A DNA stretch of 64,000 nt from Escherichia coli. Lineage in GTDB: Bacteria; Pseudomonadota; Gammaproteobacteria; Enterobacterales; Enterobacteriaceae. How positions within the stretch are numbered: the stretch's first letter is position 1; the number at the start of each line of letters is the position of its first letter. The position numbers were made by a program, and so were the translations under genes. Shown one piece after another: positions 1 through 64,000 of this stretch. The notes beneath the pieces are model-generated. The model was not told where the DNA came from. It did not search any database and saw only the letters and a list, made by a program, of their open reading frames with translations. The DNA lies in assembly GCF_045037415.1 (NCBI RefSeq), contig NZ_CP173438.1; one strand, given 5' to 3'.

Positions 1-575
1 CGGACCCAATGCCCGTTAATAAAGCCCTGCAACTCATTGAGATGCTGAATGAACACCACATTCACGGTCTGATGTATGTGGATGATGCGATGGTCTATGA
101 GCACCCGACCGGACATGTCATTCGCACGTCTAACTGGGCGCAAACCCTGCCGCCGGAACAGCGTCCGACTTTCACACAAGTCGCTTCTCTGGCTGAAACG
201 GCGCAACAAGTTAACGCCGTATGGAAGTTCGCCCTGACGCACGATGACCTGCCGCAATTGCAGCATTTTGGTAAGCATGTCGAACATGAACTGGGACTGG
301 AGTGTGAATGGTCCTGGCACGATCAGGTTGATATTGCACGCGGCGGCAACAGCAAAGGTAAACGTTTGACGAAATGGGTTGAGGCGCAAGGCTGGTCGAT
401 GGAAAACGTCGTGGCGTTCGGCGATAACTTCAATGATATTAGTATGCTGGAAGCCGCTGGTACAGGCGTGGCGATGGGCAACGCCGATGACGCAGTAAAA
501 GCGCGCGCCAACATTGTGATTGGTGATAACACCACCGACAGCATTGCCCAGTTCATTTATAGCCACCTGATTTAA
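1..575 (+). CDS. ybhA: Cof-type HAD phosphatase, C-terminal part (gene starts upstream of window)
   Basis: ORF 9..575 runs in frame to the window edge; HAD/Cof-like motifs (GDNFNDISM); convergent with modC as in K-12. Confidence 0.75.
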   Translation, partial: DPMPVNKALQLIEMLNEHHIHGLMYVDDAMVYEHPTGHVIRTSNWAQTLPPEQRPTFTQVASLAETAQQVNAVWKFALTHDDLPQLQHFGKHVEHELGLECEWSWHDQVDIARGGNSKGKRLTKWVEAQGWSMENVVAFGDNFNDISMLEAAGTGVAMGNADDAVKARANIVIGDNTTDSIAQFIYSHLI

Positions 576-1634
576 TCAGGCGGTTATCGACACACTTTTA
601 ATTTGCGCATACAGCCACAGGCCAGGTTTGATCGCCAGTTCATCCCTGGCCCACGGGCTGATACGCGCCCACAGCGTTTTACAGCCGACTTCCAGCTCCA
701 CTTCCACCTGGCCGTTGTCGTCATAACTATTAACAACTTTTGCCCGCAATACGTTACGAATGCTGGTTTGCTGCGGCGGTTGTAAAACCAGTGAGACATC
801 GGAAGCCTGAATGCGGATGCGTAGCGCAGCTTGCAGCGGTTCGTCCAGCTTATTGACCCACAAATGCTGATCGCCCAGCGCCAGCGCGGTCATCGCGTAA
901 TGCGGATGATGCTCAAGTACTGTCACTTTCAGAATGCTACTTTGTTGCTCTTTCGGTAGCCACGGATTCATCACGCTACTACCCCAGACTTCTTCCAGCG
1001 CGCCAAAGGCTTTCACCTGACCGTTTTCCAGTACCATCACTCTGTCTGCCAGATGGAGGATCTCATCCAGCGAATGGCTGACATACAACATCGGAATGTT
1101 GATTTCCCGCGTCAGACGTTGCAGATAAGGCAACAGTTCGCGTTTACGCGGAATATCCAGTGATGCCAGCGGTTCATCCAGCAACAGCAATTCCGGTGCT
1201 GTCAGCAAAGCCCGACCAATCGCCACGCGCTGTTTTTCGCCTCCGGACAGGCTGCCTGGTAAACGATCAAGCAACGGTTCAATGCCTAAAAGCGCCACCA
1301 GCTTATCGAACTGATTGACCATGCTTTTCGCCATGCCGTAGCGCAAATTGCCACGCACTTTATAATGCGGAAACAGCCGCGCATCCTGAAACACATAGCC
1401 TACGCGACGCTTTTCTGGCGTCAGGCAGATACCTTTATCGGCGTCATTTAGTACCCGACCATTGAGGACAATCCGCCCTTTTTGCGGACGTGTCAGCCCA
1501 CTGATGGCGTTAATCAGCGAGGTTTTTCCGGCACCAGAGACACCAAAAATAGCGGTGATGCCATTGGCGGGCAGCGTTTCATTAATCGTCAGGCAATGGT
1601 TGCCCAACGTCTGGGAAAAATTCAGTTCCAGCAT
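576..1634 (-). CDS. modC: molybdate ABC transporter ATP-binding protein
   Basis: 352 aa; Walker [13 protein letters not shown] signature LSGGEKQR, C-terminal TOBE domain; precedes modB/modA. Confidence 0.95.
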
Positions 1635-1636
1635 GA

Positions 1637-2326
1637 TTAGCGCCCCGCCCGCTCACGGCTGATTCTGGCCAGCCATTCTGAAATCAACAGGGAGATCATC
1701 GCCAGCGCAATAGAAATAATACACAGTCTCGCCGCGCCACTTTCCCCGCCAGGGGTCTGGATCAGGGTATACATGGCAGAAGGAATGGTCCGCGTTTCAC
1801 CAGGAATGTTCGACACAAAGGTGATGGTTGCGCCAAATTCACCGAGCGAACGAGCGAATGCCAGTACCGTACCAACAATAATTCCCGGTAAGGTCAGCGG
1901 TAACGTGATAGTAAAGAAAACGCGCCAGCGCCCGGCCCCCAGTGTTCTTGCGGCCTGCTCCAGTTTGATATCAACACCTTCCAGCGCCAGACGAATCGCC
2001 CGCACCATCAGCGGAAAAGACATGACAGCGGCAGCGAGAACCGCACCACGCCAGCTAAACGCGAAAGAAAGACCAAACCAGTCATACAGACGTTCACCGA
2101 TAAATCCGCGCCGTCCCATCGAAACTAATAATAGGTAACCGACGACCACGGGCGGTAACACCAGCGGTAGATGCAGTACGCTGTCGAGCAGAGCTTTGCC
2201 CGGAAACGTGCAACGTACCAGTAACCAGGCAAAAAAGATCCCAAACGGCAGGCTAAACAGCACAGCCAGGGAAGAAACTTTCAGGCTTAATAAAACTGCC
2301 TGCCATTCTGGATCGGTCAGTATCAT
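1637..2326 (-). CDS. modB: molybdate ABC transporter permease
   Basis: 229 aa polytopic membrane protein; 1-nt overlap with modA stop, typical modABC organisation. Confidence 0.95.
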
Positions 2327-3099
2327 TACTTGGTTGTAAATCCGTAACGTTTAAAGATTTCCGCAGCCTGCGGCCCCTTCAGATAATCATAAAATGCTTT
2401 CACTGTCGCATTGTTATGCCCTTCCACAACAGCAACCGGATATTCCACTTTTTTATGTGAATCTTCCGGGAAGGTGGCAACCACTTTTACCCCTTTGCTG
2501 GCAACTGCGTCAGAACCGTAAACAATACCCAGCGGCGCTTCATTGCGTTCGACCAACGCCAGCGCGCCACGAACATCTTCCGCCGGAGCCAGTTTCGGGG
2601 AAAGCGTATCCCATGCGCCCAGTTTTTGCAGTGCTTCTTTCGCATAAATGCCAGCAGGGACATGTTCCGGATCACCAACCGCGAGGCGACCGCCATTCAG
2701 CAGCGAAGTCCAGTTGGTTTTGCTGTCGATGGTGAAATCTTTCTGCTCGCTGGCTTTCGGTGCTACAACGACCAGGCTATTGCCGAGCAGTGTCTGGCGC
2801 GAAGCCGTATCGATCGCTTTTTTATCAACCGCATAATCCATCCATTTCTGATCGGCAGAAATAAACAGATCCGCAGGCGCACCCGCTTCAATCTGACGGG
2901 CCAAAGTAGATGACGAAGCGAAAGAAGAAACCACATCCACGCCTTTCTCTTTTTTATACTGCGTAGCAATGTCCTGCATTGCGTTAGTCAGTGATGCGGC
3001 GGCGAACACCGTGATTTTCCCTTCATCTGCCAGTGCATTGCCAGCAACAGCGAAAGAGAGTGCCGCCCCGGTAAACAAGTTCAACCATTTACGAGCCAT
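2326..3099 (-). CDS. modA: molybdate periplasmic binding protein
   Basis: 257 aa with signal peptide; first gene of modABC. Confidence 0.95.
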   Translation of the reverse strand: MARKWLNLFTGAALSFAVAGNALADEGKITVFAAASLTNAMQDIATQYKKEKGVDVVSSFASSSTLARQIEAGAPADLFISADQKWMDYAVDKKAIDTASRQTLLGNSLVVVAPKASEQKDFTIDSKTNWTSLLNGGRLAVGDPEHVPAGIYAKEALQKLGAWDTLSPKLAPAEDVRGALALVERNEAPLGIVYGSDAVASKGVKVVATFPEDSHKKVEYPVAVVEGHNNATVKAFYDYLKGPQAAEIFKRYGFTTK

Positions 3100-3118
3100 T
3101 GGTAACCCCTTAATCTAA

Positions 3119-3142
3119 CGTTATGTAGGCGTCAATATAACG
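3119..3142 (-). promoter_or_regulatory. ModE operator of the modA promoter
   Basis: minus-strand sequence CGTTATATTGACGCCTACATAACG about 20 bp upstream of the modA start; matches recalled ModE site. Confidence 0.5.
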
Positions 3143-3265
3143 GCAAGTTCGGAATTTTCCCAGCAGTTATTGCTAACCTTTGTGAGGTAGATGAGAAAAA
3201 ATATCGGCAGAAAAAGCAGGAAGTTGAGAAAAAGAAAATGCCCGACTAAGCGGGCATTCAGGGAA

Positions 3266-3433
<168 letters not shown>

Positions 3434-3543
3434 TCATGAGACTATTCTAACCGCTAAGCACAGAAAAGCACTCCCCTTTTGTGCGGTCAGCTTTGCGTGG
3501 CGTTCGTTTTCCGTCACAATAAGACTTTTGCCAGGACATTGTT

Positions 3544-4332
3544 ATGCAGGCCGAAATCCTTCTCACCCTTAAGCTCCAACAAAAATTATTCGCCGACCCG
3601 CGCCGCATTTCGCTACTAAAACACATTGCGCTTTCCGGTTCCATTAGCCAGGGAGCGAAAGATGCCGGTATCAGCTATAAAAGCGCCTGGGATGCCATTA
3701 ACGAGATGAATCAGTTAAGTGAGCATATTCTGGTTGAGCGCGCAACAGGCGGTAAAGGTGGAGGCGGCGCAGTACTGACCCGCTATGGTCAGCGACTGAT
3801 TCAACTCTATGACTTACTGGCGCAAATCCAGCAAAAAGCCTTTGATGTGTTAAGTGACGATGACGCCCTGCCGCTGAACAGCCTGCTGGCCGCGATCTCA
3901 CGTTTTTCACTGCAAACCAGCGCCCGTAACCAGTGGTTCGGTACCATCACCGCTCGCGATCATGATGACGTTCAACAGCATGTTGATGTCTTACTGGCTG
4001 ATGGAAAAACACGCCTGAAAGTCGCAATTACCGCACAAAGCGGCGCGCGTCTGGGGCTGGATGAAGGCAAAGAAGTGTTGATATTGCTAAAAGCGCCGTG
4101 GGTAGGTATTACTCAGGACGAGGCGGTCGCGCAAAACGCTGACAACCAATTACCGGGTATTATTAGTCATATTGAGCGCGGCGCAGAGCAGTGCGAAGTA
4201 TTAATGGCGCTACCCGACGGGCAAACACTGTGCGCCACAGTGCCGGTAAATGAAGCGACTTCTCTTCAGCAAGGGCAGAATGTCACGGCCTACTTTAATG
4301 CCGACAGCGTGATTATCGCCACGCTGTGCTAA
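3544..4332 (+). CDS. modE: molybdate-responsive transcriptional regulator
   Basis: 262 aa; N-terminal HTH and C-terminal Mop/TOBE domains; divergent from modABC. Confidence 0.95.
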   Translation: MQAEILLTLKLQQKLFADPRRISLLKHIALSGSISQGAKDAGISYKSAWDAINEMNQLSEHILVERATGGKGGGGAVLTRYGQRLIQLYDLLAQIQQKAFDVLSDDDALPLNSLLAAISRFSLQTSARNQWFGTITARDHDDVQQHVDVLLADGKTRLKVAITAQSGARLGLDEGKEVLILLKAPWVGITQDEAVAQNADNQLPGIISHIERGAEQCEVLMALPDGQTLCATVPVNEATSLQQGQNVTAYFNADSVIIATLC

Positions 4333-4399
4333 GCGTGTTGACAATTTGTTATGAAACACGTATCCCTGTCAGTAATCGCTGCACAAAATGGGATATAAA

Positions 4400-5872
4400 A
4401 TGTCATCGTTGCAAATTTTGCAAGGCACGTTTCGTCTTGGCGACACAAAAACGCTGCAATTGCCTCGGCTAACGTTAAACGCGGGTGATAGTTGGGCGTT
4501 TGTCGGTTCGAATGGAAGCGGGAAATCGGCGCTGGCCCGCGCGCTGTCGGGGGAACTTCCGCTTTTGAAAGGTGAACGGCAAAGCCAGTTTTCCCACATC
4601 ACTCGTCTCTCCTTCGAGCAATTGCAAAAGCTCGTCAGCGACGAATGGCAGCGGAATAACACCGATATGCTTAGTCCTGGCGAAGATGACACCGGGCGTA
4701 CCACGGCTGAGATCATTCAGGATGAAGTAAAGGATACTTCGCGTTGCATGCAACTGGCGCAGCAGTTCGGTATTACCGCCCTCCTCGACCGACGCTTTAA
4801 ATACCTTTCCACTGGCGAGACGCGAAAAACCCTGCTGTGTCAGGCGCTGATGTCGGAGCCTGACTTGTTGATCCTTGATGAACCGTTTGATGGCCTGGAT
4901 GTTGCCTCACGTCAGCATCTGGCTGAGCTACTCGCCTCGTTACATCAGTCCGGTATTACTCTGGTACTGGTGCTCAATCGCTTCGATGAGATCCCGGAAT
5001 TTGTCCAGTTTGCTGGCGTGCTGGCGGATTGCACGTTAGCGGAAACTGGCGCTAAAGAAGAACTGCTCCAACAAGCACTCGTTGCGCAACTGGCGCATAG
5101 CGAACTGCTTGAAGGTGTGCAAATGCCGGAGCCGGATGAACCTTCAGCACGTCACGCCTTACCCGCCAACGAACCGCGCATTGTGCTGAACAATGGCGTG
5201 GTTTCTTATAACGAACGCCCCATCCTTAATAACCTTAGCTGGCAGGTGAATCCAGGCGAACACTGGCAAATTGTCGGGCCAAATGGCGCGGGAAAATCGA
5301 CGTTATTAAGCCTGATTACTGGCGATCATCCGCAAGGTTACAGCAACGATTTGACGCTTTTCGGACGACGTCGCGGCAGCGGCGAAACCATCTGGGATAT
5401 CAAAAAGCATATCGGTTACGTCAGCAGTAGTTTGCATCTGGATTACCGGGTCAGCACTACTGTGCGTAATGTGATTCTTTCTGGCTATTTTGATTCGATT
5501 GGCATTTATCAGGCCGTTTCGGATCGCCAGCAAAAACTGGTGCAGCAGTGGCTGGATATTCTCGGCATTGATAAACGCACGGCTGACGCTCCTTTCCATA
5601 GTCTTTCCTGGGGACAGCAGCGTCTGGCGCTGATTGTCCGCGCACTGGTGAAACATCCGACGTTGCTTATTCTCGATGAACCACTACAGGGGCTTGATCC
5701 GCTCAATCGCCAGCTTATCCGCCGTTTTGTTGATGTGCTGATTAGCGAAGGTGAAACGCAATTGTTGTTTGTTTCGCACCACGCTGAAGATGCGCCTGCC
5801 TGTATTACCCATCGTCTTGAGTTCGTGCCGGACGGTGGACTCTATCGCTATGTGCTGACAAAAATAAATTGA
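4400..5872 (+). CDS. modF: ABC-type ATPase with two nucleotide-binding domains
   Basis: two Walker A motifs (GSNGSGKS, GPNGAGKS); start set at MSSLQIL (GGGA RBS) rather than the ORF-track ATG at 4388. Confidence 0.9.
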   Translation: MSSLQILQGTFRLGDTKTLQLPRLTLNAGDSWAFVGSNGSGKSALARALSGELPLLKGERQSQFSHITRLSFEQLQKLVSDEWQRNNTDMLSPGEDDTGRTTAEIIQDEVKDTSRCMQLAQQFGITALLDRRFKYLSTGETRKTLLCQALMSEPDLLILDEPFDGLDVASRQHLAELLASLHQSGITLVLVLNRFDEIPEFVQFAGVLADCTLAETGAKEELLQQALVAQLAHSELLEGVQMPEPDEPSARHALPANEPRIVLNNGVVSYNERPILNNLSWQVNPGEHWQIVGPNGAGKSTLLSLITGDHPQGYSNDLTLFGRRRGSGETIWDIKKHIGYVSSSLHLDYRVSTTVRNVILSGYFDSIGIYQAVSDRQQKLVQQWLDILGIDKRTADAPFHSLSWGQQRLALIVRALVKHPTLLILDEPLQGLDPLNRQLIRRFVDVLISEGETQLLFVSHHAEDAPACITHRLEFVPDGGLYRYVLTKIN

Positions 5873-6040
5873 GTCGGTAATGCTGACCGTGCCGGAGGCG
5901 GCGTAAACGTGTTATCCGGCCAACGGTTTGACGCATCCAGGCATGAAACCGCGTCTTTTTTTTCAGATAAAAAGCGCAATCATTCATAAAGCCGCTGTTT
6001 TATAATCACTTAATCGCGCATAAAAAACGGCTAAATTCCT

Positions 6041-6056
6041 GTGTAAACGATTCCAC
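6041..6056 (+). promoter_or_regulatory. gal operator OE (GalR/GalS)
   Basis: GTGTAAACGATTCCAC upstream of the gal promoter region ttatgctatggttatttcataccat. Confidence 0.7.
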
Positions 6057-6134
6057 TAATTTATTCCATGTCACACTTTTCGCATCTTTGTTATGCTATG
6101 GTTATTTCATACCATAAGCCTAATGGAGCGAATT

Positions 6135-7151
6135 ATGAGAGTTCTGGTTACCGGTGGTAGCGGTTACATTGGAAGTCATACCTGTGTGCAATTACTGCAA
6201 AACGGTCATGATGTCATCATTCTTGATAACCTCTGTAACAGTAAGCGCAGCGTACTGCCTGTTATCGAGCGTTTAGGCGGCAAACATCCAACGTTTGTTG
6301 AAGGCGATATCCGTAACGAAGCGTTGATGACCGAGATCCTGCACGATCACGCTATCGACACCGTGATCCACTTCGCCGGGCTGAAAGCCGTTGGCGAATC
6401 GGTACAAAAACCGCTTGAATATTACGACAACAATGTCAACGGTACTCTGCGCCTGATTAGCGCCATGCGCGCCGCTAACGTCAAAAACTTTATCTTTAGC
6501 TCCTCCGCCACCGTTTATGGCGATCAGCCCAAAATTCCATATGTTGAAAGCTTCCCGACCGGCACACCGCAAAGTCCTTACGGCAAAAGCAAGCTGATGG
6601 TGGAACAGATCCTTACCGATCTGCAAAAAGCCCAACCGGACTGGAGCATTGCCCTGCTGCGCTACTTCAACCCGGTTGGCGCGCATCCGTCGGGTGATAT
6701 GGGCGAAGATCCGCAAGGCATTCCGAATAACCTGATGCCGTACATTGCCCAGGTTGCTGTAGGCCGTCGCGACTCACTGGCGATTTTTGGTAACGATTAT
6801 CCGACCGAAGACGGCACTGGCGTGCGCGATTACATCCACGTAATGGATCTGGCAGATGGTCACGTCGTGGCGATGGAAAAACTGGCGAACAAGCCAGGCG
6901 TACACATCTACAACCTCGGCGCAGGCGTAGGCAGCAGCGTGCTGGACGTAGTTAATGCCTTCAGTAAAGCCTGCGGCAAACCGGTTAACTATCATTTTGC
7001 ACCACGTCGCGCGGGCGACCTTCCGGCCTACTGGGCGGACGCCAGCAAAGCCGACCGTGAACTGAACTGGCGCGTAACGCGCACACTCGATGAAATGGCG
7101 CAGGACACCTGGCACTGGCAGTCACGCCATCCACAGGGATATCCCGATTAA
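6135..7151 (+). CDS. galE: UDP-glucose 4-epimerase
   Basis: 338 aa; Rossmann GGSGYIGSH and YGKSK active-site motif; start at MRVLVTGG. Confidence 0.97.
   Translation: MRVLVTGGSGYIGSHTCVQLLQNGHDVIILDNLCNSKRSVLPVIERLGGKHPTFVEGDIRNEALMTEILHDHAIDTVIHFAGLKAVGESVQKPLEYYDNNVNGTLRLISAMRAANVKNFIFSSSATVYGDQPKIPYVESFPTGTPQSPYGKSKLMVEQILTDLQKAQPDWSIALLRYFNPVGAHPSGDMGEDPQGIPNNLMPYIAQVAVGRRDSLAIFGNDYPTEDGTGVRDYIHVMDLADGHVVAMEKLANKPGVHIYNLGAGVGSSVLDVVNAFSKACGKPVNYHFAPRRAGDLPAYWADASKADRELNWRVTRTLDEMAQDTWHWQSRHPQGYPD
6154..6169 (+). promoter_or_regulatory. gal internal operator OI
   Basis: GTGGTAGCGGTTACAT inside the 5' end of galE. Confidence 0.6.
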
Positions 7152-7160
7152 GGAACGACC

Positions 7161-8207
7161 ATGACGCAATTTAATCCCGTTGATCATCCACATCGCCGCT
7201 ACAACCCGCTCACCGGGCAATGGATTCTGGTTTCACCGCACCGCGCTAAGCGCCCCTGGCAGGGGGCGCAGGAAACGCCAGCCAAACAGGTGTTACCTGC
7301 GCACGATCCAGATTGCTTCCTCTGCGCAGGTAATGTGCGGGTGACAGGCGATAAAAACCCCGATTACACCGGGACTTACGTTTTCACTAATGACTTTGCG
7401 GCCTTGATGTCTGACACGCCAGATGCGCCAGAAAGCAACGATCCTTTGATGCGTTGCCAGAGCGCGCGCGGTACCAGCCGGGTGATCTGCTTTTCACCGG
7501 ATCACAGTAAAACGCTGCCAGAACTGAGCGTTGCGGCATTGACGGAAATCGTCAAAACCTGGCAGGAGCAAACCGCAGAACTGGGGAAAACATACCCGTG
7601 GGTGCAGGTCTTTGAAAACAAAGGCGCGGCGATGGGCTGCTCTAACCCGCATCCGCACGGACAGATTTGGGCAAATAGCTTCCTGCCTAACGAAGCTGAG
7701 CGCGAAGACCGTCTGCAAAAAGAATATTTCGCCGGGCAGAAATCACCAATGCTGGTGGATTATGTTCAGCGCGAGCTGGCAGACGGTAGCCGTACCGTTG
7801 TCGAAACCGAACACTGGTTAGCCGTCGTGCCTTACTGGGCTGCCTGGCCGTTCGAAACGCTACTGCTGCCCAAAGCCCACGTTTTACGGATCACCGATTT
7901 GACCGACGCCCAGCGCAGCGATTTGGCTCTGGCGTTGAAAAAGCTGACCAGTCGTTATGACAACCTCTTCCAGTGCTCCTTCCCCTACTCTATGGGCTGG
8001 CACGGCGCGCCATTTAATGGCGAAGAGAATCAACACTGGCAGCTGCACGCGCACTTTTATCCGCCTCTGTTGCGCTCTGCCACCGTACGTAAATTTATGG
8101 TTGGTTATGAAATGCTGGCAGAAACCCAGCGAGACCTGACCGCAGAACAGGCCGCAGAGCGTTTGCGCGCAGTCAGCGATATCCATTTTCGCGAATCCGG
8201 AGTGTAA
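7161..8207 (+). CDS. galT: galactose-1-phosphate uridylyltransferase
   Basis: 348 aa; HPHGQ active-site motif. Confidence 0.97.
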
Positions 8208-8210
8208 GAA

Positions 8211-9359
8211 ATGAGTCTGAAAGAAAAAACACAATCTCTGTTTGCCAACGCATTTGGCTACCCTGCCACTCACACCATTCAGGCGCCTGGCCGCGTGAAT
8301 TTGATTGGTGAACACACCGACTACAACGACGGTTTCGTTCTGCCCTGCGCGATTGATTATCAAACCGTGATCAGCTGTGCGCCACGCGATGACCGTAAAG
8401 TTCGCGTAATGGCAGCCGATTATGAAAATCAGCTCGACGAGTTTTCCCTCGATGCGCCCATTGTCGCGCATGAAAACTATCAATGGGCGAACTACGTTCG
8501 TGGCGTGGTGAAACATCTGCAACTGCGTAACAACAGCTTCGGCGGTGTGGACATGGTGATCAGCGGCAATGTGCCGCAGGGTGCAGGGTTAAGTTCTTCC
8601 GCTTCACTGGAAGTCGCGGTCGGAACCGTATTGCAGCAGCTTTATCATCTGCCGCTGGACGGCGCACAAATCGCGCTTAACGGTCAGGAAGCAGAAAACC
8701 AGTTTGTAGGCTGTAACTGTGGAATCATGGATCAACTGATTTCCGCGCTCGGCAAGAAAGATCATGCCTTGCTGATCGATTGCCGCTCACTGGGGACCAA
8801 AGCTGTTTCCATGCCGAAAGGCGTGGCTGTCGTCATCATCAACAGTAACTTCAAACGTACCCTGGTTGGCAGCGAATACAACACCCGTCGTGAACAGTGC
8901 GAAACCGGTGCGCGTTTCTTCCAGCAGCCAGCTCTGCGCGATGTCACCATTGAAGAGTTCAACGCTGTTGCACATGAACTGGACCCGATCGTCGCGAAAC
9001 GCGTGCGTCACATCCTGACTGAAAACGCCCGCACCGTTGAAGCTGCCAGCGCGCTGGAGCAAGGCGACCTGAAACGTATGGGCGAGTTGATGGCGGAGTC
9101 TCATGCCTCTATGCGCGATGATTTCGAAATCACCGTACCGCAAATTGACACTCTGGTAGAAATCGTCAAAGCTGTGATTGGCGACAAAGGTGGCGTACGC
9201 ATGACCGGCGGCGGATTTGGTGGCTGTATCGTCGCGTTGATCCCGGAAGAACTGGTGCCTGCCGTACAGCAAGCTGTCGCTGAACAATATGAAGCAAAAA
9301 CAGGTATTAAAGAGACTTTTTACGTTTGTAAACCATCACAAGGAGCAGGACAGTGCTGA
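8211..9359 (+). CDS. galK: galactokinase
   Basis: 382 aa; GHMP kinase motifs ([11 protein letters not shown]). Confidence 0.97.
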
Positions 9360-10393
9360 ACGAAACTCCCGCACTGGCACCCGATGGTCAGCCGTACCGA
9401 CTGTTAACTTTGCGTAACAACGCAGGGATGGTAGTCACGCTGATGGACTGGGGTGCGACTTTACTTTCCGCCCGTATTCCGCTTTCCGATGGCAGCGTCC
9501 GCGAGGCGCTGCTTGGCTGCGCCAGCCCGGAATGCTATCAGGATCAGGCCGCATTTCTGGGGGCCTCTATTGGTCGTTATGCCAACCGCATCGCCAATAG
9601 CCGTTATACCTTTGACGGTGAAACCGTGACGCTTTCACCAAGTCAGGGCGTCAACCAATTGCATGGCGGCCCGGAAGGGTTCGACAAACGTCGCTGGCAG
9701 ATTGTGAACCAGAACGATCGTCAGGTGCTGTTTGCCCTGAGTTCAGATGATGGCGATCAGGGCTTCCCGGGTAATCTCGGCGCGACGGTGCAATATCGTC
9801 TGACCGACGATAACCGTATCTCCATTACTTATCGCGCCACAGTTGATAAACCTTGCCCGGTGAATATGACTAATCACGTCTATTTCAATCTTGACGGCGA
9901 GCAGTCTGACGTGCGCAATCATAAGTTGCAGATTCTGGCGGAAGAATATCTGCCGGTTGATGAAGGCGGCATTCCGCACGACGGCCTGAAATCTGTCGCC
10001 GGAACCTCTTTTGATTTCCGCAACGCCAAAATCATCGCCAGTGAGTTTCTTGCCGACGACGATCAGCGCAAAGTGAAAGGTTACGATCACGCGTTCTTGT
10101 TACAGGCCAAAGGCGATGGCAAGAAAGTGGCGGCGCATGTCTGGTCAGCAGATGAAAAATTGCAGCTGAAGGTCTACACCACCGCTCCGGCTCTGCAATT
10201 CTACTCCGGCAACTTCCTCGGCGGCACACCGTCGCGGGGAACCGAACCTTACGCTGACTGGCAAGGGCTGGCTCTGGAAAGCGAATTTCTGCCGGACAGC
10301 CCGAACCACCCTGAATGGCCGCAACCGGACTGCTTCCTGCGTCCTGGCGAAGAGTATTCCAGCCTGACGGAATATCAGTTTATTGCTCAGTAA
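9353..10393 (+). CDS. galM: aldose 1-epimerase (galactose mutarotase)
   Basis: 346 aa; last gene of galETKM, overlaps galK stop. Confidence 0.95.
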
Positions 10394-10546
10394 TGTTAAG
10401 CCCTCGTCATGAGGGCTTTATCCTCATATTGTTCAAATCACCAGCAAACACCGACATATTTGCAACTCAATATTCACAACAACCTTACACTGCGACACTA
10501 TTTTCGCTATGGTTATGCGTAAGCATTGCTGTTGCTTCGTCACGGC

Positions 10547-10570
10547 AATATAATGAGAATTATTATCATT
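10547..10570 (+). promoter_or_regulatory. candidate Fur box overlapping the gpmA -10 region
   Basis: AATATAATGAGAATTATTATCATT resembles the GATAATGATAATCATTATC consensus; gpmA is recalled as Fur-regulated. Confidence 0.35.
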
Positions 10571-10595
10571 AAAAGATGATTTGAGGAGTAAGTAT

Positions 10596-11348
10596 ATGGC
10601 TGTAACTAAGCTGGTTCTGGTTCGTCATGGCGAAAGTCAGTGGAACAAAGAAAACCGTTTCACCGGTTGGTACGACGTGGATCTGTCTGAGAAAGGCGTA
10701 AGCGAAGCAAAAGCAGCAGGTAAGCTGCTGAAAGAGGAAGGTTACAGCTTTGACTTTGCTTACACCTCTGTGCTGAAACGCGCTATTCATACCCTGTGGA
10801 ATGTGCTGGACGAACTGGATCAGGCATGGCTGCCCGTTGAGAAATCCTGGAAACTGAACGAACGTCACTACGGTGCATTGCAGGGTCTGAACAAAGCGGA
10901 AACCGCTGAAAAGTATGGCGACGAGCAGGTGAAACAGTGGCGTCGTGGTTTTGCGGTGACTCCGCCGGAACTGACTAAAGATGATGAGCGTTATCCGGGT
11001 CACGATCCGCGTTACGCGAAACTGAGCGAGAAAGAGCTGCCACTGACGGAAAGCCTGGCGCTGACCATTGACCGCGTGATCCCTTACTGGAATGAAACCA
11101 TTCTGCCGCGTATGAAGAGCGGTGAGCGCGTCATCATCGCCGCACACGGTAACTCGTTACGTGCGCTGGTGAAATATCTCGATAACATGAGCGAAGAAGA
11201 GATTCTTGAGCTGAATATCCCGACCGGCGTGCCGCTGGTTTATGAGTTTGACGAGAACTTCAAACCGCTGAAACGCTATTATCTGGGTAATGCTGACGAG
11301 ATCGCGGCGAAAGCAGCGGCGGTTGCTAACCAGGGTAAAGCGAAGTAA
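10596..11348 (+). CDS. gpmA: 2,3-bisphosphoglycerate-dependent phosphoglycerate mutase
   Basis: 250 aa; catalytic RHGESQWN motif; start at [12 protein letters not shown]. Confidence 0.97.
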
Positions 11349-11370
11349 ACGTCATTCGCTTAAAAATGAG

Positions 11371-11403
11371 AAAGCCGACTGCAAAATGAGTCGGCTTTTT
11401 TAT
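11371..11403 (+). terminator. rho-independent terminator of gpmA
   Basis: stem AGCCGACT / AGTCGGCT followed by a T-run. Confidence 0.7.
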
Positions 11404-11430
11404 TTTTCGTTGCTACCAATGGAGCGCATT

Positions 11431-11468
11431 GCCTGATGCGACGCTGCGCGTTTTATCAGGCCTACGGT
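11431..11468. repeat. REP element
   Basis: GCCTGATGCGACGCTGCGCGTTTTATCAGGCCTACGG between convergent gpmA and aroG. Confidence 0.7.
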
Positions 11469-11514
11469 GATTAATCGGATACGCCACTCTGACAGCGCAT
11501 CCGACAATTAAACT

Positions 11515-12567
11515 TTACCCGCGACGCGCTTTTACTGCATTCGCCAGTTGACGTAACAGAGCATCGGTATCATCCCAGCCAATGCAGGCATCGGTGATGC
11601 TCTTACCGTAGGCCAGCGGTTCCCCGCTCTCGAGGCTCTGATTGCCTTCCACCAGATGGCTTTCCACCATCACGCCAATAATGGCCTTTTCGCCACCGGC
11701 AATCTGCTGGCAAACGTCAGCACAAACATCCATCTGCTTTTTGAATTGTTTAGACGAGTTAGCATGGCTGAAATCGATCATCACCTGTGCTGGCAGGCCT
11801 GCTTTGTTCAGCCCTTCTTTCACTTCAGCAACGTGCTTCGCGCTGTAGTTAGGCTCTTTACCGCCGCGCAGAATGATATGGCAATCGCCGTTACCGCTGG
11901 TATTCACAATCGCCGAATGACCCCATTTGGTCACTGAAAGGAAGCAGTGCGGCGCACCGGCGGCATTAATGGCATCGATAGCCACTTTAATCGTACCATC
12001 AGTGCCATTTTTGAAGCCTACCGGGCAAGAAAGCCCTGAAGCCAGTTCGCGGTGCACCTGCGATTCCGTAGTACGTGCGCCAATTGCGCCCCAGCTCATC
12101 AGGTCAGCGAGATATTGTGGGGTGATCATATCGAGAAACTCACCCGCCGCTGGCAGACCGCTGTCGTTAATATCAAGCAACAATTTACGGGCAATACGCA
12201 GACCGTCGTTGATCTGGAAGCTGTTATCCATATGCGGATCGTTAATCAGCCCTTTCCAGCCCACCGTGGTACGCGGCTTTTCAAAATAGACGCGCATTAC
12301 GATTTCCAGCTCATCTTTCAGCTCTTCACGCAGCGCCAGCAAGCGAGTGGCATACTCTTTAGCCGCGACAGGATCATGAATTGAGCATGGGCCAATCACC
12401 ACCAACAGGCGATCATCATTACCTTTCAGGATCTTATGGATCGCTTTTCGGGCATGGGCGACCGTATTCGCGGCATTTTCAGTAGCGGGGAATTTTTCCA
12501 GCAATGCGACAGGAGGAAGTAACTCTTTGATTTCTTTGATGCGTAAATCGTCGTTCTGATAATTCAT
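11515..12567 (-). CDS. aroG: Phe-sensitive DAHP synthase
   Basis: 350 aa starting MNYQNDDLRIKEIKELLPP. Confidence 0.97.
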   Translation of the reverse strand: MNYQNDDLRIKEIKELLPPVALLEKFPATENAANTVAHARKAIHKILKGNDDRLLVVIGPCSIHDPVAAKEYATRLLALREELKDELEIVMRVYFEKPRTTVGWKGLINDPHMDNSFQINDGLRIARKLLLDINDSGLPAAGEFLDMITPQYLADLMSWGAIGARTTESQVHRELASGLSCPVGFKNGTDGTIKVAIDAINAAGAPHCFLSVTKWGHSAIVNTSGNGDCHIILRGGKEPNYSAKHVAEVKEGLNKAGLPAQVMIDFSHANSSKQFKKQMDVCADVCQQIAGGEKAIIGVMVESHLVEGNQSLESGEPLAYGKSITDACIGWDDTDALLRQLANAVKARRG

Positions 12568-12637
12568 GTCTGTTCCAGTGTTGCCATACTTATCTTAGTG
12601 AATGCAATACTTCCAATCTATATCTTCCGTCAGAATG

Positions 12638-12655
12638 TGTAAACGGGGTTTTACA
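12638..12655. promoter_or_regulatory. TyrR box in the aroG promoter
   Basis: TGTAAACGGGGTTTTACA (TGTAAA-N6-TTTACA) about 70 bp upstream of the aroG start. Confidence 0.6.
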
Positions 12656-12882
12656 CTATGAACGGATTAATCCTGGAATTAGCAAGAAAAACGCCAGATT
12701 GTCGCGAAAAACGAGATCTCTCCTACAATTTCTAACTGTAACTCCTTTGTTTGTTAATTATTTCAAGATTCTCTGCTGGGTATCTTTGCCTGGCTGAAAT
12801 CTTAAACCATTGCCTTATATTCACCTGCAAATGCACTGTTGGAAGAGGTTATCCGACATAACGACCATAACAGGAGCATCCT

Positions 12883-13263
12883 ATGAAAATGACAAAACTG
12901 GCCACACTATTTTTGACTGCCACTCTAAGCCTTGCCAGCGGTGCCGCACTGGCTGCCGATAGCGGAGCGCAAACTAATAACGGCCAGGCAAACGCCGCCG
13001 CTGATGCGGGCCAGGTAGCCCCTGATGCCCGTGAAAATGTCGCGCCAAATAACGTCGACAATAACGGGGTAAATACCGGTTCTGGCGGCACAATGCTGCA
13101 TCCGGATGGTTCTTCAATGAACAATGACGGCATGACCAAAGATGAAGAGCACAAGAACACCATGTGCAAAGATGGTCGCTGCCCGGATATCAATAAAAAA
13201 GTCCAAACCGGTGATGGCATCAACAATGATGTCGATACCAAAACCGACGGTACCACGCAGTAA
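12883..13263 (+). CDS. ybgS: small secreted Gly/Asn/Asp-rich protein
   Basis: 126 aa with signal peptide; position between aroG and zitB as in K-12. Confidence 0.85.
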
Positions 13264-13284
13264 CCCTGCGAAATAGCCAATAAT

Positions 13285-13316
13285 GGGAGAGCGTAGTCTC
13301 TCCCTTTTAATTTTTC
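13285..13316 (+). terminator. rho-independent terminator of ybgS
   Basis: GGGAGAG-cgtagt-CTCTCCC followed by TTTTAATTTTT. Confidence 0.7.
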
Positions 13317-13376
13317 CCTTCTAAAAGCAGTATGATGTCATAAAGTTAAGTGAGAATAATTAAGGGATGACTCGTC

Positions 13377-14318
13377 ATGGCGCACTCACACTCACACACT
13401 TCCTCACACCTGCCAGAAGATAATAATGCTCGTCGCTTGTTGTATGCTTTCGGCGTGACTGCCGGGTTTATGCTCGTAGAAGTCATTGGTGGTTTTCTTT
13501 CCGGTTCTCTGGCATTGCTGGCCGATGCGGGTCATATGTTGACCGATACTGCCGCCCTGCTTTTCGCCCTACTCGCAGTGCAATTTTCCCGTCGTCCTCC
13601 CACCATTCGCCACACTTTCGGTTGGCTAAGATTGACCACGCTCGCGGCGTTTGTGAATGCCATCGCCCTGGTGGTGATTACTATTTTGATTGTCTGGGAG
13701 GCGATAGAACGCTTCCGCACTCCGCGTCCGGTCGAGGGCGGCATGATGATGGCAATTGCCGTGGCTGGGCTGCTGGCAAATATACTTTCTTTCTGGTTAC
13801 TTCATCACGGCAGCGAAGAGAAAAACCTCAACGTGCGAGCAGCGGCACTGCATGTGCTCGGGGACCTGCTGGGTTCGGTTGGGGCTATTATTGCCGCGTT
13901 GATTATTATCTGGACCGGCTGGACACCTGCTGACCCCATTCTCTCAATACTGGTGTCGCTTCTGGTTCTGCGTAGCGCGTGGCGACTGTTGAAAGATAGT
14001 GTGAATGAATTACTTGAAGGTGCACCGGTATCGCTGGATATCGCTGAACTGAAGCGTCGCTTGTGCCGGGAAATCCCGGAAGTCCGCAATGTGCACCATG
14101 TGCATGTATGGATGGTAGGCGAGAAGCCGGTGATGACGCTGCATGTGCAGGTGATCCCGCCACACGATCACGATGCCTTGTTGGATCAGATCCAACACTA
14201 CCTGATGGATCACTATCAGATTGAGCACGCCACCATTCAGATGGAATATCAACCTTGTCATGGGCCAGACTGCCACCTGAATAGAGGGGTGTCTGGCCAT
14301 TCACATCATCATCATTAA
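13377..14318 (+). CDS. zitB: cation-diffusion-facilitator Zn(II) efflux transporter
   Basis: 313 aa; His-rich N and C termini; CDF transmembrane core. Confidence 0.95.
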
Positions 14319-15034
14319 TGGGACAGCGCACGTGAACCTCTTTCGCGTGCGCTTTTGATCCACATCCGGCTGCCGTTGAGGGCAATAAAGGTCAGGATGA
14401 TGTACTCCAGAGACATGGCGTAAACGCCCTGAAGTGCAAAAATAACGACGCTAATCACGTTAATAATCACCCACAACAGCCAGTTTTCCACATACTTACG
14501 TGTCATCAGAATCATTGCCACGATAGATAACACCATCATGCATGAATCCCAGAACGGGAAAGCGTCCGGCTGTAGTTCAGGCATCGCAACCTGTAATCCT
14601 AATGCTTGCATGATCATGACTGCCACGCGGGTCAAAAATGCAAACACAGGATTGATAAATACCGTCATTAGACCAATCGAAACAACGCAAACCGCCAGCC
14701 AGCTTAGCGCCTTCGGCAATGGCAACCAGCGAATTTTCAACTCCGCCTCGTTCTGACTGGTTTGTCGCGACCACGCATACCAGCCGTAAATATTCGCGGC
14801 AAAGAAAAACACCTGTAATAACAGGCTGGCATACAGCTGAATCTGAAAGAAAATAATGCCAAACAAGGTGACGTTGATCAGGCCAAAGAAGTAGTTACTG
14901 ATCTTCTCCAGACTGGCAAGGCCAATACACAGCAACCCGGCGATCGTGCCTACCGCTTCGATCCATGAGAGATCATAACCGCCTGCCCCTATTGGTATAT
15001 GTACCAGGATATTCTGCACACTAAAAAAATCCAT
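14315..15034 (-). CDS. pnuC: nicotinamide riboside transporter
   Basis: 239 aa polytopic membrane protein downstream of nadA. Confidence 0.95.
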
Positions 15035-15071
15035 CGTTCCCCCAAAGCGTAATGTGACGCCTTATTATCAA

Positions 15072-16115
15072 TTATCCACGTAGTGTAGCCGCAAAATCCA
15101 GCATACGATTGAGCGGCACCAGCGCCCTCTCTCGCAGCCTTTCATCAACATAAACCTCGTGATTGCTTCCTTCCAGTTCTAATGCCTCTGCGATGGCCTG
15201 AAGGCCATTCATGGCCATCCACGGACAATGCGCGCAGCTGCGACAGGTTGCGCCCTCACCCGCGGTTGGTGCTTCCAGTAACTCTTTATCTGGCACCGCC
15301 TGCTGCATTTTGTAGAAAATGCCCCGATCGGTTGCCACGATAAGCCGCTGATGTTGCAATGTTTTCGCAGCAGCGATCAGTTGACTGGTGGAACCGACCG
15401 CATCCGCCATCTCTACAATAGCTTGCGGTGATTCTGGATGCACCAGTATGGCAGCATCCGGGTATTCTTCTTGCAAGCGGGTTAACGCCTGAGTCTTAAA
15501 CTCATCATGCACAATGCAGGCACCCTGCCAGCATAAAATGTCTGCGCCCGTCTGTTTTTGCACGTAACGCCCCAGATGTTTGTCAGGTGCCCAGATGATT
15601 TTTTCACCCAAACTATCCAGATGATCAATAAGTTCGACGGCAATGCTTGAAGTTACCACCCAATCTGCGCGCGCTTTTACCGCAGCAGAAGTGTTGGCGT
15701 AGACGACGACAGTACGATCGGGATGGGCATCGCAAAATGCGTTAAATTCTTCAACAGGGCAGCCGAGATCCAGTGAACATTCAGCCTGAAGTGTCGGCAT
15801 CAGAATTGTTTTTTCCGGACTGAGAATTTTGGCGGTTTCTCCCATAAATCTCACCCCAGCGACTAGCAACGTAGAAGCGGGATGCTTTGCACCGAAGCGC
15901 GCCATTTCCAGAGAATCAGAAATACAGCCACCGGTTTCTTCTGCCAGTTGTTGAATTTCGGGATCGGTATAGTAGTGGGCAACCATCACCGCATTACGTT
16001 CTTTTAGTAGACGTTTTATCTTCTCGCGGTAATTCGCTTTTTCATCAATGCTTAACGGCGTCGGCTTCGGGGGGAAAGGATAAATCGCCGTGTCTGGATC
16101 AAACATCACGCTCAT
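15072..16115 (-). CDS. nadA: quinolinate synthase
   Basis: 347 aa starting [18 protein letters not shown]. Confidence 0.97.
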
Positions 16116-16187
16116 CTTACCATCTCGTTCTACAGGCTTAACGTTAAAACCGACTTAAGCGTGATATTCGCTATTATCGGCGTAATT

Positions 16188-16205
16188 TGTTTTATATACT
16201 AAACA
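16188..16205. promoter_or_regulatory. NadR box upstream of nadA
   Basis: TGTTTTATATACTAAACA, one mismatch to TGTTTA-N6-TAAACA, about 75 bp upstream of the nadA start. Confidence 0.55.
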
Positions 16206-16359
16206 AGATAGTCGAATGGTGGGGAAAAGTCACTCGAATTACGTATGAGATGCCGAATGCCACACTTTGCGTCTTATTCCTCCGACGTAGAGTTGTTTAC
16301 GCAGCAAACGCGGAGTATGTCATCAGGGTCAAGAATTGAAATTGAGAGATGCCTGAATA

Positions 16360-16392
16360 GCAAAAAAACGCCTTTAGGGCGCTTTTTTGCAT
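16360..16392 (-). terminator. terminator of the Lys/Val tRNA operon
   Basis: GC hairpin followed by a T-run on the minus strand immediately 3' of the last tRNA. Confidence 0.55.
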
Positions 16393-16468
16393 TGGTGGGT
16401 CGTGCAGGATTCGAACCTGCGACCAATTGATTAAAAGTCAACTGCTCTACCAACTGAGCTAACGACCC
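16393..16468 (-). tRNA. lysQ: tRNA-Lys(UUU)
   Basis: 76-nt exact match to recalled E. coli tRNA-Lys incl. CCA; symbol by position in operon. Confidence 0.93.
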
Positions 16469-16501
16469 CTTGCGGGATTATGCTGCTTTAATCATTCAGG
16501 A

Positions 16502-16577
16502 TGGTGGGTCGTGCAGGATTCGAACCTGCGACCAATTGATTAAAAGTCAACTGCTCTACCAACTGAGCTAACGACCC
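16502..16577 (-). tRNA. lysZ: tRNA-Lys(UUU)
   Basis: identical 76-nt tRNA-Lys copy. Confidence 0.93.
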
Positions 16578-16625
16578 ATACGGGTGTTACCTGAAAGATT
16601 TCTACTCGGAACCAATGTTTAAAAT

Positions 16626-16701
16626 TGGTGGGTCGTGCAGGATTCGAACCTGCGACCAATTGATTAAAAGTCAACTGCTCTACCAACTGAGCTAACGACC
16701 C
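16626..16701 (-). tRNA. lysY: tRNA-Lys(UUU)
   Basis: identical 76-nt tRNA-Lys copy. Confidence 0.93.
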
Positions 16702-16704
16702 GAG

Positions 16705-16780
16705 TGGTGGGTGATGACGGGATCGAACCGCCGACCCCCTCCTTGTAAGGGAGGTGCTCTCCCAGCTGAGCTAATCACCC
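16705..16780 (-). tRNA. valZ: tRNA-Val(UAC)
   Basis: 76-nt match to recalled E. coli tRNA-Val(UAC) incl. CCA; 3-nt spacer to next tRNA. Confidence 0.9.
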
Positions 16781-16831
16781 GATACTGCGCTGGATACTAC
16801 AAACTACTTCCACCGAACCCACCGTAATCAG

Positions 16832-16907
16832 TGGTGGGTCGTGCAGGATTCGAACCTGCGACCAATTGATTAAAAGTCAACTGCTCTACCAACTGAGCTA
16901 ACGACCC
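16832..16907 (-). tRNA. lysW: tRNA-Lys(UUU)
   Basis: identical 76-nt tRNA-Lys copy. Confidence 0.93.
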
Positions 16908-16909
16908 GG

Positions 16910-16985
16910 TGGTGGGTGATGACGGGATCGAACCGCCGACCCCCTCCTTGTAAGGGAGGTGCTCTCCCAGCTGAGCTAATCACCC
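16910..16985 (-). tRNA. valT: tRNA-Val(UAC)
   Basis: 76-nt tRNA-Val copy; 2-nt spacer to lysW. Confidence 0.9.
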
Positions 16986-17020
16986 GATACTACGCTGGAT
17001 ACTACAACTAACTATGTTAG

Positions 17021-17096
17021 TGGTGGGTCGTGCAGGATTCGAACCTGCGACCAATTGATTAAAAGTCAACTGCTCTACCAACTGAGCTAACGACCC
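17021..17096 (-). tRNA. lysT: tRNA-Lys(UUU)
   Basis: identical 76-nt tRNA-Lys copy; first gene of the operon. Confidence 0.93.
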
Positions 17097-17139
17097 ACTT
17101 TTTCGTTGCTTTCGGTTTGTTTGATATCCCGTGGCAACG

Positions 17140-17180
17140 GCGGCATATATTACTGATTTCAGACTTGAGCGCAACAAAAA
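17140..17180 (-). promoter_or_regulatory. putative sigma70 promoter of the tRNA operon
   Basis: minus strand: -35 TTGCGC, 16-bp spacer, -10 TAATAT, GC-rich discriminator, A/T-rich upstream tract. Confidence 0.45.
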
Positions 17181-17260
17181 TTTCGATGTAGATCACTCAA
17201 CTGCTTATGATTCGCACGACACGACCAGAAATAATGCGACTTCTGGTCGTGTGTTATGCA

Positions 17261-18052
17261 TTACATCGCGTTCAGACGTTTTTGCGCCTGTTTAGCGCCA
17301 TCAGTACCAGGGTATTTACTGATAACCTGCTGGTATACGGCTTTCGCTTTTGCGGTGTCACCTTTGTCCTGCATGATGACGCCGACTTTAAACATCGCAT
17401 CTGCAGCCTTCGGTGACTTCGGATAGTTTTTCACTACCGAAGCAAAATAATACGCCGCATCATCTTTTTTACCCTTGTTGTAGTTTAACTGACCCAGCCA
17501 ATAATTGGCGTTTGGCAGGTAAGTTGAATCAGGGTAATTTTTGATGAAATTCTGAAATGCCACCATTGCGTCATCCTGGCGGGATTTATCCTGCACCAGC
17601 GCAATAGCTGCATTGTAATCCGTGTTTGCATCACCGCTTTTCACCGGCGCGCCAGCATTCGAAGTACCAGCATCAGCTGTCGGCGTCGTTGATGCCACCA
17701 CACCGCTTTGATCGCCGCTGGTTGATTGCGCCGCTGCACCACCGCTGCTGAGGCTGTCGATCTGCAACAGGATCTGCTTTTGCCGCTCCACGACCTGATT
17801 CAGTTGATACTGATTTTCCTGAATCTGACCACGCAGGGAATCAATATCGGATTGATTATCAGAGAGTTGTTGCTGGAGTTGGGTTAAAAGCTGGCTGTGA
17901 GCATTAGAAATACGCTCAAGTTGAGTGACGCGGTCTTCGACCGAGCCTGAGCCGACACTACTGATTGGTGCCTGAGCAAAAGCGGCCCAGGGGGCCGCTA
18001 TACCAACCAGTAACGACAGACTCAATAGTTGATGTCTGAAGTTACTGCTCAT
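17261..18052 (-). CDS. cpoB: cell division coordinator CpoB (TPR periplasmic protein)
   Basis: 263 aa; signal peptide, coiled-coil, C-terminal TPR; last gene of tol-pal cluster. Confidence 0.95.
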   Translation of the reverse strand: MSSNFRHQLLSLSLLVGIAAPWAAFAQAPISSVGSGSVEDRVTQLERISNAHSQLLTQLQQQLSDNQSDIDSLRGQIQENQYQLNQVVERQKQILLQIDSLSSGGAAAQSTSGDQSGVVASTTPTADAGTSNAGAPVKSGDANTDYNAAIALVQDKSRQDDAMVAFQNFIKNYPDSTYLPNANYWLGQLNYNKGKKDDAAYYFASVVKNYPKSPKAADAMFKVGVIMQDKGDTAKAKAVYQQVISKYPGTDGAKQAQKRLNAM

Positions 18053-18061
18053 GCAATTCTC

Positions 18062-18607
<546 letters not shown>

Positions 18608-18617
18608 TTAATTATTA

Positions 18618-19910
18618 TCACAGATACGGCGACCAGGCAGGGAATTTGACCTGTCCATCAGTTGCCGGAAGACGCGCTTTGAAACGCCCATCTGTAGAAA
18701 CCAAATTCAGCACGGATCCCATCCCCTGAGAAGAGCTGTAGATTACCATAGTGCCGTTAGGTGCCAGACTTGGCGTTTCATCCAGGAACGTGGACGACAG
18801 AACTTGTACGCCTCCCGTTGCCAGATCTTGTTTGGCAATGTGCTGCTGCCCACCGTTGGAGCTGACCATTACCATAAATTTACCGTCGCTGCTGACATCC
18901 GCATCCTGGTTCTGCGAACCTTCCCAGGTAATACGTTGTGGCGCACCGCCGTTGATATTCACTTTATAAACCTGCGGACGACCGGCCTGGTCAGAAGTAA
19001 ATGCCAGGTTCTGGCTGTCCGGGAACCAGGTCGGTTCGGTATTGTTACTGCGACCATCAGTTACCTGGCGGATCTGACCAGAAGCCAAATCCATTACGTA
19101 CAGGTTCAGGCTACCGGTTTTCGACAAGGCGAATGCCAGTTTGCTGCCGTCTGGCGAGAATGCAGGTGCACCGTTGTGACGCGGGAATGAAGCCACCTGA
19201 CGTACAGCGCCATTTGCCAGCGTCTGAATAACCAGCGCGGAACGACCGCTTTCGAAGGTCACATAAGCCAGTTTAGAACCGTCTGGTGACCACGCCGGAG
19301 ACATCAGCGGTTGCGGTGAACGGTGAACGACAAACTGGTTGTAACCGTCATAGTCAGATACGCGCAGTTCATACGGGAACTGACCGCCGTTAGTCTGAAC
19401 AACGTAGGCAATACGGGTACGGAACGCACCTTTAATACCGGTCAGTTTTTCAAATACTTCGTCACTGGCGGTATGACCAGCATAACGCAGCCACTGCTTG
19501 TTCACTTTGTACGAGTTCTGAGCAAGTACAGTACCCGGTGCGCCGCCAGTGTCAACAAGTTGATAAGCAACATTGTAAGAACCATCCGGATTCGGAGTGA
19601 CCTGACCGACAACCACAGCGTCAATGCCCAGCGCGGACCATGCAGCTGGTTGTACTTCCTGCGCACTACCCGGCTGCTGTGGCAGACGAGCACGATCTAA
19701 CGGATTAAATTTACCGCTGTTACGCAAGTCAGCAGCAACGATGCCGCCAATATCTTCAGGTGCCGCACCAGGCCCCGCCCACTGGAAAGGAACAACACCA
19801 ATAGGACGACCGGAATCTACACCGCTGTCGATCACAATGCGGACTTCAGCATGCAGAACTGATGCCCACAGTATGAGAAAACCAAATGCTACTCGTAATG
19901 CCTGCTTCAT
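18618..19910 (-). CDS. tolB: Tol-Pal system periplasmic beta-propeller protein
   Basis: 430 aa; start at [12 protein letters not shown]. Confidence 0.97.
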
Positions 19911-20042
19911 CATATCTCCCTTATCTGGACCGATGGCCCACGATAATTTAGCAGAATGTTAACAAACTAAAATACACAAAACTACCAGAACCCCGTGGCA
20001 ACCGGTGCCTGATGTTGACCGTCGGAACAGTCAACATCGCGA

Positions 20043-21353
20043 TTACGGTTTGAAGTCCAATGGCGCGTTTTTGAACACTTCATATACTGCCTGGCTTGGT
20101 GGTTTCGGGATCTTCGCAAGTTTAGCTGCTGCCAACGCAGCTTGACAAAGTGCGGGATCGCCACCTTCAGGTTTGATATCCAGTAACATACCATCGGGTG
20201 CCAGTTTTATGCGCAGCGTACAGGTTTTGCCTGCATAGGACGATGCGTCATAGAACTTACTTTCGATAGCAGATTTAATCTGCCCGGCATAGTTATTGAT
20301 ATCGGCCCCTGATGCGCCATTGTTTTTAGTATTACCACTCCCGGCAGGCGAAGCATTGTTCCCTTTCGCCCCTCCCCCCGTTTTCGGTGCATTCTTACCA
20401 GAGCTTAGCTCACCGAAAATATCATCTGCCTCAGCGGCAGCTTTTGCTGCAGCGGCTTTTTCAGCTGCTGCTTTTGCCGCTGCCGCTTTTTTGTCTGCGG
20501 CGGCTTTTTCTGCCGCTGCTTTCTTATCAGCTGCTGCCTTTTCAGCAGCCGCTTTTTCTGCTGCTTTTTTGTCGGCTGCCGCTTTCTCTGCTGCCGCTTT
20601 CTTATCAGCTGCAGCCTTTTCAGCAGCCGCTTTTTCTGCTGCTTTTTTGTCGGCTGCCGCTTTCTCTGCTGCCGCTTTCTTCTCAGCTTCTGCCTTGGCT
20701 TTTTCAGCAGCTTCGGTTGCCGCTTTCTTTCTTGCTTCAGCTGCAGCTGCTTCTGCCGCTTCAGCTTTCTTCTTCAGCGCCGCAGCAGCAGCCTCGGCTT
20801 TTTTCTGCGCTTCGACTGCGGCTTTGGCGGCTTCTGCTTCTGCTTTTTTCTTCGCGTCTGCCGCCGCTTTCTTCGCTGCTTCTTCCGCAGCTTTAGCATC
20901 CGCTTCGGCCTTCGCTTTAGCATCTGCCGCCGCTTTCGCTGCCGCCTCTTCCGCTTGCTTCTGCTTTAACTCGGCCTGTTTTGCGGCTTCTTCAGCCTGC
21001 TTTTTCTGCTCCTGAGCCGCTAACCGCTCTTTCTCAAGTTGCTTCAGGCGTTCCTGTTCAGCCGCTTGTTTCTCACGCAGTTCTTCAGCAGCCTGCTGCT
21101 CTTTCATCTTGCGCTGCTCATCAGAACGCTTCGCGCTTGATTCCTGGCTTTGCATGCGTTTGTACTGCTCAACTACCGCACCTGAATCAACCATGACAGC
21201 GTCGATGGACGAACCACCGCCGCCTCCGGCTGAAGCTTCTATATTCTCATCGAACGAACTCCAGATCAGCGCCGCAAATAAGATGACATGCAGCACTGCT
21301 GAAATAATTATCGCCCGCTTGAGCTTGTCGTTTTGTTCGGTTGCCTTTGACAC
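20043..21353 (-). CDS. tolA: Tol-Pal system protein TolA
   Basis: 436 aa; N-terminal TM anchor, long Ala/Lys/Glu-rich domain II, C-terminal domain III. Confidence 0.95.
   Translation of the reverse strand: MSKATEQNDKLKRAIIISAVLHVILFAALIWSSFDENIEASAGGGGGSSIDAVMVDSGAVVEQYKRMQSQESSAKRSDEQRKMKEQQAAEELREKQAAEQERLKQLEKERLAAQEQKKQAEEAAKQAELKQKQAEEAAAKAAADAKAKAEADAKAAEEAAKKAAADAKKKAEAEAAKAAVEAQKKAEAAAAALKKKAEAAEAAAAEARKKAATEAAEKAKAEAEKKAAAEKAAADKKAAEKAAAEKAAADKKAAAEKAAADKKAAEKAAAEKAAADKKAAAEKAAADKKAAAAKAAAEKAAAAKAAAEADDIFGELSSGKNAPKTGGGAKGNNASPAGSGNTKNNGASGADINNYAGQIKSAIESKFYDASSYAGKTCTLRIKLAPDGMLLDIKPEGGDPALCQAALAAAKLAKIPKPPSQAVYEVFKNAPLDFKP
20521..20676. repeat. 78-bp tandem duplication (2 copies, 1 mismatch) inside tolA domain II
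   Basis: 20521-20598 and 20599-20676 are near-identical; in frame, each encodes a 26-aa Ala/Lys/Glu/Asp unit. Confidence 0.85.
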
Positions 21354-21417
21354 TCTCGGTTTCCAAAAACTGTTCGCCTGTTACCCGCTCTCTTTCAAGC
21401 AAGGGAAACGCAGATGT

Positions 21418-21846
21418 TTAGATAGGCTGCGTCATTAAACCAACCGATTTCACACCCGCACTATGTAACAAGTTCAGTGCTTTAATTATTTCATCGTAAG
21501 GCACATCTTTTGCGCCACCGATCAGAAAGACCGTTTTCGGGTTGGCCTTGAAACGGCTGGACACTTCCGCCACCACCTGCTCTGGTGGTAAACGCTCCAG
21601 GCGATCTTTCTCAACCACCACGGTGTACTGACCAATACCAGACACTTCAACAATCACTGGCGGATTATCGTTACTGCTCACCGCCTGTGATTCAGTAGCG
21701 TCTGGCAGATCGACCTCCACGCTCTGGGTGATGATGGGCGCTGTCGCCATAAAGATCAGCAACAGCACCAGCAGTACGTCCAGCAACGGTACAATGTTGA
21801 TTTCGGACTTGAGATCGCGACGACCTCGTCCACGCGCTCTGGCCAT
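21418..21846 (-). CDS. tolR: Tol-Pal system protein TolR
   Basis: 142 aa ExbD/TolR family. Confidence 0.97.
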   Translation of the reverse strand: MARARGRGRRDLKSEINIVPLLDVLLVLLLIFMATAPIITQSVEVDLPDATESQAVSSNDNPPVIVEVSGIGQYTVVVEKDRLERLPPEQVVAEVSSRFKANPKTVFLIGGAKDVPYDEIIKALNLLHSAGVKSVGLMTQPI

Positions 21847-21849
21847 GGC

Positions 21850-22943
<1,094 letters not shown>

Positions 22944-23041
22944 TTTACATCCCGGTAATGCAACAAAAGTTAGAGCTTTTAAACGCTGCTACTATACGCG
23001 CGCGATTGAGGTTTGGGAATGAGGGCAAGTTAAGGGAGCGT

Positions 23042-23077
23042 AAAAATTTATGGGCCTGACTCGGCCCATAAATTTTT
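23042..23077. terminator. bidirectional hairpin terminator between ybgE and ybgC
   Basis: ATTTATGGGCC-tgactc-GGCCCATAAAT flanked by A and T runs. Confidence 0.65.
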
Positions 23078-23092
23078 AAAGAGAATTCTGAT

Positions 23093-23386
23093 TTAAAAGA
23101 AGAAGAAAATCAGCCCGACAATGAGAACAATATCGGCAAGCAATGGGCAAAAAAACCCTTGCCAGAGAACCTTCTGCGGACGAAAGCCCACGCCGTGAAT
23201 CACACCAGCACAGACGGCCCACATAAGCAGTAAACCATGCCAGATTTCCAGTTCACTGGTCTTCGCGGCGAAACGTGATGGGTCCCAAAACATACATCCT
23301 GCTAACAGAAGTGCCATCACGAAGGAAAGCGCCCGCAGGGGGCGCTTGTCCATTACCGCATACAAGGTTGCGATAATCTTACTCAT
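23093..23386 (-). CDS. ybgE: cyd operon membrane protein
   Basis: 97 aa hydrophobic protein downstream of cydX. Confidence 0.9.
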   Translation of the reverse strand: MSKIIATLYAVMDKRPLRALSFVMALLLAGCMFWDPSRFAAKTSELEIWHGLLLMWAVCAGVIHGVGFRPQKVLWQGFFCPLLADIVLIVGLIFFFF

Positions 23387-23499
23387 CAGATGTCTTCTTG
23401 ACCGGCTTTGCCTGATTCGACGTGCTCAAGCGCCAGCGCGGTGATTACCCCAAACGAACAGGCAAGAAGCGTTCCCAGAATCCATGCGAAATACCACAT
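23386..23499 (-). CDS. cydX: cytochrome bd-I oxidase small subunit
   Basis: 37-aa ORF MWYFAWILGTLLACSFGVITALALEHVESGKAGQEDI translated by hand from the minus strand; stop overlaps ybgE start. Confidence 0.85.
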   Translation of the reverse strand: MWYFAWILGTLLACSFGVITALALEHVESGKAGQEDI

Positions 23500-23513
23500 T
23501 TTTAGCTCCTTAC

Positions 23514-24653
23514 TTAGTACAGAGAGTGGGTGTTACGTTCAATATCTTCTTTGGTGATACGACCGAACATTTTCCAGTAACACCAGGCGGTGTAGAGCAG
23601 AATGATCGGTACCAGAACCACCGCAACCCAGGTCATGACGTTAAGCGTCAGCTGGCTGGAAGTTGCATCCCACATTGTCAGACTTGCGTTCATCATGGTG
23701 CTGGACGGCATCACAAACGGGAACATTGCGATACCGGCAGTCAGGATGATGCAGGCCAGCGTCAGGGAGGAGAAAACAAACGCCCACGCGGCTTTATCCA
23801 TACGTGCAGTCAGGATGGTCAGCAGCGGCAGAACCACACCCAGTGCCGGAATAGCCCACAGAATTGGCGTGTTGTTGAAGTTAACCAGCCATGCGCCAGC
23901 TTCACGAACCACTTCTTTATTCAGCGGGTTAGAGGCTGCGTAATGGTCCATTGTCGATTTCACGACATAACCATCGATACCGTACATCACCCATACGCCA
24001 GCCAGTGCGAAGCAGACCAGCGTCACCAGTGCCGCCACCTGAGCCGTTGCACGGGTACGCAGGTGCAGTTCGCCCACGGTACGCATTTGCAGATAGGTTG
24101 CGCCCTGAGTAATGATCATCCCTACGCTCACCACACCTGCCAGCAGGCCGAACGGGTTAAGCAGCTGGAAGAAGTTACCGGTGTAGTACAGACGCAGATA
24201 TTCATCAACGTTGAATGGTACGCCCTGCAACAGGTTACCGAACGCTACACCAATCACCAGCGGCGGAACGAAGCTACCAATGAAGATGCCCCAGTCCCAC
24301 ATGTTACGCCAGCGGGTTTCTTCAATCTTGGAGCGGTAGTCAAAACCGACCGGACGGAAGAACAAAGACGCCAGTACGAGGATCATCGCCACATAGAAGC
24401 CGGAGAACGCAGCGGCATAGACCATCGGCCAGGCAGCAAACAGTGCACCGCCTGCGGTGATCAGCCAAACCTGGTTACCGTCCCAGTGTGGTGCGATGGA
24501 GTTAATCATAATTCGACGCTCGGTGTCGTTACGACCGAGGAAACGGGTGAGCATGCCCACCCCCATGTCGAAACCGTCAGTGACTGCAAAACCAATCAGC
24601 AGAACGCCAACCAGCAGCCACCAGATAAAACGCAATACTTCATAATCGATCAT
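23514..24653 (-). CDS. cydB: cytochrome bd-I oxidase subunit II
   Basis: 379 aa polytopic membrane protein. Confidence 0.97.
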   Translation of the reverse strand: MIDYEVLRFIWWLLVGVLLIGFAVTDGFDMGVGMLTRFLGRNDTERRIMINSIAPHWDGNQVWLITAGGALFAAWPMVYAAAFSGFYVAMILVLASLFFRPVGFDYRSKIEETRWRNMWDWGIFIGSFVPPLVIGVAFGNLLQGVPFNVDEYLRLYYTGNFFQLLNPFGLLAGVVSVGMIITQGATYLQMRTVGELHLRTRATAQVAALVTLVCFALAGVWVMYGIDGYVVKSTMDHYAASNPLNKEVVREAGAWLVNFNNTPILWAIPALGVVLPLLTILTARMDKAAWAFVFSSLTLACIILTAGIAMFPFVMPSSTMMNASLTMWDATSSQLTLNVMTWVAVVLVPIILLYTAWCYWKMFGRITKEDIERNTHSLY

Positions 24654-24668
24654 TTGACGACTCCTGTC

Positions 24669-26237
24669 TTAGCGTGCCGGCTGAGTAGTCGTGGAAGACT
24701 GCTCAAAGTGATAGCGACCGGTTTTCAGGCTGCTTGGGCCGAGGCGTGCAAACTTGAACATTAAGAACAATTCTGCCACCAGGAACAGGGTATACAGGCC
24801 GCAAATCAGCACCATTGAGAAGATGAGATCGCCTGCGGTCAGTGACGAGTTCGCCACAGCTGTCGGCAGCACTTCACCGATAGCCCACGGTTGGCGGCCA
24901 TATTCAGCCACGAACCAGCCCGCTTCTACAGCAATCCACGGCAGCGGAATACCGTACAGCGCGGCGCGCAGCAGCCATTTTTTCTCGCCAATGCGGTTGC
25001 GGATGACACTCCAGAAAGAGAGCGCAATGATTGCCAGCAGCAGGAAGCCACACGCCACCATGATACGGAACGCGAAGTACAGCGGCGCTACACGCGGAAT
25101 GGAGTCTTTGGTTGCCTGTTGAATCTGAGCTTCAGTCGCATCAGCCACGTTTGGCGTATAGCGTTTCAGCAGCAGACCGTAACCGAGATCTTTCTTCATG
25201 CTATTGAACTGGTCACGAACGGCCTGGTCAGTAGAACCAGAACGCAGTTGTTCGAGCAGAGAGTACGCCTTCATCCCGTTACGAATGCGTTCTTCATGCT
25301 GCACCATCAGTTCTTTCAGACCGATAACTGGAGTATCCACGGAACGCGTTGCAATGATGCCCAGCGCGTAAGGGATCTGGATCGCAAATTTGTTCGTCTC
25401 CTCTTCCTGATCAGGAATGCCGAACAGAGTAAAGGCAGCAGGTGCAGGTTGCGTTTCCCACTCGGCTTCAATAGCAGCCAGTTTGGTTTTCTGCACGTCG
25501 CCCATTTCGTAGCCGGATTCATCACCCAGAACAATAACAGACAGAACGGCAGCCATACCGAAGCTGGCAGCGATAGCAAAGGAGCGTTTAGCGAAGGCGA
25601 AGTCACGACCTTTCAGCATATACCATGCGCTGATACCGAGGATGAACATCGCGCCAGTCACATAACCAGAAGCTACGGTGTGAACGAATTTCACCTGAGC
25701 AACCGGGTTAAGCACCAGCTCGGAGAAGCTCACCATCTCCATACGCATAGTTTCAAAGTTGAAATCGGACGCGATTGGGTTTTGCATCCAGCCGTTTGCA
25801 ACCAGAATCCACAGTGCGGACAGGTTTGAACCGAGCGCCACCAGCCAGGTGACACACATATGCTGAACTTTACCCAGACGATCCCAACCGAAGAAGAACA
25901 GACCTACAAAGGTGGATTCGAGGAAGAAGGCCATCAGACCTTCGATTGCCAGCGGCGCACCGAAGATATCCCCTACATAGTGGGAATAGTAAGACCAGTT
26001 AGTCCCGAACTGGAACTCCATGGTCAGACCGGTAGCCACACCCAGAGCAAAGTTGATACCAAACAACTTGCCCCAGAACTTGGTCATATCTTTATAAATC
26101 TGTTTGCCGGAAAGGACGTAGACCGTTTCCATAATGGCCAGCAGGAACGCCATACCGAGCGTCAGTGGCACAAAAAGGAAGTGGTACATCGCGGTCAAGG
26201 CAAACTGTAAGCGCGACAGTTCGACTATATCTAACAT
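24669..26237 (-). CDS. cydA: cytochrome bd-I oxidase subunit I
   Basis: 522 aa starting [19 protein letters not shown]. Confidence 0.97.
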
Positions 26238-26522
26238 CATGACTCCTTGCTCATCGCATGAAGACTCCGAGAGTGAACCCCGTTAGAAAGGGTCACACGC
26301 ATGCCCCAATACAAAATTATTTGCTCGCCTCTATCGTTGCCATTTCATCAAAAGAAGAAAAGACAATGATAAAAAAGTTACAAATATGTTAATGAATAAA
26401 CCAAATTTATCCCGTAATTATATTACGCTGCAAAATCCTTACAATAAACAGGTTTTTATTGAGCAAATTTGCATTTTTCGACAGTGATCAATTTATAGCG
26501 AAATTGTCACGATCCCACCAAT

Positions 26523-26536
26523 TTGATCTACAACAA
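26523..26536. promoter_or_regulatory. FNR-like half-palindrome in cydA upstream region
   Basis: TTGATCTACAACAA, partial match to TTGAT-N4-ATCAA, about 290 bp upstream of the cydA start. Confidence 0.4.
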
Positions 26537-26574
26537 TTTATCGTGTTTTGCAGATTTTTTTCAAGAATTAAAAA

Positions 26575-26588
26575 TTGATTTATATCAA
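26575..26588. promoter_or_regulatory. FNR binding site in cydA upstream region
   Basis: TTGATTTATATCAA, perfect TTGAT-N4-ATCAA, about 340 bp upstream of the cydA start. Confidence 0.6.
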
Positions 26589-27744
26589 AATCAATCAGAT
26601 ATGTTAACCGCTCGTAAATCATGAATCATTGATGGGTTTGTTGTTAATAAATTGTAGCAAAATAACACAGTAAAACTACCCACATGGAAATATATAGATA
26701 AAAAACCAGTATTTTATTTAACAGAACCGCCTTATCGACTTTTTATAATACTAGTTAGTTAGAGTAGCTACTTTGTTGCCATTTTACATAACATATTTTT
26801 ATCAACGTTAATTGATTGTTGTCTTTATGAGCAACGTACTGTAAATCCGTCACTTATTGTTTCATTGGTAATAATCACAAGAAGAAATAGATACCTTAGG
26901 TATAGTCAGATGGAACAAGGATTTTCAAAATAAATTTATATGGTATTAATATTTCCCGATCTGTATTCAATGATTCGCTCAAAGATTGAAAATCAAGAGA
27001 AATTGTTATAGCAGTGATACGAGACAACAAAACGGAATGATTGCCAGCCGTTAGAAAACACCGGACACTCTCGTGTAAAAAGCTACCCTGTCTATGGATA
27101 TAGCGATATCGACTCATCAAGCGTGGACTGAATGATATTCAGCTCCATATGGGCGGCAACCTGGAGGATAAACATGATTTCGCCGTTGGAATCAAGGTTG
27201 TTCTGCAATATCTACCAGACTGCTTCAATTTATCTGTTTTGGAAGTGCAATAATCTTAATTTAACTATTTGAAGATGATGATATTGTCAGATGCCAGAAA
27301 TTTAGTAATCTGGAGAACCGTGTCTATGATCACTAAATATTAAAGTAATAGTCGTCAGTAACACATCGAGTGATATAACGTATTGACACCTAATCATATA
27401 AAAACAGATCGTAATTAAGCAGCATAAGAATATGTCTTATTATCATTAAAATACATTCTATTTCCATCATCCTTAAGATAATAAAACAGTGAGTGATGGA
27501 TAATTTCACCCCAAAAAAAAGCAAGCATATAAAATTAAAAAACATGACTCCACTTTCATTTTTATGAAATGGCATCGTGAAGAGGCGCCAGCCAATTATA
27601 AAGATCTTGCTCCTCAAAAAATGAAACAACTCAGCCTGAGATAATATTTTTGACCGAAGTTAACATTAAAAATGGTTAATAGTTTGCGCCTCTCACACAG
27701 GTCCAGGCAACTGCGTAACAGGCAAATCAAATTTTCGTAAACAG

Positions 27745-27770
27745 TGGGCATCATCAGATGCCCACAAAAT
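27745..27770 (-). terminator. hairpin downstream of the TPR-protein gene
   Basis: perfect 9-bp stem GTGGGCATC-tgat-GATGCCCAC just 3' of the stop; weak T tract. Confidence 0.45.
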
Positions 27771-27779
27771 ACAGCTGAT

Positions 27780-28973
27780 TTACATTTTCGTCTTTACACG
27801 TGCAATAGCTTCTTCATAAGAAGGCTTATTTTTTTCCGTATACGCCAGTTGATAATGCTGCAATGCTTCAGCATTCTGGCCCGAGGTTTCATAAATTTTG
27901 GCAATGTTATAATAGGAGTTGGCGCGCGTTGTCGCCGCATTTACCCCACTCGCTAACGAGATCGCTTTACGATTTGCCCAAATTGCTTCCGCTATGTTGC
28001 CATTTTTCTGATACGCCAGACCCAGGTTACTAAATGCCTGTCCGTAATTGCCGTCTAATTCTGTTGCCTGTTGGAAGAGTTGAATGGCTTGCTCAAGTTG
28101 ACCGGTTTTATAAACAGCTTCACCTTCGCGATTATATTTTCTTGCCAGTTGAGTATCTCCACTGTTTTGCATCGCAGGCGAAGCCGGAGCTGAAGAGTCC
28201 GTCGCAGGCATTATCACAGTGGCTAAATCCCTGACGTCTAATGTGGTGCCGTTAAAATTGGCGCTGGTAACAGAGTTGATATCTTCAAACTCGCCGTTTG
28301 GATTGAGTTTAAACACGGTCCAGATGTTCCCTCGTTTTCCTGCAGGGACACTATAACTACGTACCAGGGAGCTCCCTACATAAACAAACACTTTTGCCTT
28401 ACTGGCAGAGAGATAATTACTGTTGGGCAGCCCTTTATTGCTATAGTCCTGCACGGCATAGATGTAACTTTCACCAAAATGCTTTTTGCTGATAGTGACA
28501 GTTTCTGGTCCATAGCTATCCGTATCATCAACATCCAGATTGGCATCAGTTCCCTCTTTACTATCAAAATAGATATGTCCGCCAGGGAAGATCAAATGCG
28601 AATCAAGATCAAAAGGCTTTTCGCCCCAGCTCAAAACTACACGCATGCCATCCAGATTCGTCATCACCGGACTGATAGCATAAGTCATGCCAGCGCACGG
28701 ACATTTGACCACCAGATTGGAATACCCCTCTTTTTTGACGATTAATAGAGCATCTTTATTATCAGCAAATGAAGTCCCCAAACTAATGCTGCCCGAAGTA
28801 TTTGTGATACCAGAAACAGATTGTGCACCATTGCGTTGCAGCGTCACCGATGCCCCTTCAATGCGTTTATCTTTCACTGTCGCACTTAAAATATCAATGC
28901 TTACATCGGCGGCATAAGCACCTGCATTCATGCCCAACAGCGCGAGAGCAACTGGCAAAACAATTTTCTTCAT
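27780..28973 (-). CDS. secreted protein with C-terminal TPR repeats (accessory; not in K-12 as I recall)
   Basis: 397-aa ORF; Sec signal peptide MKKIVLPVALALLGMNAGAYA; C-terminal TPR-like repeats; AGGA RBS; visibly lower GC than flanking core genes. Confidence 0.75.
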   Translation of the reverse strand: MKKIVLPVALALLGMNAGAYAADVSIDILSATVKDKRIEGASVTLQRNGAQSVSGITNTSGSISLGTSFADNKDALLIVKKEGYSNLVVKCPCAGMTYAISPVMTNLDGMRVVLSWGEKPFDLDSHLIFPGGHIYFDSKEGTDANLDVDDTDSYGPETVTISKKHFGESYIYAVQDYSNKGLPNSNYLSASKAKVFVYVGSSLVRSYSVPAGKRGNIWTVFKLNPNGEFEDINSVTSANFNGTTLDVRDLATVIMPATDSSAPASPAMQNSGDTQLARKYNREGEAVYKTGQLEQAIQLFQQATELDGNYGQAFSNLGLAYQKNGNIAEAIWANRKAISLASGVNAATTRANSYYNIAKIYETSGQNAEALQHYQLAYTEKNKPSYEEAIARVKTKM

Positions 28974-29092
28974 GTATAAATCCTTTTTTTAATGAATGTA
29001 AGGTGGAAATTTCCCAGTTATTATTATCGTGTTAAAAGGTGAAAAAAAAGAAATAAGTACACTTTTCAGATTAACACCCACTCACCTTGAAA

Positions 29093-29116
29093 CAAAAAGG
29101 CCATCCGGAGATGACC
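29093..29116 (-). terminator. rho-independent terminator of the mngAB operon
   Basis: minus strand GGTCATC-tccg-GATGGCC followed by TTTTT, 55 nt after the mngB stop. Confidence 0.6.
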
Positions 29117-29170
29117 TGAACTTTCTGAGAAACGCTGTTTTTTCATGTGGTTTGCTTTATTACACACCAT

Positions 29171-31804
29171 TCAGACTATTCGGTAGCTAAATGTCCGCGA
29201 CTGTCCCGGTAAAAAGAGAGCTAATTCTTTTAAAACCTCATTTTTTTCTGTATTAAAGCGTTCATTCATCATGGTTTCTGTACACGTCATCACCTTCCTG
29301 CTAAACGCGACGGTCGCATCACAGCTTGTCAATTCAGCCGGATTAAACAGCCGCAATATTAATTCCTGTCTGTCTTCTGCTTTTTTTAGCGCGCTGATCA
29401 GACATCCCACTGGTGGCATTTTCAGCAAACTATAGCTTTCCGGCACATTGAATTTGGCTTTATTAAGCTTCATCGCATCCCACGGGATTTTGTTATAACA
29501 CTGAACTGGCGTCAGCCATGCGCGTGCCTGCTGGGCTACACCGGCAGTTACGGGAGTACCGATATAACTAAATAAACTCAGACGACAGGAAAATGATCCG
29601 CGTAATTGTGAATCGGACACAGGCATTTTAATTCCTGAAGGACGCCCTGGCCTTAAAAGTAAATCTTCTTTTCCCAGTAATCCCACACCACGCAACAACG
29701 TAATAGCAAAGGTTTTATTCTCTTCTCCAATGACTTCAAATTCACGTAATCCTTCGCTAAAAACGGCTATGCCGTTACGCCCTTCCTGTAAGACAGCATA
29801 GTTGAGCATATTCCATACCGGAACCGGCGCTTCTTTCCAGCCTTCTTGCTGCCAGACATTCATTGCGCAATCCTTCACTGGCCGCGTCAATGAACCAAAC
29901 TGCGTATCCGCAAGAACAACATCTGTGTTAAAAGGCGTGGGAATCAATACACGAATACGGTGATCATCGGCCTGGTTATCAAGATTAATATCCGCATCAA
30001 TGCGTCTGCTGTTATGGCTAAGAGTGATCACCGTCTCCACCCCTACCCTGCCAGAACATTGCTTTGCGCGACGCTCTGACAGATTACGCGGCACCGCTAT
30101 TTCATAGCGAATTATGGCCCTACTCTGCCAGGCTTCATGAATAATATCGTATTGCGGTTTCGCATTCGCTGAGGTAATGGCCCACTCTTCTTTTGCTGGC
30201 GAATAATCATATTCATCCCCATCATCGGAACCTTCTTCAATTTGAAACACCCGGTCATAGCGCACGCCACTATCTTTATCAACCAGACGAAGTGAACCAT
30301 CCTCATTGAGTGCAATTTGCCAGAAAGCATTTTCCAGTATTCCCTCTGTTTTACTTTTTGGCGTGACCACATTGCCAAGCTGATTCGCTTCTATATAGAG
30401 CGTGCGATACCCCATAGAAGGGACAATTTGGCTGATCTGAATATCAAACTCCATAAAGGGATCATAATTGCCGTAATGAACTATTTGCCGATCAATAAGG
30501 CCGGGATCGATCTCACGGGCATGTCGAATAAAATATGGCACAGGCTGACCGCGACCGTCTCGCAAATTAAACTGGCTACCGCGCAGTCGAACAGTTGTGT
30601 TGATAACTTCTTCACGCGGCCAGGGCATCAGGTTAAACAGGACGAGTTTGTCGGCGTCGCTCTGCGGCATGTTGTCTGCTATTTTGCGCATATAGAACCG
30701 AATTAGATTATCCGCCATGTCTTCTGCCAGTTCGAAGCGGGCGACAATCTCGCGATGAACTTTATCACTGCAGCAGCAGCCGATGCTGTCATGGGCGTGG
30801 TTTTTTAAAATTTCTTTCCACATCTTCTCCAGCAAGCCGTGGTGATAATCAAAACCTAAAGTCCAGGCCAGCGTTGCCAACGGTTCCAGCAGATTAACAA
30901 TCTTATTTTCAATGCGTGCGTGGGCAATTTTGATATCCATGCGCGTGGAACCGATGGTGCGATGCACGCGCATATATTTGCCATCGATGAATTCACCTTT
31001 CAGGATGGCCAGACTTTCACGCTGCGCTTCAATCTGCTCGAATACCTCTTCAAAGCGGCTCATCACAAACTTTCGTTGAGGATAAATTTCGCGCAGTTTC
31101 TCCATCACTTCGAAGATATTTTGCTGCAAGGGCATCTGGTCATGACCATTCGGCAATAAAATTTCTTTGGTTACTGACGCTTTTTCCAGCACGTCAAAAT
31201 AACTGTCGAGGCGTTTACGTAATCCATTTTCGTCCGCAGGTAAGTACTTACCGATGGCGTAGCCCAGCGGCAGCACCTGCGCCGTCACTTCGCTACCGTC
31301 ACTGCTTTGCCACAAAAACTCGGTTTTATCAGTACCGTGGCGCTCAGAACATCCGCGCCAGAACATGGTGCGGGTAATGCCAAATCCATTGTATATATGT
31401 GGCAGTTGCCCGGACATGCCAAAGGAATCCGGTAAATAACCTATTTTCATCGGCTCGCCAAACGCGAGGCAGTCACGCATTCCGTACATCAGATTACGGA
31501 CTATGGATTCAGCAGAAACAATCGTGGTATCGGTCTGGGTATACCAGGGACCGATAATTAATTTCCCGCCCTCGACCAACTTCTTCACACGATCTTTGTT
31601 CTCCGGTTTGACAGCGAAATAATCTTCGAGGATCGCCGTTTGCCCGTCGAGTACGTAATATTTGTATTCGTTGTCCTGTTCCAGTCTGCACAGGATCTCT
31701 TCCATATTATTGACCAGCAGAATGCGAGACTCTTCTGTGGTGAAATACCACTCCCGATCCCAGTGCATATGCGGGGTGATGTGAACGCGAGATACCGCTT
31801 TCAT
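29171..31804 (-). CDS. mngB: alpha-mannosidase (GH38)
   Basis: 877 aa; position downstream of mngA. Confidence 0.93.
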
Positions 31805-31821
31805 CGTCGTTTCCTTTTTGT

Positions 31822-33792
31822 TTATGGCATTACGCCATCAGTCAGATAGTTTCCATGCTTTACCGCATGATGCCGCCAGATCAGGAGAATTGCAGTCGAG
31901 ATTGCAGCCCCCACCAACGCCGCACCAAACCAACCAATTGCCGCCATAACACCACCCGCGCCATTATCATGAAGTAAAAAGAGCGAGAAAATGCCGGCAC
32001 CGGGTGTCGAAAGGCCGATATTCATCGCACCGACGATAGCGCCCGTTACCATAGATCCCAGCACAAACGAACCAATAACCCGCAGCGGATCTTCAATCGC
32101 CATCGGGATCGCCCCTTCGGTGATACCTGCCAATCCTAACAGCCAGGTGGATTTCCCGGTTTCAATTTCAAACTCTTTAAACAGGCGCGGTGCGAGCATC
32201 GTGGAAGCGGTTACGGTAAATGCCGAAACCATTTTGACGGAGGCGAAAATGGCATACGGGCCGTAAACGCCGTTCGCCATTGCCCCCAGACAGAATGCAT
32301 AAGCGGCTTTGTTCACTGGCCCACCAAGGTCAAAGGAACACATAAAACCGAGAATGGCGCCCAACAACAGTGCGTTATTTCCTGACAGACCGTTCAGCCA
32401 GGCGGTAAGCGAGTTATTGATCCATGCGACAGGTTCCCCTACTACAAACAGCATCAGACTACCCGCCCCCAACGTACCGAGCACCGGGTAGAGATAGAAA
32501 GTCAGGAATCCGTTGAATTTACTGCTAAGACGTAGATGATTTTTCACCCAGCGCATCAGATAACCGGCTATCAATCCGCCAACGACCGCGCCGAGAAACC
32601 CGGAACCAATCATGTTGGCGGCAAGCCCTGCCGCAAAGCCTGGCGCTAACGCCGGTTTATCAGCCAGTGAATAGGCGGTATAGGCTGCGAGCACCGGTAC
32701 CATCAAAATCCCGAGCATCCCGCCGCCCAGCTTGCGGTACATCCACAACCAGGAGTTTTCTTCATTAAACAAATCTTGTAGCCCGAAGATTTGCGACAGT
32801 AATACCGCGACCGCCAGCACCGTGCCACCCGCGACAATCAGCGGCACGGCGAAAGAGATCCCGCTCAACAGTGCCTGCTTCAGCTCCGTTTTGACACTTT
32901 TCACCGGTTGCGTATCTTGCTGTACGGTACGCGTCTCATCGCTACGCTTGAGGGTAAGCGCTTGTTGAATCAACGCTTCTGCATGGCGAATCGGCTCGGC
33001 AACAGGCACAGAAAGCGCGGGAATGCCGTTAAAACGCTCGCTCTCCTTGATAGCGACTTCCGCCGCAAAAATACAGGCGGTTGCACTATTGAGTTGCTCC
33101 GCCGTTAAACGCTCTTCAATGCCGTTAGCACCTTGCTTTTCAACGTAGATATTCACGCCGAGTTTGCGTCCGGCTTTTTCCAGATATTCCGCAGCCATGT
33201 AGGTGTGAGCAATACCCGCCGGGCAGGCCGTTACGCAGACGATAGTTGGCGCATAAGAAAAAGAGGCAGTATGTTGCGCGTCCCCCTTGTCATCCAGCGC
33301 CGAGAGCAATTCATCGGGCGTCGTTGCCGACTGAATACGCGCCCTGAGCTCATCATCCGCCAGGCGCGTGGTCAGCGCGGTAAGCAGTTTCATATGCGTA
33401 GTACCTGCTTCATTGGGAGGAATGGCCAGCAATACCACTAAATCAACCGCTTCCGGGCCATCCACGCCTTCCCACTGAAGCGGCTCGCTGAGTGTGGCGA
33501 CCGCAAACGCCGCTTCTTTTACCGCAGCAGTTTTGCCATGCGGCACGGCCAGCCCTTCACCTAAGGCGGTCGGGCCGAGGCTTTCACGGCAATACACTTC
33601 TTCCAGAAATTGCTCAGTACTGGAAATTTTCCCCAGAGCAGCAAGACGTTGAGTCAACGCGTGGATGGCCTCTTCACGGCTGGTAAAGCGCACATTCAGA
33701 CACAGCGCATCGCGGTGGGTCAGAGTCGTCAGGTTCATCATGGTTCTCACTTGATCATTTTTATAGTCGCGCAAGTGTGCCTGATAAAACAA
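31822..33792 (-). CDS. mngA: PTS 2-O-alpha-mannosyl-D-glycerate EIIABC component
   Basis: 656-aa ORF with PTS EIIA/EIIB/EIIC regions; exact start uncertain. Confidence 0.88.
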
Positions 33793-33815
33793 TACATTTA
33801 CGTGATCACTTTCAC

Positions 33816-33859
33816 TTACAAGATACTATTTGTATTAAATTTGTATTATTTACAAGATG
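33816..33859. promoter_or_regulatory. candidate operator repeats in the mngR-mngA divergent promoter
   Basis: TTACAAGAT at 33816 and 33850; TTTGTATTA at 33829 and 33840. Confidence 0.4.
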
Positions 33860-33906
33860 AATTTATCGAGCATAATGGCTAAATTCGTATTAATGAGATA
33901 CTAGAA

Positions 33907-34629
33907 ATGGGACACAAACCCTTATACCGGCAGATTGCCGATCGCATTCGTGAGCAGATTACGTGCGGCGAGCTAAAACCTGGCGATGCGTTACCCACTG
34001 AATCGGCATTACAAACAGAGTTTGGCGTCAGCCGGGTTACGGTGCGCCAGGCTTTGCGCCAGTTAGTCGAGCAGCAGATCCTCGAAAGCATCCAGGGCAG
34101 CGGGACTTACGTCAAAGAAGAGCGGGTCAATTACGATATTTTTCAGTTAACCAGTTTTGATGAAAAACTGTCGGACCGTCACGTCGAAACACATAGTGAA
34201 GTCCTGATATTTGAAGTAATTCCGGCTGACAATTTTCTTCAGCAGCAGCTGCAAATTAGCGAGCAGGATCGTGTGTGGCATGTGAAGCGCGTGCGCTATC
34301 GCAAGCAAAAGCCGGTGGCGCTGGAAGAAACCTGGATGCCGCTTGCATTATTCCCGGATCTCACCTGGCAGGTCATGGAAAATTCGAAATATCACTTTAT
34401 TGAAGAAGTGAAGAAGATGGTTATCGATCGTAGCGAACAGGAGATAATTCCCCTGATGCCCACGGAAGAGATGAGCCGTCTGCTTAATATCAGCCAGACT
34501 AAGCCGATTCTTGAAAAAGTATCGCGTGGATATTTAGTTGATGGCCAGGTGTTTGAATATAGCCGCAACGCTTTTAATACTGATGACTATAAATTTACCC
34601 TGATAGCGCAGCGAAAATCGCCGCGATAA
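33907..34629 (+). CDS. mngR: GntR/HutC-family transcriptional repressor
   Basis: 240 aa; N-terminal winged HTH, C-terminal UTRA domain. Confidence 0.93.
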   Translation: MGHKPLYRQIADRIREQITCGELKPGDALPTESALQTEFGVSRVTVRQALRQLVEQQILESIQGSGTYVKEERVNYDIFQLTSFDEKLSDRHVETHSEVLIFEVIPADNFLQQQLQISEQDRVWHVKRVRYRKQKPVALEETWMPLALFPDLTWQVMENSKYHFIEEVKKMVIDRSEQEIIPLMPTEEMSRLLNISQTKPILEKVSRGYLVDGQVFEYSRNAFNTDDYKFTLIAQRKSPR

Positions 34630-34631
34630 GC

Positions 34632-34732
34632 ATAAAAAAGGCCATCATAAGATGGCCAACCATGTCGAAACCGACAGCCCTTCGCCCTTCCTGTAGGGGG
34701 AAGCGGCGAGGGCTATTTCTTATTACAGATAT
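34632..34732 (-). ncRNA. sdhX: 3'-UTR-derived sRNA region (SdhX/RybD) with intrinsic terminator
   Basis: about 100 nt after the sucD stop ending in GGCCATC-ttat-GATGGCC plus U-run on the minus strand; matches recalled SdhX locus. Confidence 0.55.
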
Positions 34733-35602
34733 TTATTTCAGAACAGTTTTCAGTGCTTCACCGATATCAGCCAGGCTGCGAACGGTTTTCACGCCTGCGG
34801 CTTCCAGAGCAGCGAATTTCTCATCCGCAGTACCTTTACCACCGGCAATGATGGCACCCGCGTGGCCCATACGTTTGCCTTTCGGCGCAGTCACACCAGC
34901 GATGTAACCCACAACTGGCTTGGTGACGTGCTCTTTGATGTACGCAGCCGCTTCTTCTTCAGCGCTACCGCCGATCTCACCGATCATCACGATCGCTTCA
35001 GTCTGCGGATCTTTTTCGAACATTTCGAGAATATCGATAAAGTTAGAGCCAGGGATCGGGTCGCCGCCGATACCAACACAGGTCGACTGACCGAAACCGT
35101 AATCCGTGGTCTGTTTAACCGCTTCATAGGTCAGCGTACCGGAACGGGAAACGATACCCACTTTACCTGGTTTGTGAATGTGACCCGGCTGGATACCGAT
35201 TTTGCATTCCCCCGGGGTGATAACGCCTGGGCAGTTCGGGCCGATCATACGAACGCCTGCTTCATCCAGTTTCACTTTCACCGTCAGCATATCCAGCGTC
35301 GGGATGCCTTCAGTGATGGTGATAATCAGTTTGATGCCTGCATCGATAGCTTCCAGAATGGAGTCTTTGCAGAACGGTGCTGGTACGTAGATAACAGAGG
35401 CGGTAGCGCCAGTGGCAGCAACAGCTTCACGCACGGTGTTAAACACCGGCAGGCCGAGGTGGGTAGTACCGCCTTTACCTGGGGTTACGCCGCCAACCAT
35501 TTTAGTGCCGTATGCAATGGCCTGTTCAGAGTGGAAAGTCCCCTGGCTACCAGTAAAGCCCTGGCAGATAACCTTGGTGTTTTTATCAATTAAAATGGAC
35601 AT
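34733..35602 (-). CDS. sucD: succinyl-CoA synthetase alpha subunit
   Basis: 289 aa starting [24 protein letters not shown]. Confidence 0.98.
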
Positions 35603-36768
35603 TATTTCCCCTCCACTGCGGCAACAACCTGCTGAGCTGCATCCGTCAGACCTTTTGCTGCAATAATATTCAGGCCGCTGTCAGCCAGTTTCTTCGCACC
35701 GAGTTCGGCGTTGTTACCTTCCAGACGTACCACGACCGGTACGTTAACACCCACTTCTGCTACCGCGCCGATGATACCGTCAGCGATCAGGTCGCAACGA
35801 ACGATACCGCCGAAGATGTTAACCAGAACGGCTTTCACTTTGTCGTCAGAGAGGATGATTTTGAACGCTTCGGTTACACGTTCTTTGGTTGCGCCACCGC
35901 CAACGTCCAGGAAGTTAGCCGGTTCGCCGCCGTGCAGTTTAACGATGTCCATCGTACCCATCGCCAGACCTGCGCCGTTAACCATACAACCGATGTTACC
36001 GTCCAGCGCAACGTAGTTCAGTTCCCACTGTGCAGCCTGTGCTTCACGCGGATCTTCCTGCGACTGGTCACGCATTTCACGCAGATCAGGCTGGCGGAAC
36101 AGTGCGTTGCCATCAGCGCCCAGTTTGCCGTCGAGGCAAATCAGATCGCCCTGTTTGGTAATAACCAGCGGGTTGATTTCGATAAGCGCAAGGTCGCGCT
36201 CCAGGAAAATGGTCGCCAGGCCCATGAAGATTTTGGTGAACTGCTGAACCAGTTTACCTTCCAGACCCAGTTTAAACGCCAGCTCGCGTCCCTGATACGG
36301 CATCGGGCCAGTCAGCGGATCAAGCGCAACTTTGTGGATCAGGTGCGGAGTTTCTTCCGCCACTTTTTCGATTTCCACGCCGCCTTCGGTGGAGGCCATA
36401 AAGACCACGCGACGGGAACTACGGTCAACAACGGCACCGAGATACAGCTCTTTAGCGATATCGGTCGCTGCTTCAACCAGAATCTGGTTAACCGGTTGGC
36501 CATTGGCATCTGTTTGATACGTTACCAGACGCTTGCCCAGCCAGTTTTCTGCAAAAGCACGGATGTCTTCTTTGCTGTTTACAACTTTCACACCGCCCGC
36601 TTTACCGCGGCCACCAGCGTGAACCTGACATTTCACTACCCACGGACCGGCACCGATTTTTGAAGCGGCTTCTTCTGCTTCGCGTGGAGTAGTACAGGCA
36701 TAACCCACCGGTGCTGGTAAGCCATAGCGGGCAAAAAGTTGTTTTGCCTGATATTCATGTAAGTTCAT
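35602..36768 (-). CDS. sucC: succinyl-CoA synthetase beta subunit
   Basis: 388 aa starting [16 protein letters not shown]. Confidence 0.98.
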
Positions 36769-36808
36769 GTGTTCTGTCCATCCTTCAGTAATCGTTATCT
36801 TTTAAACC

Positions 36809-36839
36809 GTAGACCGACCCCCTATCCACGTCGGTCTAC
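36809..36839 (-). other. intercistronic stem-loop between sucB and sucC
   Basis: perfect 10-bp inverted repeat GTAGACCGAC-N11-GTCGGTCTAC. Confidence 0.6.
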
Positions 36840-36861
36840 AGTGCAGGTGAAGCTTAAACTA

Positions 36862-38079
36862 CTACACGTCCAGCAGCAGACGCGTCGGATCTTCCAGCAA
36901 CTCTTTGATCGTTACCAGGAAGCCCACGGATTCGCGACCATCGATCAAACGGTGATCGTAGGACAGCGCCAGGTACATCATCGGCAGGATCTCAACCTGG
37001 CCATTCACCGCCATCGGACGATCTTTGATAGCGTGCATACCCAGAATTGCGCTCTGCGGCGGGTTGATGATAGGCGTAGACATCAGGGAACCGAACACAC
37101 CACCGTTGGTGATGGTAAAGTTACCACCAGTCAGATCTTCAACCGTCAGCTTGCCGTCACGGCCTTTAACTGCCAGCTCTTTAATTTTCTTCTCGATGTC
37201 TGCCATGCCGAGGGTATCGACATCACGCAGAACCGGCGTCACCAGGCCGCGCGGCGTAGAAACCGCCATACTGACGTCGAAATAGTTGTGGTAGACCACA
37301 TCATCGCCGTCGATAGACGCATTCACTTCCGGGTAACGTTTCAGGGCTTCAACCACCGCTTTCACGTAGAAGGACATAAAGCCCAGACGGATGCCGTGGC
37401 GTTTTTCAAACGCTTCACCGTACTGCTTACGCAGATCCATAATCGGCTTCATGTTGACTTCGTTGAACGTGGTCAGCATGGCGGTGGAGTTTTTCGCTTC
37501 CAGCAGACGCTCTGCCACACGCTTACGCAGGCGAGTCATCGGCACACGTTTTTCGCTACGTGCAGCCAGGGCCGGTTGCGCCGCCGGAGCAGCCGCTGCC
37601 GGAGCAGACTCTTTCGCCGGGGCTTTCGCCAGATGTTTTTCCACATCTTCACGGGTCAGACGACCACCCACACCCGTGCCTTTAATGGCGCTGGCGTCGA
37701 GGTTATGTTCAGCCAGCAGGCGACGGATCGCCGGGCTTAACGCATCGTTGTTTTGCTCTTCCAGAGACGCCTGCTGGCGTTGCGCCGGAGTGGACGCTTT
37801 CTCTTCAGATTTGGCGCTGGTTTCTTTACCGGCGCTGTTGCCTTCACGCAGGCGACCAAGGATCTGACGAGACGTTACGGTTGTACCTTCATCTTCCAGA
37901 ACCGCATCCAGAATGCCGTCTGCTGATGCCGGTACTTCCAGTACCACTTTGTCAGTTTCGATTTCTACCAGCACTTCATCACGTACGACTACGTCGCCGG
38001 GTTTTTTATGCCAGGTTGCGACGGTGGCATCGGCTACGGATTCAGGCAGGTCAGGGACCAGAATATCTACGCTACTCAT
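36862..38079 (-). CDS. sucB: 2-oxoglutarate dehydrogenase E2 (dihydrolipoyl succinyltransferase)
   Basis: 405 aa; lipoyl domain, Ala/Pro linker, catalytic domain. Confidence 0.98.
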
Positions 38080-38093
38080 TGTGTATCCTTTAT

Positions 38094-40895
38094 TTATTCG
38101 ACGTTCAGCGCGTCATTAACCAGATCTTGTTGCTGTTTCTGGTGAACGGACATATACCCTACCGCCGGAGAGGCGGAGGCCGGGCGGCCTGCATAACGCA
38201 GAGAAGCCCCAAACGGAATCACTTCACGGAAATGATGCTGGCTGCAGTACCATGCGCCCTGGTTGAGCGGCTCTTCCTGGCACCAGACAAAATCCTTGAC
38301 GTGAGCAAACTGCTGCAACACTTCCTGCATCGCTTTATGCGGGAACGGGTAGAGTTGCTCGATACGCACAATGGCGACATCGTGTTGATTGTTCTTACGA
38401 CGTTGTTCCAGCAGATCGTAATAAACCTTACCAGAACACATCACTACGCGCTTCACGCCCTTCGGATCAAGCTCGTCGATTTCACTGATGGCTGGCAGGA
38501 AGGTGCCGTTCGCCAGTTCTTCGAGGCTGGAAACCGCCAGCGGATGACGCAGCAGGGATTTCGGCGACATCACGACCAGTGGACGACGCATCCCGCGCAA
38601 CGCCTGACGACGCAGCATGTGGTAAACCTGTGCCGGGGTAGAAGGTACGCAAACCTGCATGTTTTGCTCAGCGCAAAGTTGCAGATAACGTTCCAGACGC
38701 GCGGAGGAGTGCTCCGGCCCCTGCCCTTCGTAACCGTGCGGCAGCAACATCACCAGGCCACACATCCGGCCCCATTTCTGTTCGCCAGAGGAGATGAACT
38801 GGTCGATAACCACCTGTGCACCGTTGGCGAAGTCACCGAACTGTGCTTCCCAGATGGTCAGGGTGCGTGGTTCTGCGGTGGCATAACCGTATTCAAACGC
38901 CAGTACGGCTTCTTCAGACAGTACAGAGTCCCAGACGCGGAACGCGCCCTGGCCGTTATGGATATGTTGCAGCGGCGTGTAAGTGGAACCGTTAGACTGG
39001 TTGTGGATCACCGCGTGGCGGTGGAAGAAGGTACCGCGACCGGAGTCTTCACCCGACAGGCGAACCGGAATGCCTTCGTCAACCAACGTGGCGTAAGCGA
39101 GGTTTTCCGCGCCGCCCCAGTCGAACAGTTTCTCACCGGCTGCCATCGCCTGGCGATCGCCATAAATTTTGGCAACGCGAGACTGCATTTCAACCGCTTC
39201 CGGCACCGTGCTGATGCGTTTAGCCAGTTCCTGCAGGCGCTTCATCTCAACTTTGTTCGGGTACTCTTCGTCCCATTCGTGGTTGAGGTACGGCGACCAG
39301 GTGAAAGAGTGCATGTTCATCGGACGCCACTCTGCTACAACGCAATCGCCAGCATCCAGCGCATCGCGGTACAGGTTAACCATCTCGGTGGCATCTTCCA
39401 GCGTCGCGACTTTTTCCTGCTCCAGCTTGTCAGCGTAGATTTTGCGCGGCGTCGGATGTTTTTTGATTTTCTGATACATCAGCGGCTGGGTTGCGCTCGG
39501 CTCGTCGGCTTCGTTGTGGCCGTGACGGCGGTAGCATACCAGGTCGATGAAGACATCACGTTTAAAGGTGTTACGGAAATCGAGCGCCAGACGGGTCACA
39601 AAGGCAACGGCTTCCGGATCATCCGCATTAACGTGGAAAATCGGTGCCTGAACCATCTTACCGATATCAGTACAGTACGGCGTCGAACGGGCATCCAGCG
39701 GGTTAGAGGTGGTGAAGCCAACCTGGTTGTTGATAACGATACGTACCGTACCGCCAACTTCATAACCACGCGCTTTCGACATGTTCAGGGTTTCCTGAAC
39801 TACGCCCTGCCCGGTCACTGCGGCGTCACCATGAATGGTGATTGGCAGCACTTTGTTGCTGCTCGGCTCATCAAGTCTGTCCAGACGGGCACGAACAGAA
39901 CCGATAACGACCGGGCTTACAATCTCAAGGTGAGACGGGTTAAACGCCAGCGCCAGGTGCACCAGGCCGCCATCGGTCTGGAAGTCAGACGAGAAGCCCA
40001 TGTGGTATTTCACGTCGCCCGTGCCGAGGTGTTCTTTATGTTTACCGGCAAACTCGTCGAACAAGTCTTGCGGTTTTTTACCCAGCACGTTCACCAGCAC
40101 GTTCAGACGACCACGGTGCGCCATCCCGAGAACCACTTCGCGGGTGCCGCTGTTGCCAGCGTGGCGGATCATCTCTTTAAGCATCGGGATTAACGCGTCA
40201 CCGCCTTCCAGCGAGAAGCGTTTTGCGCCAGGGAATTTTGCGCCAAGGTAACGTTCAAGGCCTTCAGCGGCGGTCAGTTCGCTTAAGAAGCGTTTTTTCT
40301 CTTCGCTATTGAAAGTCGCGCGACCAGACTCGATACGCTGTTGGATCCAGCGTTTTTCTTCGGTGCTGGTAATGTGCATATACTCGGCACCAATCGGGCC
40401 ACAGTAGGTTTGCTTGAGGGCTTCCAGCAGCTCGCCGAGTTTCATGGTTTCTTTGCCGCTGGCAAATGAACCGACGTTGAAGGTCTCCTGGAAGTCTGCT
40501 TCGGTCAGATCGTGGAAAGACGGATCCAGATCGGCCACTTTATCTTGCTGCCACAGTCCCAGCGGATCGAGATTCGCATGCTGGTGACCACGGAAGCGGT
40601 ATGCGTTAATGAGCTGCAGGACTTTAACCTGCTTCACATTGGTGTCAGGGTCGGAGATCGTTGAAGAGTAACGTGAAGCGTCTTTCGCCAGGCGGCGGAA
40701 ATATTCACGCGTTTGAGAGTGGAATTGATCCGGTTTGACTCCCGTACCAGGTAACTGCTGGAACGTCGAACGCCAGTTAGCGTCAACCGAGTCAGGATCG
40801 GTTAAGAAGTCTTCATAGAGCTGTTCTATCCAGCTCTGGTTTGCGCCAGAGAGGTAAGAAGAGTCCAACCAGGCTTTCAAAGCGCTGTTCTGCAT
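38094..40895 (-). CDS. sucA: 2-oxoglutarate dehydrogenase E1
   Basis: 933 aa starting [15 protein letters not shown]. Confidence 0.98.
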
Positions 40896-41068
40896 CGTGA
40901 TCCCTTAAGCATCTTTTTTATGCTTACTTCGCCGTGGATACTACCACGCACATTTCATATCTGATGTGCGTGCCGGGGTTCACTTGTTGCGGACTTGTCG
41001 TGTTTTCTGCGTCCGCTAAGGAACCTTTAAAAACTGTCTTAGTGTCAGGGGCAGTTTTTAAAGATTTC

Positions 41069-41255
41069 CTGCATTTCTTTTGTAGGCCGGATAAGGCATT
41101 CACGCCGCATCCGGCGCTGTTTGCCTGATGCGACGCTTGCGCGTCTTATCAGGCCTACGGTTTCTGCATTTCTTTTGTAGGCCGGATAAGGCGTTCACGC
41201 CGCATCCGGCACTGGTTGCCTGATGCGACGCTTGTGCGTCTTATCAGGCCTACGG
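41069..41255. repeat. BIME: two tandem ~95-bp copies, each a REP pair
   Basis: 41069-41163 and 41164-41258 near-identical; each holds GCCGGATAAGGCGTTCACGCCGCATCCGGC and GCCTGATGCGACGCTTGCGCGTCTTATCAGGCCTACGG. Confidence 0.85.
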
Positions 41256-41256
41256 T

Positions 41257-41973
41257 TTACGCATTACGTTGCAACAACATCGACTTGATATGGCCGATGG
41301 CGCGCGTCGGGTTCAGCCCCTTCGGACATACACTGACGCAGTTCATGATGCTGTGACAGCGGAATACACTGAATGCATCGCTCAAACCGTCGAGGCGGCT
41401 GTCAGTCTCGGTATCACGGCTATCGATCAGGAAACGATATGCCGCTAACAAGCCTGCCGGACCGATAAACTTATCGGGATTCCACCAGAAAGACGGACAA
41501 GAGGTTGAACAACATGCGCAGAGAATACATTCATACAACCCGTCGAGTTTTTCGCGCTGCTCTGGCATCTGTAAATGCTCGCGAGCTGGCGGATTTTGTC
41601 CATTATTCAACAGGTAAGGCTTAATTTTCTCATATTGCGCATAGAATTGTCCCATGTCTACCACCAAATCGCGGATCACCGGTAAACCTGGCAGCGGACG
41701 AATCACAATCTTCTTGCCCGGCTGGTTGAGTGCCGAAATCGGGGTAATACAGGCCAGACCATTCTTACCGTTCATGTTCAGACCGTCGGAACCGCACACA
41801 CCTTCACGGCAGGAGCGGCGGAACGACAGGCTGGGATCTTTCTCTTTCAGCTGAATAAGCGCATCCAGCAGCATCATGTCGCGACCTTCTTCCGCTTCCA
41901 GGGTGTAATCCTGCATACGCGGAGCATCATCAACATCCGGGTTATAGCGATAAATTGAAAACTCGAGTCTCAT
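41257..41973 (-). CDS. sdhB: succinate dehydrogenase iron-sulfur subunit
   Basis: 238 aa with Cys clusters for 2Fe-2S, 4Fe-4S and 3Fe-4S centres. Confidence 0.98.
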   Translation of the reverse strand: MRLEFSIYRYNPDVDDAPRMQDYTLEAEEGRDMMLLDALIQLKEKDPSLSFRRSCREGVCGSDGLNMNGKNGLACITPISALNQPGKKIVIRPLPGLPVIRDLVVDMGQFYAQYEKIKPYLLNNGQNPPAREHLQMPEQREKLDGLYECILCACCSTSCPSFWWNPDKFIGPAGLLAAYRFLIDSRDTETDSRLDGLSDAFSVFRCHSIMNCVSVCPKGLNPTRAIGHIKSMLLQRNA

Positions 41974-41988
41974 TTTCCTGTCTCCGCA

Positions 41989-43755
41989 TTAGTAAGTACG
42001 AATCTTCGGCGGGAATGCCGGGCGCAGTTTCGGTTCCATGTTGACGCTTCGGCGCGTCATGGATTCCGACTCTGGCAGATACAGGGAGTGGCACAGCCAG
42101 TTTTCATCATCACGATCCGGGAAGTCGAAGCGGCTATGCGCGCCACGGCTTTCGGTACGGAAGTTGGCAGAAACAGCCGTTGCATACGCCGTTTCCATCA
42201 GGTTATCCAGTTCCAGGCACTCAACGCGCTGGGTGTTGAACTCGCTGGAAGTGTCATCCAGACGGGCATTTTTCAGACGCTCGCGGATAACTTTCAACTG
42301 CTCAAGCCCTTTCGCCATCGCATCACCTTCACGGAAGACCGAGAAGTTATGCTGCATACATTCTTGCAGTGCTTTACGGATCGCCACCGGATCTTCACCG
42401 TTACGGTTATTGTTCCAGCGGTTCAGGCGATCCAGAGACGCTTCTACATCAGACTCGCTGGCATCGCGCAGTGCGCCCTGCTCGGCGATAGACTCTTGCA
42501 GATGCAGACCTGCCGCACGACCAAATACCACCAGGTCCAGCAGCGAGTTGCCGCCCAGACGGTTAGCGCCGTGTACCGATACACAAGCGATTTCACCAAC
42601 GGCAAACAGCCCCGGAACAACCACATCTTCGCCTTTCTCATTCACCGTCAGCGCCTGACCGGTCACTTTGGTCGGAATACCGCCCATCATGTAGTGACAG
42701 GTTGGGATAACCGGAATCGGCTCTTTCACCGGATCGACGTGAGCGAAGGTACGGGAGAGTTCCAGAATACCCGGCAGACGGGATTCGAGAACTTCTTTCC
42801 CCAGATGGTCAAGTTTCAGTTTTGCGTGTGGCCCCCACGGACCATCACAGCCGCGACCTTCACGGATTTCGATCATGATGGAACGCGCCACCACGTCACG
42901 GCCCGCCAGGTCTTTGGCGTTCGGCGCATAACGCTCCATAAAGCGTTCGCCATGTTTGTTCAGCAGATAACCGCCTTCACCACGGCACCCTTCGGTGACC
43001 AGTACGCCCGCACCGGCAATACCGGTCGGGTGGAACTGCCACATTTCCATATCCTGCACCGGTACGCCTGCACGGATAGCCATGCCGACACCGTCGCCAG
43101 TGTTAATGTGGGCGTTGGTGGTGGACTGATAAATACGCCCTGCCCCGCCAGTCGCCAGCACTGTCGCGCGAGCTTTAAAGTAAACCACTTCACCAGTTTC
43201 GATGCACAGTGCGGTACAACCGACCACTGCGCCATCCTGGTTTTTCACCAGATCCAGCGCATACCACTCGGAGAAAATGGTGGTGTGGTTTTTCAGGTTC
43301 TGCTGATAAAGCGTGTGCAACAGTGCGTGACCGGTACGGTCAGCTGCCGCCGCAGTACGTGCCGCCTGCTCGCCGCCGAAGTTTTTCGACTGACCGCCAA
43401 ACGGACGTTGATAGATACGACCATCATCAAGACGCGAGAACGGCAGGCCCATATGTTCCAGTTCCAGAATCGCTTCCGGCCCGGTTTTACACATATATTC
43501 AATCGCGTCCTGGTCACCGATATAGTCCGACCCTTTTACGGTGTCGTACATATGCCATTCCCAGTTATCTTCATGGGTATTACCCAGCGCAACGGTAATA
43601 CCACCTTGCGCAGAAACGGTATGGGAACGGGTCGGGAAGACCTTAGAGAGCAGCGCACAGGTCTGGCCACTCTGGGAAATTTGCAGCGCCGCGCGCATAC
43701 CTGCGCCGCCAGCACCAATCACAACTGCATCAAATTCTCTGACTGGCAATTTCAT
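41989..43755 (-). CDS. sdhA: succinate dehydrogenase flavoprotein subunit
   Basis: 588 aa; FAD-binding GAGGAG; start at [14 protein letters not shown]. Confidence 0.98.
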
Positions 43756-44102
43756 CACACACCCCACACCACAACGAATCCATAAATCACGTAAACCACC
43801 AGTGCAACGACAATCACCAGTTGCAGCATCAGGCGCAAGGCCAGCGGTTTAACGTAGTCGGTCAACACCTGCCACATGCCGATCCAGGCATGGATCAAGA
43901 TAGAAAACAGCGCCAGCAGGGTGAACACTTTGGTGAACGCAGAGGCGAAGAAACCAATCCAGACTTCATATGTCAGCTCGCCACTGGTAGCGAAAAAACC
44001 GACCATATAAATGATGTAGAGCGTCAGGACGATAGCGGTAGCACGAACGAGGATGAAATCATGTACGCCATTGCGTCCTAATGCGGAGGCGTTGCTTACC
44101 AT
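43755..44102 (-). CDS. sdhD: succinate dehydrogenase membrane anchor subunit
   Basis: 115 aa hydrophobic protein. Confidence 0.97.
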
Positions 44103-44485
44103 ACGAGGACTCCTGCGAGAAGTGAAAGCACGACAGTAATAACAAAGGAGATTTTGGCGGAGCGTTTACCCGCTTCGAATGTTTCTTCCAGATAGCCAAA
44201 ATCCATCATCATGTGGCGAATACCTACGACGACGTGATATGCCAGAGCGGTAAGGATGCCCCACATGATAAATTTGACGAAGAAGCTGCCCATAATCGCG
44301 GAAGCTTGCTCGAAACCTTCAGGGGAAGAGAGGCTGGTACCCAGAAGCCACAGCAGGATGCCCACTGCAACAAAGGTGATCACACCGGAAACGCGATGGA
44401 GAATGGACGCTATCGCCGTGACGGGGAACCGGATGGTCTGTAGGTCCAGATTAACAGGTCTTTGTTTTTTCACATTTCTTATCAT
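44096..44485 (-). CDS. sdhC: succinate dehydrogenase cytochrome b556 subunit
   Basis: 129 aa; start at [15 protein letters not shown]. Confidence 0.97.
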
Positions 44486-45193
44486 GAATAACGCCCACAT
44501 GCTGTTCTTATTATTCCCTGGGGACTACGGGCACAGAGGTTAACTTTCTGTTACCAGGAGACGTCGGGATTTCCTTCCTCCGGTCTGCTTGCGGGTCAGA
44601 CAGCGTCCTTTCTATAACTGCGCGTCATGCAAAACACTGCTTCCAGATGCGAAAACGACACGTTACAACGCTGGGTGGCTCGGGATTGCAGGGTGTTCCG
44701 GAGACCTGGCGGCAGTATAGGCTGTTCACAAAATCATTACAATTAACCTACATATAGTTTGTCGGGTTTTATCCCGAACAGTGATCTGCGTCACGATAAC
44801 AACATTTATTTAATTTTTAATCATCTAATTTGACAATCATTCAACAAAGTTGTTACAAACATTACTAGGAAAAGCATATAATGCGTAAAAGTTATGAAGT
44901 CGGTATTTCACCTAAGATTAACTTATGTAACAGTGTGGAAGTATTGACCAATTCATTCGGGACAGTTATTAGTGGTAGACAAGTTTAATAATTCGGATTG
45001 CTAAGTACTTGATTCGCCATTTATTCGTCATCAATAGATCCTTTACCTGCAAGCGCCCAGAGCTCTGTACCCAGGTTTTCCCCTCTTTCACAGAGCGGCG
45101 AGCCAAATAACAAACGGGTAAAGCCAGGTTGATGTGCGAAGGCAAATTTAAGTTCCGGCAGTCTTACGCAATAAGGCGCTAAGGAGACCTTAA

Positions 45194-46477
45194 ATGGCTG
45201 ATACAAAAGCAAAACTCACCCTCAACGGGGACACAGCTGTTGAACTGGATGTGCTGAAAGGCACGCTGGGTCAAGATGTTATTGATATCCGTACTCTCGG
45301 TTCAAAAGGTGTGTTCACCTTTGACCCAGGCTTCACTTCAACCGCATCCTGCGAATCTAAAATTACTTTTATTGATGGTGATGAAGGTATTTTGCTGCAC
45401 CGCGGTTTCCCGATCGATCAGCTGGCGACCGATTCTAACTACCTGGAAGTTTGTTACATCCTGCTGAATGGTGAAAAACCGACTCAGGAACAGTATGACG
45501 AATTTAAAACTACGGTGACCCGTCATACCATGATCCACGAGCAGATTACCCGTCTGTTCCATGCTTTCCGTCGCGACTCGCATCCAATGGCAGTCATGTG
45601 TGGTATTACCGGCGCGCTGGCAGCGTTCTATCACGACTCGCTGGATGTTAACAATCCTCGTCATCGTGAAATTGCCGCGTTCCGCCTGCTGTCAAAAATG
45701 CCGACCATGGCCGCGATGTGTTACAAGTATTCCATTGGTCAGCCATTTGTTTACCCGCGCAACGATCTCTCCTACGCCGGTAACTTCCTGAATATGATGT
45801 TCTCCACACCGTGCGAACCGTATGAAGTTAATCCGATTCTGGAACGTGCTATGGACCGTATTCTGATCCTGCACGCTGACCATGAACAGAACGCCTCCAC
45901 CTCCACCGTGCGTACCGCTGGCTCTTCGGGTGCGAACCCGTTTGCCTGTATCGCAGCAGGTATTGCTTCACTGTGGGGACCTGCGCACGGTGGTGCTAAC
46001 GAAGCGGCGCTGAAAATGCTGGAAGAAATCAGCTCCGTTAAACACATTCCGGAATTTGTTCGTCGTGCGAAAGACAAAAATGATTCTTTCCGCCTGATGG
46101 GCTTCGGTCATCGCGTGTACAAAAACTACGACCCGCGCGCCACCGTAATGCGTGAAACCTGCCATGAAGTGCTGAAAGAGCTGGGCACCAAAGATGACCT
46201 GCTGGAAGTGGCTATGGAGCTGGAAAACATCGCGCTGAACGACCCGTACTTTATCGAGAAAAAACTGTACCCGAACGTCGATTTCTACTCTGGTATCATC
46301 CTGAAAGCGATGGGTATTCCGTCTTCTATGTTCACCGTGATCTTCGCTATGGCACGTACGGTTGGCTGGATCGCCCACTGGAGCGAAATGCACAGTGACG
46401 GTATGAAGATTGCCCGTCCGCGTCAGCTGTATACCGGCTACGCGCAGCGTGATTTTAAGTCGGATATTAAGAAGTAA
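45194..46477 (+). CDS. gltA: citrate synthase
   Basis: 427 aa starting [23 protein letters not shown]; divergent from sdhC across a 708-bp regulatory region. Confidence 0.98.
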
Positions 46478-46494
46478 AAATGACACCGACAAAA

Positions 46495-46519
46495 CCCTGC
46501 GTGGACACGCAGGGTTTTT
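46495..46519. terminator. shared hairpin terminator between convergent gltA and TRAP permease gene
   Basis: CCCTGCGT-ggac-ACGCAGGG followed by TTTTT on the plus strand and a shorter T-run on the minus strand. Confidence 0.7.
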
Positions 46520-46523
46520 AATT

Positions 46524-47834
46524 CTACACCAGCAGCAAAGATATTGCCGGAATATAGGTAATGACCAACAGAAGTAAAATAAGACTGATCAGTAATGGCA
46601 CCGCTTCACGCATAAATTGCCCGACAGAAACCTGTACGGTATTACATACCAGCAGCATCACCGTTCCGACAGGTGGTGATAACGTTCCTAACGATAAGTT
46701 GAGGATCATAATGATGCCAAAATGCACCGGATCAATGCCAAAATGAGCCACCACGGGTTTAAGTAATGGGACTAATATCAGCAGAATGGCACTACCTTCA
46801 AGGAACATGCCAAGCACCAGCAGCAATAGATTGATAATCAATAAAAAGACGTATTTATTATCGGTCAGAGAAGTTACAAACTCCGCAACCGTGATACCTG
46901 CCCGCTCAAGGGAAAATATCCAGCCCAGCGCGGCACTCGCCATAATGATTAACATGACCGATGCCGTGGAACGCGCCGTCTCAGAGAGTGCTGTAAATAC
47001 ATGGCTGATTTTCAGTTCGCGATAAATTACAAAACCAATAAACATTACCAATAATACTGCTACCGCTCCGGCTTCCGTTGGCGTAAAGATATTTGCCCGA
47101 ATACCACCGATAACCGCAACAATTAAGAACAGTGCTGGCCAGGCCTGCACCAGCGCCACTGACACTTCTTTCGGTTTTGGCCAGTGTTCGCTGGAAGGTT
47201 TTAAACCGCGACGAATAGCCACCAACCATACGGTAACGATCAACATGGCGGAGCACAGCAGACCTGGCAGGATCCCGGCCATAAACATGGAGCCGATGGA
47301 GACATCCGCCACCAGTCCGTAAAGGATCAGTGCAATACCCGGTGGAATAATTGGTGTAATCAGCGAACCACTTGCCGTTATCGCCGCCGCAAAGCCACGG
47401 GAATAACCTTTCTGTTCCATTTCCGGCACCATCATGCGCGATAACATTGCGGCATCCGCCAGATTTGAGGCACTGACACCGCCCATCATGGTACTGACCA
47501 GAATATTAGCCCCACCCAGGCCACCGCGCATTCTGCCAATCAACACGTTGGCAATTTGCAAAATACGCGCGGCAATACCGGTATAGCTCATTAACGTGCC
47601 TAATAAGATAAAAAACGGAATAGCTAACAGCGAAGGGGTTTGCGTCGTGGCAATCAAACGCTGAATTGCCACCATTAACGGCACATTTGAATAGCAAAGG
47701 AAGTAGGTCAGAATGCCGCAAAACATCGCCAGCCATACCGGCATATTGATAAATAAACAGACGAACATAAGCGGAATGATCATCAGCCAGTTATCCAGCC
47801 AGCTTCCCGCCAGTAATTCACTCAATGCTGTCAT
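46524..47834 (-). CDS. TRAP transporter large permease subunit (DctM family)
   Basis: 436-aa polytopic membrane protein; 1-nt overlap with upstream DctQ-like gene. Confidence 0.85.
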   Translation of the reverse strand: MTALSELLAGSWLDNWLMIIPLMFVCLFINMPVWLAMFCGILTYFLCYSNVPLMVAIQRLIATTQTPSLLAIPFFILLGTLMSYTGIAARILQIANVLIGRMRGGLGGANILVSTMMGGVSASNLADAAMLSRMMVPEMEQKGYSRGFAAAITASGSLITPIIPPGIALILYGLVADVSIGSMFMAGILPGLLCSAMLIVTVWLVAIRRGLKPSSEHWPKPKEVSVALVQAWPALFLIVAVIGGIRANIFTPTEAGAVAVLLVMFIGFVIYRELKISHVFTALSETARSTASVMLIIMASAALGWIFSLERAGITVAEFVTSLTDNKYVFLLIINLLLLVLGMFLEGSAILLILVPLLKPVVAHFGIDPVHFGIIMILNLSLGTLSPPVGTVMLLVCNTVQVSVGQFMREAVPLLISLILLLLVITYIPAISLLLV

Positions 47835-48295
47835 TATTCACCTTCTTTGCGTGGCGTTTTCTTGATCAGTTGTAAGGCAGTAAAACAGGCGACACCGATA
47901 GCGCCAACCGTGACGGCAATATCGATCCAAAACCAGGATATTTTTAATATTTGCGTGGTTTTAAAGGCTGTCCCGGCAGCTAATTTCCATGCTGACCAGG
48001 CCATGACCACCAGCAAAATAATAGACATCAGAGAGACTAAAAACGCTAATATACGTTGCCCGCGTGAAGTAAGTGCATCGGCTAAAAATGGAATCGATAA
48101 ATGGGTATTATCTCGTTCAGCAACAACCGCACCAAACATGACTACCCAAATCATTAATAAACCGGAAACCTCTTCTGTCCACTGTAATGGCATATGAAAA
48201 CAGTAACGCATTATTACCGCAGCAATGGTCATGATTACCAATATAAAGAGCGTTAATACCGCAGCAACTTCAATCATTTTCCCTAAAAGACGCAT
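47834..48295 (-). CDS. TRAP transporter small permease subunit (DctQ family)
   Basis: about 153 aa with 4 predicted TM helices; start set at MRLLGKM (GAGG RBS) rather than ORF-track start at 48331. Confidence 0.75.
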   Translation of the reverse strand: MRLLGKMIEVAAVLTLFILVIMTIAAVIMRYCFHMPLQWTEEVSGLLMIWVVMFGAVVAERDNTHLSIPFLADALTSRGQRILAFLVSLMSIILLVVMAWSAWKLAAGTAFKTTQILKISWFWIDIAVTVGAIGVACFTALQLIKKTPRKEGE

Positions 48296-48354
48296 AAACA
48301 CCTCTGCTCTTAACGGTCGGTGCCGAAACACCGACCAGTCCTTATGCCATGAAG

Positions 48355-49323
48355 TTATTTCAGCTGTTGCTGAATAGTGTCATACAAACCAGGGGTCCAT
48401 TCCGGGAATTGTTGATAGACTTTTAAGGCTTTTTCTTTGAAAGGGGCGACGTCAGGATAGATGATTTCCACGCCCTGCTCCTGCATGGTTTTCAACATTG
48501 TCGCATCCTGCTCAGTGGTAATTTTCTGGCTATATAAACCAGCTTCATACGCTGTCTGGTGAATAATATCTAACTGCGCAGGTGTCAGGGTACTGAAAAA
48601 CGCTTCGCCACCCAACCATAATGATGTATTGGTCAGATAGTTCACCATTGACAGATATTTCGCCTGCTCATGCAGCTTTTGCCCATAGAGAACAGAAACC
48701 GGGTTTTCCACACCATCGATCATCCCCTGAGTCAGCGCCGGATAAACATCTCCCAGCGGCATTGGTGTTGGGGTTGCGCCCATCGCTTCGATAGCTTTAA
48801 TCTGCATGACGTTATTCGGCACGCGGATCTTCATCCCTTTCAAGTCTTCAGGTGTACGAATCGGTTTTTTAGCAATGATCTGCCTGGTACCGTACAGATA
48901 GTTGCTCATGACAATATGCACACCTTTTTCCCGTAGTTTCTGTTCTTTTTGTTTAAACCAGTCACTGGCATAAATCGCAAACAGTTTCTGCGGATCTTCG
49001 GTTAAATAAGGCCCAAACAATATTCCCAAGTCTGCATCGTAGTCAGTTAAAAATCCTACATCACTGATGGTGATAATATTCATCCCCATCAACGCTTGTT
49101 CAGTAATATCTTGTTTAGAACCTAACTGTGAACTTGGGTAAAGTTCGAAAACAATATCTCCATTGCTTTTTTTCTTCACAAGTTCTGCCCAGTGCTTCAC
49201 TACTGTATCCGCTGGCTCGCCGGGGTTACTTTCATAGGCGATTTTGATAGTTACCGGTGCGGCATTCAGCATCGGACTAAATAAAGCTAAAAGAAATAAA
49301 AGTGGTGTCAGTAATTTTTTCAT
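48355..49323 (-). CDS. TRAP transporter periplasmic solute-binding protein (DctP family)
   Basis: 322 aa; signal peptide MKKLLTPLLFLLALFSPMLNA; DctP-like length and organisation. Confidence 0.85.
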   Translation of the reverse strand: MKKLLTPLLFLLALFSPMLNAAPVTIKIAYESNPGEPADTVVKHWAELVKKKSNGDIVFELYPSSQLGSKQDITEQALMGMNIITISDVGFLTDYDADLGILFGPYLTEDPQKLFAIYASDWFKQKEQKLREKGVHIVMSNYLYGTRQIIAKKPIRTPEDLKGMKIRVPNNVMQIKAIEAMGATPTPMPLGDVYPALTQGMIDGVENPVSVLYGQKLHEQAKYLSMVNYLTNTSLWLGGEAFFSTLTPAQLDIIHQTAYEAGLYSQKITTEQDATMLKTMQEQGVEIIYPDVAPFKEKALKVYQQFPEWTPGLYDTIQQQLK

Positions 49324-49350
49324 TATTATTACCTGTAAGAGCTTTATCGA

Positions 49351-50547
49351 TTAACGGGGATCTGCCCGACAGACTGCACTTTTGCTGTAATCAAATGCTT
49401 TATACGTTAAAACAAACTCCTGATGTTCCAGTCGTTCTGCGGCACAATATTGACCGTTGGCGACATGTTCAATCACCTGCATAATATCGTCTGCAATATC
49501 GTCGAGCGTTGCGCCTTCGCTAATTACACGACCGGCATTAACGTCCATATCGTCAGATAAATGCTCCCACGTCTGCGGGTTATTACACACTTTAATAATA
49601 GGAGCGATCACTGAACCAATAACTGAACCGCGACCTGTGGTAAATAACACCATATGACAGCCAGAGGCGATAAGTTCCAGTGCTTCTGAGGAATCGTTAA
49701 TATTCGGATACCCAAAACGAGGTTCACCATCAGGCACCACGTCCATCAACCAAAGCCCAGGAAAGGGCGTTTGTTGCGTCGGCAAAATAACGCCAGCAAT
49801 CAGCGCATCGCCCGACTTGGTATAAGCCCCAAGGGATTTTTCTTCCTGAGTGGTTAAGCCGCCTTCAGCATTACCGTTAGAAAAACTCCCCAGCCCCATC
49901 AAACTGTAATAACGTTCGGCTTTTGTCATTGCCACTTCGATGGCATCACGTGCCTGCGAACTAGCCGCGCGCGACATCATATGCTGCTCACAACCAAGCA
50001 ACTCACCGCTTTCTTCAAAAATACAGGTAGCCCCTTTCTCCAGCAGTTGGTCAAAGGCACGTCCTACTGCCGGGTTACCCGTGATACCACTGGTGCCATC
50101 GGAGCCACCGCAGATAGTACCAACCACCAGGTCGCTCCAGTTCAGGATACAACGCGGTGTATCCGCAAGCTGTTCCAGCATTTCAGCGACCAACTGCTTA
50201 CCCAGAGTAATGGTGTTGGTCGTGCCTTTATTTTCCTGAATGACCAGCGTATGGCACGGTCGCCCACTTTCTCGTACTTCTTGCTCCAGCCGACGGCGAT
50301 CGAAATTCTCGCACCCCAGCGAAATAATCAGTACACCACCTACGTTGCTATGAGTCGCCAGATTTTTCACCAGCCGATAGCCATAATCGCTGGGATAACA
50401 ACCTGAAAAACCAAAATACTGCACGTCGTGACAAGGAAATCCTTCGGCAATCTTTTTAGCGACATGGCTGGCACACTCCACCATAAAGATTACCTGCACA
50501 GTATTACGAATACCTGGTCGACCATTTTGCCGTACATAACCTTCCAT
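49351..50547 (-). CDS. UxaA/GarD-family sugar-acid dehydratase, large catalytic subunit
   Basis: 398 aa resembling the C-terminal catalytic domain of altronate/galactarate dehydratases; start overlaps stop of upstream SAF gene. Confidence 0.75.
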   Translation of the reverse strand: MEGYVRQNGRPGIRNTVQVIFMVECASHVAKKIAEGFPCHDVQYFGFSGCYPSDYGYRLVKNLATHSNVGGVLIISLGCENFDRRRLEQEVRESGRPCHTLVIQENKGTTNTITLGKQLVAEMLEQLADTPRCILNWSDLVVGTICGGSDGTSGITGNPAVGRAFDQLLEKGATCIFEESGELLGCEQHMMSRAASSQARDAIEVAMTKAERYYSLMGLGSFSNGNAEGGLTTQEEKSLGAYTKSGDALIAGVILPTQQTPFPGLWLMDVVPDGEPRFGYPNINDSSEALELIASGCHMVLFTTGRGSVIGSVIAPIIKVCNNPQTWEHLSDDMDVNAGRVISEGATLDDIADDIMQVIEHVANGQYCAAERLEHQEFVLTYKAFDYSKSAVCRADPR

Positions 50548-50858
50548 TATGCTTTTTCCTCTGACTGATAGCCGGCATCATCATGATGAAAAATGGCGAT
50601 GGCATTGCTGGCAAGATTATGGGAATGCACATGTTCACCCATGGCAATATCGCGAGTGGCGTGTCCGATAATGGCGCCGTATTTCAGAATCGAATCACCA
50701 TTGTTCAGCGCTTCGCAGGCCAGTTTGTGCCCCAGGGTAACGGAACTACAGGCCACCATTTCCCCCTCATCCCACCAGACAATATCGCCACTGGCGATGT
50801 CATTCAGCGCGACTACACAGTTATCTTTGGCATGTAGCTTTAACGCACGTTTGCGCAT
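50547..50858 (-). CDS. UxaA-family dehydratase small subunit (SAF domain)
   Basis: about 103 aa from MRKRALKLHAKDNCVVAL with perfect GGAGG RBS; ORF-track start at 50963 judged an over-extension. Confidence 0.7.
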   Translation of the reverse strand: MRKRALKLHAKDNCVVALNDIASGDIVWWDEGEMVACSSVTLGHKLACEALNNGDSILKYGAIIGHATRDIAMGEHVHSHNLASNAIAIFHHDDAGYQSEEKA

Positions 50859-50872
50859 AATTCCTCCGTACA

Positions 50873-51628
50873 TCAGAAGCCGATCAATGCGCCGCCATCC
50901 ACCACCAGCACCTGACCACTGACAAACGCCGCTGCGTCTGAAGCCAGATAAACCGCAGCCCAACCGATATCCTCCGGCTTGCCGAATTTTTTCATCGGGG
51001 TACGACCCAGGATTTTGTTACGGCGTTCGTCATCACCTTCAATGGCCTTACGCAACATTGGTGTATCGATCCAGCCTGGCGCAATACCATTGACGCGAAT
51101 CCCATGAACGGCAAGCTCCGTGGTCATACCGCGAATCATGCCGAGATAGGCTGACTTCGCTGCGCTGTAGCCAGTAACCAGAGGCTGCCCAAGAAATGAG
51201 GTCATCGATGCAGTAAAAAGCACACAGCCTTTACCGCGTTGTTTCATATGCGGCACCAGCGCTTTGGTTAACGCAAATGCGCCGACTACGTGAACGTCGA
51301 GTACTGACTCAAAATCACTGACGCTCATCTCTTCAATCGGTTTTTTGCAGTGATTGCCTGCGTTATTGACCAGGATATCGATAGCCCCGTGTTCGCTAAT
51401 AAGCACATCAACTTTTTCCTGCGCGGCTGCGGTATCCCCGACATCCATTTGTATCCAACTGGCCTGCGACCCCAATGTTCCGGCGGTCGCTTGCGCCAGC
51501 TCGCCGTTCAGGTCAGCAATAATGACCTTCGCCCCGCTGACTATCATGCATTTCGCCATTGCCAGCCCCAGCCCACTGGCTGCACCGGTGATCAACGCGG
51601 TTTTGTTATGTAAAGAAAAAGCATTCAT
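50873..51628 (-). CDS. short-chain dehydrogenase/reductase, KduD/IdnO-like
   Basis: 251 aa; TGAASGLG cofactor motif and YSAAK catalytic motif. Confidence 0.85.
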   Translation of the reverse strand: MNAFSLHNKTALITGAASGLGLAMAKCMIVSGAKVIIADLNGELAQATAGTLGSQASWIQMDVGDTAAAQEKVDVLISEHGAIDILVNNAGNHCKKPIEEMSVSDFESVLDVHVVGAFALTKALVPHMKQRGKGCVLFTASMTSFLGQPLVTGYSAAKSAYLGMIRGMTTELAVHGIRVNGIAPGWIDTPMLRKAIEGDDERRNKILGRTPMKKFGKPEDIGWAAVYLASDAAAFVSGQVLVVDGGALIGF

Positions 51629-51639
51629 GGTGTCGCTCC

Positions 51640-52653
51640 TTAAAGGTCAATGAGGATTTTGGTATACGCGCCGGGATCACTTGCCCAGTCGCTAAAAGCG
51701 TGATCAGCCTGTTCCAGCGGGTAGTGAGCACTCACCAGATTGCTGACCGGATAACGCCCGGACTCCATCAATGCCAGCACGGCACGAAAATCCGCCACGG
51801 TGGCATTGCGCGAACCACGGATATCCAGTTCTTTCATCAGGAACTGCGCACTCTGATAACTCACTGGCTGTTTGGCGTAACCGACATAAACCACACGACC
51901 GCTAAACGCCACCAACCCTGTAGCCTGTTCAATGGTTTGTTGATTACCCACCGCTTCAATCACCACTTCCGGGCCGCGACCGTCATTTAACAGCACCAGT
52001 TCTGCCGCCACGTCACATTGCTGCGAATTAAGAAAACGTTGCGCACCGCATTCCAGGGCAATGTTCCGCTTGCGATCATCAATATCGATAGCAATTACGC
52101 GCGCCCCCATGGCGGATGCCGCGGCGATAGCGCCAAGGCCAATTACCCCACAACCGATAACTGCGACCCATTCACCCACATTAATTTGCGCACGTCTGGC
52201 CGCATGTAGTCCCACGGCCAGCGGTTCTACCAGCGCTAACTCATCAACACTTAAGGCATTACAGACAATGACTTTATGTGCAGGCATCGTCAGTTGTTGC
52301 GCCATCCCCCCCTGACGTTGCACACCAAGAGTTTGGTTGTTTTTACAGGCGTTAGGACGACCGCTCAGACAGGAGCTGCACACGCCACACTCAGTGCAAG
52401 GCAGAACGACCACCCGGTCACCTGGCTTGATCGCCCCTGCCATATCGCCAGTTGCCAGCACCGTGCCGCCAATTTCATGCCCCGGAATACAGGGATAATT
52501 AACCAGCGGATTTAGTCCCCGCCAGGTATTGAGGTCAGAACCACACAGTCCGACACGCTCAACATTGATTAGCACTTCTCCTTTACCGCAGACAGGTTCG
52601 GGGATATCAACAAATCGCGCCTGACTTCCCTGCTCAATGGTTAATGCCTTCAT
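51640..52653 (-). CDS. Zn-dependent medium-chain polyol/sugar-acid dehydrogenase
   Basis: 337 aa; GHE catalytic-Zn motif, structural-Zn Cys cluster, GxGxxG Rossmann motif. Confidence 0.85.
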   Translation of the reverse strand: MKALTIEQGSQARFVDIPEPVCGKGEVLINVERVGLCGSDLNTWRGLNPLVNYPCIPGHEIGGTVLATGDMAGAIKPGDRVVVLPCTECGVCSSCLSGRPNACKNNQTLGVQRQGGMAQQLTMPAHKVIVCNALSVDELALVEPLAVGLHAARRAQINVGEWVAVIGCGVIGLGAIAAASAMGARVIAIDIDDRKRNIALECGAQRFLNSQQCDVAAELVLLNDGRGPEVVIEAVGNQQTIEQATGLVAFSGRVVYVGYAKQPVSYQSAQFLMKELDIRGSRNATVADFRAVLALMESGRYPVSNLVSAHYPLEQADHAFSDWASDPGAYTKILIDL

Positions 52654-52665
52654 TCATTGCTCTCC

Positions 52666-53352
52666 TTACATTACGCCGAAGGTTTCAAAGGCCTGTACCG
52701 TGCTCATGCCATCACTGATGGCTTTGCGCACTTCACTTTCAGTTGCCACTTTTTCCAGGGCCTGGGTAATAACTTCTTTCTCAACAACCTGGGGAATAAT
52801 CAGTAATCCGTCACGATCACCAAACACGATATCGCCCGGATTCACTCGCACGCCGTGAAATTCAATAGGTACGCCGAAGTCGATGACCTTGCCGCGCGGA
52901 CCTTGATCCTGTGCGTAAGTGCCATGACAAAAAGTGGGAAATTTCAATTCAAGAATTTCAGCAGAGTCACGGGCGTAACCATCGAGTACCGCACCTGCTG
53001 CTTTCAGATGCATGGCACGGGTAGACATCAACCCGCCCCACAAGGCATAGCGCAGAGAGCTGCCCGTAGTGATGTAAACATCGTTCTCTTTGAGGGCATC
53101 CAGCGCTTCAAACATGATGCCAAACGGTTTTTCGCCAATCGCCGTCTTACCCGACGTCGATTTGGTTTCGTAAACGTCCGACTCCAGCACCGGCATTGCC
53201 CGGCCTGCCACCACCGTATTCACATCCAGCGGCTTGATTGCCGGAGAAACAAACTGGTGCATATAGCCCAGCGTGTCGAGAATATCGCCAACCACGGCGG
53301 TAAATAGCCGGGTTTTCATCAAAGCAAAAAGTTCGTTATCACTCTTCCACAT
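52666..53352 (-). CDS. RraA-family protein, putative class II 4-hydroxy-2-oxoacid aldolase
   Basis: about 228 aa from MWKSDNEL (ATG with AGGA RBS); RraA-like fold inferred by recall; first gene of the operon. Confidence 0.6.
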   Translation of the reverse strand: MWKSDNELFALMKTRLFTAVVGDILDTLGYMHQFVSPAIKPLDVNTVVAGRAMPVLESDVYETKSTSGKTAIGEKPFGIMFEALDALKENDVYITTGSSLRYALWGGLMSTRAMHLKAAGAVLDGYARDSAEILELKFPTFCHGTYAQDQGPRGKVIDFGVPIEFHGVRVNPGDIVFGDRDGLLIIPQVVEKEVITQALEKVATESEVRKAISDGMSTVQAFETFGVM

Positions 53353-53361
53353 TATTTTCGT

Positions 53362-53390
53362 CCTGTAAGCCTGTTTAACAGGTTTACAGG
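53362..53390. promoter_or_regulatory. nested inverted-repeat candidate operator
   Basis: CCTGTAAGCCTGTTTAACAGGTTTACAGG: two CCTGT arms then two ACAGG arms; inner tGTttaACa fits GntR-type GT-Nx-AC; 10-38 bp upstream of the first operon gene. Confidence 0.5.
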
Positions 53391-53615
53391 GTAAGGAGAA
53401 AAAGCGCACAATACTGCGAAGGGCGTCACGAAAAAGTTGTGTATTTACTATTTCTTCGCCACTCTTTCACACAATATGTCTTTGATTCGCACTGCATGGC
53501 GGGCGCACAGGCGCAGTAGTCTATTGATAATCAAGGGTTCTGGAGGAAAATATGAAGGATACAGTCCCGGTATTCTGGATTTCACCGACCAGGAAAAAGT
53601 ACAACAGGAGTAAAA

Positions 53616-54329
53616 ATGAGTGAGAGTGCGTTATTGACCAGCGTAACGTTATCGTCACAGGTCAAAAATCATATTCTTAATCTGATCGCCGAACAAAAAT
53701 TGACACCGGGGATGCCAGTTCCCAGTGAAGTTCAGCTGATTCAGAAATTGGGTGTCAGTCGGGGTATTGTGCGTGAGGCCTATCGTTCACTTGCCGCCCT
53801 GGGGATTCTGGAAACGCACAGCGGTAAAGTGCCACGAATCAAAAAATTTGATGATGAAGTGCTGCGCGTGGTGTTTGGATTTGCCCTGGCGACCGAACAA
53901 GTGACAACAGAGCAAATTCTTCAAGTACGCCGCTGGCTGGAGTTGGGCGTTGTGGAAGCTGCTGCCCGTAATGGCGAAGAGGAAGATTTTGCTAACCTAC
54001 GGGCTGAAATGGCAAAAATCCGCGAACAGTTCAATGATGTTGAAAGCTTTATCACCCATGATATCCGCTTCCATCAGTTACTTGCCGTTGCCTCAAAAAA
54101 TCCGCTTTTTATGATGTTATTGCAGGCATTACATCAGCAGTTGCGGCAATCCATCCAGGAGGGTTTAAACGCCCAAAGCGATCAGAAAGAGTATGGCAAT
54201 CACATCATCACACTACACCAGAAAATCTGCGATGCTGTGTGTGCCAGGGATGTCGAAACGGCGACTCAAGCCATGAAATCACACTTCGACAGCCCGGTCA
54301 GTGCACTGATCAATAATTCCTCGTCATAA
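53616..54329 (+). CDS. GntR-family (FadR/FCD subfamily) transcriptional regulator
   Basis: 237 aa; N-terminal HTH (KLGVSRGIVREAYRSL), C-terminal all-helical FCD-like domain; divergent from the catabolic operon. Confidence 0.85.
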   Translation: MSESALLTSVTLSSQVKNHILNLIAEQKLTPGMPVPSEVQLIQKLGVSRGIVREAYRSLAALGILETHSGKVPRIKKFDDEVLRVVFGFALATEQVTTEQILQVRRWLELGVVEAAARNGEEEDFANLRAEMAKIREQFNDVESFITHDIRFHQLLAVASKNPLFMMLLQALHQQLRQSIQEGLNAQSDQKEYGNHIITLHQKICDAVCARDVETATQAMKSHFDSPVSALINNSSS

Positions 54330-54508
54330 GACTTATCTCAGTTCAATCGTTTACTCTTCCCTCTTTTACAAACGAGAGGGAGACAACGGTACTTAATACG
54401 CCCTTTAGCCAAAATCTGTCTTTTTCTTGATTACCGCTATTTTTTCGTTGAGGCGCATTCTTTATGCTGTATCGATACACCAAAGGTAAGTTAAACAGGG
54501 AGTGACGG

Positions 54509-55555
54509 ATGCCAGTGCTACAGTGGGGAATGTTATGTGTTCTGTCACTTCTCCTTTCTATTGGCTTCCTCGCTTTACATCTCCCGGCGGCACTCCTGCT
54601 TGGCCCGATGATCGCGGGGATCATCTTCAGTATGCACGGAGTCACTCTGCAACTTCCCCGCTCCGCTTTTCTCGCTGCCCAAGCCATTCTTGGCTGCATG
54701 ATTGCACAAAACCTCACTGGTTCGATTCTCACCACGCTGGCCGTCAACTGGCCGATCGTGCTTGCGATTTTACTGGTGACGCTGCTTTCCAGCGCCATCG
54801 TGGGTTGGTTATTGGTGCGCTATAGCTCACTGCCTGGGAATACCGGGGCCTGGGGTTCTTCTCCTGGCGGCGCGGCGGCAATGGTCGCAATGGCGCAAGA
54901 TTACGGCGCAGATATTCGCCTGGTGGCGTTTATGCAATATCTGCGAGTGCTGTTCGTCGCAGGAGCCGCTGTTCTGGTCACCCGCATGATGCTGGGCGAT
55001 AACGCTGAAGCGGTTAACCAGCAGATCGTCTGGTTCCCGCCAGTGAGCATTAATCTCCTGCTTACGATTTTGCTCGCGGTCGTTGCCGGTACGGCGGGAT
55101 GCTTGCTACGTCTTCCTTCCGGCACGATGCTCATCCCGATGCTGGCGGGCGCAGTGCTCCAGTCTGGTCAGCTCATCACGATTGAACTCCCGGAATGGCT
55201 GCTGGCGATGGCATATATGGCAATTGGCTGGCGGATTGGTCTTGGTTTCGATAAGCAAATATTACTGCGGGCATTGCGCCCGCTACCGCAAATCCTGCTG
55301 TCGATTTTTGCTCTGCTGGCTATTTGTGCGGGCATGGCGTGGGGGCTGACCCGGTTTATGCATATTGATTTTATGACCGCCTACCTCGCCACCAGCCCCG
55401 GCGGGCTTGATACCGTGGCGGTCATCGCCGCAGGGAGCAATGCCGATATGGCGCTCATCATTGCGATGCAAACCCTGCGCCTGTTCAGTATTTTGCTGAC
55501 GGGGCCTGCCATCGCACGGTTTATTTCAACCTATGCGCCGAAGCGTTCGGCCTAG
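54509..55555 (+). CDS. abrB: AbrB-family membrane protein
   Basis: 348-aa polytopic membrane protein; position next to nei as in K-12. Confidence 0.9.
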
Positions 55556-56343
55556 TGCTGGCAGCCTGGGCACCAGTAAAACGGGCGCGATGACAGCGTG
55601 GTTTTCTCAATGATGCCGCCACAGCGTTCGCAAGGTTCGCCATCACGATGAAAAACCTTAAAGCGAAACAGCGCCCCATGATATTTGTTTTCATCCACCT
55701 GCCCCCGCGTAGCGTAAGAAAGTCGCGGAATATCCAGTAACGCGTGTGCGAGTGCATCCAGTTGCGGCGCATTGAGATCTTTCGCTTTATGATTTCCGGT
55801 CAACCCAACCTGCCAGAGGATCTCCACCCGCAAATAATTGCCAAGTCCTGCCAGAAACGCCTGATCGAGCAGTAATCCAGCAAACTGACGGTTACGAAAG
55901 CGCGGCGACAATAATCGTTCCTTTACCACCTCCGGCGTCAGATTCGGATCCAGCACATCGGGACCAACGCGTTGTAAAAACGGATGCGTGGTCAGTTGTT
56001 CCGGAGTCAACATCTCAATATCCGAGGCGCTATAAAGCAGAATGGTTTTGTCAGCCGTTTGCAGTTTTACCCGCAATACTCGCGTGGTCTGCGGCTCTTC
56101 GCCGGTATCAACCACGCGCCAGACGCCGTAAAGCTGATTATGGCTGTAGAGCGTTAAGTCGTTGGAAAAATGAGTTAACAACGCCTTACCACGCGTTTCC
56201 ACATGGGTAACGTGTTGACCGATAAGTCGTGATTGATAAGATTTTAACTGCGGGAAGGCAAACCAGACATCAGTTAGTGGTTTGCCTTTGATCGCCGCCT
56301 CCAGGTTATCCGCTGCACGGCGGATCTCCGGGCCTTCAGGCAT
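55552..56343 (-). CDS. nei: endonuclease VIII
   Basis: 263 aa starting [14 protein letters not shown]; C-terminal zinc finger CPGCQ. Confidence 0.97.
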
Positions 56344-56378
56344 GGTGATATCCTTTTTTCATTCTTTATTAAGCGGGG

Positions 56379-57113
56379 TTATGCTGCGACAACAATCCCC
56401 TTTTCAGCAAATGTAGCTCGTAATCGGCGGGCGAACGCCAGTGCGTGCTCGCCATCGCCATGTAGGCAGACCGTTTGCGCCGTGACCATTGCCCATTCGC
56501 CGGTGATACTTTTGACTCTGCCGTGTTGCACCATCTCCAACGTTTGCGCCAGCGCCTGTTCTTCGTTTTCAATCAACGCGCCTGGCTGGCTTCGCGGCAC
56601 CAGCGAACCGTCTGCCTGATAACCACGATCGGCAAACACTTCCTCGCGCGTTACCAGGCCATATCGTTCGCCTGCACGAATCAGCTCGCTTCCTGCCAGC
56701 CCGACGAGAATCAATGCCGGATCGCAAGCGTATACCGCTCTGGCGATAGCGTCTGCCAGTTGTGCCTCTTTCGCCGCCTGGTTGTATAACATGCCGTGCG
56801 GTTTGACATGACACATTACGCCGCCTTGCGCACGGGTAATCGCTGCCAGCGCGCCAATTTGATACAGCGTCTGGGCGAAAATGGTTTCTGGCGGCAGCTG
56901 CATGGCGCTGCGACCAAAATTTTCCCTGTCGGGAAAACTCGGGTGAGCGCCAATCGCGACACCATTTTTTATTGCTTCACGCACGCAAGCCTGCATGGTT
57001 TGCGCATCTCCTGCATGAAATCCACAGGCAATATTGGCAGAGGAAACCAGCGTTAATAGCTCTGCGTCGCTGGCGCAGCCTTCGCCCAGATCGGCGTTCA
57101 GGTCAATTTTCAT
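56379..57113 (-). CDS. pxpA: 5-oxoprolinase subunit A (LamB/YcsF family)
   Basis: 244 aa; third gene of pxpBCA. Confidence 0.93.
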
Positions 57114-58035
57114 TGTGCAGCCGCCACGCTAATTGTTCGAAATAACGTTGCTGATCTTGCCGCGCTTTCAGTGCCTCTTCCAGTGAACACTGGACAAAAT
57201 GAATCGGCTGACCGAGCGGAATTTGCGCCAGATGGTACATATCAGCCTCAATGATACAGGCAATACGCGGGTAACCACCGGTGGTCTGTGCGTCGTTCAT
57301 CAATACAATCGGCTGGCCGTTATGCGGCACCTGCACCACGCCCGGCAACAAACCGTGAGATAACAGTTCGCGATCGGTGGTGCGTTTTAAAATTTGCCCC
57401 TGTAAGCGATAGCCCATGCGGTTACTTTGCGGGCTAAGCTGCCAGGGCGAACGCCAGAATGCATCCTGCGAGGCGCGATCGAACTCATGATATTCCGGCC
57501 CCGGCAAGGCGCGAATGCGGTTGCCCCAGAGCAGCTGTTTAACGCCCTGCGCTTCCATAAAATCACGCTTCGCTTTGCCAATCGGGAGTCGGTCACCATC
57601 CCTCAGTAAACGGCCTTCCAGCCCGCCAATCCCCACTTTGAGATCGGTGCTGCATGATCCCATTACCGGCGGAACATCAATACCACCCGCGACCGCCAGA
57701 TAACTGCGCATCCCGTGCTGCGGGCGTTTAAGCGTTAAACGCTGGCCTGCTTTCATCGGCAATCGCCAGCCGGTCCAGACGGCATTATCATCCAGCCGCG
57801 CTTCGCAACCGGCACCCGTCAGAGCAAACCACCCATCAGTTTCGAACTCAACCGTTAACTGACCGAGCGTGATCTCCAGCGCGGGGGCATTGGCGTCATT
57901 ACCCACCAGCAGGTTAGCAATGCGTAACGCAGGCATATCCAGTGCGCCACAGTGGCTGATACCAGACTGACGAAAGCCGTGACGGCCGCCATCCTGCACG
58001 GTGGTGTACATGCCCGCACGAATAATCTTCAGCAT
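57103..58035 (-). CDS. pxpC: 5-oxoprolinase subunit C
   Basis: 310 aa; overlaps pxpA and pxpB. Confidence 0.93.
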
Positions 58036-58685
58036 ACTCCCTCCTTCTGCGGTACAAAGCGCACGCTGTCTCCCGGACGTAATAAGATGGGTTCGTCACA
58101 CGCCGGATCAAACAGGCTGAGTGAGGTATGACCAATCAACTGCCAGCCACCCGGCGTTGCCAGCGGATAAACACCGGTCTGCGGCCCGCCGATCCCGACA
58201 GAACCTGCCGGAACGTGCAAGCGCGGTTCAGCGCGCCGTGGCGTGTGTAGTTGTTCCGGCAAACTCCCGAGATACGGGAAGCCCGGTTGAAAACCTAAAA
58301 ACCAGACCACGTATTCCACGGAGGAGTGCAATTCAACAACCTGTTTTTCGCTCAATCCACAATGCGCCGCGACCACCGCCAAATCCGGTCCGGCTGCGCC
58401 ACCGTAAACTACCGGAATTTCAATAAAGCGAGACTCCGGCTCCAGCGCCTCACTCTCCTCCCACCAGCGTTGCAAACGCTCTATGGCATCCAGCGCCAGC
58501 GACTCAGGATTACGCAAAATCACTGTGATATTGTTCATGCCAGGAATGGCTTCAACCACATTCGGCATATCCACCAGACGCTGTGCCAGTCGCCAGATCC
58601 GTTTCTGGCTAGCCAGCGTCACCGGCGGTTCCAGTTCCAGTACTACCGCCGTTTCACCTATCAGATAACAACGCGCTCGTTGCAC
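58029..58685 (-). CDS. pxpB: 5-oxoprolinase subunit B
   Basis: 218 aa. Confidence 0.93.
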
Positions 58686-58707
58686 TTTCGATCCCTCTGA
58701 TTATTCG

Positions 58708-59451
58708 TTATGCAGGATTAGGAATATCAATAAAGGTCACATCAAGATCGGTATTTTCATTCAGCCACTCGCTCAATGCGCGAATACCACCGCGTTCAGT
58801 GGCATGGTGACCCGCAGCATAAAAATGCAATCCCTGCTCGCGGGCTGAATGAATGGTCTGTTCAGAAACTTCGCCAGTAATAAAAGCATCCACGCCAAAA
58901 CGCGCGGCGCTATCGATAAAACTTTGCCCACCCCCCGTGCACCAGGCGACGCGCTGGACCACCTCAGGTCCGGTATCGCCACACCATAACGGCTTACGTC
59001 CCAGACGCGCTTCAATCCAGGAGGCCAGTTCCAGTCCCGGCACAGGCATGGTCAGTTCGCCCCACGGCACCAACGGCTCAATTTCGCCCATGACCGTGAT
59101 CCCCAGTAACGCCGCCAGCTGTGCGTTATTACCCAGCTCCGGATGCGCGTCCAGGGGCAGATGCCAGCCATACAGGTTGATATCATTCGCCAGCAACGTT
59201 TTTAAACGGTTACGCTTCATTCCGCGAATGACCGGAGATTCACCTTTCCAGAAGTAGCCATGATGCACAATGACCGCATCCGCGCCCAGACGCACTGCCT
59301 CATCGAGCAAAGCCTGGCTGGCAGTTACACCGGTAACAATTTTTTGCACCATCTCTTTGCCTTCCACCTGCAAACCATTCGGCGCGTAATCACTAATCGC
59401 CGCGCTGTTCAGTTTTTCGTTAATCAGTTGTTCCAGTTCGGTGTTTTTCAT
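58708..59451 (-). CDS. ybgI: Nif3-family metal-binding protein
   Basis: 247 aa NIF3/YbgI family. Confidence 0.93.
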   Translation of the reverse strand: MKNTELEQLINEKLNSAAISDYAPNGLQVEGKEMVQKIVTGVTASQALLDEAVRLGADAVIVHHGYFWKGESPVIRGMKRNRLKTLLANDINLYGWHLPLDAHPELGNNAQLAALLGITVMGEIEPLVPWGELTMPVPGLELASWIEARLGRKPLWCGDTGPEVVQRVAWCTGGGQSFIDSAARFGVDAFITGEVSEQTIHSAREQGLHFYAAGHHATERGGIRALSEWLNENTDLDVTFIDIPNPA

Positions 59452-59538
59452 CTTCGCGCCTTCCGTATTCTGATAGCTACACCGTTAACATAGCGTTACC
59501 TCGCCTGTTCGTCGATAGCCAATCTTTTGACATATTAA

Positions 59539-61203
<1,665 letters not shown>

Positions 61204-61217
61204 TAAGCCAGCACCAT

Positions 61218-61250
61218 GCCTGATAAAACGCTCGCTGCGTTTTATCAGGC
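61218..61250. repeat. REP-like perfect palindrome between convergent dtpD and phr
   Basis: 14-bp arms GCCTGATAAAACGC / GCGTTTTATCAGGC with 5-nt loop; overlaps the last codons of phr. Confidence 0.7.
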
Positions 61251-62663
61251 TCCTTTCCTCGCTTCTTCGTACGCTGCCAGCGTTCGCAGCCTTGCCTCTT
61301 TGTGATCGACTATCGGTTGCGGATAATCCAACGTCACACCTGTTTTCTCTGCCCACTTCCACGGCTCATGCACCGCTTTCCCCGGTACATCGCGCAGCTC
61401 CGGTAGCCACTGGCGGATAAATTCGCCTTCGCGGTCAAATTTCTCGCCCTGAGTTGTCGGGTTGAAAATACGAAAATACGGCGCTGCATCAGTACCCGTA
61501 GAAGCGGCCCACTGCCAGCCACCGTTATTAGCTGCCAAATCACCATCAATCAGCTGCGACATGAAATATCGCTCGCCTTCGCGCCAGTCGATCAACAAAT
61601 CTTTCACCAGAAAACTGGCTGTAATCATCCGTAGCCGGTTATGCATCCAGCCAGTGCTGTTAAGCTGACGCATGGCAGCATCGACAATCGGGTATCCCGT
61701 TTTGCCTTCCTGCCAGGCCTTTAAATGGGCGGGATTACTTTGCCACTGTACACGATCCGTCCAGGCAATAAACGGACGATGTTTACACAGCGAAGGATAA
61801 TACGTCATCAAATGGCGGTAGAACTCGCGCCAGATCAGCTCACTAAGCCAGACACTACCGGCTCCACCGTCCAGCGCCTGCGGCTGTTCCGCCAACAAGC
61901 GATGCAAACACTGGCGAGGCGATAACCCGCCCGTTGCCAGGCTGGCGGACAAACGACTGGTGCCTTCTACTGCCGGAAAATCTCGTTGTTGCTCATACTC
62001 TCCGGCACCGTTCTGGCAAAACTGGCGTAATTGCGCAATCGCCGCTTTTTCTTCCACCGGGAAATGCGCAGTATCGAAAGACTGACGAGGATAATTCAGC
62101 GTAATGGATGGCGCGGGATCTATCGCTCCACTACTACGTACTTTTGGCGCAGCGACGCACTCCGGCATCCCTTCCCGCAGCCGTTTCAGCCAGGCATTCT
62201 TAAAAGGCGTAAAGACTTTGTACATCTCATGATTGCCAGTCATCACCGCCCCCGGCGGCAGGATCACGCTGTCATCAAATCCTTCACACACCACGTTACG
62301 CAGCGCTCTTTCAACTTCCACATCCCGCGCCCGCTCATTTACCTCATACTGATAGTTATAAAAAAGATGAGTAACGCGGTTTTCCGCGCACACCTGTTTA
62401 ACTATTTCGACGCTGGCGGCAAAGTCATCCACTTCACGGAACAATAAAGGAATACCTTTTTCCGCCAGCGCGTTTTGCAGCGCATTAAGTTGTGTATTGA
62501 TAAGTTCAGCCTGACGCGGCGACACATTATGCGCCGCCCACTGGCGTGGGGTAGCGATATACAACGCCAGCACGCGTGCAGACGAATTGCGGCAGGCGGC
62601 AGCCAGTGCGAGATTATCGTGCAGACGTAAATCCTGGCGAAACCAGACCAGATGGGTAGTCAT
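61245..62663 (-). CDS. phr: deoxyribodipyrimidine photolyase
   Basis: 472 aa starting MTTHLVWFRQDLRLHDNLALAAAC. Confidence 0.97.
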   Translation of the reverse strand: MTTHLVWFRQDLRLHDNLALAAACRNSSARVLALYIATPRQWAAHNVSPRQAELINTQLNALQNALAEKGIPLLFREVDDFAASVEIVKQVCAENRVTHLFYNYQYEVNERARDVEVERALRNVVCEGFDDSVILPPGAVMTGNHEMYKVFTPFKNAWLKRLREGMPECVAAPKVRSSGAIDPAPSITLNYPRQSFDTAHFPVEEKAAIAQLRQFCQNGAGEYEQQRDFPAVEGTSRLSASLATGGLSPRQCLHRLLAEQPQALDGGAGSVWLSELIWREFYRHLMTYYPSLCKHRPFIAWTDRVQWQSNPAHLKAWQEGKTGYPIVDAAMRQLNSTGWMHNRLRMITASFLVKDLLIDWREGERYFMSQLIDGDLAANNGGWQWAASTGTDAAPYFRIFNPTTQGEKFDREGEFIRQWLPELRDVPGKAVHEPWKWAEKTGVTLDYPQPIVDHKEARLRTLAAYEEARKGA

Positions 62664-63169
62664 AAAACTCCTGCATGGCGCAAGTTAATCACACGCGGCC
62701 AAAGTTCGAAATAACGCTGCCCTGAAAGCCAGGCGTCAGGATAAAGCGCCATATAGTGTTTGATACGCATCAGCGGCGCAAGAAGCGATTGCTCGCCACG
62801 GCGATAACTGTCGATAAGCGCCGCCAGCTGCTGGCGTTCTGTGGAATCAATATGTGGGCGAAAATATCCCTGAACGTGCATCAAAACGTTAGTATGATCA
62901 CGCCGGTTGGCAGGGTGAGAAAGCAAAACAATCACGCGTTGGCGGTACTGGTTGTAATAGTCATCCAGACTTTGCCACCGGTGAATATCAGCCACAAACG
63001 GGCCAAGTTTGCGGTACTCCGGCTGAGAATGCGCCAGAAAGACGAGTTTATAGCGGCTGTGATAATCGAGAAGCGCCCCGCGCGTTAGTCCTCGATCTTT
63101 GAGATTGTGTAACTCATGCAAAGCAAAAATGCGGATAAGGGTGCTGTCATCAAAAAGTTGTTGATTCAT
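62660..63169 (-). CDS. ybgA: DUF1722-family protein
   Basis: 169 aa; stop-start overlap with phr. Confidence 0.93.
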   Translation of the reverse strand: MNQQLFDDSTLIRIFALHELHNLKDRGLTRGALLDYHSRYKLVFLAHSQPEYRKLGPFVADIHRWQSLDDYYNQYRQRVIVLLSHPANRRDHTNVLMHVQGYFRPHIDSTERQQLAALIDSYRRGEQSLLAPLMRIKHYMALYPDAWLSGQRYFELWPRVINLRHAGVL

Positions 63170-63210
63170 TACTGCTCCTGAACGGTTTACAGGAGTAAGT
63201 GTAGACGCCG

Positions 63211-63246
63211 AAAAAAGAAAACCGCCAGCGTTTCCACCGGCGGTTT
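63211..63246 (-). terminator. rho-independent terminator of ybfA
   Basis: AAACCGCC-N12-GGCGGTTT followed by a T-run on the minus strand, between ybfA and ybgA. Confidence 0.65.
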
Positions 63247-63269
63247 TCTTTAAACGTCATGTTTGGCAA

Positions 63270-63476
63270 TCAGTAAAAATCACCGGTTGCCTTTTCGGCC
63301 TGATCCATCCACACCGGTTTATCGCTGGTTTTCGACCAGACGCGGTGCAGGTAGCTATAAAAGCGGGCGCGGTCTTTCCAGAAAAGCATGAAAGGCAGCG
63401 CCAGAACGCCCGCTGCAACCGCACAAGTACGGCGTAAAAAGATAAGCCATGCAGGATATTCTTTGTAGAGTTCCAT
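63270..63476 (-). CDS. ybfA: DUF2517-family small membrane protein
   Basis: 68 aa [16 protein letters not shown]...; adjacent to kdp promoter as in K-12. Confidence 0.9.
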
Positions 63477-63689
63477 ACTTTTCTCCCCCTTTTGTATCTA
63501 CCCGGTGAATAGCACCGGAAAAATGAATTCGTTTATCTGATGAAAATAGTACCGCTGTTTGTGTAATTTTACTACTCATCCGACCACTTATTTTTGCTTA
63601 TTGATGGTTTATTTATATTCACCGTGTAATTAAGTTACATAAAAGTTAAATTAATACTAAACATTAGTTAAATCATTGCTTTTGCCATT

Positions 63690-63706
63690 TTTATACTTTT
63701 TTTACA
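63690..63706 (+). promoter_or_regulatory. KdpE binding site in the kdpFABC promoter
   Basis: TTTATACTTTTTTTACA (TTTATA-N5-TTTACA direct repeat) about 85 bp upstream of kdpF. Confidence 0.65.
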
Positions 63707-63788
63707 CCACGCCCGCAGATTTTTGCGAAATCTTTGCAGCCAGAACTCTACCCTTCCGGTATCACTTTTAGGCCACTGGAGGTGCACT

Positions 63789-63878
63789 GTGAGTGCAGGC
63801 GTGATAACCGGCGTGTTGCTGGTGTTTTTATTACTGGGTTATCTGGTTTATGCCCTGATCAATGCGGAGGCATTCTGA
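63789..63878 (+). CDS. kdpF: K+-transporting ATPase subunit F
   Basis: 29-aa ORF from [32 protein letters not shown], translated by hand; stop overlaps kdpA start. Confidence 0.85.
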
Positions 63879-64000
63879 TGGCTGCGCAAGGGTTCTTACT
63901 GATTGCCACGTTTTTACTGGTATTAATGGTGCTGGCGCGTCCCTTAGGTAGCGGGCTGGCGCGGCTGATTAATGATATTCCTCTTCCTGGTACGACGGGC
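63878..64000 (+). CDS. kdpA: K+-transporting ATPase subunit A, N-terminal part (continues past window)
   Basis: ATG at 63878; [41 protein letters not shown]. Confidence 0.9.

Follow-up and report, generated by a model that had tools for sequence, protein, structure and literature searches.

A hairpin in the dctP-dctQ spacer of an Escherichia coli TRAP transporter operon, a candidate 3' decay barrier with counterparts at homologous junctions

The spacer between the TRAP transporter genes dctP and dctQ in a 64,000-nt stretch of Escherichia coli DNA (contig NZ_CP173438.1 of assembly GCF_045037415.1; hereafter the window) holds an RNA hairpin that is real and non-random, and maintenance of a hairpin at this junction by selection is strongly supported by comparison of many homologs. 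It probably sets the ratio of dctP to dctQM mRNA if a decay barrier and weak attenuation, which are not mutually exclusive, are taken together. The form somewhat favoured here is a 3' decay barrier of the malE-malF type, which would raise dctP mRNA relative to dctQM. The hairpin is an uncharacterised instance of a well-known operon-internal element, and the principle is already known. The design of a hairpin after the binding-protein gene, best known in ABC importers, appears to be selected in a widespread TRAP subfamily as well, with some 20 independent sequence solutions in three proteobacterial classes (Gamma-, Alpha- and Betaproteobacteria). It suggests post-transcriptional control of the proportion between binding protein and membrane subunits in these secondary transporters too. 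Searches of the literature returned no paper on this island or on the dctP-dctQ hairpin.

The island, its operon and the dctP-dctQ spacer

The operon lies on the minus strand and forms an accessory sugar-acid island between abrB, a FadR/GntR-family regulator gene and gltA. Its order is RraA-family gene, Zn-alcohol dehydrogenase, SDR oxidoreductase, a split UxaA-family dehydratase (N and C parts), dctP, dctQ and dctM, so that dctP is the sixth of eight genes. Among 5,426 complete E. coli genomes, 660-664 (about 12%) carry the island; a 2.9-kb query over the locus matched 664 of them, with 100% identity to many ST131/B2-type chromosomes. Taken whole (46524-54329), the island adds the GntR-family regulator gene to these operon genes, in which the RraA-family member is aldolase-like and the UxaA-family dehydratase is encoded by two genes, and it looks like a set encoding an uncharacterised pathway of sugar-acid uptake and catabolism. 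For two of the catabolic genes the mechanical open reading frames begin upstream of the PGAP starts: that of the UxaA N-part (50547-50963) runs from TTG 50963 and overlaps the SDR gene (PGAP start 50858), and that of the RraA-like gene (52666-53409) runs from GTG 53409 (PGAP start 53352).

The operon is tightly packed, with the 59-nt dctP-dctQ spacer as its sole long gap. The remaining junctions are 11-27 nt or overlapping, and the dctM start overlaps the dctQ stop (ATGA). The hairpin accounts for this one long spacer. The true end of the operon, 1.8 kb downstream of the hairpin, is marked by the dctM/gltA terminator, made up of an A-tract, a 9-bp GC stem and a U-tract. The consensus terminator scan missed it.

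Features of the dctP-dctQ junction and the downstream end of the operon (window coordinates)
Feature	Coordinates	Strand	Basis or remark
dctP, TRAP substrate-binding protein, 322 aa	49323..48355	minus	NCBIfam TRAP_S1, E = 1.8e-51; PGAP 'C4-dicarboxylate TRAP transporter substrate-binding protein'
dctP-dctQ intercistronic spacer, 59 nt	48354..48296	minus	sequence and PGAP gene calls
RNA hairpin UGGUCGGUGU-UUCG-GCACCGACCG, 10 bp	48337..48314	minus	folding
dctQ Shine-Dalgarno AGAGG	48305..48301	minus	sequence; 5 nt upstream of ATG
dctQ, TRAP small permease, 153 aa	48295..47834	minus	PGAP and homology
dctM, TRAP large permease, 436 aa	47834..46524	minus	TIGR00786, E = 8.8e-117; PGAP
Bidirectional intrinsic terminator AAAAACCCUGCGUG-UC-CACGCAGGGUUUUGU	46493..46516	both	between convergent dctM and gltA

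Read on the sense strand from the end of the dctP stop codon (TAA, 48357..48355), the spacer is CUUCAUGGCAUAAGGACU-GGUCGGUG-UUUCGG-CACCGACC-GUUAAGAGCAGAGGUGUUU, followed by the dctQ AUG. The first-pass annotation had described a perfect 8-bp stem with a 6-nt loop at 48315-48336, placed between the dctP stop and the dctQ ribosome-binding site. The arms lie precisely as claimed, at 48336..48329 and 48322..48315, and the spacer sequence bears out the placement. As folded, the stem consists of 8 Watson-Crick and 2 G.U pairs, with one U.G pair at each end, and closes on a UUCG loop (48327..48324). It begins 17-18 nt past the dctP stop and ends 18-19 nt ahead of the dctQ ATG. The calculation of folding energy proposed with that annotation gave -16.7 kcal/mol for the hairpin (z = -4.37), and none of 200 shuffled sequences was as stable. 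For the full spacer the sense strand gives -21.0 kcal/mol (z = -2.6) and the antisense strand -15.3 kcal/mol; a 76-nt context gives -27.6 kcal/mol (z = -3.3). A perfect 8-bp hairpin is rare in the shuffled spacer (P = 0.0022). In the whole window there are 20 matches to such hairpins (about 15 distinct loci) against 5.7 in shuffles. The structure is nevertheless modest, at 10 bp, when set against REP pairs and the 13-18 bp stems of alphaproteobacterial homologs.

A scan of the dctP-dctQ spacer found no promoter-like site. Rfam gave no match at the hairpin locus at gathering thresholds, and a permissive search gave just two matches there, on the opposite strand and at chance level, with 14.8 and 14.6 bits where the gathering thresholds are 75 and 72.6. 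A dispersed repeat of the REP/BIME kind was rejected on three observations, namely one copy per genome in 660 genomes, a pattern unique in the window and the lack of an Rfam REP match at this site. Elsewhere in the window Rfam matches include seven tandem tRNA genes (16396-17096), the CpoB/ybgF RNA thermometer (18023-18161; 153.7 bits) and two adjacent naRNA4 (REP-derived) elements at 41085-41250.

The start of dctQ can be settled at ATG 48295 for purposes of annotation. The mechanical open reading frame was said to begin within the hairpin, and its GTG at 48331 does sit within the 5' arm. The later ATG, preferred already in the first reading of the sequence, is the start on which the PGAP call, homology and the Shine-Dalgarno sequence agree. 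From this codon PGAP calls a DctQ of 153 aa. The N-terminus MRL.GK is invariant in a 54%-identical paralog, and most tblastn alignments against homologs (57) begin at DctQ residue 1. An extension upstream to GTG 48331 would have to cross spacers that vary in length and sequence among homologs. The Shine-Dalgarno sequence lies outside the main stem, with a mean unpaired probability of about 0.64 in context (partition function).

Hairpins at homologous junctions

Within E. coli the spacer occurs exactly once per genome in 660 genomes, even at an E-value of 10, and 659 of the 660 copies are at least 99% identical. The island is near-clonal in the species, so the invariance of the spacer there says little. 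The lone variant, in strain GN03204 (L004), has a U-to-A change 2-3 nt after the stem, equivalent to window position 48312, by which GUUAAG becomes GUAAAG and one of the two U after the hairpin is lost. The comparison was widened to E. albertii and E. whittamii together with a divergent lineage of E. coli itself, where the stem shows a single change, a C-to-U that turns a G-C into a G.U pair; the loop varies from UUCG to UACG, both of the UNCG type, and several flank positions vary. Substitutions are fewer in the stem (1 of about 20 positions against about 7 of 39 outside it), which is the expected direction and not significant with so few sequences.

A paralogous dctPQM operon, adjoining lgoD, a GntR regulator and tsr, is found in about 800 E. 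coli genomes (L002 5174-7950; L003). Identity to the window proteins is 73% for its DctP and 54% for its DctQ. The P-Q spacer of the paralog is 63 nt long and holds a different hairpin of 9 bp, GUCCUGCCU-N10-AGGCAGGAC, which stands 15 nt past the stop and 20 nt ahead of the start and thus in the same relative position. Both TRAP systems occur together in at least 58 genomes.

The survey of other bacteria took one genome per species and gave 57 loci with DctP relatives of 63-98% identity, from Escherichia, Citrobacter, Edaphovirga, Affinibrenneria, Lampropedia and many Alphaproteobacteria, among them Brucella/Ochrobactrum, Azospirillum, Paracoccus, Cohaesibacter and Pannonibacter. The P-Q junctions mapped also number 57, being those of 54 survey loci, the window, its annotated E. 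coli copy and the paralog. From dctP to dctQ the distance is 48-175 nt. A hairpin of -10 kcal/mol or better is present in 52 of the 57 spacers (median -22), and z is below -2 against dinucleotide shuffles in 45, counts to be read with an effective sample of about 20 lineages in mind since many of the loci are closely related. Pieces of the same length from the dctP coding sequence next door almost never fold as strongly. The only surveyed junction clearly without a hairpin is that of Affinibrenneria (L011). Perfect-stem hairpins of -10 kcal/mol or better are found in 25 of 32 P-Q gaps against 18 of 37 other same-strand gaps of the same loci (Mann-Whitney p = 0.005), the control gaps including real terminators.

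The hairpins themselves are of about 21 mutually unrelated sequences. The window spacer could not be aligned with those of the paralog, Citrobacter and Edaphovirga for an analysis of covariation, and the same held between other groups. Within Brucella/Ochrobactrum an alignment of 17 sequences was possible; in its 14-bp helix 94.5% of cells are paired, as compared with 21-58% in slid controls, with compensatory double changes at 4 pairs and many G.U intermediates. Selection on the junction hairpin is strongly supported because hairpins recur at this place with their sequences turned over and with covariation. Sense and antisense folding do not differ significantly across distinct clades (13 of 22, p = 0.55); strand-specific selection is therefore shown only locally, by the energies in the window and by the G.U pairs in Escherichia and Brucella.

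The position of the homologous hairpins is better kept on one side than on the other. Their start falls 0-115 nt after the stop (median 15-18), whereas the interval from their 3' end to the dctQ start is narrower (median 21 nt, IQR 18-26). In long spacers the best perfect stem is nearest to dctQ, and not to dctP, in three of four cases. Some alpha- and betaproteobacterial homologs (L028, L034, L035, L012) have spacers of 98-175 nt with several stacked hairpins. Among distinct hairpins U makes up 24% of the tail after the stem against 19% of background, and U-rich tails are found in a few homologs, among them some Paracoccus, Pannonibacter, Oceanicella and Thermus. In most homologs the Shine-Dalgarno region is left unsequestered (median unpaired probability about 0.45-0.5). 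In a small plasmid sample of more distant TRAP operons (DctP 24-34% identical), strong hairpins are present in 6 of 9 P-to-Q(M) junctions, with spacers of 41-181 nt; the other three junctions are of 18 nt or less or overlapping, and have no hairpin. A P-Q hairpin is thus common in TRAP operons and not universal.

Candidate roles of the hairpin

By analogy with studied operons we infer exonuclease blocking, a differential half-life and an excess of binding protein. The hairpin would act in cis on a polycistronic mRNA reaching from the RraA-like gene through dctP to dctQ and dctM. An endonucleolytic cut or 3'-to-5' decay would start in the poorly protected dctQM region or in the AU-rich 18-19 nt before dctQ, and the GC-rich stem would stall PNPase and RNase II. 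The segment ending in dctP would then outlive the dctQM segment, and the periplasmic binding protein would be produced in excess of the membrane subunits. A stem that begins 17-18 nt past a stop codon is probably clear of the mRNA covered by a terminating ribosome. This placement, together with the lack of a U-tract, fits a 3' exonuclease barrier. As in a stabiliser of the malE-malF type, the stem-loop is on the sense strand directly 3' of the binding-protein gene and among co-directional genes, and a structure is kept at the homologous junctions (52 of 57). It is always the gene of the substrate-binding subunit that is stabilised in ABC operons of E. coli, malE being protected by an intergenic 3' structure (PMC5927463). 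Against a barrier, dctP is the sixth gene, so the five catabolic genes before it would be stabilised also. The distance from hairpin to dctQ start (IQR 18-26 nt) is tighter than a pure exonuclease barrier needs, and 3 of the 9 distant TRAP operons as well as Affinibrenneria manage without a hairpin.

The first-pass annotation had seen in the hairpin a functional element of the junction that might stabilise the upstream mRNA or attenuate read-through. As a selected feature it is strongly supported by recurrence and covariation. Attenuation of read-through is disfavoured for the window copy, the tail GUUAAGAG having 2 U in 8 nt and the hairpin being unflagged by a terminator scan that calls for at least 5 U in the 8 nt directly after the stem. 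A partial intrinsic terminator, at which some RNA polymerases would stop so that less dctQM is transcribed and the terminated transcript keeps the hairpin as a protective 3' end, is the main rival to the barrier and an unlikely account of the junction, with evidence on both sides. The stem is of the terminator kind (GC-rich, at least 5 bp, loop of 3-8 nt), two U directly follow the extended stem in the window copy (CCG-UUAAG), and U-rich tails occur in homologs (CUUUCUUC in L017 and L023, CUUCUUCU in L048, UUUUCCUU in L061 and CCUUUUUG in Thermus). Clostridial stem-loops after ABC binding-protein genes are leaky terminators even with fewer than 5 U; in the reporter of the same study, however, a stem-loop without a U-rich tail gave solely read-through transcript (PMC9045158). 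Tails of the distinct homologous hairpins are barely enriched in U (0.24 against 0.19), and the operon's own terminator after dctM carries a U-tract, GGGUUUUGU, the working form in this genome. The window copy was rejected as a canonical intrinsic terminator for want of the U-tract. For the E. coli copy, stabilisation rather than attenuation is the most plausible reading by analogy. A role at the level of translation, in which the hairpin and an outer helix set the initiation of dctQ, is distinctly improbable, and so, taken jointly, are its variants: insulation from ribosomes finishing dctP, a transient pairing of the Shine-Dalgarno sequence that ties dctQ translation to that of dctP, or a structured 5' end for a processed dctQM mRNA. 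The minimum-free-energy fold of the spacer does pair CUUC (48354..48351, just past the dctP stop) with GAGG (48304..48301) around the main hairpin. This outer helix is weak, however, at 4 bp; E. albertii and E. whittamii lack it in their minimum-free-energy folds, and it is not general in homologs, whose Shine-Dalgarno sequences, like the one here, are mostly unsequestered. In favour of translation, unrelated hairpins keep their distance to dctQ while their distance from the stop ranges over 0-115 nt, and the best hairpin adjoins dctQ in three of four long spacers. The constraint may merely reflect a minimal spacer length, but it is unexplained, and this keeps the translational account alive.

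At the level of DNA the perfect 8+8 palindrome could be an internal operator, bound by the FadR/GntR-family regulator either as a roadblock or in a loop with the promoter. A 10-mer of the 5' arm, CTGGTCGGTG (48338..48329), recurs on the minus strand at 53592..53583, within the divergent promoter region that separates the regulator gene from the first operon gene. This promoter copy is not within an inverted repeat, however, and the recurrence of a 9-10-mer is ordinary in loci of 7-9 kb, where control segments have a mean longest match of about 9.6 nt. The homologous hairpins show no sequence relationship, and their arms are not repeated elsewhere in the same locus. The stem varies by way of G.U pairs, which would be mismatched in DNA or on the opposite strand, and the short loop and GC-rich stem suit an RNA hairpin. 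The operator was judged unlikely, indeed the least probable of the readings weighed here, on a site 5.2 kb inside the operon, a promoter 10-mer that is not palindromic and the lack of sequence conservation among homologs. Recurrence of a 12-13-mer in the Brucella clade, taken up as a possible sign of an operator, proved to be a single arm inside coding sequence, and variation of the promoter region within E. coli is too clonal to inform. A palindrome with no function, arising by chance or carried along by hitch-hiking, is very unlikely. It would agree with the uninformative invariance of the near-clonal island, and the excess of non-stem substitutions in Escherichia is not significant alone. 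Against it stand the chance of such a stem (0.002) and the independent rise, with covariation, of about 20 unrelated hairpin forms at the same junction.

The promoter region holds an inverted repeat of its own at 53362-53390, CCTGTAAGCCTGTT / AACAGGTTTACAGG, with arms of 14 nt that are 93% complementary and 1 nt apart. It sits 10-38 nt upstream of the PGAP start of the RraA-like gene (53352), and might serve the divergent FadR/GntR regulator as an operator or, in the 5'-UTR, form a hairpin that covers the ribosome-binding site.

A bolder form of the decay-barrier reading, put forward with low probability, would make the hairpin a position-specific 'junction module' of the TRAP subfamily, its 3' end about 16-28 nt before dctQ in some 20 unrelated forms, and its place near dctQ kept even where the spacer is 100-150 nt long. 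If so, one cut in the unpaired nucleotides between the stem and the dctQ start would both cap the dctP mRNA with a protective hairpin and destroy the dctQ ribosome-binding site; alternatively, the hairpin would define the 5' edge of a ribosome standby site for dctQ. Either way a single element would fix stability and the stoichiometry of translation. For those expressing this TRAP system, or studying the ExPEC/ST131-associated island, the practical point is to keep the spacer or to change it deliberately.

Comparison with known systems

An intergenic dyad in the dctPQM operon of R. capsulatus is reportedly mentioned by Forward and co-workers in a paper of 1997. Within the window the nearest structure for comparison is the dctM/gltA terminator, which likewise stands at a gene's end with a GC-rich stem and a short loop. 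It differs in its flanks: the terminator has the tail GGGUUUUGU and an upstream A-tract, whereas the intercistronic hairpin runs on into GUUAAGAG and then the dctQ ribosome-binding site.

The ABC transporter clusters of cellulolytic Clostridia carry stem-loops in the same position and with the same logic, at a stability of -10 kcal/mol or better in 87% of the clusters in which the binding-protein gene comes first (PMC9045158). These stem-loops are GC-rich and unconserved in sequence, and both attenuate transcription and stabilise the upstream transcript (PMC9045158). They have U-rich tails, the length of the poly(U) setting the efficiency of termination, in contrast to the 2 U in 8 nt of the window hairpin. 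The setting also differs, being Firmicutes RNA polymerase and an ABC transporter there, and E. coli polymerase and a TRAP transporter here.

In differentially decaying operons of E. coli, conserved hairpins block 3'-to-5' exonucleases and give a non-uniform stoichiometry of mRNA (Dar and Sorek 2018, PMC5927463). Most of these structures are found within the coding sequence of the gene downstream, at a mean depth of about 107 nt, whereas the window hairpin is purely intergenic. The decay maps were made from K-12 strains, from which the island is absent (PMC5927463).

The stem-loops of malE-malF are a 3' protective structure in an operon of differential decay (PMC5927463). Several differences from the window hairpin are plain. 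The malE-malF element is a REP pair from a dispersed family, and the window hairpin is a unique sequence with a single copy per genome; malEFG encodes an ABC system, and the transporter here is of the TRAP (secondary) class. In its operon dctP comes sixth and not first. The likeness is one of arrangement. In E. coli malEFG, too, a stable stem-loop follows the gene of a periplasmic binding protein and precedes those of the membrane subunits on the same transcript, likewise without a U-tract, and the outcome to be expected in both is an excess of binding protein.

Follow-up and report, generated by a model that had tools for sequence, protein, structure and literature searches.

Two adjacent open reading frames (ORFs) on the minus strand of the analyzed window, a stretch of 64,000 nucleotides of Escherichia coli DNA, are a real and intact two-subunit form of a known sugar-acid dehydratase. 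The gene pair probably encodes a heteromeric hexonate dehydratase of the UxaA/GarD superfamily (COG2721), which is predicted to be iron-dependent.

Structure and family of the gene pair

The small-subunit gene (50858..50547) starts MRKRALKLHAKDN and encodes a 103-aa protein with a SAF (beta-clip) domain, and the large-subunit gene (50547..49351) encodes a 398-aa catalytic protein with GD_AH_second and GD_AH_C domains, as defined by the ORF list and Pfam. As read from the sequence, the two genes overlap in a minus-strand TAATG (50545..50549), in which one base is common to the TAA of the small ORF (50549-50547) and the ATG of the large ORF (50547-50545). A GGAGG ribosome-binding site (50863..50867, minus strand) is located 4 nt 5' of the small-subunit ATG, and a GAGG Shine–Dalgarno-like motif (50558..50561, minus strand) is present within the 3'-terminal part of the small gene, 10 nt before the large-subunit ATG. 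The initial annotation had described two separate ORFs, the TAATG overlap and the GGAGG motif without stating the strand, and its coordinates prove exact. PGAP/RefSeq calls the identical CDS pair (WP_001295877.1, small; WP_000399432.1, large) and names both products 'UxaA family hydrolase'. The stop/start overlap is consistent with co-production of the subunits in matched amounts.

HMM matches, an alignment with the fused enzymes UxaA and GarD, and the predicted fold confirm the UxaA-family membership and the split SAF/catalytic architecture proposed in the initial annotation. The Pfam models for the SAF and catalytic domains all match, with SAF (PF08666, 5.8e-11) in the small ORF and GD_AH_second (PF04295, 6.3e-27) and GD_AH_C (PF20629, 4.1e-75) in the large ORF. 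The small ORF also matches 3K3S, an N-terminal fragment of UxaA (62.7 bits, E 4.1e-16), and the large ORF matches the GarD structure 6U7L (2.7e-31). The NCBIfam GarD equivalog TIGR03248 is not reached, as the small and large ORFs score 38 and 161.9 bits against a cut-off of 730.85. As previously indicated, K-12 UxaA (495 aa) and GarD (523 aa) each consist of one chain, and the small and large subunits taken together align end to end with both of them (about 32% and 28% identity, respectively). In these alignments, the break between the small and large subunits corresponds to the variable inter-domain linker of UxaA/GarD, with no sequence lost. Across 18 large subunits, residues C25, C50, C79, and C146 do not vary, and they are aligned with Cys residues of K-12 UxaA/GarD. 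Four Cys residues are conserved in UxaA/GarD dehydratases and are proposed iron ligands (PMC6336799).

An AF2 model was built on one concatenated chain consisting of the small subunit, a linker and the large subunit (pLDDT 84.3, pTM 0.86). The high pTM of this linked model is suggestive of physical association between the two subunits. The sole full-length PDB match of the model is 6U7L (E 1e-34, TM 0.71/0.78), the structure of galactarate dehydratase GarD (EC 4.2.1.42), and the other PDB matches are only N-domain fragments of UxaA and GarD. The domain orientation of GarD is not reproduced in the model, because the overall rmsd from 6U7L is 8.6 Å. In Foldseek, the model has 44% identity to 3K3S and superposes on it at 1.1–1.3 Å.

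UxaA (D-altronate dehydratase, EC 4.2.1.7, b3091) has the same order of SAF, GD_AH_second and GD_AH_C domains and the same four Cys residues as the window enzyme. The predicted chemistry, dehydration of a hexonate across C2–C3 to a 2-keto-3-deoxy acid, is also the same, and the proposed substrate may be identical. Unlike UxaA, which is a single chain, the window enzyme is produced from two genes, is encoded in an accessory island, has a short-chain-type (SDR) partner instead of UxaB, and is accompanied by an RraA-like protein.

Conservation and precedent of the split

A search of 5426 complete E. coli genomes found the pair in 660 of them, with at least 98.6% identity, and all 25 records displayed for these 660 genomes show it as two UxaA family hydrolase CDS. 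Nearly all of the best 120 homologs of the large subunit (118) are about 390–415 aa long with no SAF domain on record; the exceptions are a SAF fusion of 531 aa and a protein of 560 aa. In 80 of 85 related loci belonging to several phyla, a separate SAF ORF directly precedes the large gene, and a SAF fragment is found at a contig edge in two further loci of the 85. The small and large genes overlap in 31 of the 80 loci, and the gap is 30 nt or less in 71. In a neighbor-joining tree constructed without bootstrap, the large subunit groups with split enzymes and is separated from the fused UxaA and GarD; a single clade contains all the split enzymes including the window enzyme, and most of its members derive from L-fucose clusters. 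The split is the ancestral state of a large and widespread subfamily.

Conservation of the split, in hundreds of genomes within E. coli and also between phyla, excludes a frameshift. The initial annotation had raised the idea that a frameshift or sequencing error divides one single-chain UxaA-like gene (a pseudogene), which now has next to no probability: the core E. coli paralogs are single-chain, and nothing else favors it. The same arrangement occurs in 660 independently assembled genomes and in E. albertii, and small-subunit proteins of 103 aa that belong to the same 90% cluster are present in E. fergusonii and E. whittamii. In addition, separate SAF ORFs recur over several phyla, both ORFs possess a start codon and a Shine–Dalgarno motif of their own, and the break in the linker leaves no sequence missing.

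The split is not novel, as the architecture was previously described for SuyAB and for a heteromeric L-fuconate dehydratase (PMC6336799) and is reflected in database entries named 'altronate dehydratase small/large subunit'. The finding is ordinary in this respect because the split form is known and widespread. The L-fuconate dehydratase of Paraburkholderia mimosarum (A19U_RS0100650/0100655), whose assignment is based on gene context and unpublished data, has the same small/large two-gene architecture according to the published description (PMC6336799). SuyAB, a (2R)-sulfolactate sulfo-lyase (EC 4.4.1.24), is a heteromeric superfamily member without the four conserved Cys residues; as described, it differs from the window enzyme in this feature, in its C–S cleavage and in its gene context (PMC6336799).

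The accessory island and its operon

The gene pair is located in an accessory island of about 8 kb (46441..54419), which lies between gltA and abrB in place of K-12 ybgOPQD, annotated in K-12 as a fimbrial operon; the break-points were determined by BLASTN against K-12. The island is present in 660–667 of the 5426 complete E. coli genomes (~12%, about one in eight), is always chromosomal, and is carried by many ST131 clinical isolates among others. Horizontal acquisition, which the initial annotation had deduced from the split architecture, is reasonable for an accessory island of this kind, but the split itself is no evidence of transfer. Base composition gives no clear foreign signal (43–55% GC in the island vs 44–57% in the flanks).

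The island contains a seven-gene operon for an RraA-like protein, a Zn-dependent alcohol dehydrogenase (Zn-ADH), an SDR oxidoreductase, both subunits of the dehydratase and a TRAP transporter, together with a divergent GntR-family regulator gene. The first operon gene (52666..53352, minus strand) encodes the 228-aa RraA-like protein ('RraA family protein' in PGAP), a proposed 2-keto-3-deoxy-hexonate aldolase. Its NCBIfam matches are to the RraA/HMG-CHA aldolase superfamily and are all below cut-off; the gene co-occurs with the SAF and large-subunit genes in many lineages. The 337-aa Zn-ADH (51640..52653, minus strand) is polyol/aldonate dehydrogenase-like, with matches to L-idonate 5-dehydrogenase (NCBIfam) and to RspB and sorbitol dehydrogenases (PDB), and is a proposed analog of L-galactonate 5-dehydrogenase. 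Orthology of Zn-ADH to LgoD is not supported, the identity being only 35%.

The 251-aa SDR (50873..51628, minus strand) is gluconate-5-dehydrogenase/KduD-like in NCBIfam and PDB comparisons and is a proposed 5-keto-hexonate (D-tagaturonate) reductase. Orthology of the SDR to L-KDF 4-dehydrogenase is not supported, as it has 35% identity to a KDF-dehydrogenase-like SDR of a Sphingomonas L-fucose cluster, and structures of the 8XWK series are not among the best 60 PDB matches listed for it. The TRAP transporter consists of the 322-aa solute-binding protein DctP (48355..49323, minus strand; NCBIfam), which is 68% identical to PDB 4OVT (Ochrobactrum anthropi Oant_3902), and the membrane subunits DctQ (47834-48295) and DctM (46524-47834), which span 46524..48295 on the minus strand (NCBIfam, with PGAP coordinates). 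None of the operon proteins reaches an equivalog-level NCBIfam name.

The 237-aa FadR/GntR-family regulator (53616..54329, plus strand; NCBIfam, PGAP) is divergently transcribed, and the module also occurs together with a GntR-family gene in Sodalis, Propionivibrio, Succinivibrionaceae, and Mesorhizobium. A palindrome with two 14-nt arms, CCTGTAAGCCTGTT-T-AACAGGTTTACAGG (53362..53390), is located 10 nt 5' of the start codon of the RraA-like gene. It occurs only once in the window, where the number expected by chance is 0, is conserved in E. albertii, and is a candidate operator. Promoter and terminator scans gave no signals above shuffled expectation. Literature searches found no study of the operon, and a search on the island in ExPEC yielded nothing beyond a brief reference to an 'altronate hydrolase' that is unique to one ST131 isolate.

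Candidate substrates and pathways

The initial annotation had left the substrate specificity undefined, but gene context narrows the candidates to the hexonates D-altronate, L-galactonate, and L-fuconate, which have the same C2–C4 configuration. The best explanation, which we hold with slightly less than even confidence, is that the operon constitutes an alternative catabolic route for L-galactonate (possibly also L-fuconate), with an altronate-type dehydration by the split enzyme. The TRAP transporter would import the aldonate, L-galactonate or possibly L-fuconate, and Zn-ADH would oxidize its C5 hydroxyl group to produce a 5-keto acid (D-tagaturonate), which the SDR would reduce to the C5 epimer (D-altronate). 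The split dehydratase would then eliminate water across C2–C3 of D-altronate to yield a 2-keto-3-deoxy-hexonate (KDG). The RraA-like protein might cleave KDG to pyruvate and a C3 aldehyde; alternatively, KDG might be taken by core KdgK/Eda.

In the E. coli idn pathway, C5 of a hexonate is epimerized by the pair of L-idonate 5-dehydrogenase and gluconate 5-dehydrogenase, and the resemblance of the island Zn-ADH and SDR to L-idonate 5-dehydrogenase and gluconate 5-dehydrogenase/KduD, respectively, argues for such an epimerization. The LgoD–UxaB–UxaA and IdnD/IdnO systems follow the same logic, in which a Zn-ADH, a keto-acid reductase and a UxaA-family dehydratase act under a GntR-type regulator. 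The island differs from LgoD–UxaB–UxaA in that all the enzymes are non-orthologous, an SDR is used instead of the mannitol-dehydrogenase-type UxaB, the dehydratase is split, and an extra RraA-like gene is present.

The contexts of relatives in four lineages also support the epimerization route. In the lgo locus of Citrobacter farmeri, a 72%-identical DctP with its DctQM is present in place of LgoT, and its neighbors are LgoD (84%) and LgoR (87%). In Salipiger, a 66%-identical homolog is encoded beside a Zn-ADH, a reductase of the UxaB type and a fused UxaA, a set that corresponds to the classical L-galactonate route. The transporter family is common to the island and these lgo-type loci. The Propionivibrio ortholog of the large subunit, the nearest outside the enterics (71% identity), occurs with an SDR (72%) and an RraA-like protein (61%) in a galacturonate/pectin cluster that also encodes UxaC, a pectin acetylesterase resembling PaeX and a TRAP binding protein highly similar to 4N15/4N17/4LN5. 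In this gene context, tagaturonate would be supplied to the SDR and then to the split dehydratase. In Mesorhizobium, the same eight genes recur.

Several observations point away from the epimerization route. It would duplicate the core lgoD-uxaB-uxaA pathway, and the island Zn-ADH has the low identity to LgoD given above. The large subunit is closer to enzymes of oxidative L-fucose clusters (55–58% identity) than to true UxaA (30%). The ligand of 4OVT, the closest solved DctP homolog, is presumably L-fuconate. In addition, the RraA-like gene, which is strictly co-conserved, would be unnecessary in E. coli if the product were plain KDG.

The main rival is a direct dehydration of L-fuconate (or L-galactonate), which is possible but rather doubtful. 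After TRAP import, the split enzyme would yield 2-keto-3-deoxy-L-fuconate, the RraA-like protein would act as a new-type aldolase to produce pyruvate and L-lactaldehyde, and the SDR and Zn-ADH would process the aldehyde or a side substrate. This would give E. coli a capability that is otherwise absent. Most of the split clade resides in IclR-AKR-SAF-large-SDR-FAH-RhaM clusters, which represent the oxidative L-fucose route, and the DctP identity to 4OVT, which we take to be an L-fuconate binder, fits the same substrate. In Akkermansiaceae and Methylacidiphilum, the gene order is mutarotase, RraA-like protein, SAF, large subunit, L-fucose dehydrogenase (336.9 bits vs a cut-off of 300) and a lactonase-like protein; in Pedobacter and Aestuariivivens, FucP is directly next (343.9 and 466.7 bits vs a cut-off of 280.4). 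Among the genes annotated in the loci of these four groups, none but that for the RraA-like protein could account for the cleavage step. The heteromeric P. mimosarum pair is likewise assigned as an L-fuconate dehydratase (PMC6336799).

However, direct dehydration of L-fuconate would assign no function to the conserved SDR or to Zn-ADH. Identity to the island proteins is only 28–33% for the RraA-like proteins of the fucose loci and only 35% for the L-fucose-cluster SDR, and the nearest non-enteric ortholog resides in the galacturonate/pectin context. NCBIfam and PGAP revealed no L-fucose dehydrogenase, lactonase, KDF dehydrogenase, FAH hydrolase, or FucP in the island, which has the RraA-like protein, SDR and Zn-ADH instead; such fucose-pathway genes surround relatives with 54–58% identity. 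It is similarly conceivable, if unlikely, that the island provides a non-phosphorylative route for oxidized fucose/galactose (L-fuconate and/or L-galactonate), in which the RraA-like protein would be a new-class 2-keto-3-deoxy-(6-deoxy)hexonate aldolase acting after the split dehydratase.

An order of reactions in which dehydration comes first is improbable. L-galactonate would be converted to 2-keto-3-deoxy-L-galactonate, and Zn-ADH and the KduD-like SDR would then invert C5 through 2,5-diketo-3-deoxygluconate to yield KDG. The best named relatives of the SDR include KduD and DhuD-type 2-keto-3-deoxygluconate 5-dehydrogenases, and the transporter family is tied to L-galactonate, but this order would account neither for UxaC in the Propionivibrio cluster nor for those loci in which the SDR occurs without Zn-ADH, nor for the RraA-like protein itself. 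A (R)-sulfolactate sulfo-lyase of the SuyAB type, the sole two-subunit enzyme of the superfamily with established biochemistry, is very improbable and is rejected on the basis of the Cys signature and context: it shares the two-subunit architecture (PMC6336799), TRAP transporters can carry sulfonates and the isethionate-binding IseP is among the structural neighbors, but the four Cys residues reported to be absent in the sulfo-lyase are invariant here, NCBIfam and PGAP revealed no sulfonate-metabolism genes in the island, and all the informative contexts are sugar-acid pathways.

The split architecture is itself of modest weight, as this arrangement is common in a known enzyme family and has been named before. 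The value of the finding resides in the surrounding operon, which combines an L-galactonate/L-fuconate-type TRAP importer with an RraA-like protein. Assignment of the substrate would mend the vague annotations 'UxaA family hydrolase' and 'RraA family protein' of these proteins and of related database entries, and could define a strain-specific nutrient niche. If the non-phosphorylative aldolase route is true, ST131 and the other carriers would gain access to a sugar acid whose use by K-12-type strains is either impossible or less efficient.

The SAF and catalytic ORFs

The small ORF (50858..50547, minus strand, 103 aa) carries a Pfam SAF domain (5.8e-11), and the large ORF (50547..49351, minus strand, 398 aa) carries GD_AH_second (6.3e-27) and GD_AH_C (4.1e-75), which supports the family membership that the initial annotation had left to an HMM search. 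The coordinates proposed there for the pair, 49351-50858, match exactly two CDS named 'UxaA family hydrolase' by PGAP. At the junction, which reads ...GAA AAA GCA TAA TGG AAG G on the minus strand, the TAA stop of the small ORF and the ATG start of the large ORF share one base in TAATG; GGAGG is located 4 nt 5' of the small-ORF ATG and GAGG 10 nt 5' of the large-ORF ATG. The overlap and the GGAGG originally described are both present.

E. coli K-12 UxaA (495 aa) and GarD (523 aa) are single chains that align end to end with the small plus large subunits (32 and 28% identity, respectively). The break between the subunits corresponds to the variable linker between the SAF and first catalytic domains of UxaA/GarD, in which the fused enzymes have 10-20 additional residues compared with the pair. 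According to Watanabe et al. (PMC6336799), UxaA/GarD dehydratases share four conserved Cys residues that sulfolactate sulfo-lyase lacks; all four are invariant in the large subunit (C25, C50, C79, and C146). An AF2 model of the small subunit connected by a Gly/Ser linker to the large subunit, based on a paired alignment of 22 loci, had a pLDDT of 84 and a pTM of 0.86, and it matched no PDB entries other than GarD 6U7L (TM 0.71/0.78) and two isolated N-domains, 3K3S and 3LAZ. As the overall rmsd from 6U7L is 8.6 A, the same domain docking as in GarD cannot be claimed. The pair is very probably an intact two-subunit UxaA-family hexonate dehydratase encoded in a sugar-acid catabolic operon.

Distribution of the split architecture

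The pair is not a frameshifted single gene, a point that the initial annotation had raised for checking: of 5426 complete E. coli genomes, 660 maintain the split (1.5-kb pair at >=98.6% identity; chromosomal in all), and in 80 of 85 large-subunit-bearing loci, mostly one genome per species, the large-subunit gene is immediately preceded by a co-directional SAF-like ORF (71 within 30 nt; 31 overlapping). All 25 E. coli records displayed have two 'UxaA family hydrolase' CDS, and at least 1000 contigs encode the same proteins. The five exceptions are one true fused UxaA, three loci beginning at contig ends, two of which retain a cut SAF fragment, and a Prevotella MAG (locus L082) in which a SAF gene was not found within 18.9 kb. 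Of the 120 best large-subunit homologues in a set of 5.8 billion proteins, 118 are ~390-415 aa long and have no recorded domains beyond the two catalytic ones; the others are a 560-aa protein without SAF and P0040, a 531-aa metagenomic protein which is the sole SAF-fused one. Its linker is long and rich in Pro, Ala, and Arg, suggesting secondary re-fusion or a gene call reading through an intergenic spacer. In one E. coli genome, an IS30-like ISApl1 element interrupts the pair (NZ_CM135823.1 481995-484574; matches H1/H16).

Near relatives in E. albertii, E. fergusonii, and E. whittamii bear names including 'altronate dehydratase large subunit', which is also in use in JGI annotation, and KEGG has separate orthologue entries for the small and large subunits. 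SuyAB is listed as a heteromeric superfamily member, and a two-gene pair of Paraburkholderia mimosarum has been assigned as a heteromeric L-fuconate dehydratase (PMC6336799). As these names and assignments precede the present analysis, the split as such is not a discovery; the pair belongs to a known two-subunit subfamily, of which it is an ordinary member, and had been annotated before. Overall, the initial observation was correct and its interpretation essentially right.

In a neighbor-joining tree (no bootstraps), the split enzymes all group in a single clade, from which fused UxaA and GarD are separate. Most members, with 54-58% identity to the large subunit in the window, lie in clusters for the oxidative L-fucose pathway, which encode IclR, aldo-keto reductase, SAF, large subunit, SDR, FAH hydrolase, and RhaM. 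In Sphingomonadaceae, SAF forms the C-terminal part of the upstream aldo-keto reductase, a putative L-fucose dehydrogenase, and is not joined to the dehydratase (Sphingomonas phyllosphaerae L005 7703-9004, called gene of 433 aa; alike in L014, L019, L039, L071, and others), and the fusion gene shares 4 nt with the large-subunit gene. Two unrelated dehydratases are encoded at three loci, as a gene for an enolase-superfamily acid-sugar dehydratase adjoins the SAF and large-subunit genes (L029 8558-11188; also L082 6583-8909, where no SAF gene occurs within 18.9 kb) or lies between them (Prevotella L033 3270-6099).

The island between gltA and abrB

The window covers a part of the E. coli chromosome (mod-gal-tol/pal-cyd-mng-suc-sdh-gltA ... 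abrB-nei-pxp) in which K-12 homology ends at 46440, ~37 nt before the gltA end, and restarts at 54420, upstream of abrB; the intervening 8 kb, of unremarkable GC content, replace the ybgOPQD fimbrial operon of K-12. The junction (46441-46477) falls within the final ~37 nt of gltA, where the C-terminal citrate synthase codons are not those of K-12; the convergent dctM stop is only 46 nt from gltA. The minus-strand operon encodes RraA-like protein, Zn-ADH, SDR, SAF, large subunit, DctP, DctQ, and DctM in this order, with intergenic gaps of -1 to about 59 nt, and a FadR/GntR regulator gene is divergent from it. A near-perfect 14+14-nt palindrome, CCTGTAAGCCTGTT T AACAGGTTTACAGG (53362-53390), precedes the first operon gene by 10 nt, in the region common to both transcription units; it is unique in the window, is conserved in E. 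albertii, and may be the operator of the GntR regulator. RNA features elsewhere (16396-17096, 18023-18161, and 41085-41250) are ordinary for E. coli: seven tRNA genes at the Lys/Val tRNA cluster that is annotated in the matching genome, a thermometer element (CpoB/ybgF), and naRNA4 in two copies.

The window enzyme falls in a sister group together with those of E. albertii, Entomohabitans, Sodalis, Propionivibrio, and a Succinivibrionaceae MAG, in which the conserved partners are RraA-like (61-82% identity), SDR (69-81%), and GntR proteins, with or without Zn-ADH. This partner set recurs in Prevotella and alpha-proteobacteria, and Mesorhizobium has all eight genes, including DctP (69%).

Substrate clues and possible routes

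The island DctP shares 68% identity with PDB 4OVT (Ochrobactrum anthropi Oant_3902) and 43% with 4O8M, whose ligands are probably L-fuconate and L-galactonate, respectively. In Citrobacter farmeri, a 72% DctP orthologue and DctQM adjoin LgoD (84% to K-12) and LgoR (87%); at this lgo (L-galactonate) locus (L087 6762-11780), the DctPQM TRAP transporter replaces the L-galactonate symporter LgoT. A 66% DctP orthologue in Salipiger accompanies Zn-ADH, a UxaB-type reductase, and fused UxaA, the classical L-galactonate route. In Propionivibrio, the large-subunit orthologue (71%) occurs with UxaC and a PaeX-like pectin acetylesterase, and the TRAP binding protein there very closely resembles 4N15/4N17/4LN5, presumably hexuronate binders. 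The island Zn-ADH resembles L-idonate 5-dehydrogenase/RspB and the SDR resembles gluconate 5-dehydrogenase/KduD; orthology to LgoD and to the SDR of L-fucose clusters, respectively, was not supported (35% identity each).

D-altronate, L-galactonate, L-fuconate, and D-arabinonate have a common C2-C4 configuration, and D-altronate differs from L-galactonate at C5 only. The substrates reported for the superfamily fit this shared configuration (PMC6336799). We tentatively favor the reading that assigns a role to most island proteins, a five-step route that might well prove wrong: the TRAP transporter would import L-galactonate, and perhaps L-fuconate; Zn-ADH would oxidize C5; SDR would reduce the product to the D-altro epimer; the two-subunit enzyme would dehydrate it; and the RraA-like protein would cleave the resulting 2-keto-3-deoxy acid.

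Direct dehydration of L-fuconate or L-galactonate followed by RraA-type aldol cleavage is the main rival and somewhat less likely; the L-fucose loci of relatives speak for it. The context in Verrucomicrobia and Bacteroidota is likewise L-fucose-related: Akkermansiaceae and Methylacidiphilum loci encode, in this sequence, mutarotase, RraA-like protein, SAF, large subunit, L-fucose dehydrogenase (scoring above its NCBIfam cut-off), and a lactonase-like protein, and FucP (above cut-off) is directly next in Pedobacter and Aestuariivivens. The RraA-like gene is directly 5' of the SAF and large-subunit genes at such loci (L027 8792-12617; L074 4081-7092; L036 9026-14413; L041 9042-12457). A variant with dehydration before epimerization is very improbable.

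For cleavage of 2-keto-3-deoxy-L-fuconate, the annotated genes of the Verrucomicrobia and Bacteroidota loci offer the RraA-like protein as sole candidate, which in that role would possibly represent a new aldolase class. The modest interest of the locus lies in the uncharacterized operon and its RraA-like partner, not in the split.

Follow-up and report, generated by a model that had tools for sequence, protein, structure and literature searches.

An eight-gene operon at the gltA–abrB site

The window, a 64,000-nucleotide stretch of an Escherichia coli genome (contig NZ_CP173438.1), contains an 8 kb island flanked by gltA and abrB, where it replaces the ybgOPQD fimbrial genes of K-12. The island carries an eight-gene operon on the minus strand that encodes an RraA-like protein, a zinc-dependent dehydrogenase (ADH), an SDR, a split UxaA-type dehydratase and a TRAP transporter, with intergenic gaps along the operon of 12, 11, 14, −1, 27, 59 and −1 nt. 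A gene for a GntR/FadR-family regulator (53616–54329, plus strand; RefSeq annotation and NCBIfam) is oriented divergently. A near-perfect palindrome at 53362–53390 (arms of 14 + 14 nt, 1-nt spacer, 93% complementary) lies upstream of the RraA gene, at 10–38 nt from its start codon, and is a candidate operator. Promoter and terminator scans of the locus gave a signal no better than that of shuffled sequence.

A survey of 5426 complete E. coli genomes found the island in 660, including ST131 strains. Kinase and KDPG-type aldolase genes are absent from its gene content, as are genes for a sugar dehydrogenase, a lactonase, a sulfite exporter and HpsN. None of the NCBIfam equivalog models was passed by the ADH, the SDR, the dehydratase or the RraA-like protein; E. 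coli LgoD itself passes no NCBIfam model, so NCBIfam cannot settle the question of identity. A literature search that included the island protein accessions found no paper on the island. The BEN2908 genomic region 21 (PMC12928451), considered as a possible match, is a separate island at the ygiQ–ftsP site, whose genes include a UxuB-like one and one for a YjjN-like ADH.

A zinc dehydrogenase related to L-hexonate 5-dehydrogenases

The ADH gene (51640–52653, minus strand) was recognized as an open reading frame with zinc and NAD motifs and encodes a medium-chain dehydrogenase of 337 aa, entered in RefSeq as 'zinc-binding alcohol dehydrogenase family protein' (WP_000646085.1). The protein combines the Pfam domains ADH_N and ADH_zinc_N with intact catalytic zinc ligands (GLCGSD at 35 and GHE at 58), a four-Cys structural zinc site (CxxCxxCx7C at 89) and the Rossmann motif GCGVIG at 167 followed by VIAID at 186, and the zinc and NAD motif positions showed no variation across 20 homologues. 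These features identify a polyol-dehydrogenase-like member of the zinc-dependent medium-chain dehydrogenases/reductases, and NAD is the predicted cofactor on the basis of the acidic residue that closes strand β2.

The ADH is not closely identical to E. coli LgoD (YjjN), with which it shares 35% identity over 313 residues. It scored 141.3 bits against the IdnD equivalog NF007375, for which the cut-off is 469, and the match to PDB 6DKH reached only 89 bits. The ADH is 49% identical to its counterpart in the lgn-type locus of Paracoccus denitrificans PD1222 and 46% identical to that of a Bacteroides finegoldii cluster comprising an aldo-keto reductase (AKR), a lactonase, FucP and the ADH; identities within the family range from 46 to 58% across phyla. 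The island protein is thus related in sequence to those members of the LgnH/BVU_0222 type of L-hexonate 5-dehydrogenases that are defined by their gene cluster.

The genomic contexts of the family were surveyed in 80 loci or genomes anchored on ADH homologues, with ORFs called by a GC3-weighted caller. Recurrent neighbors of the family are an AKR, an L-fucono-1,5-lactonase-like amidohydrolase, FucP and FucU, often with GH29-like genes; enzymes that handle 5-keto products also occur next to it, including UxaE, an IolO-like epimerase and a UxaB-like tagaturonate reductase. In Brucella and Lampropedia the ADH lies with the UxaB-like reductase and with UxaA in fused form, and the Bacteroides AKR–amidohydrolase–FucP–ADH cluster resembles BVU_0219–0222. 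Some loci of the family with lactonase or tagaturonate-converting neighbors have no dehydratase. We propose that the island ADH may be an NAD+-dependent L-hexonate 5-dehydrogenase with L-galactonate and/or L-fuconate as its substrate.

Conserved pairing of the SDR with the ADH

Separated from the ADH gene by 11 nt, the SDR gene (50873–51628, minus strand) was assigned from its ORF, its motifs and this adjacency, and encodes a protein of 251 aa (WP_000991076.1, 'SDR family NAD(P)-dependent oxidoreductase'). TGAASGLG at 14, VIIAD at 35, NNAG at 88, Ser141 and YSAAK at 154 (Y154xxxK158) mark it as a classical SDR with its catalytic residues in place. The acidic residue of VIIAD predicts NAD as the cofactor, and the NAD-type acidic residues in both the ADH and the SDR fit a redox-neutral couple. 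An earlier note on this DNA had read the two genes as a zinc dehydrogenase adjacent to a 'KduD/IdnO-like' SDR. The pairing holds, as the limits of both minus-strand ORFs are exact and the catalytic motifs are intact. The label is right only loosely, since the SDR reached 194.5 and 186.9 bits against the KduD models (cut-offs 369 and 339) and 205.1 and 190.7 bits against the gluconate 5-dehydrogenase (IdnO) models (cut-offs 369 and 408).

An SDR orthologue (44–97% identity) is present in 19 of the 80 loci anchored on ADH homologues, directly beside the ADH in 18 of them and one gene away in the other, so the adjacency is not due to chance. In the loci examined, the SDR orthogroup was not seen without an ADH. 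In the lgn-type locus of PD1222, the SDR that follows the ADH is 47% identical to the island SDR over 251 residues. Homology and the kept ADH adjacency together point to an LgnI-type C5 reductase, and we propose the island SDR as a candidate NADH-dependent 5-keto-acid reductase that would yield a D-configured aldonate.

A second group of SDRs was compared, the L-KDF 4-dehydrogenases. The island SDR shares 44–73% identity with its own orthogroup and 28–38% with SDRs of the L-KDF type. For the L-KDF orthologues defined by gene cluster the value is 33–38%, whereas these are 38–59% identical among themselves. A Sphingomonas SDR matched 8XWK (the L-KDFDH of H. huttiense) with 294 bits, and this structure is absent from the 60 best PDB matches of the island SDR. 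Two loci (L061 and L086) carry both the SDR orthogroup and an L-KDF 4-dehydrogenase orthologue. As judged by these comparisons, the island SDR is not orthologous to L-KDF 4-dehydrogenase (FucF).

A split dehydratase of the UxaA/GarD superfamily

The UxaA/GarD-family dehydratase is encoded as a small subunit with an SAF domain (103 aa; 50547–50858, minus strand; TIGR03248) and a large subunit (398 aa; 49351–50547, minus strand; TIGR03248 and PDB 6U7L, GarD), with the stop codon of the former overlapping the start codon of the latter in TAATG. The two subunits align to positions 2–79 and 180–490, respectively, of the galactarate dehydratase model TIGR03248, and the split is kept in orthologues of several classes. 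When joined, the subunits are 30% identical to E. coli UxaA, 28% identical to GarD and 50–64% identical to class-A orthologues. The SAF and GD_AH_second/GD_AH_C domains and the Cys residues place the enzyme in the UxaA/GarD superfamily. C25, C79 and C146 of the large subunit are invariant, and the loop bearing the fourth superfamily Cys is deleted in the split-dehydratase subfamily.

D-Altronate, L-galactonate, L-fuconate and D-arabinonate are alike in their configuration at C2–C4, and several of these acids serve as substrates of UxaA-family enzymes (PMC6336799). Large-subunit orthologues at 58% identity sit in L-fucose-type clusters of Sphingomonas and Deinococcus that also encode an AKR, a lactonase and RhaM, along with an L-KDF dehydrogenase orthologue and an FAH hydrolase; the ADH is absent from these clusters. 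The Sphingomonas/Deinococcus dehydratase must take an L-aldonate directly, so epimerization is not demanded by the dehydratase family as such.

An RraA-like protein with an aldolase-type motif

The first gene of the operon (52666–53352, minus strand) encodes an RraA-family protein of 228 aa, assigned from sub-cut-off NCBIfam matches and the PDB 3NOJ family. RraA-family and HMG/CHA-aldolase models of NCBIfam match the protein, with all equivalogs below cut-off. It carries the HMG/CHA-aldolase-type motif G-x20-RD-x2-E (GLMSTRAMHLKAAGAVLDGYARDSAE at 107), which is kept in proteobacterial RraA-like orthologues and absent from those of Bacteroidetes and Verrucomicrobia. The aldolase motif was reportedly worded G-x20-R-D-x2-E/D by Mazurkewich and colleagues in 2014. 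Catalytic and metal roles have been assigned to Arg123/Asp124 (PMC5065237). The RraA family is functionally diverse, and one member is a dehydratase/decarboxylase (PMC8563752). The island protein is probably a class II pyruvate aldolase for a 2-keto-3-deoxy acid. Unlike the island, the lgn-type locus of PD1222 carries both a kinase and a KDPG-type aldolase.

The TRAP transporter and the likely substrate

The last three genes of the operon, all on the minus strand, encode a DctP-family TRAP solute-binding protein (48355–49323; NCBIfam TRAP_S1), the small permease DctQ (47834–48295) and the large permease DctM (46524–47834), both permeases being assigned from RefSeq annotation and NCBIfam. Among PDB entries, 4OVT shares 68% identity with the binding protein and 4O8M about 45%. 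The ligand of 4OVT is reportedly L-fuconate. The 4OVT sequence matches, at 97–98% identity, DctP proteins from Brucella/Ochrobactrum loci that also contain ADH, UxaB-like and UxaA genes, and the locus encoding 4OVT carries the genes of the canonical L-galactonate route. TRAP systems with dual L-fuconate/L-galactonate specificity have been reported (PMC5507952). The substrate of the island pathway is likely to be L-galactonate and/or L-fuconate.

A proposed C5-epimerization pathway

We consider it fairly probable that the ADH and the SDR form a redox-neutral C5-epimerization couple heading a self-contained L-hexonate catabolic operon. In the proposed pathway, the TRAP system would import L-galactonate and/or its 6-deoxy analog L-fuconate, and the zinc ADH would oxidize C5 with NAD+ to give a 5-keto acid (D-tagaturonate or 6-deoxy-D-tagaturonate). 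Re-reduction of C5 from the opposite face by the SDR with NADH would then afford D-altronate (or 6-deoxy-D-altronate), from which the split UxaA-family dehydratase would remove water to form 2-keto-3-deoxy-D-gluconate (or its 6-deoxy form). The RraA-family protein, as a metal-dependent pyruvate aldolase, would cleave this acid to pyruvate and D-glyceraldehyde (or lactaldehyde), completing a kinase-free route, and the divergent GntR/FadR regulator would control the operon. Gene identities, intact motifs, operon layout and the conservation, homology and contexts of the pair are direct observations; substrate, regiochemistry, step order and RraA activity are inferred.

The earlier note had suggested that an L-aldonate is oxidized and then re-reduced with inverted configuration before it reaches the split dehydratase. 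This suggestion is supported at the sequence level by three independent comparative lines, namely the neighbors of the ADH family, the homology of the pair and the transporter. The split-dehydratase orthologues at 58% identity in clusters without the ADH are a counterpoint to epimerization. E. coli already owns LgoD, UxaB and UxaA for L-galactonate, so a role in L-galactonate use would be partly redundant. In the case of L-fuconate, direct dehydration followed by the aldolase would be simpler than epimerization. We give only a low probability to the reading that the operon provides a kinase-free route for host-derived L-fuconate through C5 inversion, dehydration of 6-deoxy-D-altronate and an RraA-family protein serving as a novel type of 2-keto-3-deoxy-aldonate aldolase, with lactaldehyde as product; if this were true, the ST131 lineage and its relatives would gain a nutrient closed to K-12-type E. 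coli.

Relation to characterized pathways

The nearest precedents for the pair are LgnH/LgnI and the BVU_0222 family. The characterized lgnE–I operon of Paracoccus laeviglucosivorans 43P is described as oxidizing L-gluconate to 5-keto-L-gluconate, which is reduced to D-idonate and then dehydrated, with LgnH as L-gluconate dehydrogenase, LgnI as 5-keto-L-gluconate reductase, LgnE as D-idonate dehydratase, LgnF as kinase and LgnG as aldolase (PMC12632266; PMC5969746). The PD1222 locus is arranged as dehydratase, KDGal kinase, KDPGal aldolase, ADH and SDR, the same order as lgnE-F-G-H-I, and its genes were equated with 43P lgnH and lgnI by gene order and content. The island would resemble the lgn operon in pairing a zinc ADH with a neighboring SDR for the inversion of an L-hexonate at C5 by oxidation and reduction, with the product passed to a UxaA-family dehydratase. 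The two systems differ in that the island dehydratase is split and only 32% identical to the lgn-type enzyme, that a TRAP system and a GntR-type regulator stand in place of an ABC system and an IclR-type regulator, and that an RraA-like protein takes the place of the kinase and the KDPGal aldolase. Furthermore, the island binding protein points to a galacto-configured substrate, whereas the lgn substrate is L-gluconate, and VIIAD of the island SDR looks NAD-specific, whereas GRR in the PD1222 SDR suggests NADP.

The proposed route follows the chemical logic of the E. coli L-galactonate pathway (LgoD, UxaB, UxaA, KdgK and Eda), in which L-galactonate is converted via D-tagaturonate and D-altronate to KDG. 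The reductase of the island is an SDR, in contrast to the mannitol-dehydrogenase-family UxaB; its dehydratase is split, whereas the 30% identical UxaA is fused; and the island would encode an aldolase without a kinase. The analogy to IdnD/IdnO and LgoD/UxaB drawn in the earlier note survives as epimerization logic but does not extend to the enzymes themselves, with LgoD only 35% identical and the IdnD and IdnO scores far below their cut-offs. In the TRAP-linked L-galactonate version of Brucella and Lampropedia, the binding protein is 65–69% and the ADH 50–52% identical to that of the island.

BVU_0222 is described as an L-galactonate dehydrogenase (PMC12632266), and LguD, LguC and LguB of Luteolibacter sp. 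LG18 have been shown experimentally to convert L-galactonate to D-tagaturonate, D-altronate and KDG. The island ADH belongs to the ADH family that occurs in the AKR–lactonase–FucP–ADH cluster, the type represented by Phocaeicola vulgatus BVU_0219–0222. BVU_0219–0222 and LguA–E start from the free sugar and end via KDG kinase and KDPG aldolase, whereas the island would import the acid. The non-phosphorylative L-fucose route of the Sphingomonas/Deinococcus type, studied by the Watanabe laboratory, has a UxaA-type L-fuconate dehydratase orthologous to the split enzyme of the island at 58% identity, but its clusters lack the ADH, an orthologue of the island SDR and RraA, and the SDR found there is the L-KDF dehydrogenase orthologue.

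Inversion of a stereocenter by oxidation and reduction is a known pathway type that the island enzymes would represent in a new form, and no established idea is overturned by the proposal. Should the proposal hold, roughly 12% of the complete E. coli genomes, many of them from O25b:H4-ST131 strains, would hold a second self-contained sugar-acid pathway, built from enzymes non-orthologous to the K-12 L-galactonate route and served by a high-affinity TRAP importer. The LgnH/LgnI-type epimerization couple would be extended to Enterobacteria, and an RraA-family protein would have its first role as a sugar-acid aldolase. Four genes so far named by family alone would gain testable functions.

Alternative assignments

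The occurrence of 58% identical large-subunit orthologues in AKR–lactonase–RhaM–L-KDF dehydrogenase–FAH hydrolase clusters without the ADH suits a pathway in which dehydration comes first. The split dehydratase would then take L-fuconate or L-galactonate directly, and the ADH and SDR would work downstream with the 2-keto-3-deoxy acid, or else with the aldehyde that the RraA aldolase sets free, for example in lactaldehyde interconversion. MetaCyc L-fucose degradation II gives altronate hydrolase as an alternative dehydratase, and a predicted dehydratase, Cj0483, lies in the C. jejuni fuc locus. We nevertheless regard this order as unlikely: the island SDR is not the L-KDF dehydrogenase orthologue, the two SDR types occurring together in L061 and L086; the ADH family adjoins lactonases and tagaturonate-converting enzymes in dehydratase-free loci; and the ADH–SDR pair is homologous to the LgnH/LgnI-type pair, which works before dehydration.

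The two oxidoreductases might also serve parallel entry points instead of acting in sequence, with the ADH oxidizing L-galactonate for the host UxaB to finish and the SDR acting on another keto or hydroxy acid. Many members of the ADH family indeed occur as the ADH alone with a TRAP system (for example L003, L007 and L013), and in one locus (L047) the SDR orthologue coexists with a UxaB-like gene. Across the loci examined, however, the SDR orthogroup always came together with an ADH, as its direct neighbor in 18 of 19 cases, and the two genes lie 11 nt apart in the island and overlap in PD1222. These observations make such a division of labor distinctly improbable.

HpsO and HpsP, an SDR and a zinc ADH, offer a different parallel, in which the island ADH and SDR would racemize a C3 sulfonate (DHPS or sulfolactate) and the dehydratase would be a SuyAB-like sulfolactate sulfo-lyase. 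PMC6336799 describes no heteromeric enzyme of the UxaA/GarD superfamily other than SuyAB, and the island dehydratase is likewise split into two subunits and is without one of the four conserved Cys. The remaining three Cys are still invariant, however, and none of the best 120 dehydratase homologues bears the sulfo-lyase name. With the sulfite exporter and HpsN missing from the island, a binding protein nearest to 4OVT, from a locus with an L-galactonate-type gene set, and ADH and UxaA orthologues that sit in L-fucose/L-galactose-type sugar clusters, this assignment is highly unlikely.

An L-idonate-type route (IdnD/IdnO) ending in D-gluconate, to which the analogy in the earlier note and the sub-threshold matches of the SDR to gluconate 5-dehydrogenase models would lead, is very hard to credit given the low scores of the ADH with the IdnD model and 6DKH, a downstream enzyme that is a UxaA-family dehydratase and neither gluconate kinase nor Edd, and a binding protein whose closest relatives sit in L-galactonate-type loci.

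Organization of the gltA–abrB island

The window is E. coli chromosome: the mod and gal genes come first, then tol-pal, cyd, suc and sdh, and then gltA. An 8-kb accessory island is flanked by gltA (45194–46477, plus strand) and abrB (54509–55555, plus strand). The minus-strand genes of the island, in transcription order, are those for an RraA-family protein (52666–53352), a 337-aa zinc alcohol dehydrogenase (ADH, WP_000646085.1; 51640–52653), a 251-aa short-chain oxidoreductase (SDR, WP_000991076.1; 50873–51628), the small (50547–50858) and large (49351–50547) subunits of a UxaA-family dehydratase and the TRAP transporter components DctP (48355–49323), DctQ (47834–48295) and DctM (46524–47834). 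The intergenic gaps of these eight genes (12, 11, 14, −1, 27, 59 and −1 nt) indicate one operon, from which a GntR/FadR regulator gene (53616–54329, plus strand) diverges. A near-perfect 14+14-nt palindrome, CCTGTAAGCCTGTT A AACAGGTTTACAGG (53362–53390), lies in the divergent regulatory region, 10–38 nt upstream of the RraA start codon, and may be the operator for this regulator.

The ADH and SDR as a proposed C5-epimerizing pair

The two ORFs lie exactly where the earlier note placed them (50873–52653), and both look catalytically competent by their motifs. The ADH contains the catalytic zinc, structural zinc and Rossmann motifs, and the acidic residue after the last of these points to NAD as the cofactor. 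TGxxxGxG, NNAG and Ser-Tyr-Lys are all present in the SDR, as is an NAD-type Asp. Neither protein is assigned to a curated NCBIfam equivalog. Among solved structures, the ADH comes closest to generic polyol dehydrogenases, and the SDR to FabG and to SDRs of the gluconate 5-dehydrogenase-like kind. Identity between the ADH and E. coli LgoD is no more than 35%.

A set of 80 ADH-anchored genome loci was searched by tblastn with the island proteins, neighboring ORFs were clustered and recurrent families were annotated. SDR orthologues (44–97% identity) occurred in 19 loci, in 18 of them directly beside the ADH, with RraA orthologues and either the split dehydratase or an enolase-superfamily acid-sugar dehydratase as frequent companions. 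Plasmid 1 of P. denitrificans PD1222 encodes an IclR regulator, an ABC transporter, an altronate-dehydratase-family protein, a KDGal kinase, a KDPGal aldolase, a zinc ADH and an SDR, matching in content and order lgnE-F-G-H-I of the L-gluconate operon of Paracoccus strain 43P. In strain 43P, according to PMC12632266 and PMC5969746, LgnH and LgnI epimerize C5 of L-gluconate via 5-keto-L-gluconate, and LgnE then dehydrates D-idonate. The adjacent PD1222 pair is 49% (ADH) and 47% (SDR) identical to the island pair, and we regard this comparison as the decisive one. The same order of reactions has been shown experimentally for L-galactonate with LguD, LguC and LguB of Luteolibacter LG18. In an alphaproteobacterial metagenome-assembled genome, an LldD-type L-lactate dehydrogenase gene (L047, 15017–16174) lies four genes from an ADH–SDR pair, a weak hint of a 6-deoxy (lactate-yielding) substrate in some lineages.

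ADH homologues with 46–58% identity were found in Proteobacteria, Acidobacteria, Planctomycetes, Verrucomicrobia and Bacteroidetes, and three kinds of context recurred across the 80 loci: sugar oxidation, a canonical L-galactonate set and keto-acid epimerases. In the first, the ADH directly follows an L-fucono-1,5-lactonase-like amidohydrolase or aldo-keto reductase (AKR), and FucP, FucU and a GH29-like protein are frequent neighbors; in Bacteroides finegoldii, the annotated locus (LacI, AKR, amidohydrolase, fucP, ADH) has the layout of BVU_0219–0222, and BVU_0222 is described in PMC12632266 as an L-galactonate dehydrogenase. In the second (Brucella/Ochrobactrum and Lampropedia), the ADH accompanies a UxaB-like tagaturonate reductase and a fused UxaA, together with a TRAP system; the DctP of this system shares 65–69% identity with that of the island. 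In the third, IolO-like or UxaE epimerases accompany the ADH. In all three, the partners consume the 5-keto acid expected when a dehydrogenase oxidizes L-galactonate or L-gluconate at C5, and the contexts interleave in a neighbor-joining tree in which the ADH forms one coherent family. Both the PD1222 comparison and these contexts support the earlier proposal of an oxidation–reduction epimerization before dehydration. It should be refined in one respect: the nearest precedents are LgnH/LgnI and the BVU_0222-type family rather than IdnD/IdnO and E. coli LgoD.

The split dehydratase and the order of steps

The dehydratase shares 50–64% identity with its own orthologues, most of which retain the split, and only 28–35% with E. 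coli UxaA, GarD and the fused UxaA of Brucella-type loci. Four Cys are conserved in the UxaA/GarD superfamily (PMC6336799); the split enzyme keeps three. A deletion of ~15 residues (at about residues 50–60 of the large subunit) removes from the split subfamily the loop with the fourth, the 'GC' Cys kept in UxaA, GarD and fused relatives, and a different Cys, in 'GC[YF]P', is conserved within the subfamily instead. Alternatively, though less probably, this enzyme could take an L-aldonate directly, with the ADH and SDR acting afterwards. The main argument for this order comes from Sphingomonas and Deinococcus orthologues (58% identity), whose neighbors are an AKR, a lactonase, RhaM, a 2-keto-3-deoxy-L-fuconate (L-KDF) dehydrogenase and an FAH hydrolase, without an ADH; in such clusters they must act on the L-aldonate itself. 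The argument is tempered by the promiscuity of the family toward acids sharing the C2–C4 configuration (PMC6336799).

Assignment of the island SDR as an L-KDF 4-dehydrogenase was rejected, as cluster-defined orthologues of that enzyme (294 bits to PDB 8XWK) are only 33–38% identical to it. The two kinds of orthologue occur together in two loci.

Candidate substrates

The island binding protein DctP is 68% identical to PDB 4OVT, which we take to be Oant_3902 with L-fuconate bound, and ~45% identical to 4O8M, whose ligand is presumably L-galactonate. The 4OVT sequence is 97–98% identical to DctP of the Brucella/Ochrobactrum ADH loci. [quoted passage not shown] For the ADH–SDR pair, L-galactonate is the most economical candidate substrate, since the chemistry that inverts its C5 to give D-altronate is already established. 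The RraA protein bears the Arg-Asp motif of HMG/CHA aldolases (PMC5065237), and we infer that it is an aldolase; another RraA-family enzyme is a dehydratase/decarboxylase (PMC8563752). A kinase and a KDPG-type aldolase, both encoded by the lgn-type PD1222 locus, are absent from the island. L-Fuconate is attractive on other grounds: an aldolase-type protein is encoded without a kinase, and C6 of a 6-deoxy product could not accept a phosphate.

Distribution of the island and other accessory DNA

In K-12, the ybgOPQD fimbrial operon fills the gltA–abrB slot occupied here by the island (46500–54400). A nucleotide search found the ADH–SDR segment in 660 of 5,426 complete E. coli genomes (at least 99% identity in 651), always on the chromosome; carriers include O25b:H4-ST131 strains by name, and E. 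albertii and E. whittamii also carry it. A literature search found no earlier study of the gltA–abrB island, and mention in an ST131 genome paper is limited to a 'unique altronate hydrolase'. In the urine isolate FXCREC145 (L095, 3852–6120), ISApl1 (IS30-like) splits the large dehydratase subunit gene and the remaining island is identical. A second ADH allele labeled E. coli in public data (protein P0006; 45 member sequences, 48 contigs) is 75% identical to the island ADH, outside the reach of the nucleotide search, so other E. coli lineages may carry a diverged version of the island. Loci from the enterobacterial relatives Entomohabitans and Sodalis keep the regulator, RraA, ADH, SDR and split UxaA without an intact TRAP system; the only TRAP remnant in Entomohabitans is a 135-residue DctP fragment.

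A second, unrelated TRAP-linked sugar-acid island of ExPEC, BEN2908 genomic region 21 (ygiQ..ftsP), lies outside the window; its genes include one for a YjjN-like zinc ADH (55% identical to YjjN), one for a UxuB-like dehydrogenase and one resembling AllD (PMC12928451). Within the window, a low-G+C stretch between mngB and cydA (about 26240–28970; 0.365 in 26001–28000) contains an accessory tetratricopeptide-repeat gene and ~1.5 kb without an annotated gene in the matching record.

Follow-up and report, generated by a model that had tools for sequence, protein, structure and literature searches.

An RraA-fold protein heading a sugar-acid operon in an Escherichia coli accessory island: a candidate metal-dependent, pyruvate-forming lyase

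An RraA-like gene heads a tight, co-directional operon of eight genes, with intergenic gaps of 0–59 nt, in the window (the whole 64-kb stretch of E. coli DNA that was analyzed). The operon and its flanking features are as follows.

52666..53352, minus strand: RraA/HMG-CHA-aldolase-fold protein, 228 aa (Pfam PF03737; RefSeq WP_000265973.1; AF2 model; residue alignment)
51640..52653, minus strand: Zn-dependent medium-chain dehydrogenase (Zn-ADH), LgoD-like, 337 aa (35% identity to LgoD)
50873..51628, minus strand: classical SDR, 251 aa (nearest characterized proteins KduD/DhuD/gluconate 5-dehydrogenase)
50547..50858, minus strand: split UxaA/GarD-family dehydratase, small subunit with a SAF domain, 103 aa (match to the galactarate dehydratase model at its N-terminus; RefSeq 'UxaA family hydrolase')
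49351..50547, minus strand: UxaA/GarD-family sugar-acid dehydratase, large subunit, 398 aa (PDB 6u7l, GarD, E 2.7e-31)
48355..49323, minus strand: TRAP solute-binding protein DctP, 322 aa (68% identity to PDB 4OVT)
47834..48295, minus strand: TRAP small permease DctQ (NCBIfam, RefSeq)
46524..47834, minus strand: TRAP large permease DctM (TIGR00786, 390 bits, above cut-off)
53616..54329, plus strand: FadR/GntR-family regulator, 237 aa, divergent from the operon (NCBIfam, RefSeq)
53362..53390, no strand: near-perfect inverted repeat with 14-nt arms and a 1-nt spacer, a candidate operator or mRNA hairpin

The RraA-like reading frame opens with an ATG at 53352, preceded by an AGGA Shine-Dalgarno sequence ~8 nt upstream, and RefSeq annotates an 'RraA family protein' (WP_000265973.1) at identical coordinates. 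The inverted repeat lies just upstream of the start codon and overlaps the Shine-Dalgarno sequence, where it may serve as an operator or form a hairpin in the mRNA. Loci of Serratia, Entomohabitans, and a Succinivibrionaceae MAG likewise pair the RraA-like gene with a divergent ortholog of the FadR/GntR regulator. A promoter and terminator scan of the operon returned sites no more frequently than in shuffled sequence. The operon constitutes an accessory island that replaces the fimbrial operon ybgOPQD in 660 of 5,426 complete E. coli genomes (~12%), with human faecal isolates among its carriers. GR 21 of the BEN2908 paper was considered as the same island and rejected, as it sits between ygiQ and ftsP and has other gene content; its genes encode UxuB-like, YjjN-like, and AllD-like proteins and a TRAP system.

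The first-pass annotation had described an RraA-like protein encoded by the first gene of the operon, and this description was borne out. Residues 18–184 match Pfam RraA-like PF03737 with an E value of 1.3e-31 (model positions 1–151/152), RefSeq agrees, and the gene leads the co-directional run. The AF2 model, with a pLDDT of 92.8, matched 5IR2, 3K4I, 2C5Q, 3NOJ, and 5X15 with a Foldseek probability of 1.00 and TM scores of 0.72–0.82. The scores were 0.75–0.82 to the long-form proteins 5IR2, 3K4I, yeast Yer010c, and HMG/CHA aldolase (0.79 to 3NOJ) and ~0.55 to short RraAs; the protein is a long-form member of the family. By both profile and fold, it belongs to the RraA-like/HMG-CHA aldolase superfamily (PF03737). 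Escherichia, Serratia, Rhodobacterales, Rhizobiales, Bacteroidota, and other groups carry orthologs that are 56–99% identical in protein sequence. The protein scored under the cut-offs of the equivalog models, both for HMG/CHA aldolase (TIGR02798, 53.9 versus 304.5; NF006731, 61 versus 179) and for RraA (NF006875, 42.7 versus 136 bits).

The RraA score bears on whether the protein might be a non-catalytic member of the operon that, as E. coli RraA does, regulates RNase E or the degradosome. The two proteins share a Pfam family and core fold, and the long-form RraAS2 of Streptomyces is titled an RNase ES inhibitor in the PDB (5X15). However, besides the equivalog score of 42.7 versus 136, the protein is 24% identical to E. 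coli RraA, which has Gln at the position of metal ligand D129 and whose gene, present in K-12, belongs to the E. coli core genome. Judged by sequence, the protein is clearly distinct from the RraA-equivalog RNase E regulator. A conserved, covarying metal site within a catabolic operon conserved across phyla favors an enzyme over a regulator, and we regard a regulatory role as exceedingly improbable.

The key residues of the putative active site are G106, G107, R128, D129, E133, and E205. Alignment to the 3NOJ fragment equates R128, D129, and E205 with Arg-123, Asp-124, and Glu-199 of HMG/CHA aldolase, where Arg-123 is essential and stabilizes the enolate and the two acidic residues are metal ligands (PMC5065237). 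The metal-binding and catalytic residues that the first-pass annotation had singled out for comparison with HMG/CHA aldolase are therefore present as R128, D129, and E205, together with E133. R128 is invariant in both family alignments; R128 and D129 are kept in 120/120 of the closest homolog clusters and E205 in 119/120. The fourth acidic residue occupies one of two positions, with E133 and G107 in 106 clusters, E107 and G133 in 14, and both or neither in 0/120. This perfect covariation across the 120 closest clusters argues that selection acts on the metal site. [quoted passage not shown] The island protein carries G107-X20-R128-D129-S-A-E133, the G-X20-R-D-X2-E/D variant. Mazurkewich et al. 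(2014) reportedly worded the two motifs as D-X20-R-D or G-X20-R-D-X2-E/D and are said to have found aldolase and decarboxylase activities in T. thermophilus RraA and yeast Yer010c. With the Arg, the acidic ligands, and the motif all in place, the protein is predicted to be active as a class II pyruvate aldolase/decarboxylase.

No protocatechuate or gallate meta-cleavage genes lie by the RraA-like gene, whose neighbors encode a sugar-acid dehydratase, dehydrogenases, and a TRAP system. All NCBIfam matches of the Zn-ADH fall under cut-off; it is 35% identical to the E. coli K-12 L-galactonate 5-dehydrogenase LgoD and 48–50% identical to Zn-ADHs that accompany orthologous TRAP systems in Brucella and Phyllobacteriaceae. 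An Asp ending β2 of the SDR (VIIADL) suggests NAD(H) as its cofactor. The best matches of the SDR are generic (KduD, FabG, gluconate 5-dehydrogenase, and DhuD) and do not discriminate between an L-KDF 4-dehydrogenase, a tagaturonate reductase, and a KduD-type enzyme; L-KDF 4-dehydrogenase is absent from the top matches listed. In most of the related loci, the RraA-like gene has an orthologous SDR (43–81% identity) as its neighbor. The dehydratase large subunit is 28% identical to E. coli UxaA, 35% to the UxaB-linked clade, and 43–67% to dehydratases found together with RraA-like genes; by these identities it forms a clade separate from canonical altronate dehydratase. The only NCBIfam match of the dehydratase is galactarate dehydratase, far under cut-off. 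DctP is 68% identical to PDB 4OVT and matches PDB 4O8M with an E value of 8e-81; the PDB titles of these structures reportedly name L-fuconate and L-galactonate as ligands.

Related loci were assessed using tblastn probes and Pfam-annotated contigs. Close homologs (56–82% identity) adjoin sugar-acid dehydratases of three unrelated superfamilies. UxaA-type neighbors occur in Escherichia, Entomohabitans, Serratia, Uliginosibacterium, Succinivibrionaceae, Bacteroidales, Phaeobacter, Aliiruegeria, and Phyllobacteriaceae; UxuA mannonate dehydratases in Rhizobium, Ensifer, Ancalomicrobiaceae, Tabrizicola, and Rhodobacteraceae; and an enolase-superfamily dehydratase in Snuella. Altogether, 12 of ~18 distinct contexts include a dehydratase of the UxaA, UxuA, or MR_MLE type, and one ortholog lies inside a GH88/KduI uronate PUL. 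The Nitratireductor module consists of a TTT transporter, the SDR, and the RraA-like gene only, with no dehydratase. No Eda homolog was found within 10 kb of the RraA-like gene in any locus, and no FAH genes in the Pfam-annotated loci. The sole DHDPS-family gene lies ~4 kb from an orphan Variovorax copy and is encoded on the other strand, beside amino-acid transport genes. The 341-aa ORF that follows the Rhizobium ortholog has no Pfam or NCBIfam match.

Together, these findings lead us to propose, at a little short of an even chance, that the RraA-like enzyme is a divalent-metal-dependent, pyruvate-forming C–C lyase, a class II aldolase of the RraA/HMG-CHA-aldolase fold, that performs the last dedicated step of a sugar-acid operon. 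The TRAP system would import an aldonate of the L-galactonate or L-fuconate type, from which the Zn-ADH, SDR, and UxaA-type dehydratase would generate a 2-keto-3-deoxy-hexonate with 4S configuration (KDG or an L-threo or 6-deoxy analog). Its C1-carboxylate and C2-keto groups would be chelated by a Mg2+ ion bound to D129, E205, and E133, and R128 would stabilize the pyruvate enolate as the C3–C4 bond is cleaved to pyruvate and a C3 aldehyde (glyceraldehyde or lactaldehyde). Cleavage at this bond is supported by the linkage to three dehydratase families, the uronate PUL, and the lack of Eda, DHDPS-type, and FAH genes in the clusters. With no competing cluster aldolase, the RraA-like gene fills the aldolase slot, including in the uxuA-rraA-kdgK arrangement. 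In the C. jejuni fucose operon, a DapA-type gene comes first and a split uxaA' pair follows, so that the DapA-type gene takes the same slot as the island RraA-like gene. D-Altronate, L-galactonate, L-fuconate, and D-arabinonate have a common C2–C4 configuration (PMC6336799), which would allow a single C4-specific lyase to act in all of these contexts.

The first-pass annotation had already interpreted the protein as the aldolase of a kinase-free pathway. The retro-aldol part is plausible and partly supported, in that the family, fold, residues, operon, and dehydratase linkage are observed, the catalytic residues are intact, the linkage is recurrent, and the clusters hold no rival aldolase; for the identity of the substrate, the sequence of the reactions, and the retro-aldol cleavage, we rely on inference. 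We found no report of an RraA-fold enzyme that cleaves 2-keto-3-deoxy acids derived from sugars. Points against the lyase include the lack of an aldehyde dehydrogenase in the cluster and a ligand assignment for the binding protein that derives from PDB titles.

The kinase-free part holds for this island, as NCBIfam identified no kinase in the operon cluster and a KdgK probe found no match in the 64-kb window, but it does not generalize, because uxuA-rraA-kdgK operons occur in some relatives. In Tabrizicola (L011), uxuA is followed by the RraA-like gene at 9995–10681 and then by a gene for a KdgK-like kinase that starts at 10682 and reaches 275 bits with the KdgK model, with no eda near this operon; a Rhodobacteraceae MAG (L012) shares the arrangement. 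These adjacent kinases count against the lyase as proposed, since the true substrate could be phosphorylated. The protein would then be a class II aldolase for phosphorylated KDPG or an analog, a metal-dependent counterpart of Eda downstream of KdgK, and the island would rely on a chromosomal kinase and hence not be kinase-free. E. coli does carry kdgK outside the island. A KdgK gene also lies 7 kb from the Uliginosibacterium cluster (L033), and KDG is the expected product of UxuA-type clusters. We nevertheless consider a KDPG aldolase quite unlikely. The kinase is absent from most clusters, the E. coli island included; a 6-deoxy substrate such as L-fuconate could not be phosphorylated at C6; and with Eda already in E. 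coli (eda is present in K-12), the benefit is not obvious. Archaeal KDG aldolases encoded beside kdgK accept both phosphorylated and free forms, so kinase adjacency is compatible with free-acid activity. KdgK and Eda also make an additional KDG aldolase seem redundant in E. coli, an objection that would not apply to a 6-deoxy or L-threo analog as substrate.

The SDR raises a different question, since its adjacency in most contexts fits a 2,4-diketo hydrolase route equally well. The dehydratase would yield L-KDF (or L-KDGal), the NAD+-dependent SDR would oxidize C4, and the RraA-like enzyme, as a non-homologous replacement of FAH-family FucG/LRA6, would split the hydrate of the 2,4-diketo acid into pyruvate and L-lactate (or glycerate) via a metal-bound pyruvate enolate, with the Zn-ADH assigned to a separate L-galactonate branch. 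A core of dehydratase, SDR, and RraA-like genes recurs in Bacteroidales and Succinivibrionaceae MAGs (UxaA-type) and in Snuella (enolase-type), and mirrors the dehydratase FucC, SDR FucF, and FAH hydrolase FucG of route 3 (PMC11199699), while the FAH gene is missing from these clusters. Halomonas loci with a three-enzyme route of this type have been described (PMC5507952). The Nitratireductor module, with the SDR and RraA-like genes but no dehydratase, suggests that the two enzymes act consecutively, which counts against the lyase. Because the Uliginosibacterium cluster lies beside a canonical UxaA-UxaB-KdgK set, the island SDR and dehydratase are probably not mere duplicates of UxaB and UxaA. 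A hydrolase would further agree with the assignment of heteromeric UxaA-type enzymes as L-fuconate dehydratases and with the apparent NAD specificity of the SDR, and would need no aldehyde-handling enzyme. In the uxuA-rraA(-kdgK) clusters, however, the lone SDR is unrelated to that of the island (29% identity), resembles aldose dehydrogenases, and is paired with an SGL lactonase, leaving no 4-dehydrogenase available there. The generic top matches of the island SDR, led by KduD, gluconate 5-dehydrogenase, and FabG, and an RraA fold with no known hydrolase activity also speak against this route, which we judge unlikely.

The only RraA-fold enzyme characterized on sugar acids is FlDet, the KDGR dehydratase/decarboxylase of Flavobacterium sp. 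UMI-01, whose step is preceded by that of an SDR, FlRed (PMC8563752). An island enzyme of this kind would act as a dehydratase or dehydratase/decarboxylase. The two dehydrogenases would oxidize the keto-deoxy acid to a 2-keto-3-deoxy-aldarate, which the RraA-like protein would convert to α-ketoglutarate semialdehyde (α-KGSA); alternatively, it would dehydrate the keto-deoxy acid in a Weimberg-type step. The ortholog in the GH88/KduI uronate PUL and the galactarate dehydratase match of the island dehydratase, far under cut-off as it is, are in line with this activity. However, FlDet is 29% identical to the island protein over 212 residues and has the D-X20-R-D motif variant. The same identity led us to reject orthology with FlDet, which marine Flavobacteriia among the 65%-identity matches had led us to suspect. 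No α-KGSA dehydrogenase was found in the E. coli window cluster or in any related cluster; the only Aldedh met in the related loci belongs to an unrelated aminotransferase cluster at a distance of 5 kb. The TRAP solute-binding protein, moreover, resembles aldonate rather than aldarate binders, and we find an FlDet-like role distinctly unlikely.

Returning to the pyruvate-forming lyase, full-text searches found no published characterization of the RraA-like protein and no paper that connects the RraA family with fucose, KDG, or the aldol cleavage of sugar acids. [quoted passage not shown] The family is a concrete candidate type for gaps such as the Dahms-pathway aldolase, which a recent paper still calls unidentified (PMC12994016). 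If correct, the proposal would give oxidative sugar-acid pathways a third mechanistic ending, beside class I DHDPS/Eda-type aldolases and FAH hydrolases. It would provide a function for many genes labeled only 'RraA family protein' or mislabeled 'HMG aldolase', 'RNase E regulator', or 'demethylmenaquinone methyltransferase'. It would also define the substrate of the accessory metabolic island that replaces ybgOPQD, allowing the ~12% of complete E. coli genomes that bear it to use 6-deoxy or L-series aldonates beyond KdgK/Eda.

Among known systems, HMG/CHA aldolase (LigK/GalC/ProA; 3NOJ) resembles the island protein in its long-form α-β-β-α fold (TM 0.79), its essential Arg, and its Asp and Glu metal ligands, and chemistry through a Mg-bound pyruvate enolate would be expected of both. 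The two differ in sequence (~20–23% identity, with equivalog scores far under cut-off), in the fourth acidic residue (Asp-102 of the aldolase is Gly in the RraA-like protein, the acidic residue having moved to E133), and in context, which is aromatic catabolism for the aldolase and sugar-acid catabolism for the RraA-like gene. Unlike the aldolase substrate, the presumed substrate here has a C4 secondary alcohol and no C4 carboxylate. FlDet shares the RraA fold and a 2-keto-3-deoxy sugar acid substrate, is activated by divalent metals, and shows no detectable conversion of KDG, KDPG, DEHU, or 4-hydroxy-2-oxoglutarate (PMC8563752), a result that counts against the proposed lyase. Apart from its sequence and motif, it differs in its dicarboxylate substrate and in requiring the α-KGSA dehydrogenase partner that the E. 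coli island lacks.

The class I aldolases of the DHDPS/NAL family (FucH/Cj0481, YagE/YjhH, archaeal KDGA, fungal GAAC) match the proposed enzyme in reaction and pathway position, converting an unphosphorylated keto-deoxy acid to pyruvate and an aldehyde after a UxaA-type or other dehydratase; their unrelated fold and Schiff-base lysine, in place of a metal, make this a functional analogy only. The FAH hydrolases of 2,4-diketo-3-deoxy-L-fuconate/rhamnonate (FucG, LRA6) offer a possible likeness in their slot after an SDR 4-dehydrogenase, and FAH-family enzymes combine acylpyruvase and oxaloacetate decarboxylase chemistry; they differ in having an unrelated fold, and the RraA fold has no reported hydrolase activity. 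E. coli RraA (1Q5X, 2YJV) has the same Pfam family and core fold. It differs in length (161 versus 228 aa), in sequence (24% identity), in the Gln that replaces the metal-binding Asp, in lacking the C-terminal helix that bears E205, and in being encoded by a stand-alone core gene. T. thermophilus RraA (1J3L) and yeast Yer010c (2C5Q) share the G-X20-R-D-X2-E/D motif, corresponding to G107...R128-D129-x-x-E133, whereas the RraA-like protein adds N- and C-terminal helices and sits in a defined catabolic operon.

The gene for the RraA-like protein opens an operon in which the downstream intergenic gaps measure 0-59 nt. The genes are listed below in order of transcription, followed by the divergent regulator.

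52666-53352, minus strand: RraA-like gene, start codon ATG at 53352 preceded by an AGGA Shine-Dalgarno, 228 codons
51640-52653, operon: Zn-dependent dehydrogenase (Zn-ADH)
50873-51628, operon: SDR
50547-50858, operon: small SAF subunit of a split UxaA/GarD-family dehydratase
49351-50547, operon: large subunit of the same dehydratase
48355-49323, operon: TRAP DctP
47834-48295, operon: TRAP DctQ
46524-47834, operon: TRAP DctM
53616-54329, divergent from the operon: FadR/GntR regulator

The 228-codon product matches Pfam RraA-like family PF03737 (E 1.3e-31), and RefSeq places an "RraA family protein" (WP_000265973.1) at coordinates identical to the ORF. The cluster contains no kinase, and a KdgK-like gene was found nowhere in the 64-kb window. 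As ORF, Pfam match, RefSeq call, operon and kinase absence all agree, the first-pass annotation was correct in every particular in describing an RraA-family first gene accompanied by a dehydratase in a cluster lacking a kinase. For the small dehydratase subunit, the longest ORF (50547-50963, TTG at 50963) overlaps the SDR gene, and that of DctQ (47834-48331) begins with GTG at 48331; the shorter RefSeq starts, at 50858 and 48295, look correct. Directly 5' of the RraA-like start codon, overlapping the gene's Shine-Dalgarno, lies a near-perfect palindrome (53362-53390; two 14-nt arms with 93% complementarity around a 1-nt spacer) that may serve the divergent regulator as an operator or form an mRNA hairpin.

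The window is E. coli chromosome, with 100% identity to several complete genomes. Operon and regulator (46524-54329) sit between gltA and abrB, filling exactly the slot held in K-12 by the ybgOPQD fimbrial operon (L038, 3922-8796). Of 5,426 complete E. coli genomes, 660 carry the full 8.1-kb stretch, which is therefore an accessory metabolic island; outside it, the window holds ordinary core genes (mod, gal, tol-pal, cyd, mng, suc, sdh). A low-GC stretch (0.365, ~26237-27780) coincides with a long unannotated region upstream of cydA, and a strong negative AT skew at 20000-22000 with repetitive tolA; both are ordinary features. The BEN2908 "GR 21" TRAP cluster, considered as the island, is a different locus, and we found no publication on the island or on this RraA-like subfamily.

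The RraA-like protein is an enzyme rather than a regulator. Alignment to HMG/CHA aldolase and RraA, together with structure prediction, had been proposed in the first-pass annotation. R128, D129 and E205 align with Arg-123, Asp-124 and Glu-199 of HMG/CHA aldolase (3NOJ fragment alignment), where the arginine is essential and stabilizes the enolate and the two acidic residues are metal ligands (PMC5065237). E. coli RraA, by contrast, shares 24% identity and carries Gln in place of D129. G107 stands where HMG/CHA aldolase has Asp-102, and an acidic residue occurs instead at E133, giving G-X20-R-D-X2-E, a motif we equate with that of the catalytically active RraA-like proteins of Thermus thermophilus and yeast. 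Among the 120 closest homologue clusters (≥63% identity), R128 and D129 are invariant and the extra acidic residue covaries perfectly, with G107/E133 in 106, E107/G133 in 14, and both or neither acidic residue in none. This invariance and covariation constitute strong evidence for selection on a metal site. A confident AlphaFold2 model built from 45 homologues (pLDDT 92.8) fits best onto the long-form structures 5IR2, 3K4I, yeast Yer010c, 3NOJ and RraAS2 (TM 0.72-0.82), versus only ~0.55 for the 160-residue RraAs. That the protein regulates RNase E is very unlikely; it scores 42.7 bits against the NCBIfam RraA model, far below the cut-off of 136. The HMG/CHA aldolase models also scored far below their cut-offs (53.9 vs 304.5 and 61 vs 179 bits), so that RraA proper and HMG/CHA aldolase proper both failed as equivalogs. 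It belongs to the RraA/HMG-CHA-aldolase superfamily and, by sequence, bears the marks of the catalytic subgroup. Elsewhere, RraA-like domains are fused to an FAH-family hydrolase (NF009399, 501-aa model) or to hexulose-6-phosphate synthase (NF005442, 430-aa model), which suggests that the fold may have further functions in metabolism.

The operon neighbours point to sugar acids. DctP shares 68% identity with PDB 4OVT and also hits 4O8M (E 8e-81), presumably EFI structures solved with bound L-fuconate and L-galactonate. A TRAP system with this dual specificity has been independently reported (PMC5507952). The large dehydratase subunit shares just 28% identity with E. coli altronate dehydratase and falls in a clade, distinct from the UxaB-linked canonical one, whose members share 43-67% identity and all sit with an RraA-like gene. 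In P. mimosarum and C. jejuni, L-fuconate dehydratase function has been assigned to heteromeric UxaA-type enzymes. D-altronate, L-galactonate, L-fuconate and D-arabinonate have a common C2-C4 configuration (PMC6336799), and therefore their dehydration products (KDG, L-KDGal, L-KDF and D-KDP) should be alike in C4 stereochemistry. The Zn-ADH shares 35% identity with the L-galactonate 5-dehydrogenase LgoD, and the closest characterized relatives of the SDR are KduD, DhuD and gluconate 5-dehydrogenase.

We surveyed gene context at ~35 loci. Orthologues at 56-82% identity recur with an island-type dehydratase and SDR, with or without Zn-ADH and a TRAP or MFS transporter. UxaA-type hosts are Escherichia, Entomohabitans, Serratia, Uliginosibacterium, Succinivibrionaceae and Bacteroidales MAGs, Phaeobacter, Aliiruegeria (with an additional aldo-keto reductase and L-fucono-lactonase-like gene) and Phyllobacteriaceae. 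The RraA-like gene directly follows UxuA mannonate dehydratase in Rhizobium, Ensifer and Ancalomicrobiaceae, precedes an SDR and enolase-superfamily dehydratase in Snuella, and lies inside a GH88/KduI PUL in one Bacteroidota genome. No Eda homologue was found within 10 kb at any locus examined and no FAH gene in the Pfam-annotated loci; the only DHDPS-family gene is ~4 kb from an orphan copy in Variovorax, in the opposite orientation and next to genes for amino-acid transport. The RraA-like protein is not an FlDet orthologue, and dehydration/decarboxylation in the manner of that RraA-fold enzyme is improbable, given that the alpha-KGSA dehydrogenase partner is absent.

Several loci recombine these parts. 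Between Brucella (L039, 5303-12794) and Phyllobacteriaceae (L040, 7456-15092), the TRAP and Zn-ADH genes are orthologous (76% identity for the Zn-ADHs); they are joined to UxaB and canonical UxaA in the former and to SDR, RraA-like gene and split island-type dehydratase in the latter, a clean module swap. In Uliginosibacterium (L033, 9001-17540), an RraA-like/Zn-ADH/SDR/fused island-type dehydratase set lies back-to-back with canonical UxaA-UxaB-KdgK; the two dehydratases are only 31% identical, suggesting different substrates. In Snuella sedimenti (L002, 3350-8872), a second, distant RraA-like gene (218 aa, 31% identity) stands immediately before a split UxaA, whose large subunit shares 55% identity with that of the window, and genes for an MFS transporter and a GH29 alpha-L-fucosidase; neither SDR nor Zn-ADH is present. 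Immediately downstream of the Rhizobium RraA-like gene comes a conserved ORF of 341 aa (L028, 8693-9718; also in L011 near -10 kb) without any match in Pfam or NCBIfam.

What all contexts would share is a 2-keto-3-deoxy-hexonate of the KDG stereo-series. In the conserved site, the 2-keto acid would be held on the metal and the pyruvate enolate stabilized. C3-C4 cleavage with release of pyruvate is compatible with every context and is the most likely reading. Direct retro-aldol cleavage, as first proposed, requires no second enzyme and would occupy the vacant aldolase position, and we favor it tentatively, at slightly less than an even chance. Persistent SDR adjacency keeps alive a less probable route in which the SDR oxidizes C4 and the RraA-like enzyme hydrolyzes the 2,4-diketo acid. 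So does the minimal Nitratireductor module (L015, 5533-10684), which comprises a GntR regulator, TTT transporter (TctC/B/A), SDR and RraA-like gene without a dehydratase, implying that just the last two enzymes process the imported carboxylate. We nevertheless consider the hydrolase unlikely; it fits poorly where the sole SDR is unrelated, aldose dehydrogenase-like and lactonase-paired. "Kinase-free" describes the window's cluster but is not a general property: in a Tabrizicola MAG (L011, 8435-11584) and a Rhodobacteraceae MAG (L012), the RraA-like gene stands in an operon after uxuA and before a KdgK-like kinase gene that starts right at the RraA-like stop codon, with no eda within 10 kb of the Tabrizicola operon. 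The enzyme might therefore act on a phosphorylated intermediate as a KDPG-type aldolase, which is quite unlikely. Sequence, structure prediction and gene context lead us to prefer retro-aldol cleavage of the unphosphorylated acid.

E. coli already has LgoD, UxaB, UxaA, KdgK and Eda, so the island would make most sense for a substrate that these enzymes cannot finish, a candidate being a 6-deoxy aldonate such as L-fuconate. The RraA-like enzyme would functionally resemble the unrelated DHDPS-type keto-deoxy sugar-acid aldolases or, as a hydrolase, the equally unrelated FAH hydrolases, in the latter case as a non-homologous counterpart of the SDR/FAH L-fuconate pathway, FucF/FucG route 3 (PMC11199699).

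Follow-up and report, generated by a model that had tools for sequence, protein, structure and literature searches.

An accessory island inserted in the Escherichia coli chromosome between gltA and abrB, present in 663 of 5426 complete E. coli genomes (~12%), carries a predicted sugar-acid operon and, divergent from it, the gene of a GntR-family regulator. A nested inverted repeat lies between the two. The original prediction took this repeat for a candidate operator of the regulator and considered that it could also fold as a hairpin in the 5'-UTR of the operon, which raises the question of whether the repeat is a protein-binding site, for which protein and with which effect on the operon, or whether it acts as RNA. 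We addressed this question computationally in a 64-kb window covering the island (the whole stretch of DNA that was analysed, 64,000 nucleotides) and in homologous loci of other genomes. A literature search found no published work on the regulator or the island; the BEN2908 paper was set aside, since the TRAP region described there differs from that of the island.

A four-box palindrome between a predicted operon and a divergent regulator gene

The palindrome and its neighbours are arranged as follows:

46524..53352, minus strand: predicted target operon, encoding an RraA-family enzyme, Zn-ADH, SDR, a split UxaA/GarD-type dehydratase and TRAP DctP/Q/M (annotation and family matches)
52666-53352, minus strand: RraA-family gene, first in the operon, 228 aa (PGAP; N-terminus MW.ND.ELF conserved in orthologues)
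53361..53364, minus strand: likely Shine-Dalgarno sequence (SD) AGGA of the RraA-family gene, read from the sequence, 8 nt before the ATG at 53352
53362..53390, no strand: complete four-box dyad-symmetric site, predicted composite operator
53362..53366, no strand: accessory half-site CCTGT on the operon side, 8 bp from the inner box, overlapping the SD of the RraA-family gene
53370..53382, no strand: core palindrome CCTGT-N3-ACAGG (GT-N3-AC), predicted primary site for one regulator dimer
53386..53390, no strand: accessory half-site ACAGG on the regulator side, overlapping the predicted -35 TTTACA (53383-53388) of a candidate regulator promoter
53616..54329, plus strand: FadR/GntR-family regulator, 237 aa, wHTH and FCD (PGAP), the predicted binder, divergent from the operon

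Positions 53362-53390 read CCTGTAAGCCTGTTTAACAGGTTTACAGG, that is, CCTGT-aag-CCTGT-tta-ACAGG-ttt-ACAGG. The four pentamer boxes (53362-66, 53370-74, 53378-82 and 53386-90) start every 8 bp around a dyad centre at T53376, and a repeat search returned two inverted arms of 14 nt (53362-75 and 53377-90), 1 nt apart and 93% complementary (13/14). Even with a tolerance of up to 3 mismatches, the 64-kb window contains a single copy of the four-box pattern, and 100 dinucleotide-preserving shuffles of the window gave none; the exact inner core CCTGTNNNACAGG likewise occurs once. The four-box repeat is thus real and non-random, and its description as two copies of CCTGT followed by two reverse complements, giving an inner and an outer palindrome, is exact. 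The inner core, for which a GT-Nx-AC pattern had been proposed, indeed fits GT-N3-AC as CCTGT-TTA-ACAGG, the typical geometry of the FadR subfamily (PMC4494728). Its assigned place was correct as to the divergent promoter region, which spans 263 bp between the RraA-family and regulator genes, but not as to a position just upstream of the ribosome-binding site: the palindrome ends 10 nt from the RraA ATG, and the gene-proximal outer box (53362-53366) shares 3 nt with the likely SD. A GTG-extended open reading frame reaching 53409 was rejected as the first operon gene, as the PGAP start and the conserved N-terminus favour 53352.

The regulator is a wHTH and FCD protein of the FadR subfamily. Pfam PF00392 (wHTH) and PF07729 (FCD) are recorded on a protein 99% identical to it, its nearest solved structures are PdhR, NanR and LldR, and its best NCBIfam matches are NanR, LldR, GlcC and PdhR, every one below its curated cut-off. 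The FCD domain retains the Asp/His positions D149, H153, H201 and H223. The TRAP solute-binding protein of the operon (48355-49323, minus strand) is very similar to PDB 4ovt (E 1e-142) and next to 4o8m (E 8e-81), which we take to be structural-genomics structures with bound L-fuconate and L-galactonate. The likeness to 4ovt is a lead to the substrate of the pathway and to the effector, and together with the retained FCD positions it points to a sugar acid as the effector.

Between the palindrome and the regulator gene, a 23-codon upstream open reading frame (53552-53623, plus strand) has a strong SD, GGAGG, and its TGA stop overlaps the start-codon region of the regulator (ATGAGTGA), an arrangement that suggests translational coupling. 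The frame is uninterrupted in E. whittamii, in a divergent E. coli and in E. albertii, in the last despite a 15-nt in-frame deletion; this openness in four related Escherichia sequences is not statistically meaningful (~1-in-3 chance per sequence). The encoded peptide is poorly conserved, and a run of 23 open codons is statistically ordinary.

The core palindrome accompanies the regulator gene across lineages

The conservation search in other genomes, which had been named as a check on the operator proposal, was performed as a genome-collection scan using an alignment of regulator homologues and yielded 34 loci. The divergent pair of RraA and regulator genes was conserved in three Escherichia species, Entomohabitans, Sodalis, Citrobacter amalonaticus, three other Citrobacter genomes, Serratia quinivorans, Aquitalea and two Providencia species. 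The synteny of the operon was conserved in Escherichia and Entomohabitans; elsewhere it was partial, with an MFS transporter replacing TRAP. CCTGT-N3-ACAGG was found exactly once in every orthologous regulator/RraA intergenic region fetched, covering at least 10 lineages. Across the 34 loci (~2.8e5 positions), the exact CCTGTNNNACAGG core gave 17 matches where ~0.3 were expected.

Three exact matches lay outside RraA/regulator intergenic regions, each upstream of an operon. One precedes larBCE in Sodalis and is again adjoined by an ACAGG box, one precedes a PQQ-dehydrogenase/MFS operon directly downstream of a regulator homologue (Bryobacteraceae MAG, Acidobacteria), and one precedes an operon running from an ABC transporter to GntR-RraA (Burkholderiales MAG). 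The Sodalis copy, CCTGTttgACAGGattACAGG, is a second operator copy in Sodalis sp. dw_96 (locus L006, 8559-8579) upstream of larB-larC-larE, the genes for nickel-pincer cofactor biosynthesis, an indication that a LarA-type racemase or epimerase step belongs to the regulon in that genome.

In more distant homologues (33-37% identity), the regulator gene is directly preceded by GCTGT-tta-ACAGC or ACCTAT-N3-ATAGGT, and we therefore describe the family motif as ACCTRT-N3-AYAGGT. All ten box positions were invariant among 19 distinct sites, and the central triplet took at least nine forms (TTA, CAA, CAG, AGG, AAG, CAT, TTG, CTG, TGG). The logo was anchored on exact core matches, so that this invariance is partly circular; the independent evidence is the location and number of the matches. 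The box, CTGT/ACAG, fits TKGT at three of four positions, with C in first position in 19/19 sites, and flank positions -7/-8 are mostly A. No recognisable site was found in the fetched flanks of some homologous loci (L011 Martelella, L015 and L020). The distance from the site to the start codon ranged from ~24 to ~142 nt among lineages, which makes its adjacency to the ribosome-binding site an unconserved detail of Escherichia.

Within E. coli, at least 28 nt of the 31-mer at window positions 53361-53391 were exactly matched in 659/659 carrier genomes, in one copy each; 114 of these diverge by 1-5% over the surrounding 1.8 kb, yet retain the site. Citrobacter amalonaticus has its core centred in a perfect palindrome with 23-bp arms (ACACACTCATCATATACACCTGT cag ACAGGTGTATATGATGAGTGTGT; locus L007, ~3527-3575), far longer than in any other lineage, with an RNA fold of -38.7 kcal/mol.

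The outer boxes keep an 8-bp register

We scored the outer boxes in 26 flanks at all offsets between -40 and -5 from the dyad centre, counting as a match at least four of five positions of CCTGT. At the exact 8-bp register, 14 of the 26 flanks carried a box; the other 34 offsets gave 0-2 flanks each. Providencia rettgeri has, on one side, a third direct CCTGT box 8 bp past the outer box and hence five boxes in register (locus L014, 3824-3860).

A second cassette was found at an independent location, between metA and aceB, in three E. coli genomes (E105, PE164 and F2_81). It contains RraA, an MFS transporter in place of TRAP, Zn-ADH, SDR, split UxaA and a regulator 62% identical to the one studied here, and its site (locus L036 of E105, 7740-7768) is a perfect four-box palindrome, CCTATaaaCCTGTcaaACAGGtttATAGG, with CCTAT as the outer box. 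Because the core is common to both cassettes, cross-talk would be possible should they ever co-occur.

A blind scan of a metagenome collection with the pattern CCTRT-N3-CCTGT-N3-ACAGG-N3-AYAGG gave 10 matches. All ten adjoined a GntR homologue (down to 27-29% identity) and nine an RraA homologue; the outer spacers in these matches were often mutually non-complementary. Judged from these comparisons, the predicted operator is an invariant core with accessory CCTRT half-sites in a strict 8-bp register that co-occurs with the regulator gene.

Candidate promoters and a CRP-like site

Three candidate elements were placed next to the palindrome:

53383..53412, plus strand: candidate sigma-70 promoter towards the regulator, TTTACA-18-CACAAT (9/12, a consensus match only), operator centre at ~-43
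53388..53393, minus strand: candidate -10 TACCCT of the operon promoter (our own reading, of low confidence, absent from the promoter-scan calls)
53415..53430, no strand: CRP-like site TGCGAagggcgTCACG (8/10), 46.5 bp from the operator centre, at ~-41.5 if the candidate -10 is real

On the regulator side, equivalent promoters with the operator centre at -42 were predicted in Entomohabitans (TTGATA-17-TATCAT) and Sodalis (TTTACA-17-GATAAT). This geometry, with the operator at -42/-43 and the -35 over the outer box, fits auto-repression and also allows FadR-like activation.

On the operon side, the consensus scan found no convincing promoter in E. coli, and matches on the operon strand were rejected, their -10 overlapping the start codon; the position of the site relative to the transcription start of the operon is for this reason an estimate. 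The last three bases of the candidate -10 are the first three of the outer box, and related sequences have TATCCT (two Escherichia variants) or TAGCCT (Entomohabitans) at this place. Promoter positions differ between lineages, so that no universal distance between operator and transcription start can be derived.

The CRP-like site near the candidate operon -10 is a weak lead. Matches of this kind numbered 18 in the window where 27 were expected, and were thus not enriched; Entomohabitans has a CRP-like site, TGTGCacagggTCACG (locus L005, ~3899-3914), at the identical 46.5-bp offset despite diverged intervening DNA.

Promoters predicted with good scores overlap the site: in Sodalis, a -35 TTGACA lies inside the core, and in the Bryobacteraceae MAG the site falls within the spacer of a predicted TTGACC-18-TAGAAT. 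More generally, a core with TTG as its central triplet contains the consensus -35 hexamer TTGACA (ccTGT-TTG-ACAgg), so that operator and -35 coincide, as in L006 (3567-3579), L036 (7748-7760), L040, L042 and L046; the triplet of the E. coli window, TTA/TAA, forms no -35 hexamer in the core.

Alternative roles of the repeat

A different role would be that the element acts mainly as RNA: a hairpin in the RraA 5'-leader would mask part of the SD or make the mRNA more stable, with no involvement of the GntR protein. In E. coli the hairpin is thermodynamically real: a 43-nt leader segment folds with -16 kcal/mol (z -4.8), none of 200 shuffles folds as well, and the 3' arm includes AGG of the SD. 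Strong hairpins are also predicted in Providencia (-17.4 kcal/mol) and C. amalonaticus, and the outer pairs show two-sided changes that preserve pairing (85% of cells paired, a level reached in 0/500 shuffles). A dyad-symmetric protein site predicts such two-sided changes equally, however, and the pair-count test does not discriminate between the two. As a conserved function, the hairpin foreseen in the original prediction found no support: in four of eight lineages (Entomohabitans, Citrobacter sp., Serratia and Aquitalea; z -0.6 to -1.6) the extended structure folds no better than shuffled sequence. What is universal is a 5-bp stem of invariant sequence, which is uninformative for RNA and would be unexpected across phyla under a constraint on structure only. 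Moreover, the site overlies a predicted -35 or spacer, and would escape transcription, in Sodalis, E. coli E105, L040 and the Bryobacteraceae MAG; its distance from the start codon is variable, and the motif always accompanies the regulator gene, even where the structural genes differ. Rfam gave no match at E <=1 for 53150-53750 on both strands. From the z-scores of the lineages, the short invariant stem, the variable distance, the untranscribed sites and the Rfam result, we take the hairpin to follow from dyad symmetry and to be at most a lineage-specific side effect in Escherichia; a mainly RNA-based function appears improbable.

If the element is bound by protein, its binder might be a protein other than the neighbouring regulator, such as CRP, LexA, TyrR or similar, or the palindrome might be due to chance or be a remnant of a mobile element. 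Its CTGT/ACAG and TGTAA/TTACA words superficially resemble the half-sites of LexA (consensus CTGT-N8-ACAG) and TyrR (TGTAAA-N6-TTTACA), but the spacings here are N3, N11, N19 and N13 and fit neither; a CRP reading of the palindrome was rejected for the same misfit of spacing. With a site that is single-copy per genome, tracks a GntR homologue across phyla and is absent from all 100 shuffles, we hold these origins to be very improbable. Another alternative concerns the direction of regulation. FadR-subfamily members include activators and dual regulators, among them GlcC and FadR at fabA/fabB, and repression is therefore a proposal. The regulator could bind the site and activate, or act dually, stimulating its own promoter from ~-42 as FadR does at fabA; the regulator-side promoters predicted in three genera place the operator centre at -42/-43 in a class-II-like position. 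These promoter calls are, however, consensus matches of 9-10/12, the E. coli -10 is lost in E. albertii, and a second candidate regulator promoter (53524-53551) lies far from the site. The spacing of 10 nt to the RraA ATG leaves no room for activation of the operon in Escherichia, and occlusion is favoured by the overlap of the accessory box with the -35 hexamer itself. Activation or dual action is thus unlikely.

A working model for the element

We propose that the adjacent regulator binds at 53362-53390, which the comparisons above make likely: the core is invariant across at least 10 lineages while spacer and flanks vary, and the motif also accompanies regulator homologues where the structural neighbours differ. 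The 29-bp element is, with similar likelihood, the operator of the divergent regulator, as originally proposed, by which this FadR-subfamily protein would control the RraA/ADH/SDR/UxaA/TRAP sugar-acid operon. Somewhat less likely, but still probable, is that the regulator represses this operon.

In the model, a single regulator dimer would bind the core in the way of FadR/DgoR, each half-site taking one winged-helix domain. Additional subunits or dimers would be brought in by the accessory boxes, so that ~29 bp of DNA or more would be occupied. In Escherichia, the bound complex would lie over the SD and probably over the operon promoter's -10/start region at one end and over the -35 of the candidate regulator promoter at the other, so that the operon, and possibly the regulator gene too, would be repressed. 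A carboxylate effector, most likely a sugar acid or keto-deoxy acid taken up by the TRAP system, would bind the C-terminal FCD domain and cause release from the DNA. The RNA hairpin would be a by-product of dyad symmetry that might add some occlusion of the SD in Escherichia.

We further speculate that a two-fold-symmetric higher-order complex of this canonical FadR-type regulator, a dimer of dimers or three dimers, is nucleated by the CCTRT boxes in their strict 8-bp register (four boxes, or five in Providencia) and forms without a NanR-like N-terminal extension. Such a complex is conceivable, if rather doubtful. If true, it would make the "additional boxes" of 2015 a general and mechanistically distinct mode of oligomeric binding for a clade that reaches from Proteobacteria to Acidobacteria.

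As far as its sequence tells, the element very probably belongs to an ordinary class of genetic switches, set apart by the unusual regularity of its four boxes, and the finding leaves the current understanding of GntR regulation unchanged. Its value lies in a concrete predicted operator (ACCTRT-N3-AYAGGT, with accessory boxes 8 bp out) for an uncharacterised regulator of an accessory sugar-acid pathway. With this motif the regulon can be delimited in other genomes, and larBCE is already linked to it in Sodalis; the motif could also aid in finding the effector and serve as the basis of an inducible expression system. In addition, the regular layout offers a convenient system for the role of accessory half-sites, a question left by the 2015 comparative study.

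Comparison with known GntR-family operators

Motifs of the FadR subfamily are A/T-rich palindromes with TKGT/ACMA boxes, typically GT-N3-AC (consensus TKGT-N3-ACMA), and where a divergon has a single site, it lies a little closer to the structural operon; in 13 FadR groups, further half-sites of weaker kind occur 7-12 nt away from the centre, with their function left open (Suvorova et al. 2015, PMC4494728). The site described here resembles the operators of FadR, PdhR, LldR, DgoR and ExuR in that it is a dyad with central GT-N3-AC, beside the regulator gene in a divergent region and closer to the structural operon. The adjacent gene encodes a PF00392 and PF07729 protein, the site leaves a phylogenetic footprint, and accessory half-sites are found in the range of 7-12 nt, the outer boxes being centred 12 nt out. 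It differs in its box, CCTGT (CTGT) versus TKGT, and in that the accessory boxes of Escherichia are perfect copies of the core half-site, which results in a 29-bp nested palindrome. The exact sites of this regulog were not found in the portion of the supplementary tables of PMC4494728 that was searched.

Like the regulator studied here, E. coli DgoR is a FadR-subfamily regulator of sugar-acid metabolism with an FCD effector domain, and in its dgo operator more than one dyad element overlaps the promoter, implying more than one dimer (PMC11705089). DgoR has two adjacent inverted repeats (of the TTGTAGTACAA type), whereas the extra half-sites are here nested symmetrically around one core; in addition, dgoR is the first gene of its operon, while the regulator gene here is divergent.

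The sites of AnsR, a further regulog of the FadR subfamily, are of nearly identical type, ACCTGT-N3-ACAGCY in the part of the RegPrecise/Suvorova supplementary data that was consulted, and the recognition-helix segments, GVSRSVIREALRS (AnsR) and GVSRGIVREAYRS (regulator here), are similar. As far as these data extend, AnsR forms a separate orthologous group with a different effector and different target genes, and no four-box layout is evident for it.

NanR is the best NCBIfam match of the regulator, below cut-off, and the two systems share short boxes repeated at ~8-9 bp. On (GGTATA)3, three NanR dimers bind side by side to direct repeats with boxes ~8-9 bp apart, and cooperativity requires a 32-residue N-terminal extension (PMC8012715). 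The regulator here is without such an extension: its residues 9-228 align to NanR 29-248, which leaves ~8 residues before the aligned region. Moreover, the three direct repeats of NanR stand against a 2+2 inverted array around a canonical palindrome; a third direct box is carried only by Providencia rettgeri, and the three-direct-repeat arrangement is not found here. By its predicted architecture, the element would work like a FadR/DgoR-type operator with accessory half-sites and not like one of the NanR type.

Follow-up and report, generated by a model that had tools for sequence, protein, structure and literature searches.

The dtpD-phr spacer and its palindrome

The window analysed here (the whole stretch of Escherichia coli DNA under study, 64,000 nt) carries the genes dtpD and phr (phrB, coding for the photolyase) on either side of a short spacer. 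A previous reading made from the sequence alone had placed a palindrome between these two genes and had taken them to be convergent, which is borne out by the list of open reading frames, with dtpD on the + strand and phr on the - strand. Read along the + strand from the end of dtpD, the spacer has the order GAGTCT TAA taagccagcaccat GCCTGATAAAACGC tcgct GCGTTTTATCAGGC tcctttcctcgc, the features of which are listed in Table 1. The palindrome itself is as perfect as had been claimed: the repeat finder returns two 14-nt arms (61218-61231 and 61237-61250) that are 100% complementary, with 14 of 14 positions paired, around a 5-nt loop. Folded as a 41-nt RNA, it gives the same hairpin from either strand, at -24.0 kcal/mol for the + strand and -23.7 kcal/mol for the - strand, with z-scores of -9.1 and -8.0, respectively, and no shuffled sequence was equally stable.

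An exhaustive scan of the whole 64-kb window for inverted repeats with perfect arms and loops of 3 to 8 nt found arms of at least 12 nt at only three loci, the dtpD-phr palindrome being one of them, and by our own estimate (64000 x 6 loop sizes / 4^14) a perfect 14-nt arm would be expected about 0.001 times by chance. The other two, at 23042-23077 and 46491-46518, have GC cores lying between an A-run and a T-run, which is the look of a bidirectional intrinsic terminator; the second of them is located between convergent ORFs at 45194-46477 (+ strand) and 46524-47834 (- strand).

Table 1. Features of the dtpD-phr region, in window coordinates
Feature	Position	Strand	Remarks
dtpD CDS	59722-61203	+	493 aa; stop TAA at 61201-61203, 14 nt ahead of the stem
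REP-homologous unit TGCCTGAT..TTATCAGGC	61217-61250		y-type palindromic unit, iREP orientation on the + strand
Left arm GCCTGATAAAACGC	61218-61231		14 nt, from the repeat finder; AAA where canonical y-REPs have GCG
Loop TCGCT	61232-61236		5 nt
Right arm GCGTTTTATCAGGC	61237-61250		14 nt; on the - strand, phr codon 472 and two in-frame stops
Second in-frame stop TAA	61242-61244	-	also within the right arm; used by BL21-AI
phr stop TGA	61245-61247	-	within the right arm
phr (phrB) CDS, photolyase	61245-62663	-	472 aa, C-terminus ARKGA
phr last sense codon GCC (Ala472)	61248-61250	-	sole amino acid encoded within the palindrome
Junction of missing long-allele DNA	61250-61251		107-108 bp absent: CTAC tail, linker, inverted z-type REP, y-REP remnant
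C-rich, G-poor tract	61251-61450	+ (dtpD-sense)	C/G 1.7; antisense to the phr 3' end

Overlap with the end of phr

On the - strand the right arm reads GCC TGA TAA, that is, Ala472, the stop codon and a second in-frame stop, of which the first two make up the 6 nt that phr has in common with the palindrome. In the RefSeq annotation of identical or near-identical genomes phrB ends at the equivalent of 61245, and the annotated stop therefore lies inside the palindrome and not upstream of it. The overlap that the sequence-only reading had described as the final phr codons thus exists, reduced to one sense codon and the TGA, and a repeat does encode that part of the photolyase C-terminus, with no evident consequence for the protein. 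The main phr cluster of Salmonella enterica also ends in ARKGA, with GCG TGA TA and with no REP there, and the residues that follow ARK differ across genera (G, GA, GG, GK, GT, E, S, GDVT and others), so that these comparisons give no sign of the REP overlap having meaningfully altered Phr. The 6-nt overlap is a by-product of where the foot of the REP happens to fall. The phr ends of Salmonella and of the window have the same last residue, the same stop codon and the same two following bases.

The stop codon is not fixed among strains. The phr gene of BL21-AI has TCT instead of TCA at the equivalent of 61245-61247, which turns TGA into AGA, and it consequently ends at the next stop, the REP-borne TAA, with an annotated CDS 3 nt longer; the same change weakens the hairpin to about -16 kcal/mol. 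E. coli SK1144 has 100% identity to the window over 61000-61500, yet the annotation treats its phrB as a pseudogene with a frameshift, whereas the phr ORF of the window is intact.

A solo y-type REP with a perfect stem

The sequence-only reading had called the palindrome REP-like. Judged by alignment, it is a solo y-type REP unit, and an allele of the BIME found at the same place in K-12, where the element between dtpD and phr is listed as REP66 (740955-741060; 2026 preprint, supplement). Aligned with the K-12 BIME, the palindrome corresponds base for base to its first y-type unit, and in the alignment with K-12, O157 and E. albertii the junction on the dtpD side is the same. The canonical y-REPs of the window (at 11430, 41122 and 41217) and the y unit of K-12 REP66 have TGCCTGAT, ACGCT and GCGT(C/T)TTATCAGGC in common with it. 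Of these, the copy at 11430-11466 is itself a solo canonical y-REP, with a right arm GCGTTTTATCAGGC identical to that of the palindrome, that keeps the GCG mismatch and CTAC, while 41085-41250 holds two tandem canonical BIME units (z-type and y-type REPs) and serves as an in-genome reference array.

The relationship is also visible to a family model. The canonical BIMEs at 41085-41250 score 80 and 87 bits with the Rfam family naRNA4 (RF02564), of which the model derives from REP325, above its gathering score, and the dtpD-phr locus has no Rfam match at gathering thresholds. A match of the palindrome to naRNA4 appears only when thresholds are made permissive, with only the Y half aligning (25 bits, E 0.01, against a gathering score of 59.5). 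We rejected membership of a known RNA family other than REP, as the REP-derived naRNA4 is the only family that matches, through its Y half and at those permissive thresholds. The REP325/naRNA4 element (yjdM-yjdN) resembles the palindrome in being a REP hairpin transcribed in a 3' UTR and in this alignment of its Y half; it differs in being an array of 12 hairpins between tandem genes, as opposed to a single hairpin between convergent genes.

Two of the usual hallmarks of a REP are nonetheless missing, and in this respect the term REP-like needs qualification: homology with the K-12 y unit stands, without the stem mismatch, without the GTAG/CTAC tail and with an exact sequence that is single-copy. 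In the left arm the GCG of canonical copies is replaced by AAA, and in the right arm the C of K-12 by T. The usual two-base mismatch is thereby removed from the stem, and one G-C pair is turned into A-T; the REP stem mismatch was looked for in the palindrome and is absent, all 14 positions being paired. No GTAG/CTAC is found at the foot of the palindrome, its place being taken by TCCT (phr codons), while CTAC is present in every canonical copy of the window. There is likewise no BIME pair, that is, no second inverted REP and no linker, the 41-bp spacer containing a single unit. As to the extragenic position usual for REPs, the element lies between convergent genes, 14 nt past the dtpD stop, and extends 6 nt into phr. 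Canonical REPs fold at -15 to -22 kcal/mol, most of them at -21 to -22, against -24 for the palindrome, and the gain in stability of the perfect stem over most canonical copies is therefore small.

Compared with the canonical y-type REP (the GTAG-tagged substrate of RAYT/TnpAREP), the palindrome has in common the arm and loop-proximal sequence, a length of about 35 nt and a place between convergent genes, at their 3' ends; it is unlike it in that the exact variant occurs once and reaches 6 nt into coding sequence. With neither the two-base mismatch nor GTAG/CTAC, it is equivalent to the perfect-palindrome mutant B268TT (PMC3333891). TnpAREP requires both GTAG and the stem mismatch, and it failed to bind or cut such a perfect-palindrome mutant (Ton-Hoang et al., PMC3333891). 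The copy in the window has neither feature and is thus probably immobile and out of reach of the REP transposase. As for how the stem came to be perfect, the conversion of quasipalindromes into perfect repeats by template-switching during replication is documented in E. coli (PMC7202029, PMC5941160), and this process would be a sufficient explanation.

REPs that overlap the ends of ORFs have been reported in other bacteria, and where a REP lies between convergent genes, its distance to each of the two ORF ends is in most cases below 20 bp (Di Nocera et al. 2013, PMC3733652). The overlaps described there are mostly multi-codon insertions in other species, as opposed to the one codon and stop seen here. 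The palindrome is an ordinary repeat-derived RNA hairpin and not a new type of element.

Short and long alleles of the spacer

Among 5426 complete E. coli genomes, 3435 have at this locus the form seen in the window (short allele) and 1977 a longer one (long allele), K-12 and O157:H7 being among the latter. Examples of the short allele are O25b:H4 isolates, an isolate labelled ST38, strain W and BL21. A 501-nt query around the locus has 100% identity to several complete E. coli genomes, and an 80-nt core has an exact match in O25b:H4 isolates. The spacer measures 41 bp in the window against 147-149 bp in K-12 MG1655, O157:H7 and E. albertii, where a y-type REP TGCCTGATGCGACGCTTGACGCGTCTTATCAGGCCTAC is followed by a long linker, by an inverted z-type REP and by a locus-specific stretch, GATTGCCTGACGCGTCTGTTAT, which looks like a y-REP with an internal deletion. 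K-12 REP66 and the window element thus occupy the same locus with the same dtpD-side junction and begin with the same kind of unit, a y-type REP; in K-12 this is followed by linker, inverted z-type REP and y-like remnant within a 149-bp spacer, whereas the window has one unit with a perfect stem. The K-12 phr gene also differs, ending in ARKGK with a TAA stop that lies 29 nt outside the annotated REP66, as opposed to the stop inside the arm in the window.

The palindrome 33-mer is found, with 33/33 or 32/33 bases, in 3249 genomes, once in each and always at phrB. Judging from evenly spaced rows of the ranking, an estimated 40% or so of these 3249 genomes keep all 14 pairs, and most of the other carriers have, in the same evenly spaced rows, A for G at 61218, as in strain W. 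The K-12 segment made up of y unit, linker and z2 is by comparison dispersed, with a median of 13 places per genome. The possibility that the palindrome is a dispersed repeat of its own was rejected, the exact 33-mer being single-copy per genome, and it is therefore not an active repeat family in its own right.

The adjoining sequence varies little among carriers of the short allele: the last 33 nt of phr beside the palindrome (61251-61283) are identical in 3423 genomes and have no match in any other genome. As these are nearly all of the 3435 short-allele genomes, the allele and the phr 3' end together constitute one low-diversity haplotype. Over the last 60 nt of phr the window is close to E. 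albertii (the final 40 or so nt being identical) and has many differences from K-12. A divergent Escherichia genome (recorded as E. coli SCPM-O-B-8794, its phr 90% identical) has the short form with an ARKGT-TGA end. A single scan of the genome collection returned E. albertii with the long form and one divergent Escherichia with the short form; E. fergusonii was not among the genomes returned by that scan.

Both directions of change fit these data, the short form arising from the long one by recombination between two y units, or the long form arising from the short one by BIME amplification. Two other routes were considered, of which the first is not supported and the second was rejected. TnpAREP cleaves at C^T, either as CC^TAC in the CTAC tail or at a linker C^T (PMC3333891). 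For an excision of the 107 bp by the REP transposase, the junction CAGGC|TCC does not match the published C^T sites when compared with the long forms of K-12 and E. albertii. Slippage between direct repeats of the long form, either TGCCTGA or CGCGTCT.TAT, predicts products that are not the short form.

Differences from K-12 are also seen next to the locus. In K-12 the H-repeat gene ybfD is found just upstream of ybgA, and in the window, compared with it over 62660-63500, a 68-aa ORF followed by the kdp genes is found instead, which suggests that the K-12 Rhs/H-repeat island is absent from the window. Salmonella has an ORF of the 68-aa type and then kdp, as in the window, the Salmonella ORF being one with DUF2517. 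Elsewhere in the window, seven tRNA genes are clustered on the - strand at 16396-17096, and 18023-18161 matches the cpoB/ybgF RNA thermometer (RF02782) at 154 bits.

The hairpin and the 3' ends of dtpD and phr transcripts

As the palindrome is located between convergent genes, it would be part of the 3' end of the dtpD mRNA as well as of the phr mRNA, and each of the two transcripts would fold the same -24 kcal/mol hairpin. The RNA polymerase would most likely not be halted by this hairpin alone and would continue past it. Rho would then end transcription in the C-rich antisense sequence beyond the hairpin (for the dtpD direction, as K-12 data suggest), after which 3'-to-5' exonucleases would trim the transcripts back to the hairpin, leaving the 3' ends of both messages fixed and protected. 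We prefer, with a confidence evenly poised between acceptance and doubt, the interpretation in which transcription ends beyond the hairpin, through Rho at least in the dtpD direction, and the hairpin then sets and shields the 3' ends of both messages. A bidirectional transcript-end structure, which is what the sequence-only reading had proposed, is plausible, and agrees with the REP literature and with the unrelated hairpins of like strength in this spacer in other genera.

The composition of the flanking sequence is consistent with such a role for Rho. On the + strand the 200 nt beyond the hairpin have C/G ratios of 1.5 to 2.2 (1.7 for 61245-61450), whereas the corresponding ratios on the - strand are weaker, at 0.9 to 1.7. 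The tract at 61251-61450 has 86% identity, and an equal C/G of 1.7, with a K-12 segment that came up in a screen for Rho binding. There, the Rho-binding peak M_N10_741 overlaps REP66 and a bicyclomycin-sensitive transcript (2026 preprint, supplement table 15, from a published screen), this evidence being for the dtpD direction and for K-12 only, that is, for the long allele. The same preprint describes REP325 as a partial Rho-dependent terminator as well as an mRNA stabiliser, and proposes that REPs between convergent genes act both ways. Against the interpretation preferred here, it reports no detectable Rho dependence for REP fragments of 2 to 4 hairpins, and no genome-wide difference in mRNA half-life associated with terminal REPs (2026 preprint). 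A search of papers and their supplements for published RNA 3' ends of dtpD or phr in a short-allele strain found none.

Selected hairpin or neutral relic

Comparison with other genera has a bearing on whether a hairpin at this position matters. In Salmonella, Superficieibacter and Kluyvera the same spacer, of 38-71 bp, contains unrelated hairpins of -20 to -24 kcal/mol (z -3.0 to -4.6). In Salmonella enterica (two loci) the phr-dtpD spacer is 38 bp long and carries a GC-rich hairpin, GGCCCGGTAG..CTACCGGGCC, of about -24 kcal/mol that is unrelated to REP. The occurrence of unrelated hairpins of similar strength in three other genera argues that a stable stem-loop is wanted at the dtpD-phr spacer whatever its sequence. 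In Pseudocitrobacter (two loci) the spacer is occupied, in the K-12 orientation, by a y-REP, then a long linker TGCAATATATTGAATTTGCAC and an inverted z2 REP; this BIME may be old at the site or may have been inserted independently. In Citrobacter (three loci) and at one further locus, about 0.8-1.1 kb of extra DNA lies between phr and dtpD; no REP was seen at the phr end of these loci, where phr ends in ARKE or ARKG.

The strongest alternative is that the short allele is a neutral relic of REP/BIME rearrangement, its stem perfected by template-switching, harmless and with effects on RNA that are incidental. We regard this as possible rather than probable. Special conservation of the stem was sought in short-allele genomes by means of control 33-mers and was not found, the palindrome being at most as conserved as the adjacent phr coding sequence: exact palindrome words of at least 28 nt occur in 3249 genomes, against 3423 for the identical flanking 33-mer. 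Natural variants in W, BL21, MS20657 and EC28 disrupt or weaken base pairs with no compensating change, and both alleles are frequent (3435 and 1977 genomes). The correction of quasipalindromes is a documented mutational bias of E. coli (PMC7202029, PMC5941160), and terminal REPs are without a global effect on half-life (2026 preprint). Set against this reading are the hairpins of like strength in the same short spacer of three other genera, which are unrelated to the palindrome, and the fact that each departure from the canonical y-REP leaves the pairing intact or makes it better, as does the replacement of a paired G-C by A-T. With no extra conservation, with variants that go uncompensated and with no genome-wide half-life effect, the neutral relic keeps substantial weight.

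Possible translational, terminator and DNA-level roles

Stalling of ribosomes has been reported for REPs located at most 15 nt from a stop codon (Liang et al. 2015, in the summary given by PMC12306157). Both genes fall within this distance, the dtpD stop being 14 nt from the stem and the phr stop inside it, and the hairpin may therefore, as a secondary possibility beside the role preferred above, dampen translation termination of both dtpD and phr. It could then be that the main role of the hairpin is translational, terminating ribosomes being stalled, with cleavage of the mRNA and tmRNA tagging, so that Phr and/or DtpD are kept low. Besides the distances, the tandem stops UGA-UAA in the stem are in keeping with this. 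The K-12 phr stop, however, is 29 nt from REP66, and such control of phr is therefore not conserved across strains; BL21, moreover, tolerates the loss of the TGA. We consider it unlikely that this is the main role.

A bidirectional intrinsic (Rho-independent) terminator, releasing polymerase arriving from either side, is what a strong symmetric stem between convergent genes brings to mind, and 78 REPs are located within previously identified bidirectional terminators (2026 preprint). The tails of the hairpin are TCCTTTCC on the + strand and ATGGTGCT on the - strand; the + strand tail, UCCUUUCCU, is moderately U-rich, while that of the - strand is AUGGUGCUG. There is no U-tract on either side, so that the hairpin is not a bidirectional intrinsic terminator, and a consensus scan of 60700-61800 found no terminator-like site. 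Such termination was rejected as the primary mechanism on these two grounds, and we judge it very improbable. What terminators of this type look like is shown by the palindrome at 46491-46518, with its A-run and T-run between convergent ORFs, and the orthologous K-12 region is a Rho-binding site in a bicyclomycin-sensitive transcript. Bidirectional intrinsic terminators are like the palindrome in providing a symmetric hairpin for two converging transcripts, and unlike it in having A-tract and U-tract flanks.

As far as is known, sites for IHF and gyrase need a BIME. A role in which gyrase, IHF, Pol I or RAYT would bind or cut the DNA of the palindrome, of the sort put forward for BIMEs, scarcely deserves credence. 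The palindrome is by descent a member of the REP/BIME family, and interactions of this kind have been reported for that family (in references given by PMC12306157); it is, however, a single unit with neither partner REP nor linker and lacks the GTAG and stem mismatch needed by RAYT.

Implications

The statement that all E. coli REPs are extragenic is based on K-12 (2026 preprint) and does not hold for the majority allele at the dtpD-phr locus. REP finders tuned to the mismatch and to GTAG will miss the copy described here, and the value of the finding is mainly for annotation; the understanding of the photolyase or of REPs is unchanged by it.

We think it doubtful that the solo hairpin and the full BIME represent a functional polymorphism, in which the short allele would have been domesticated, placed beyond the action of the REP transposase, and retained for the sake of mRNA 3' ends and of a throttled termination of photolyase translation. 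The linker of the long-allele BIME is one that we take to be of the IHF-binding type. If the polymorphism were functional, lineages would differ heritably in their photolyase and DtpD output, with promoters and proteins unchanged. The short allele provides a naturally occurring case of a REP whose stem has been perfected and whose transposase signals have been stripped, and the locus illustrates how REP/BIME turnover gives one gene pair strain-specific 3' UTRs.
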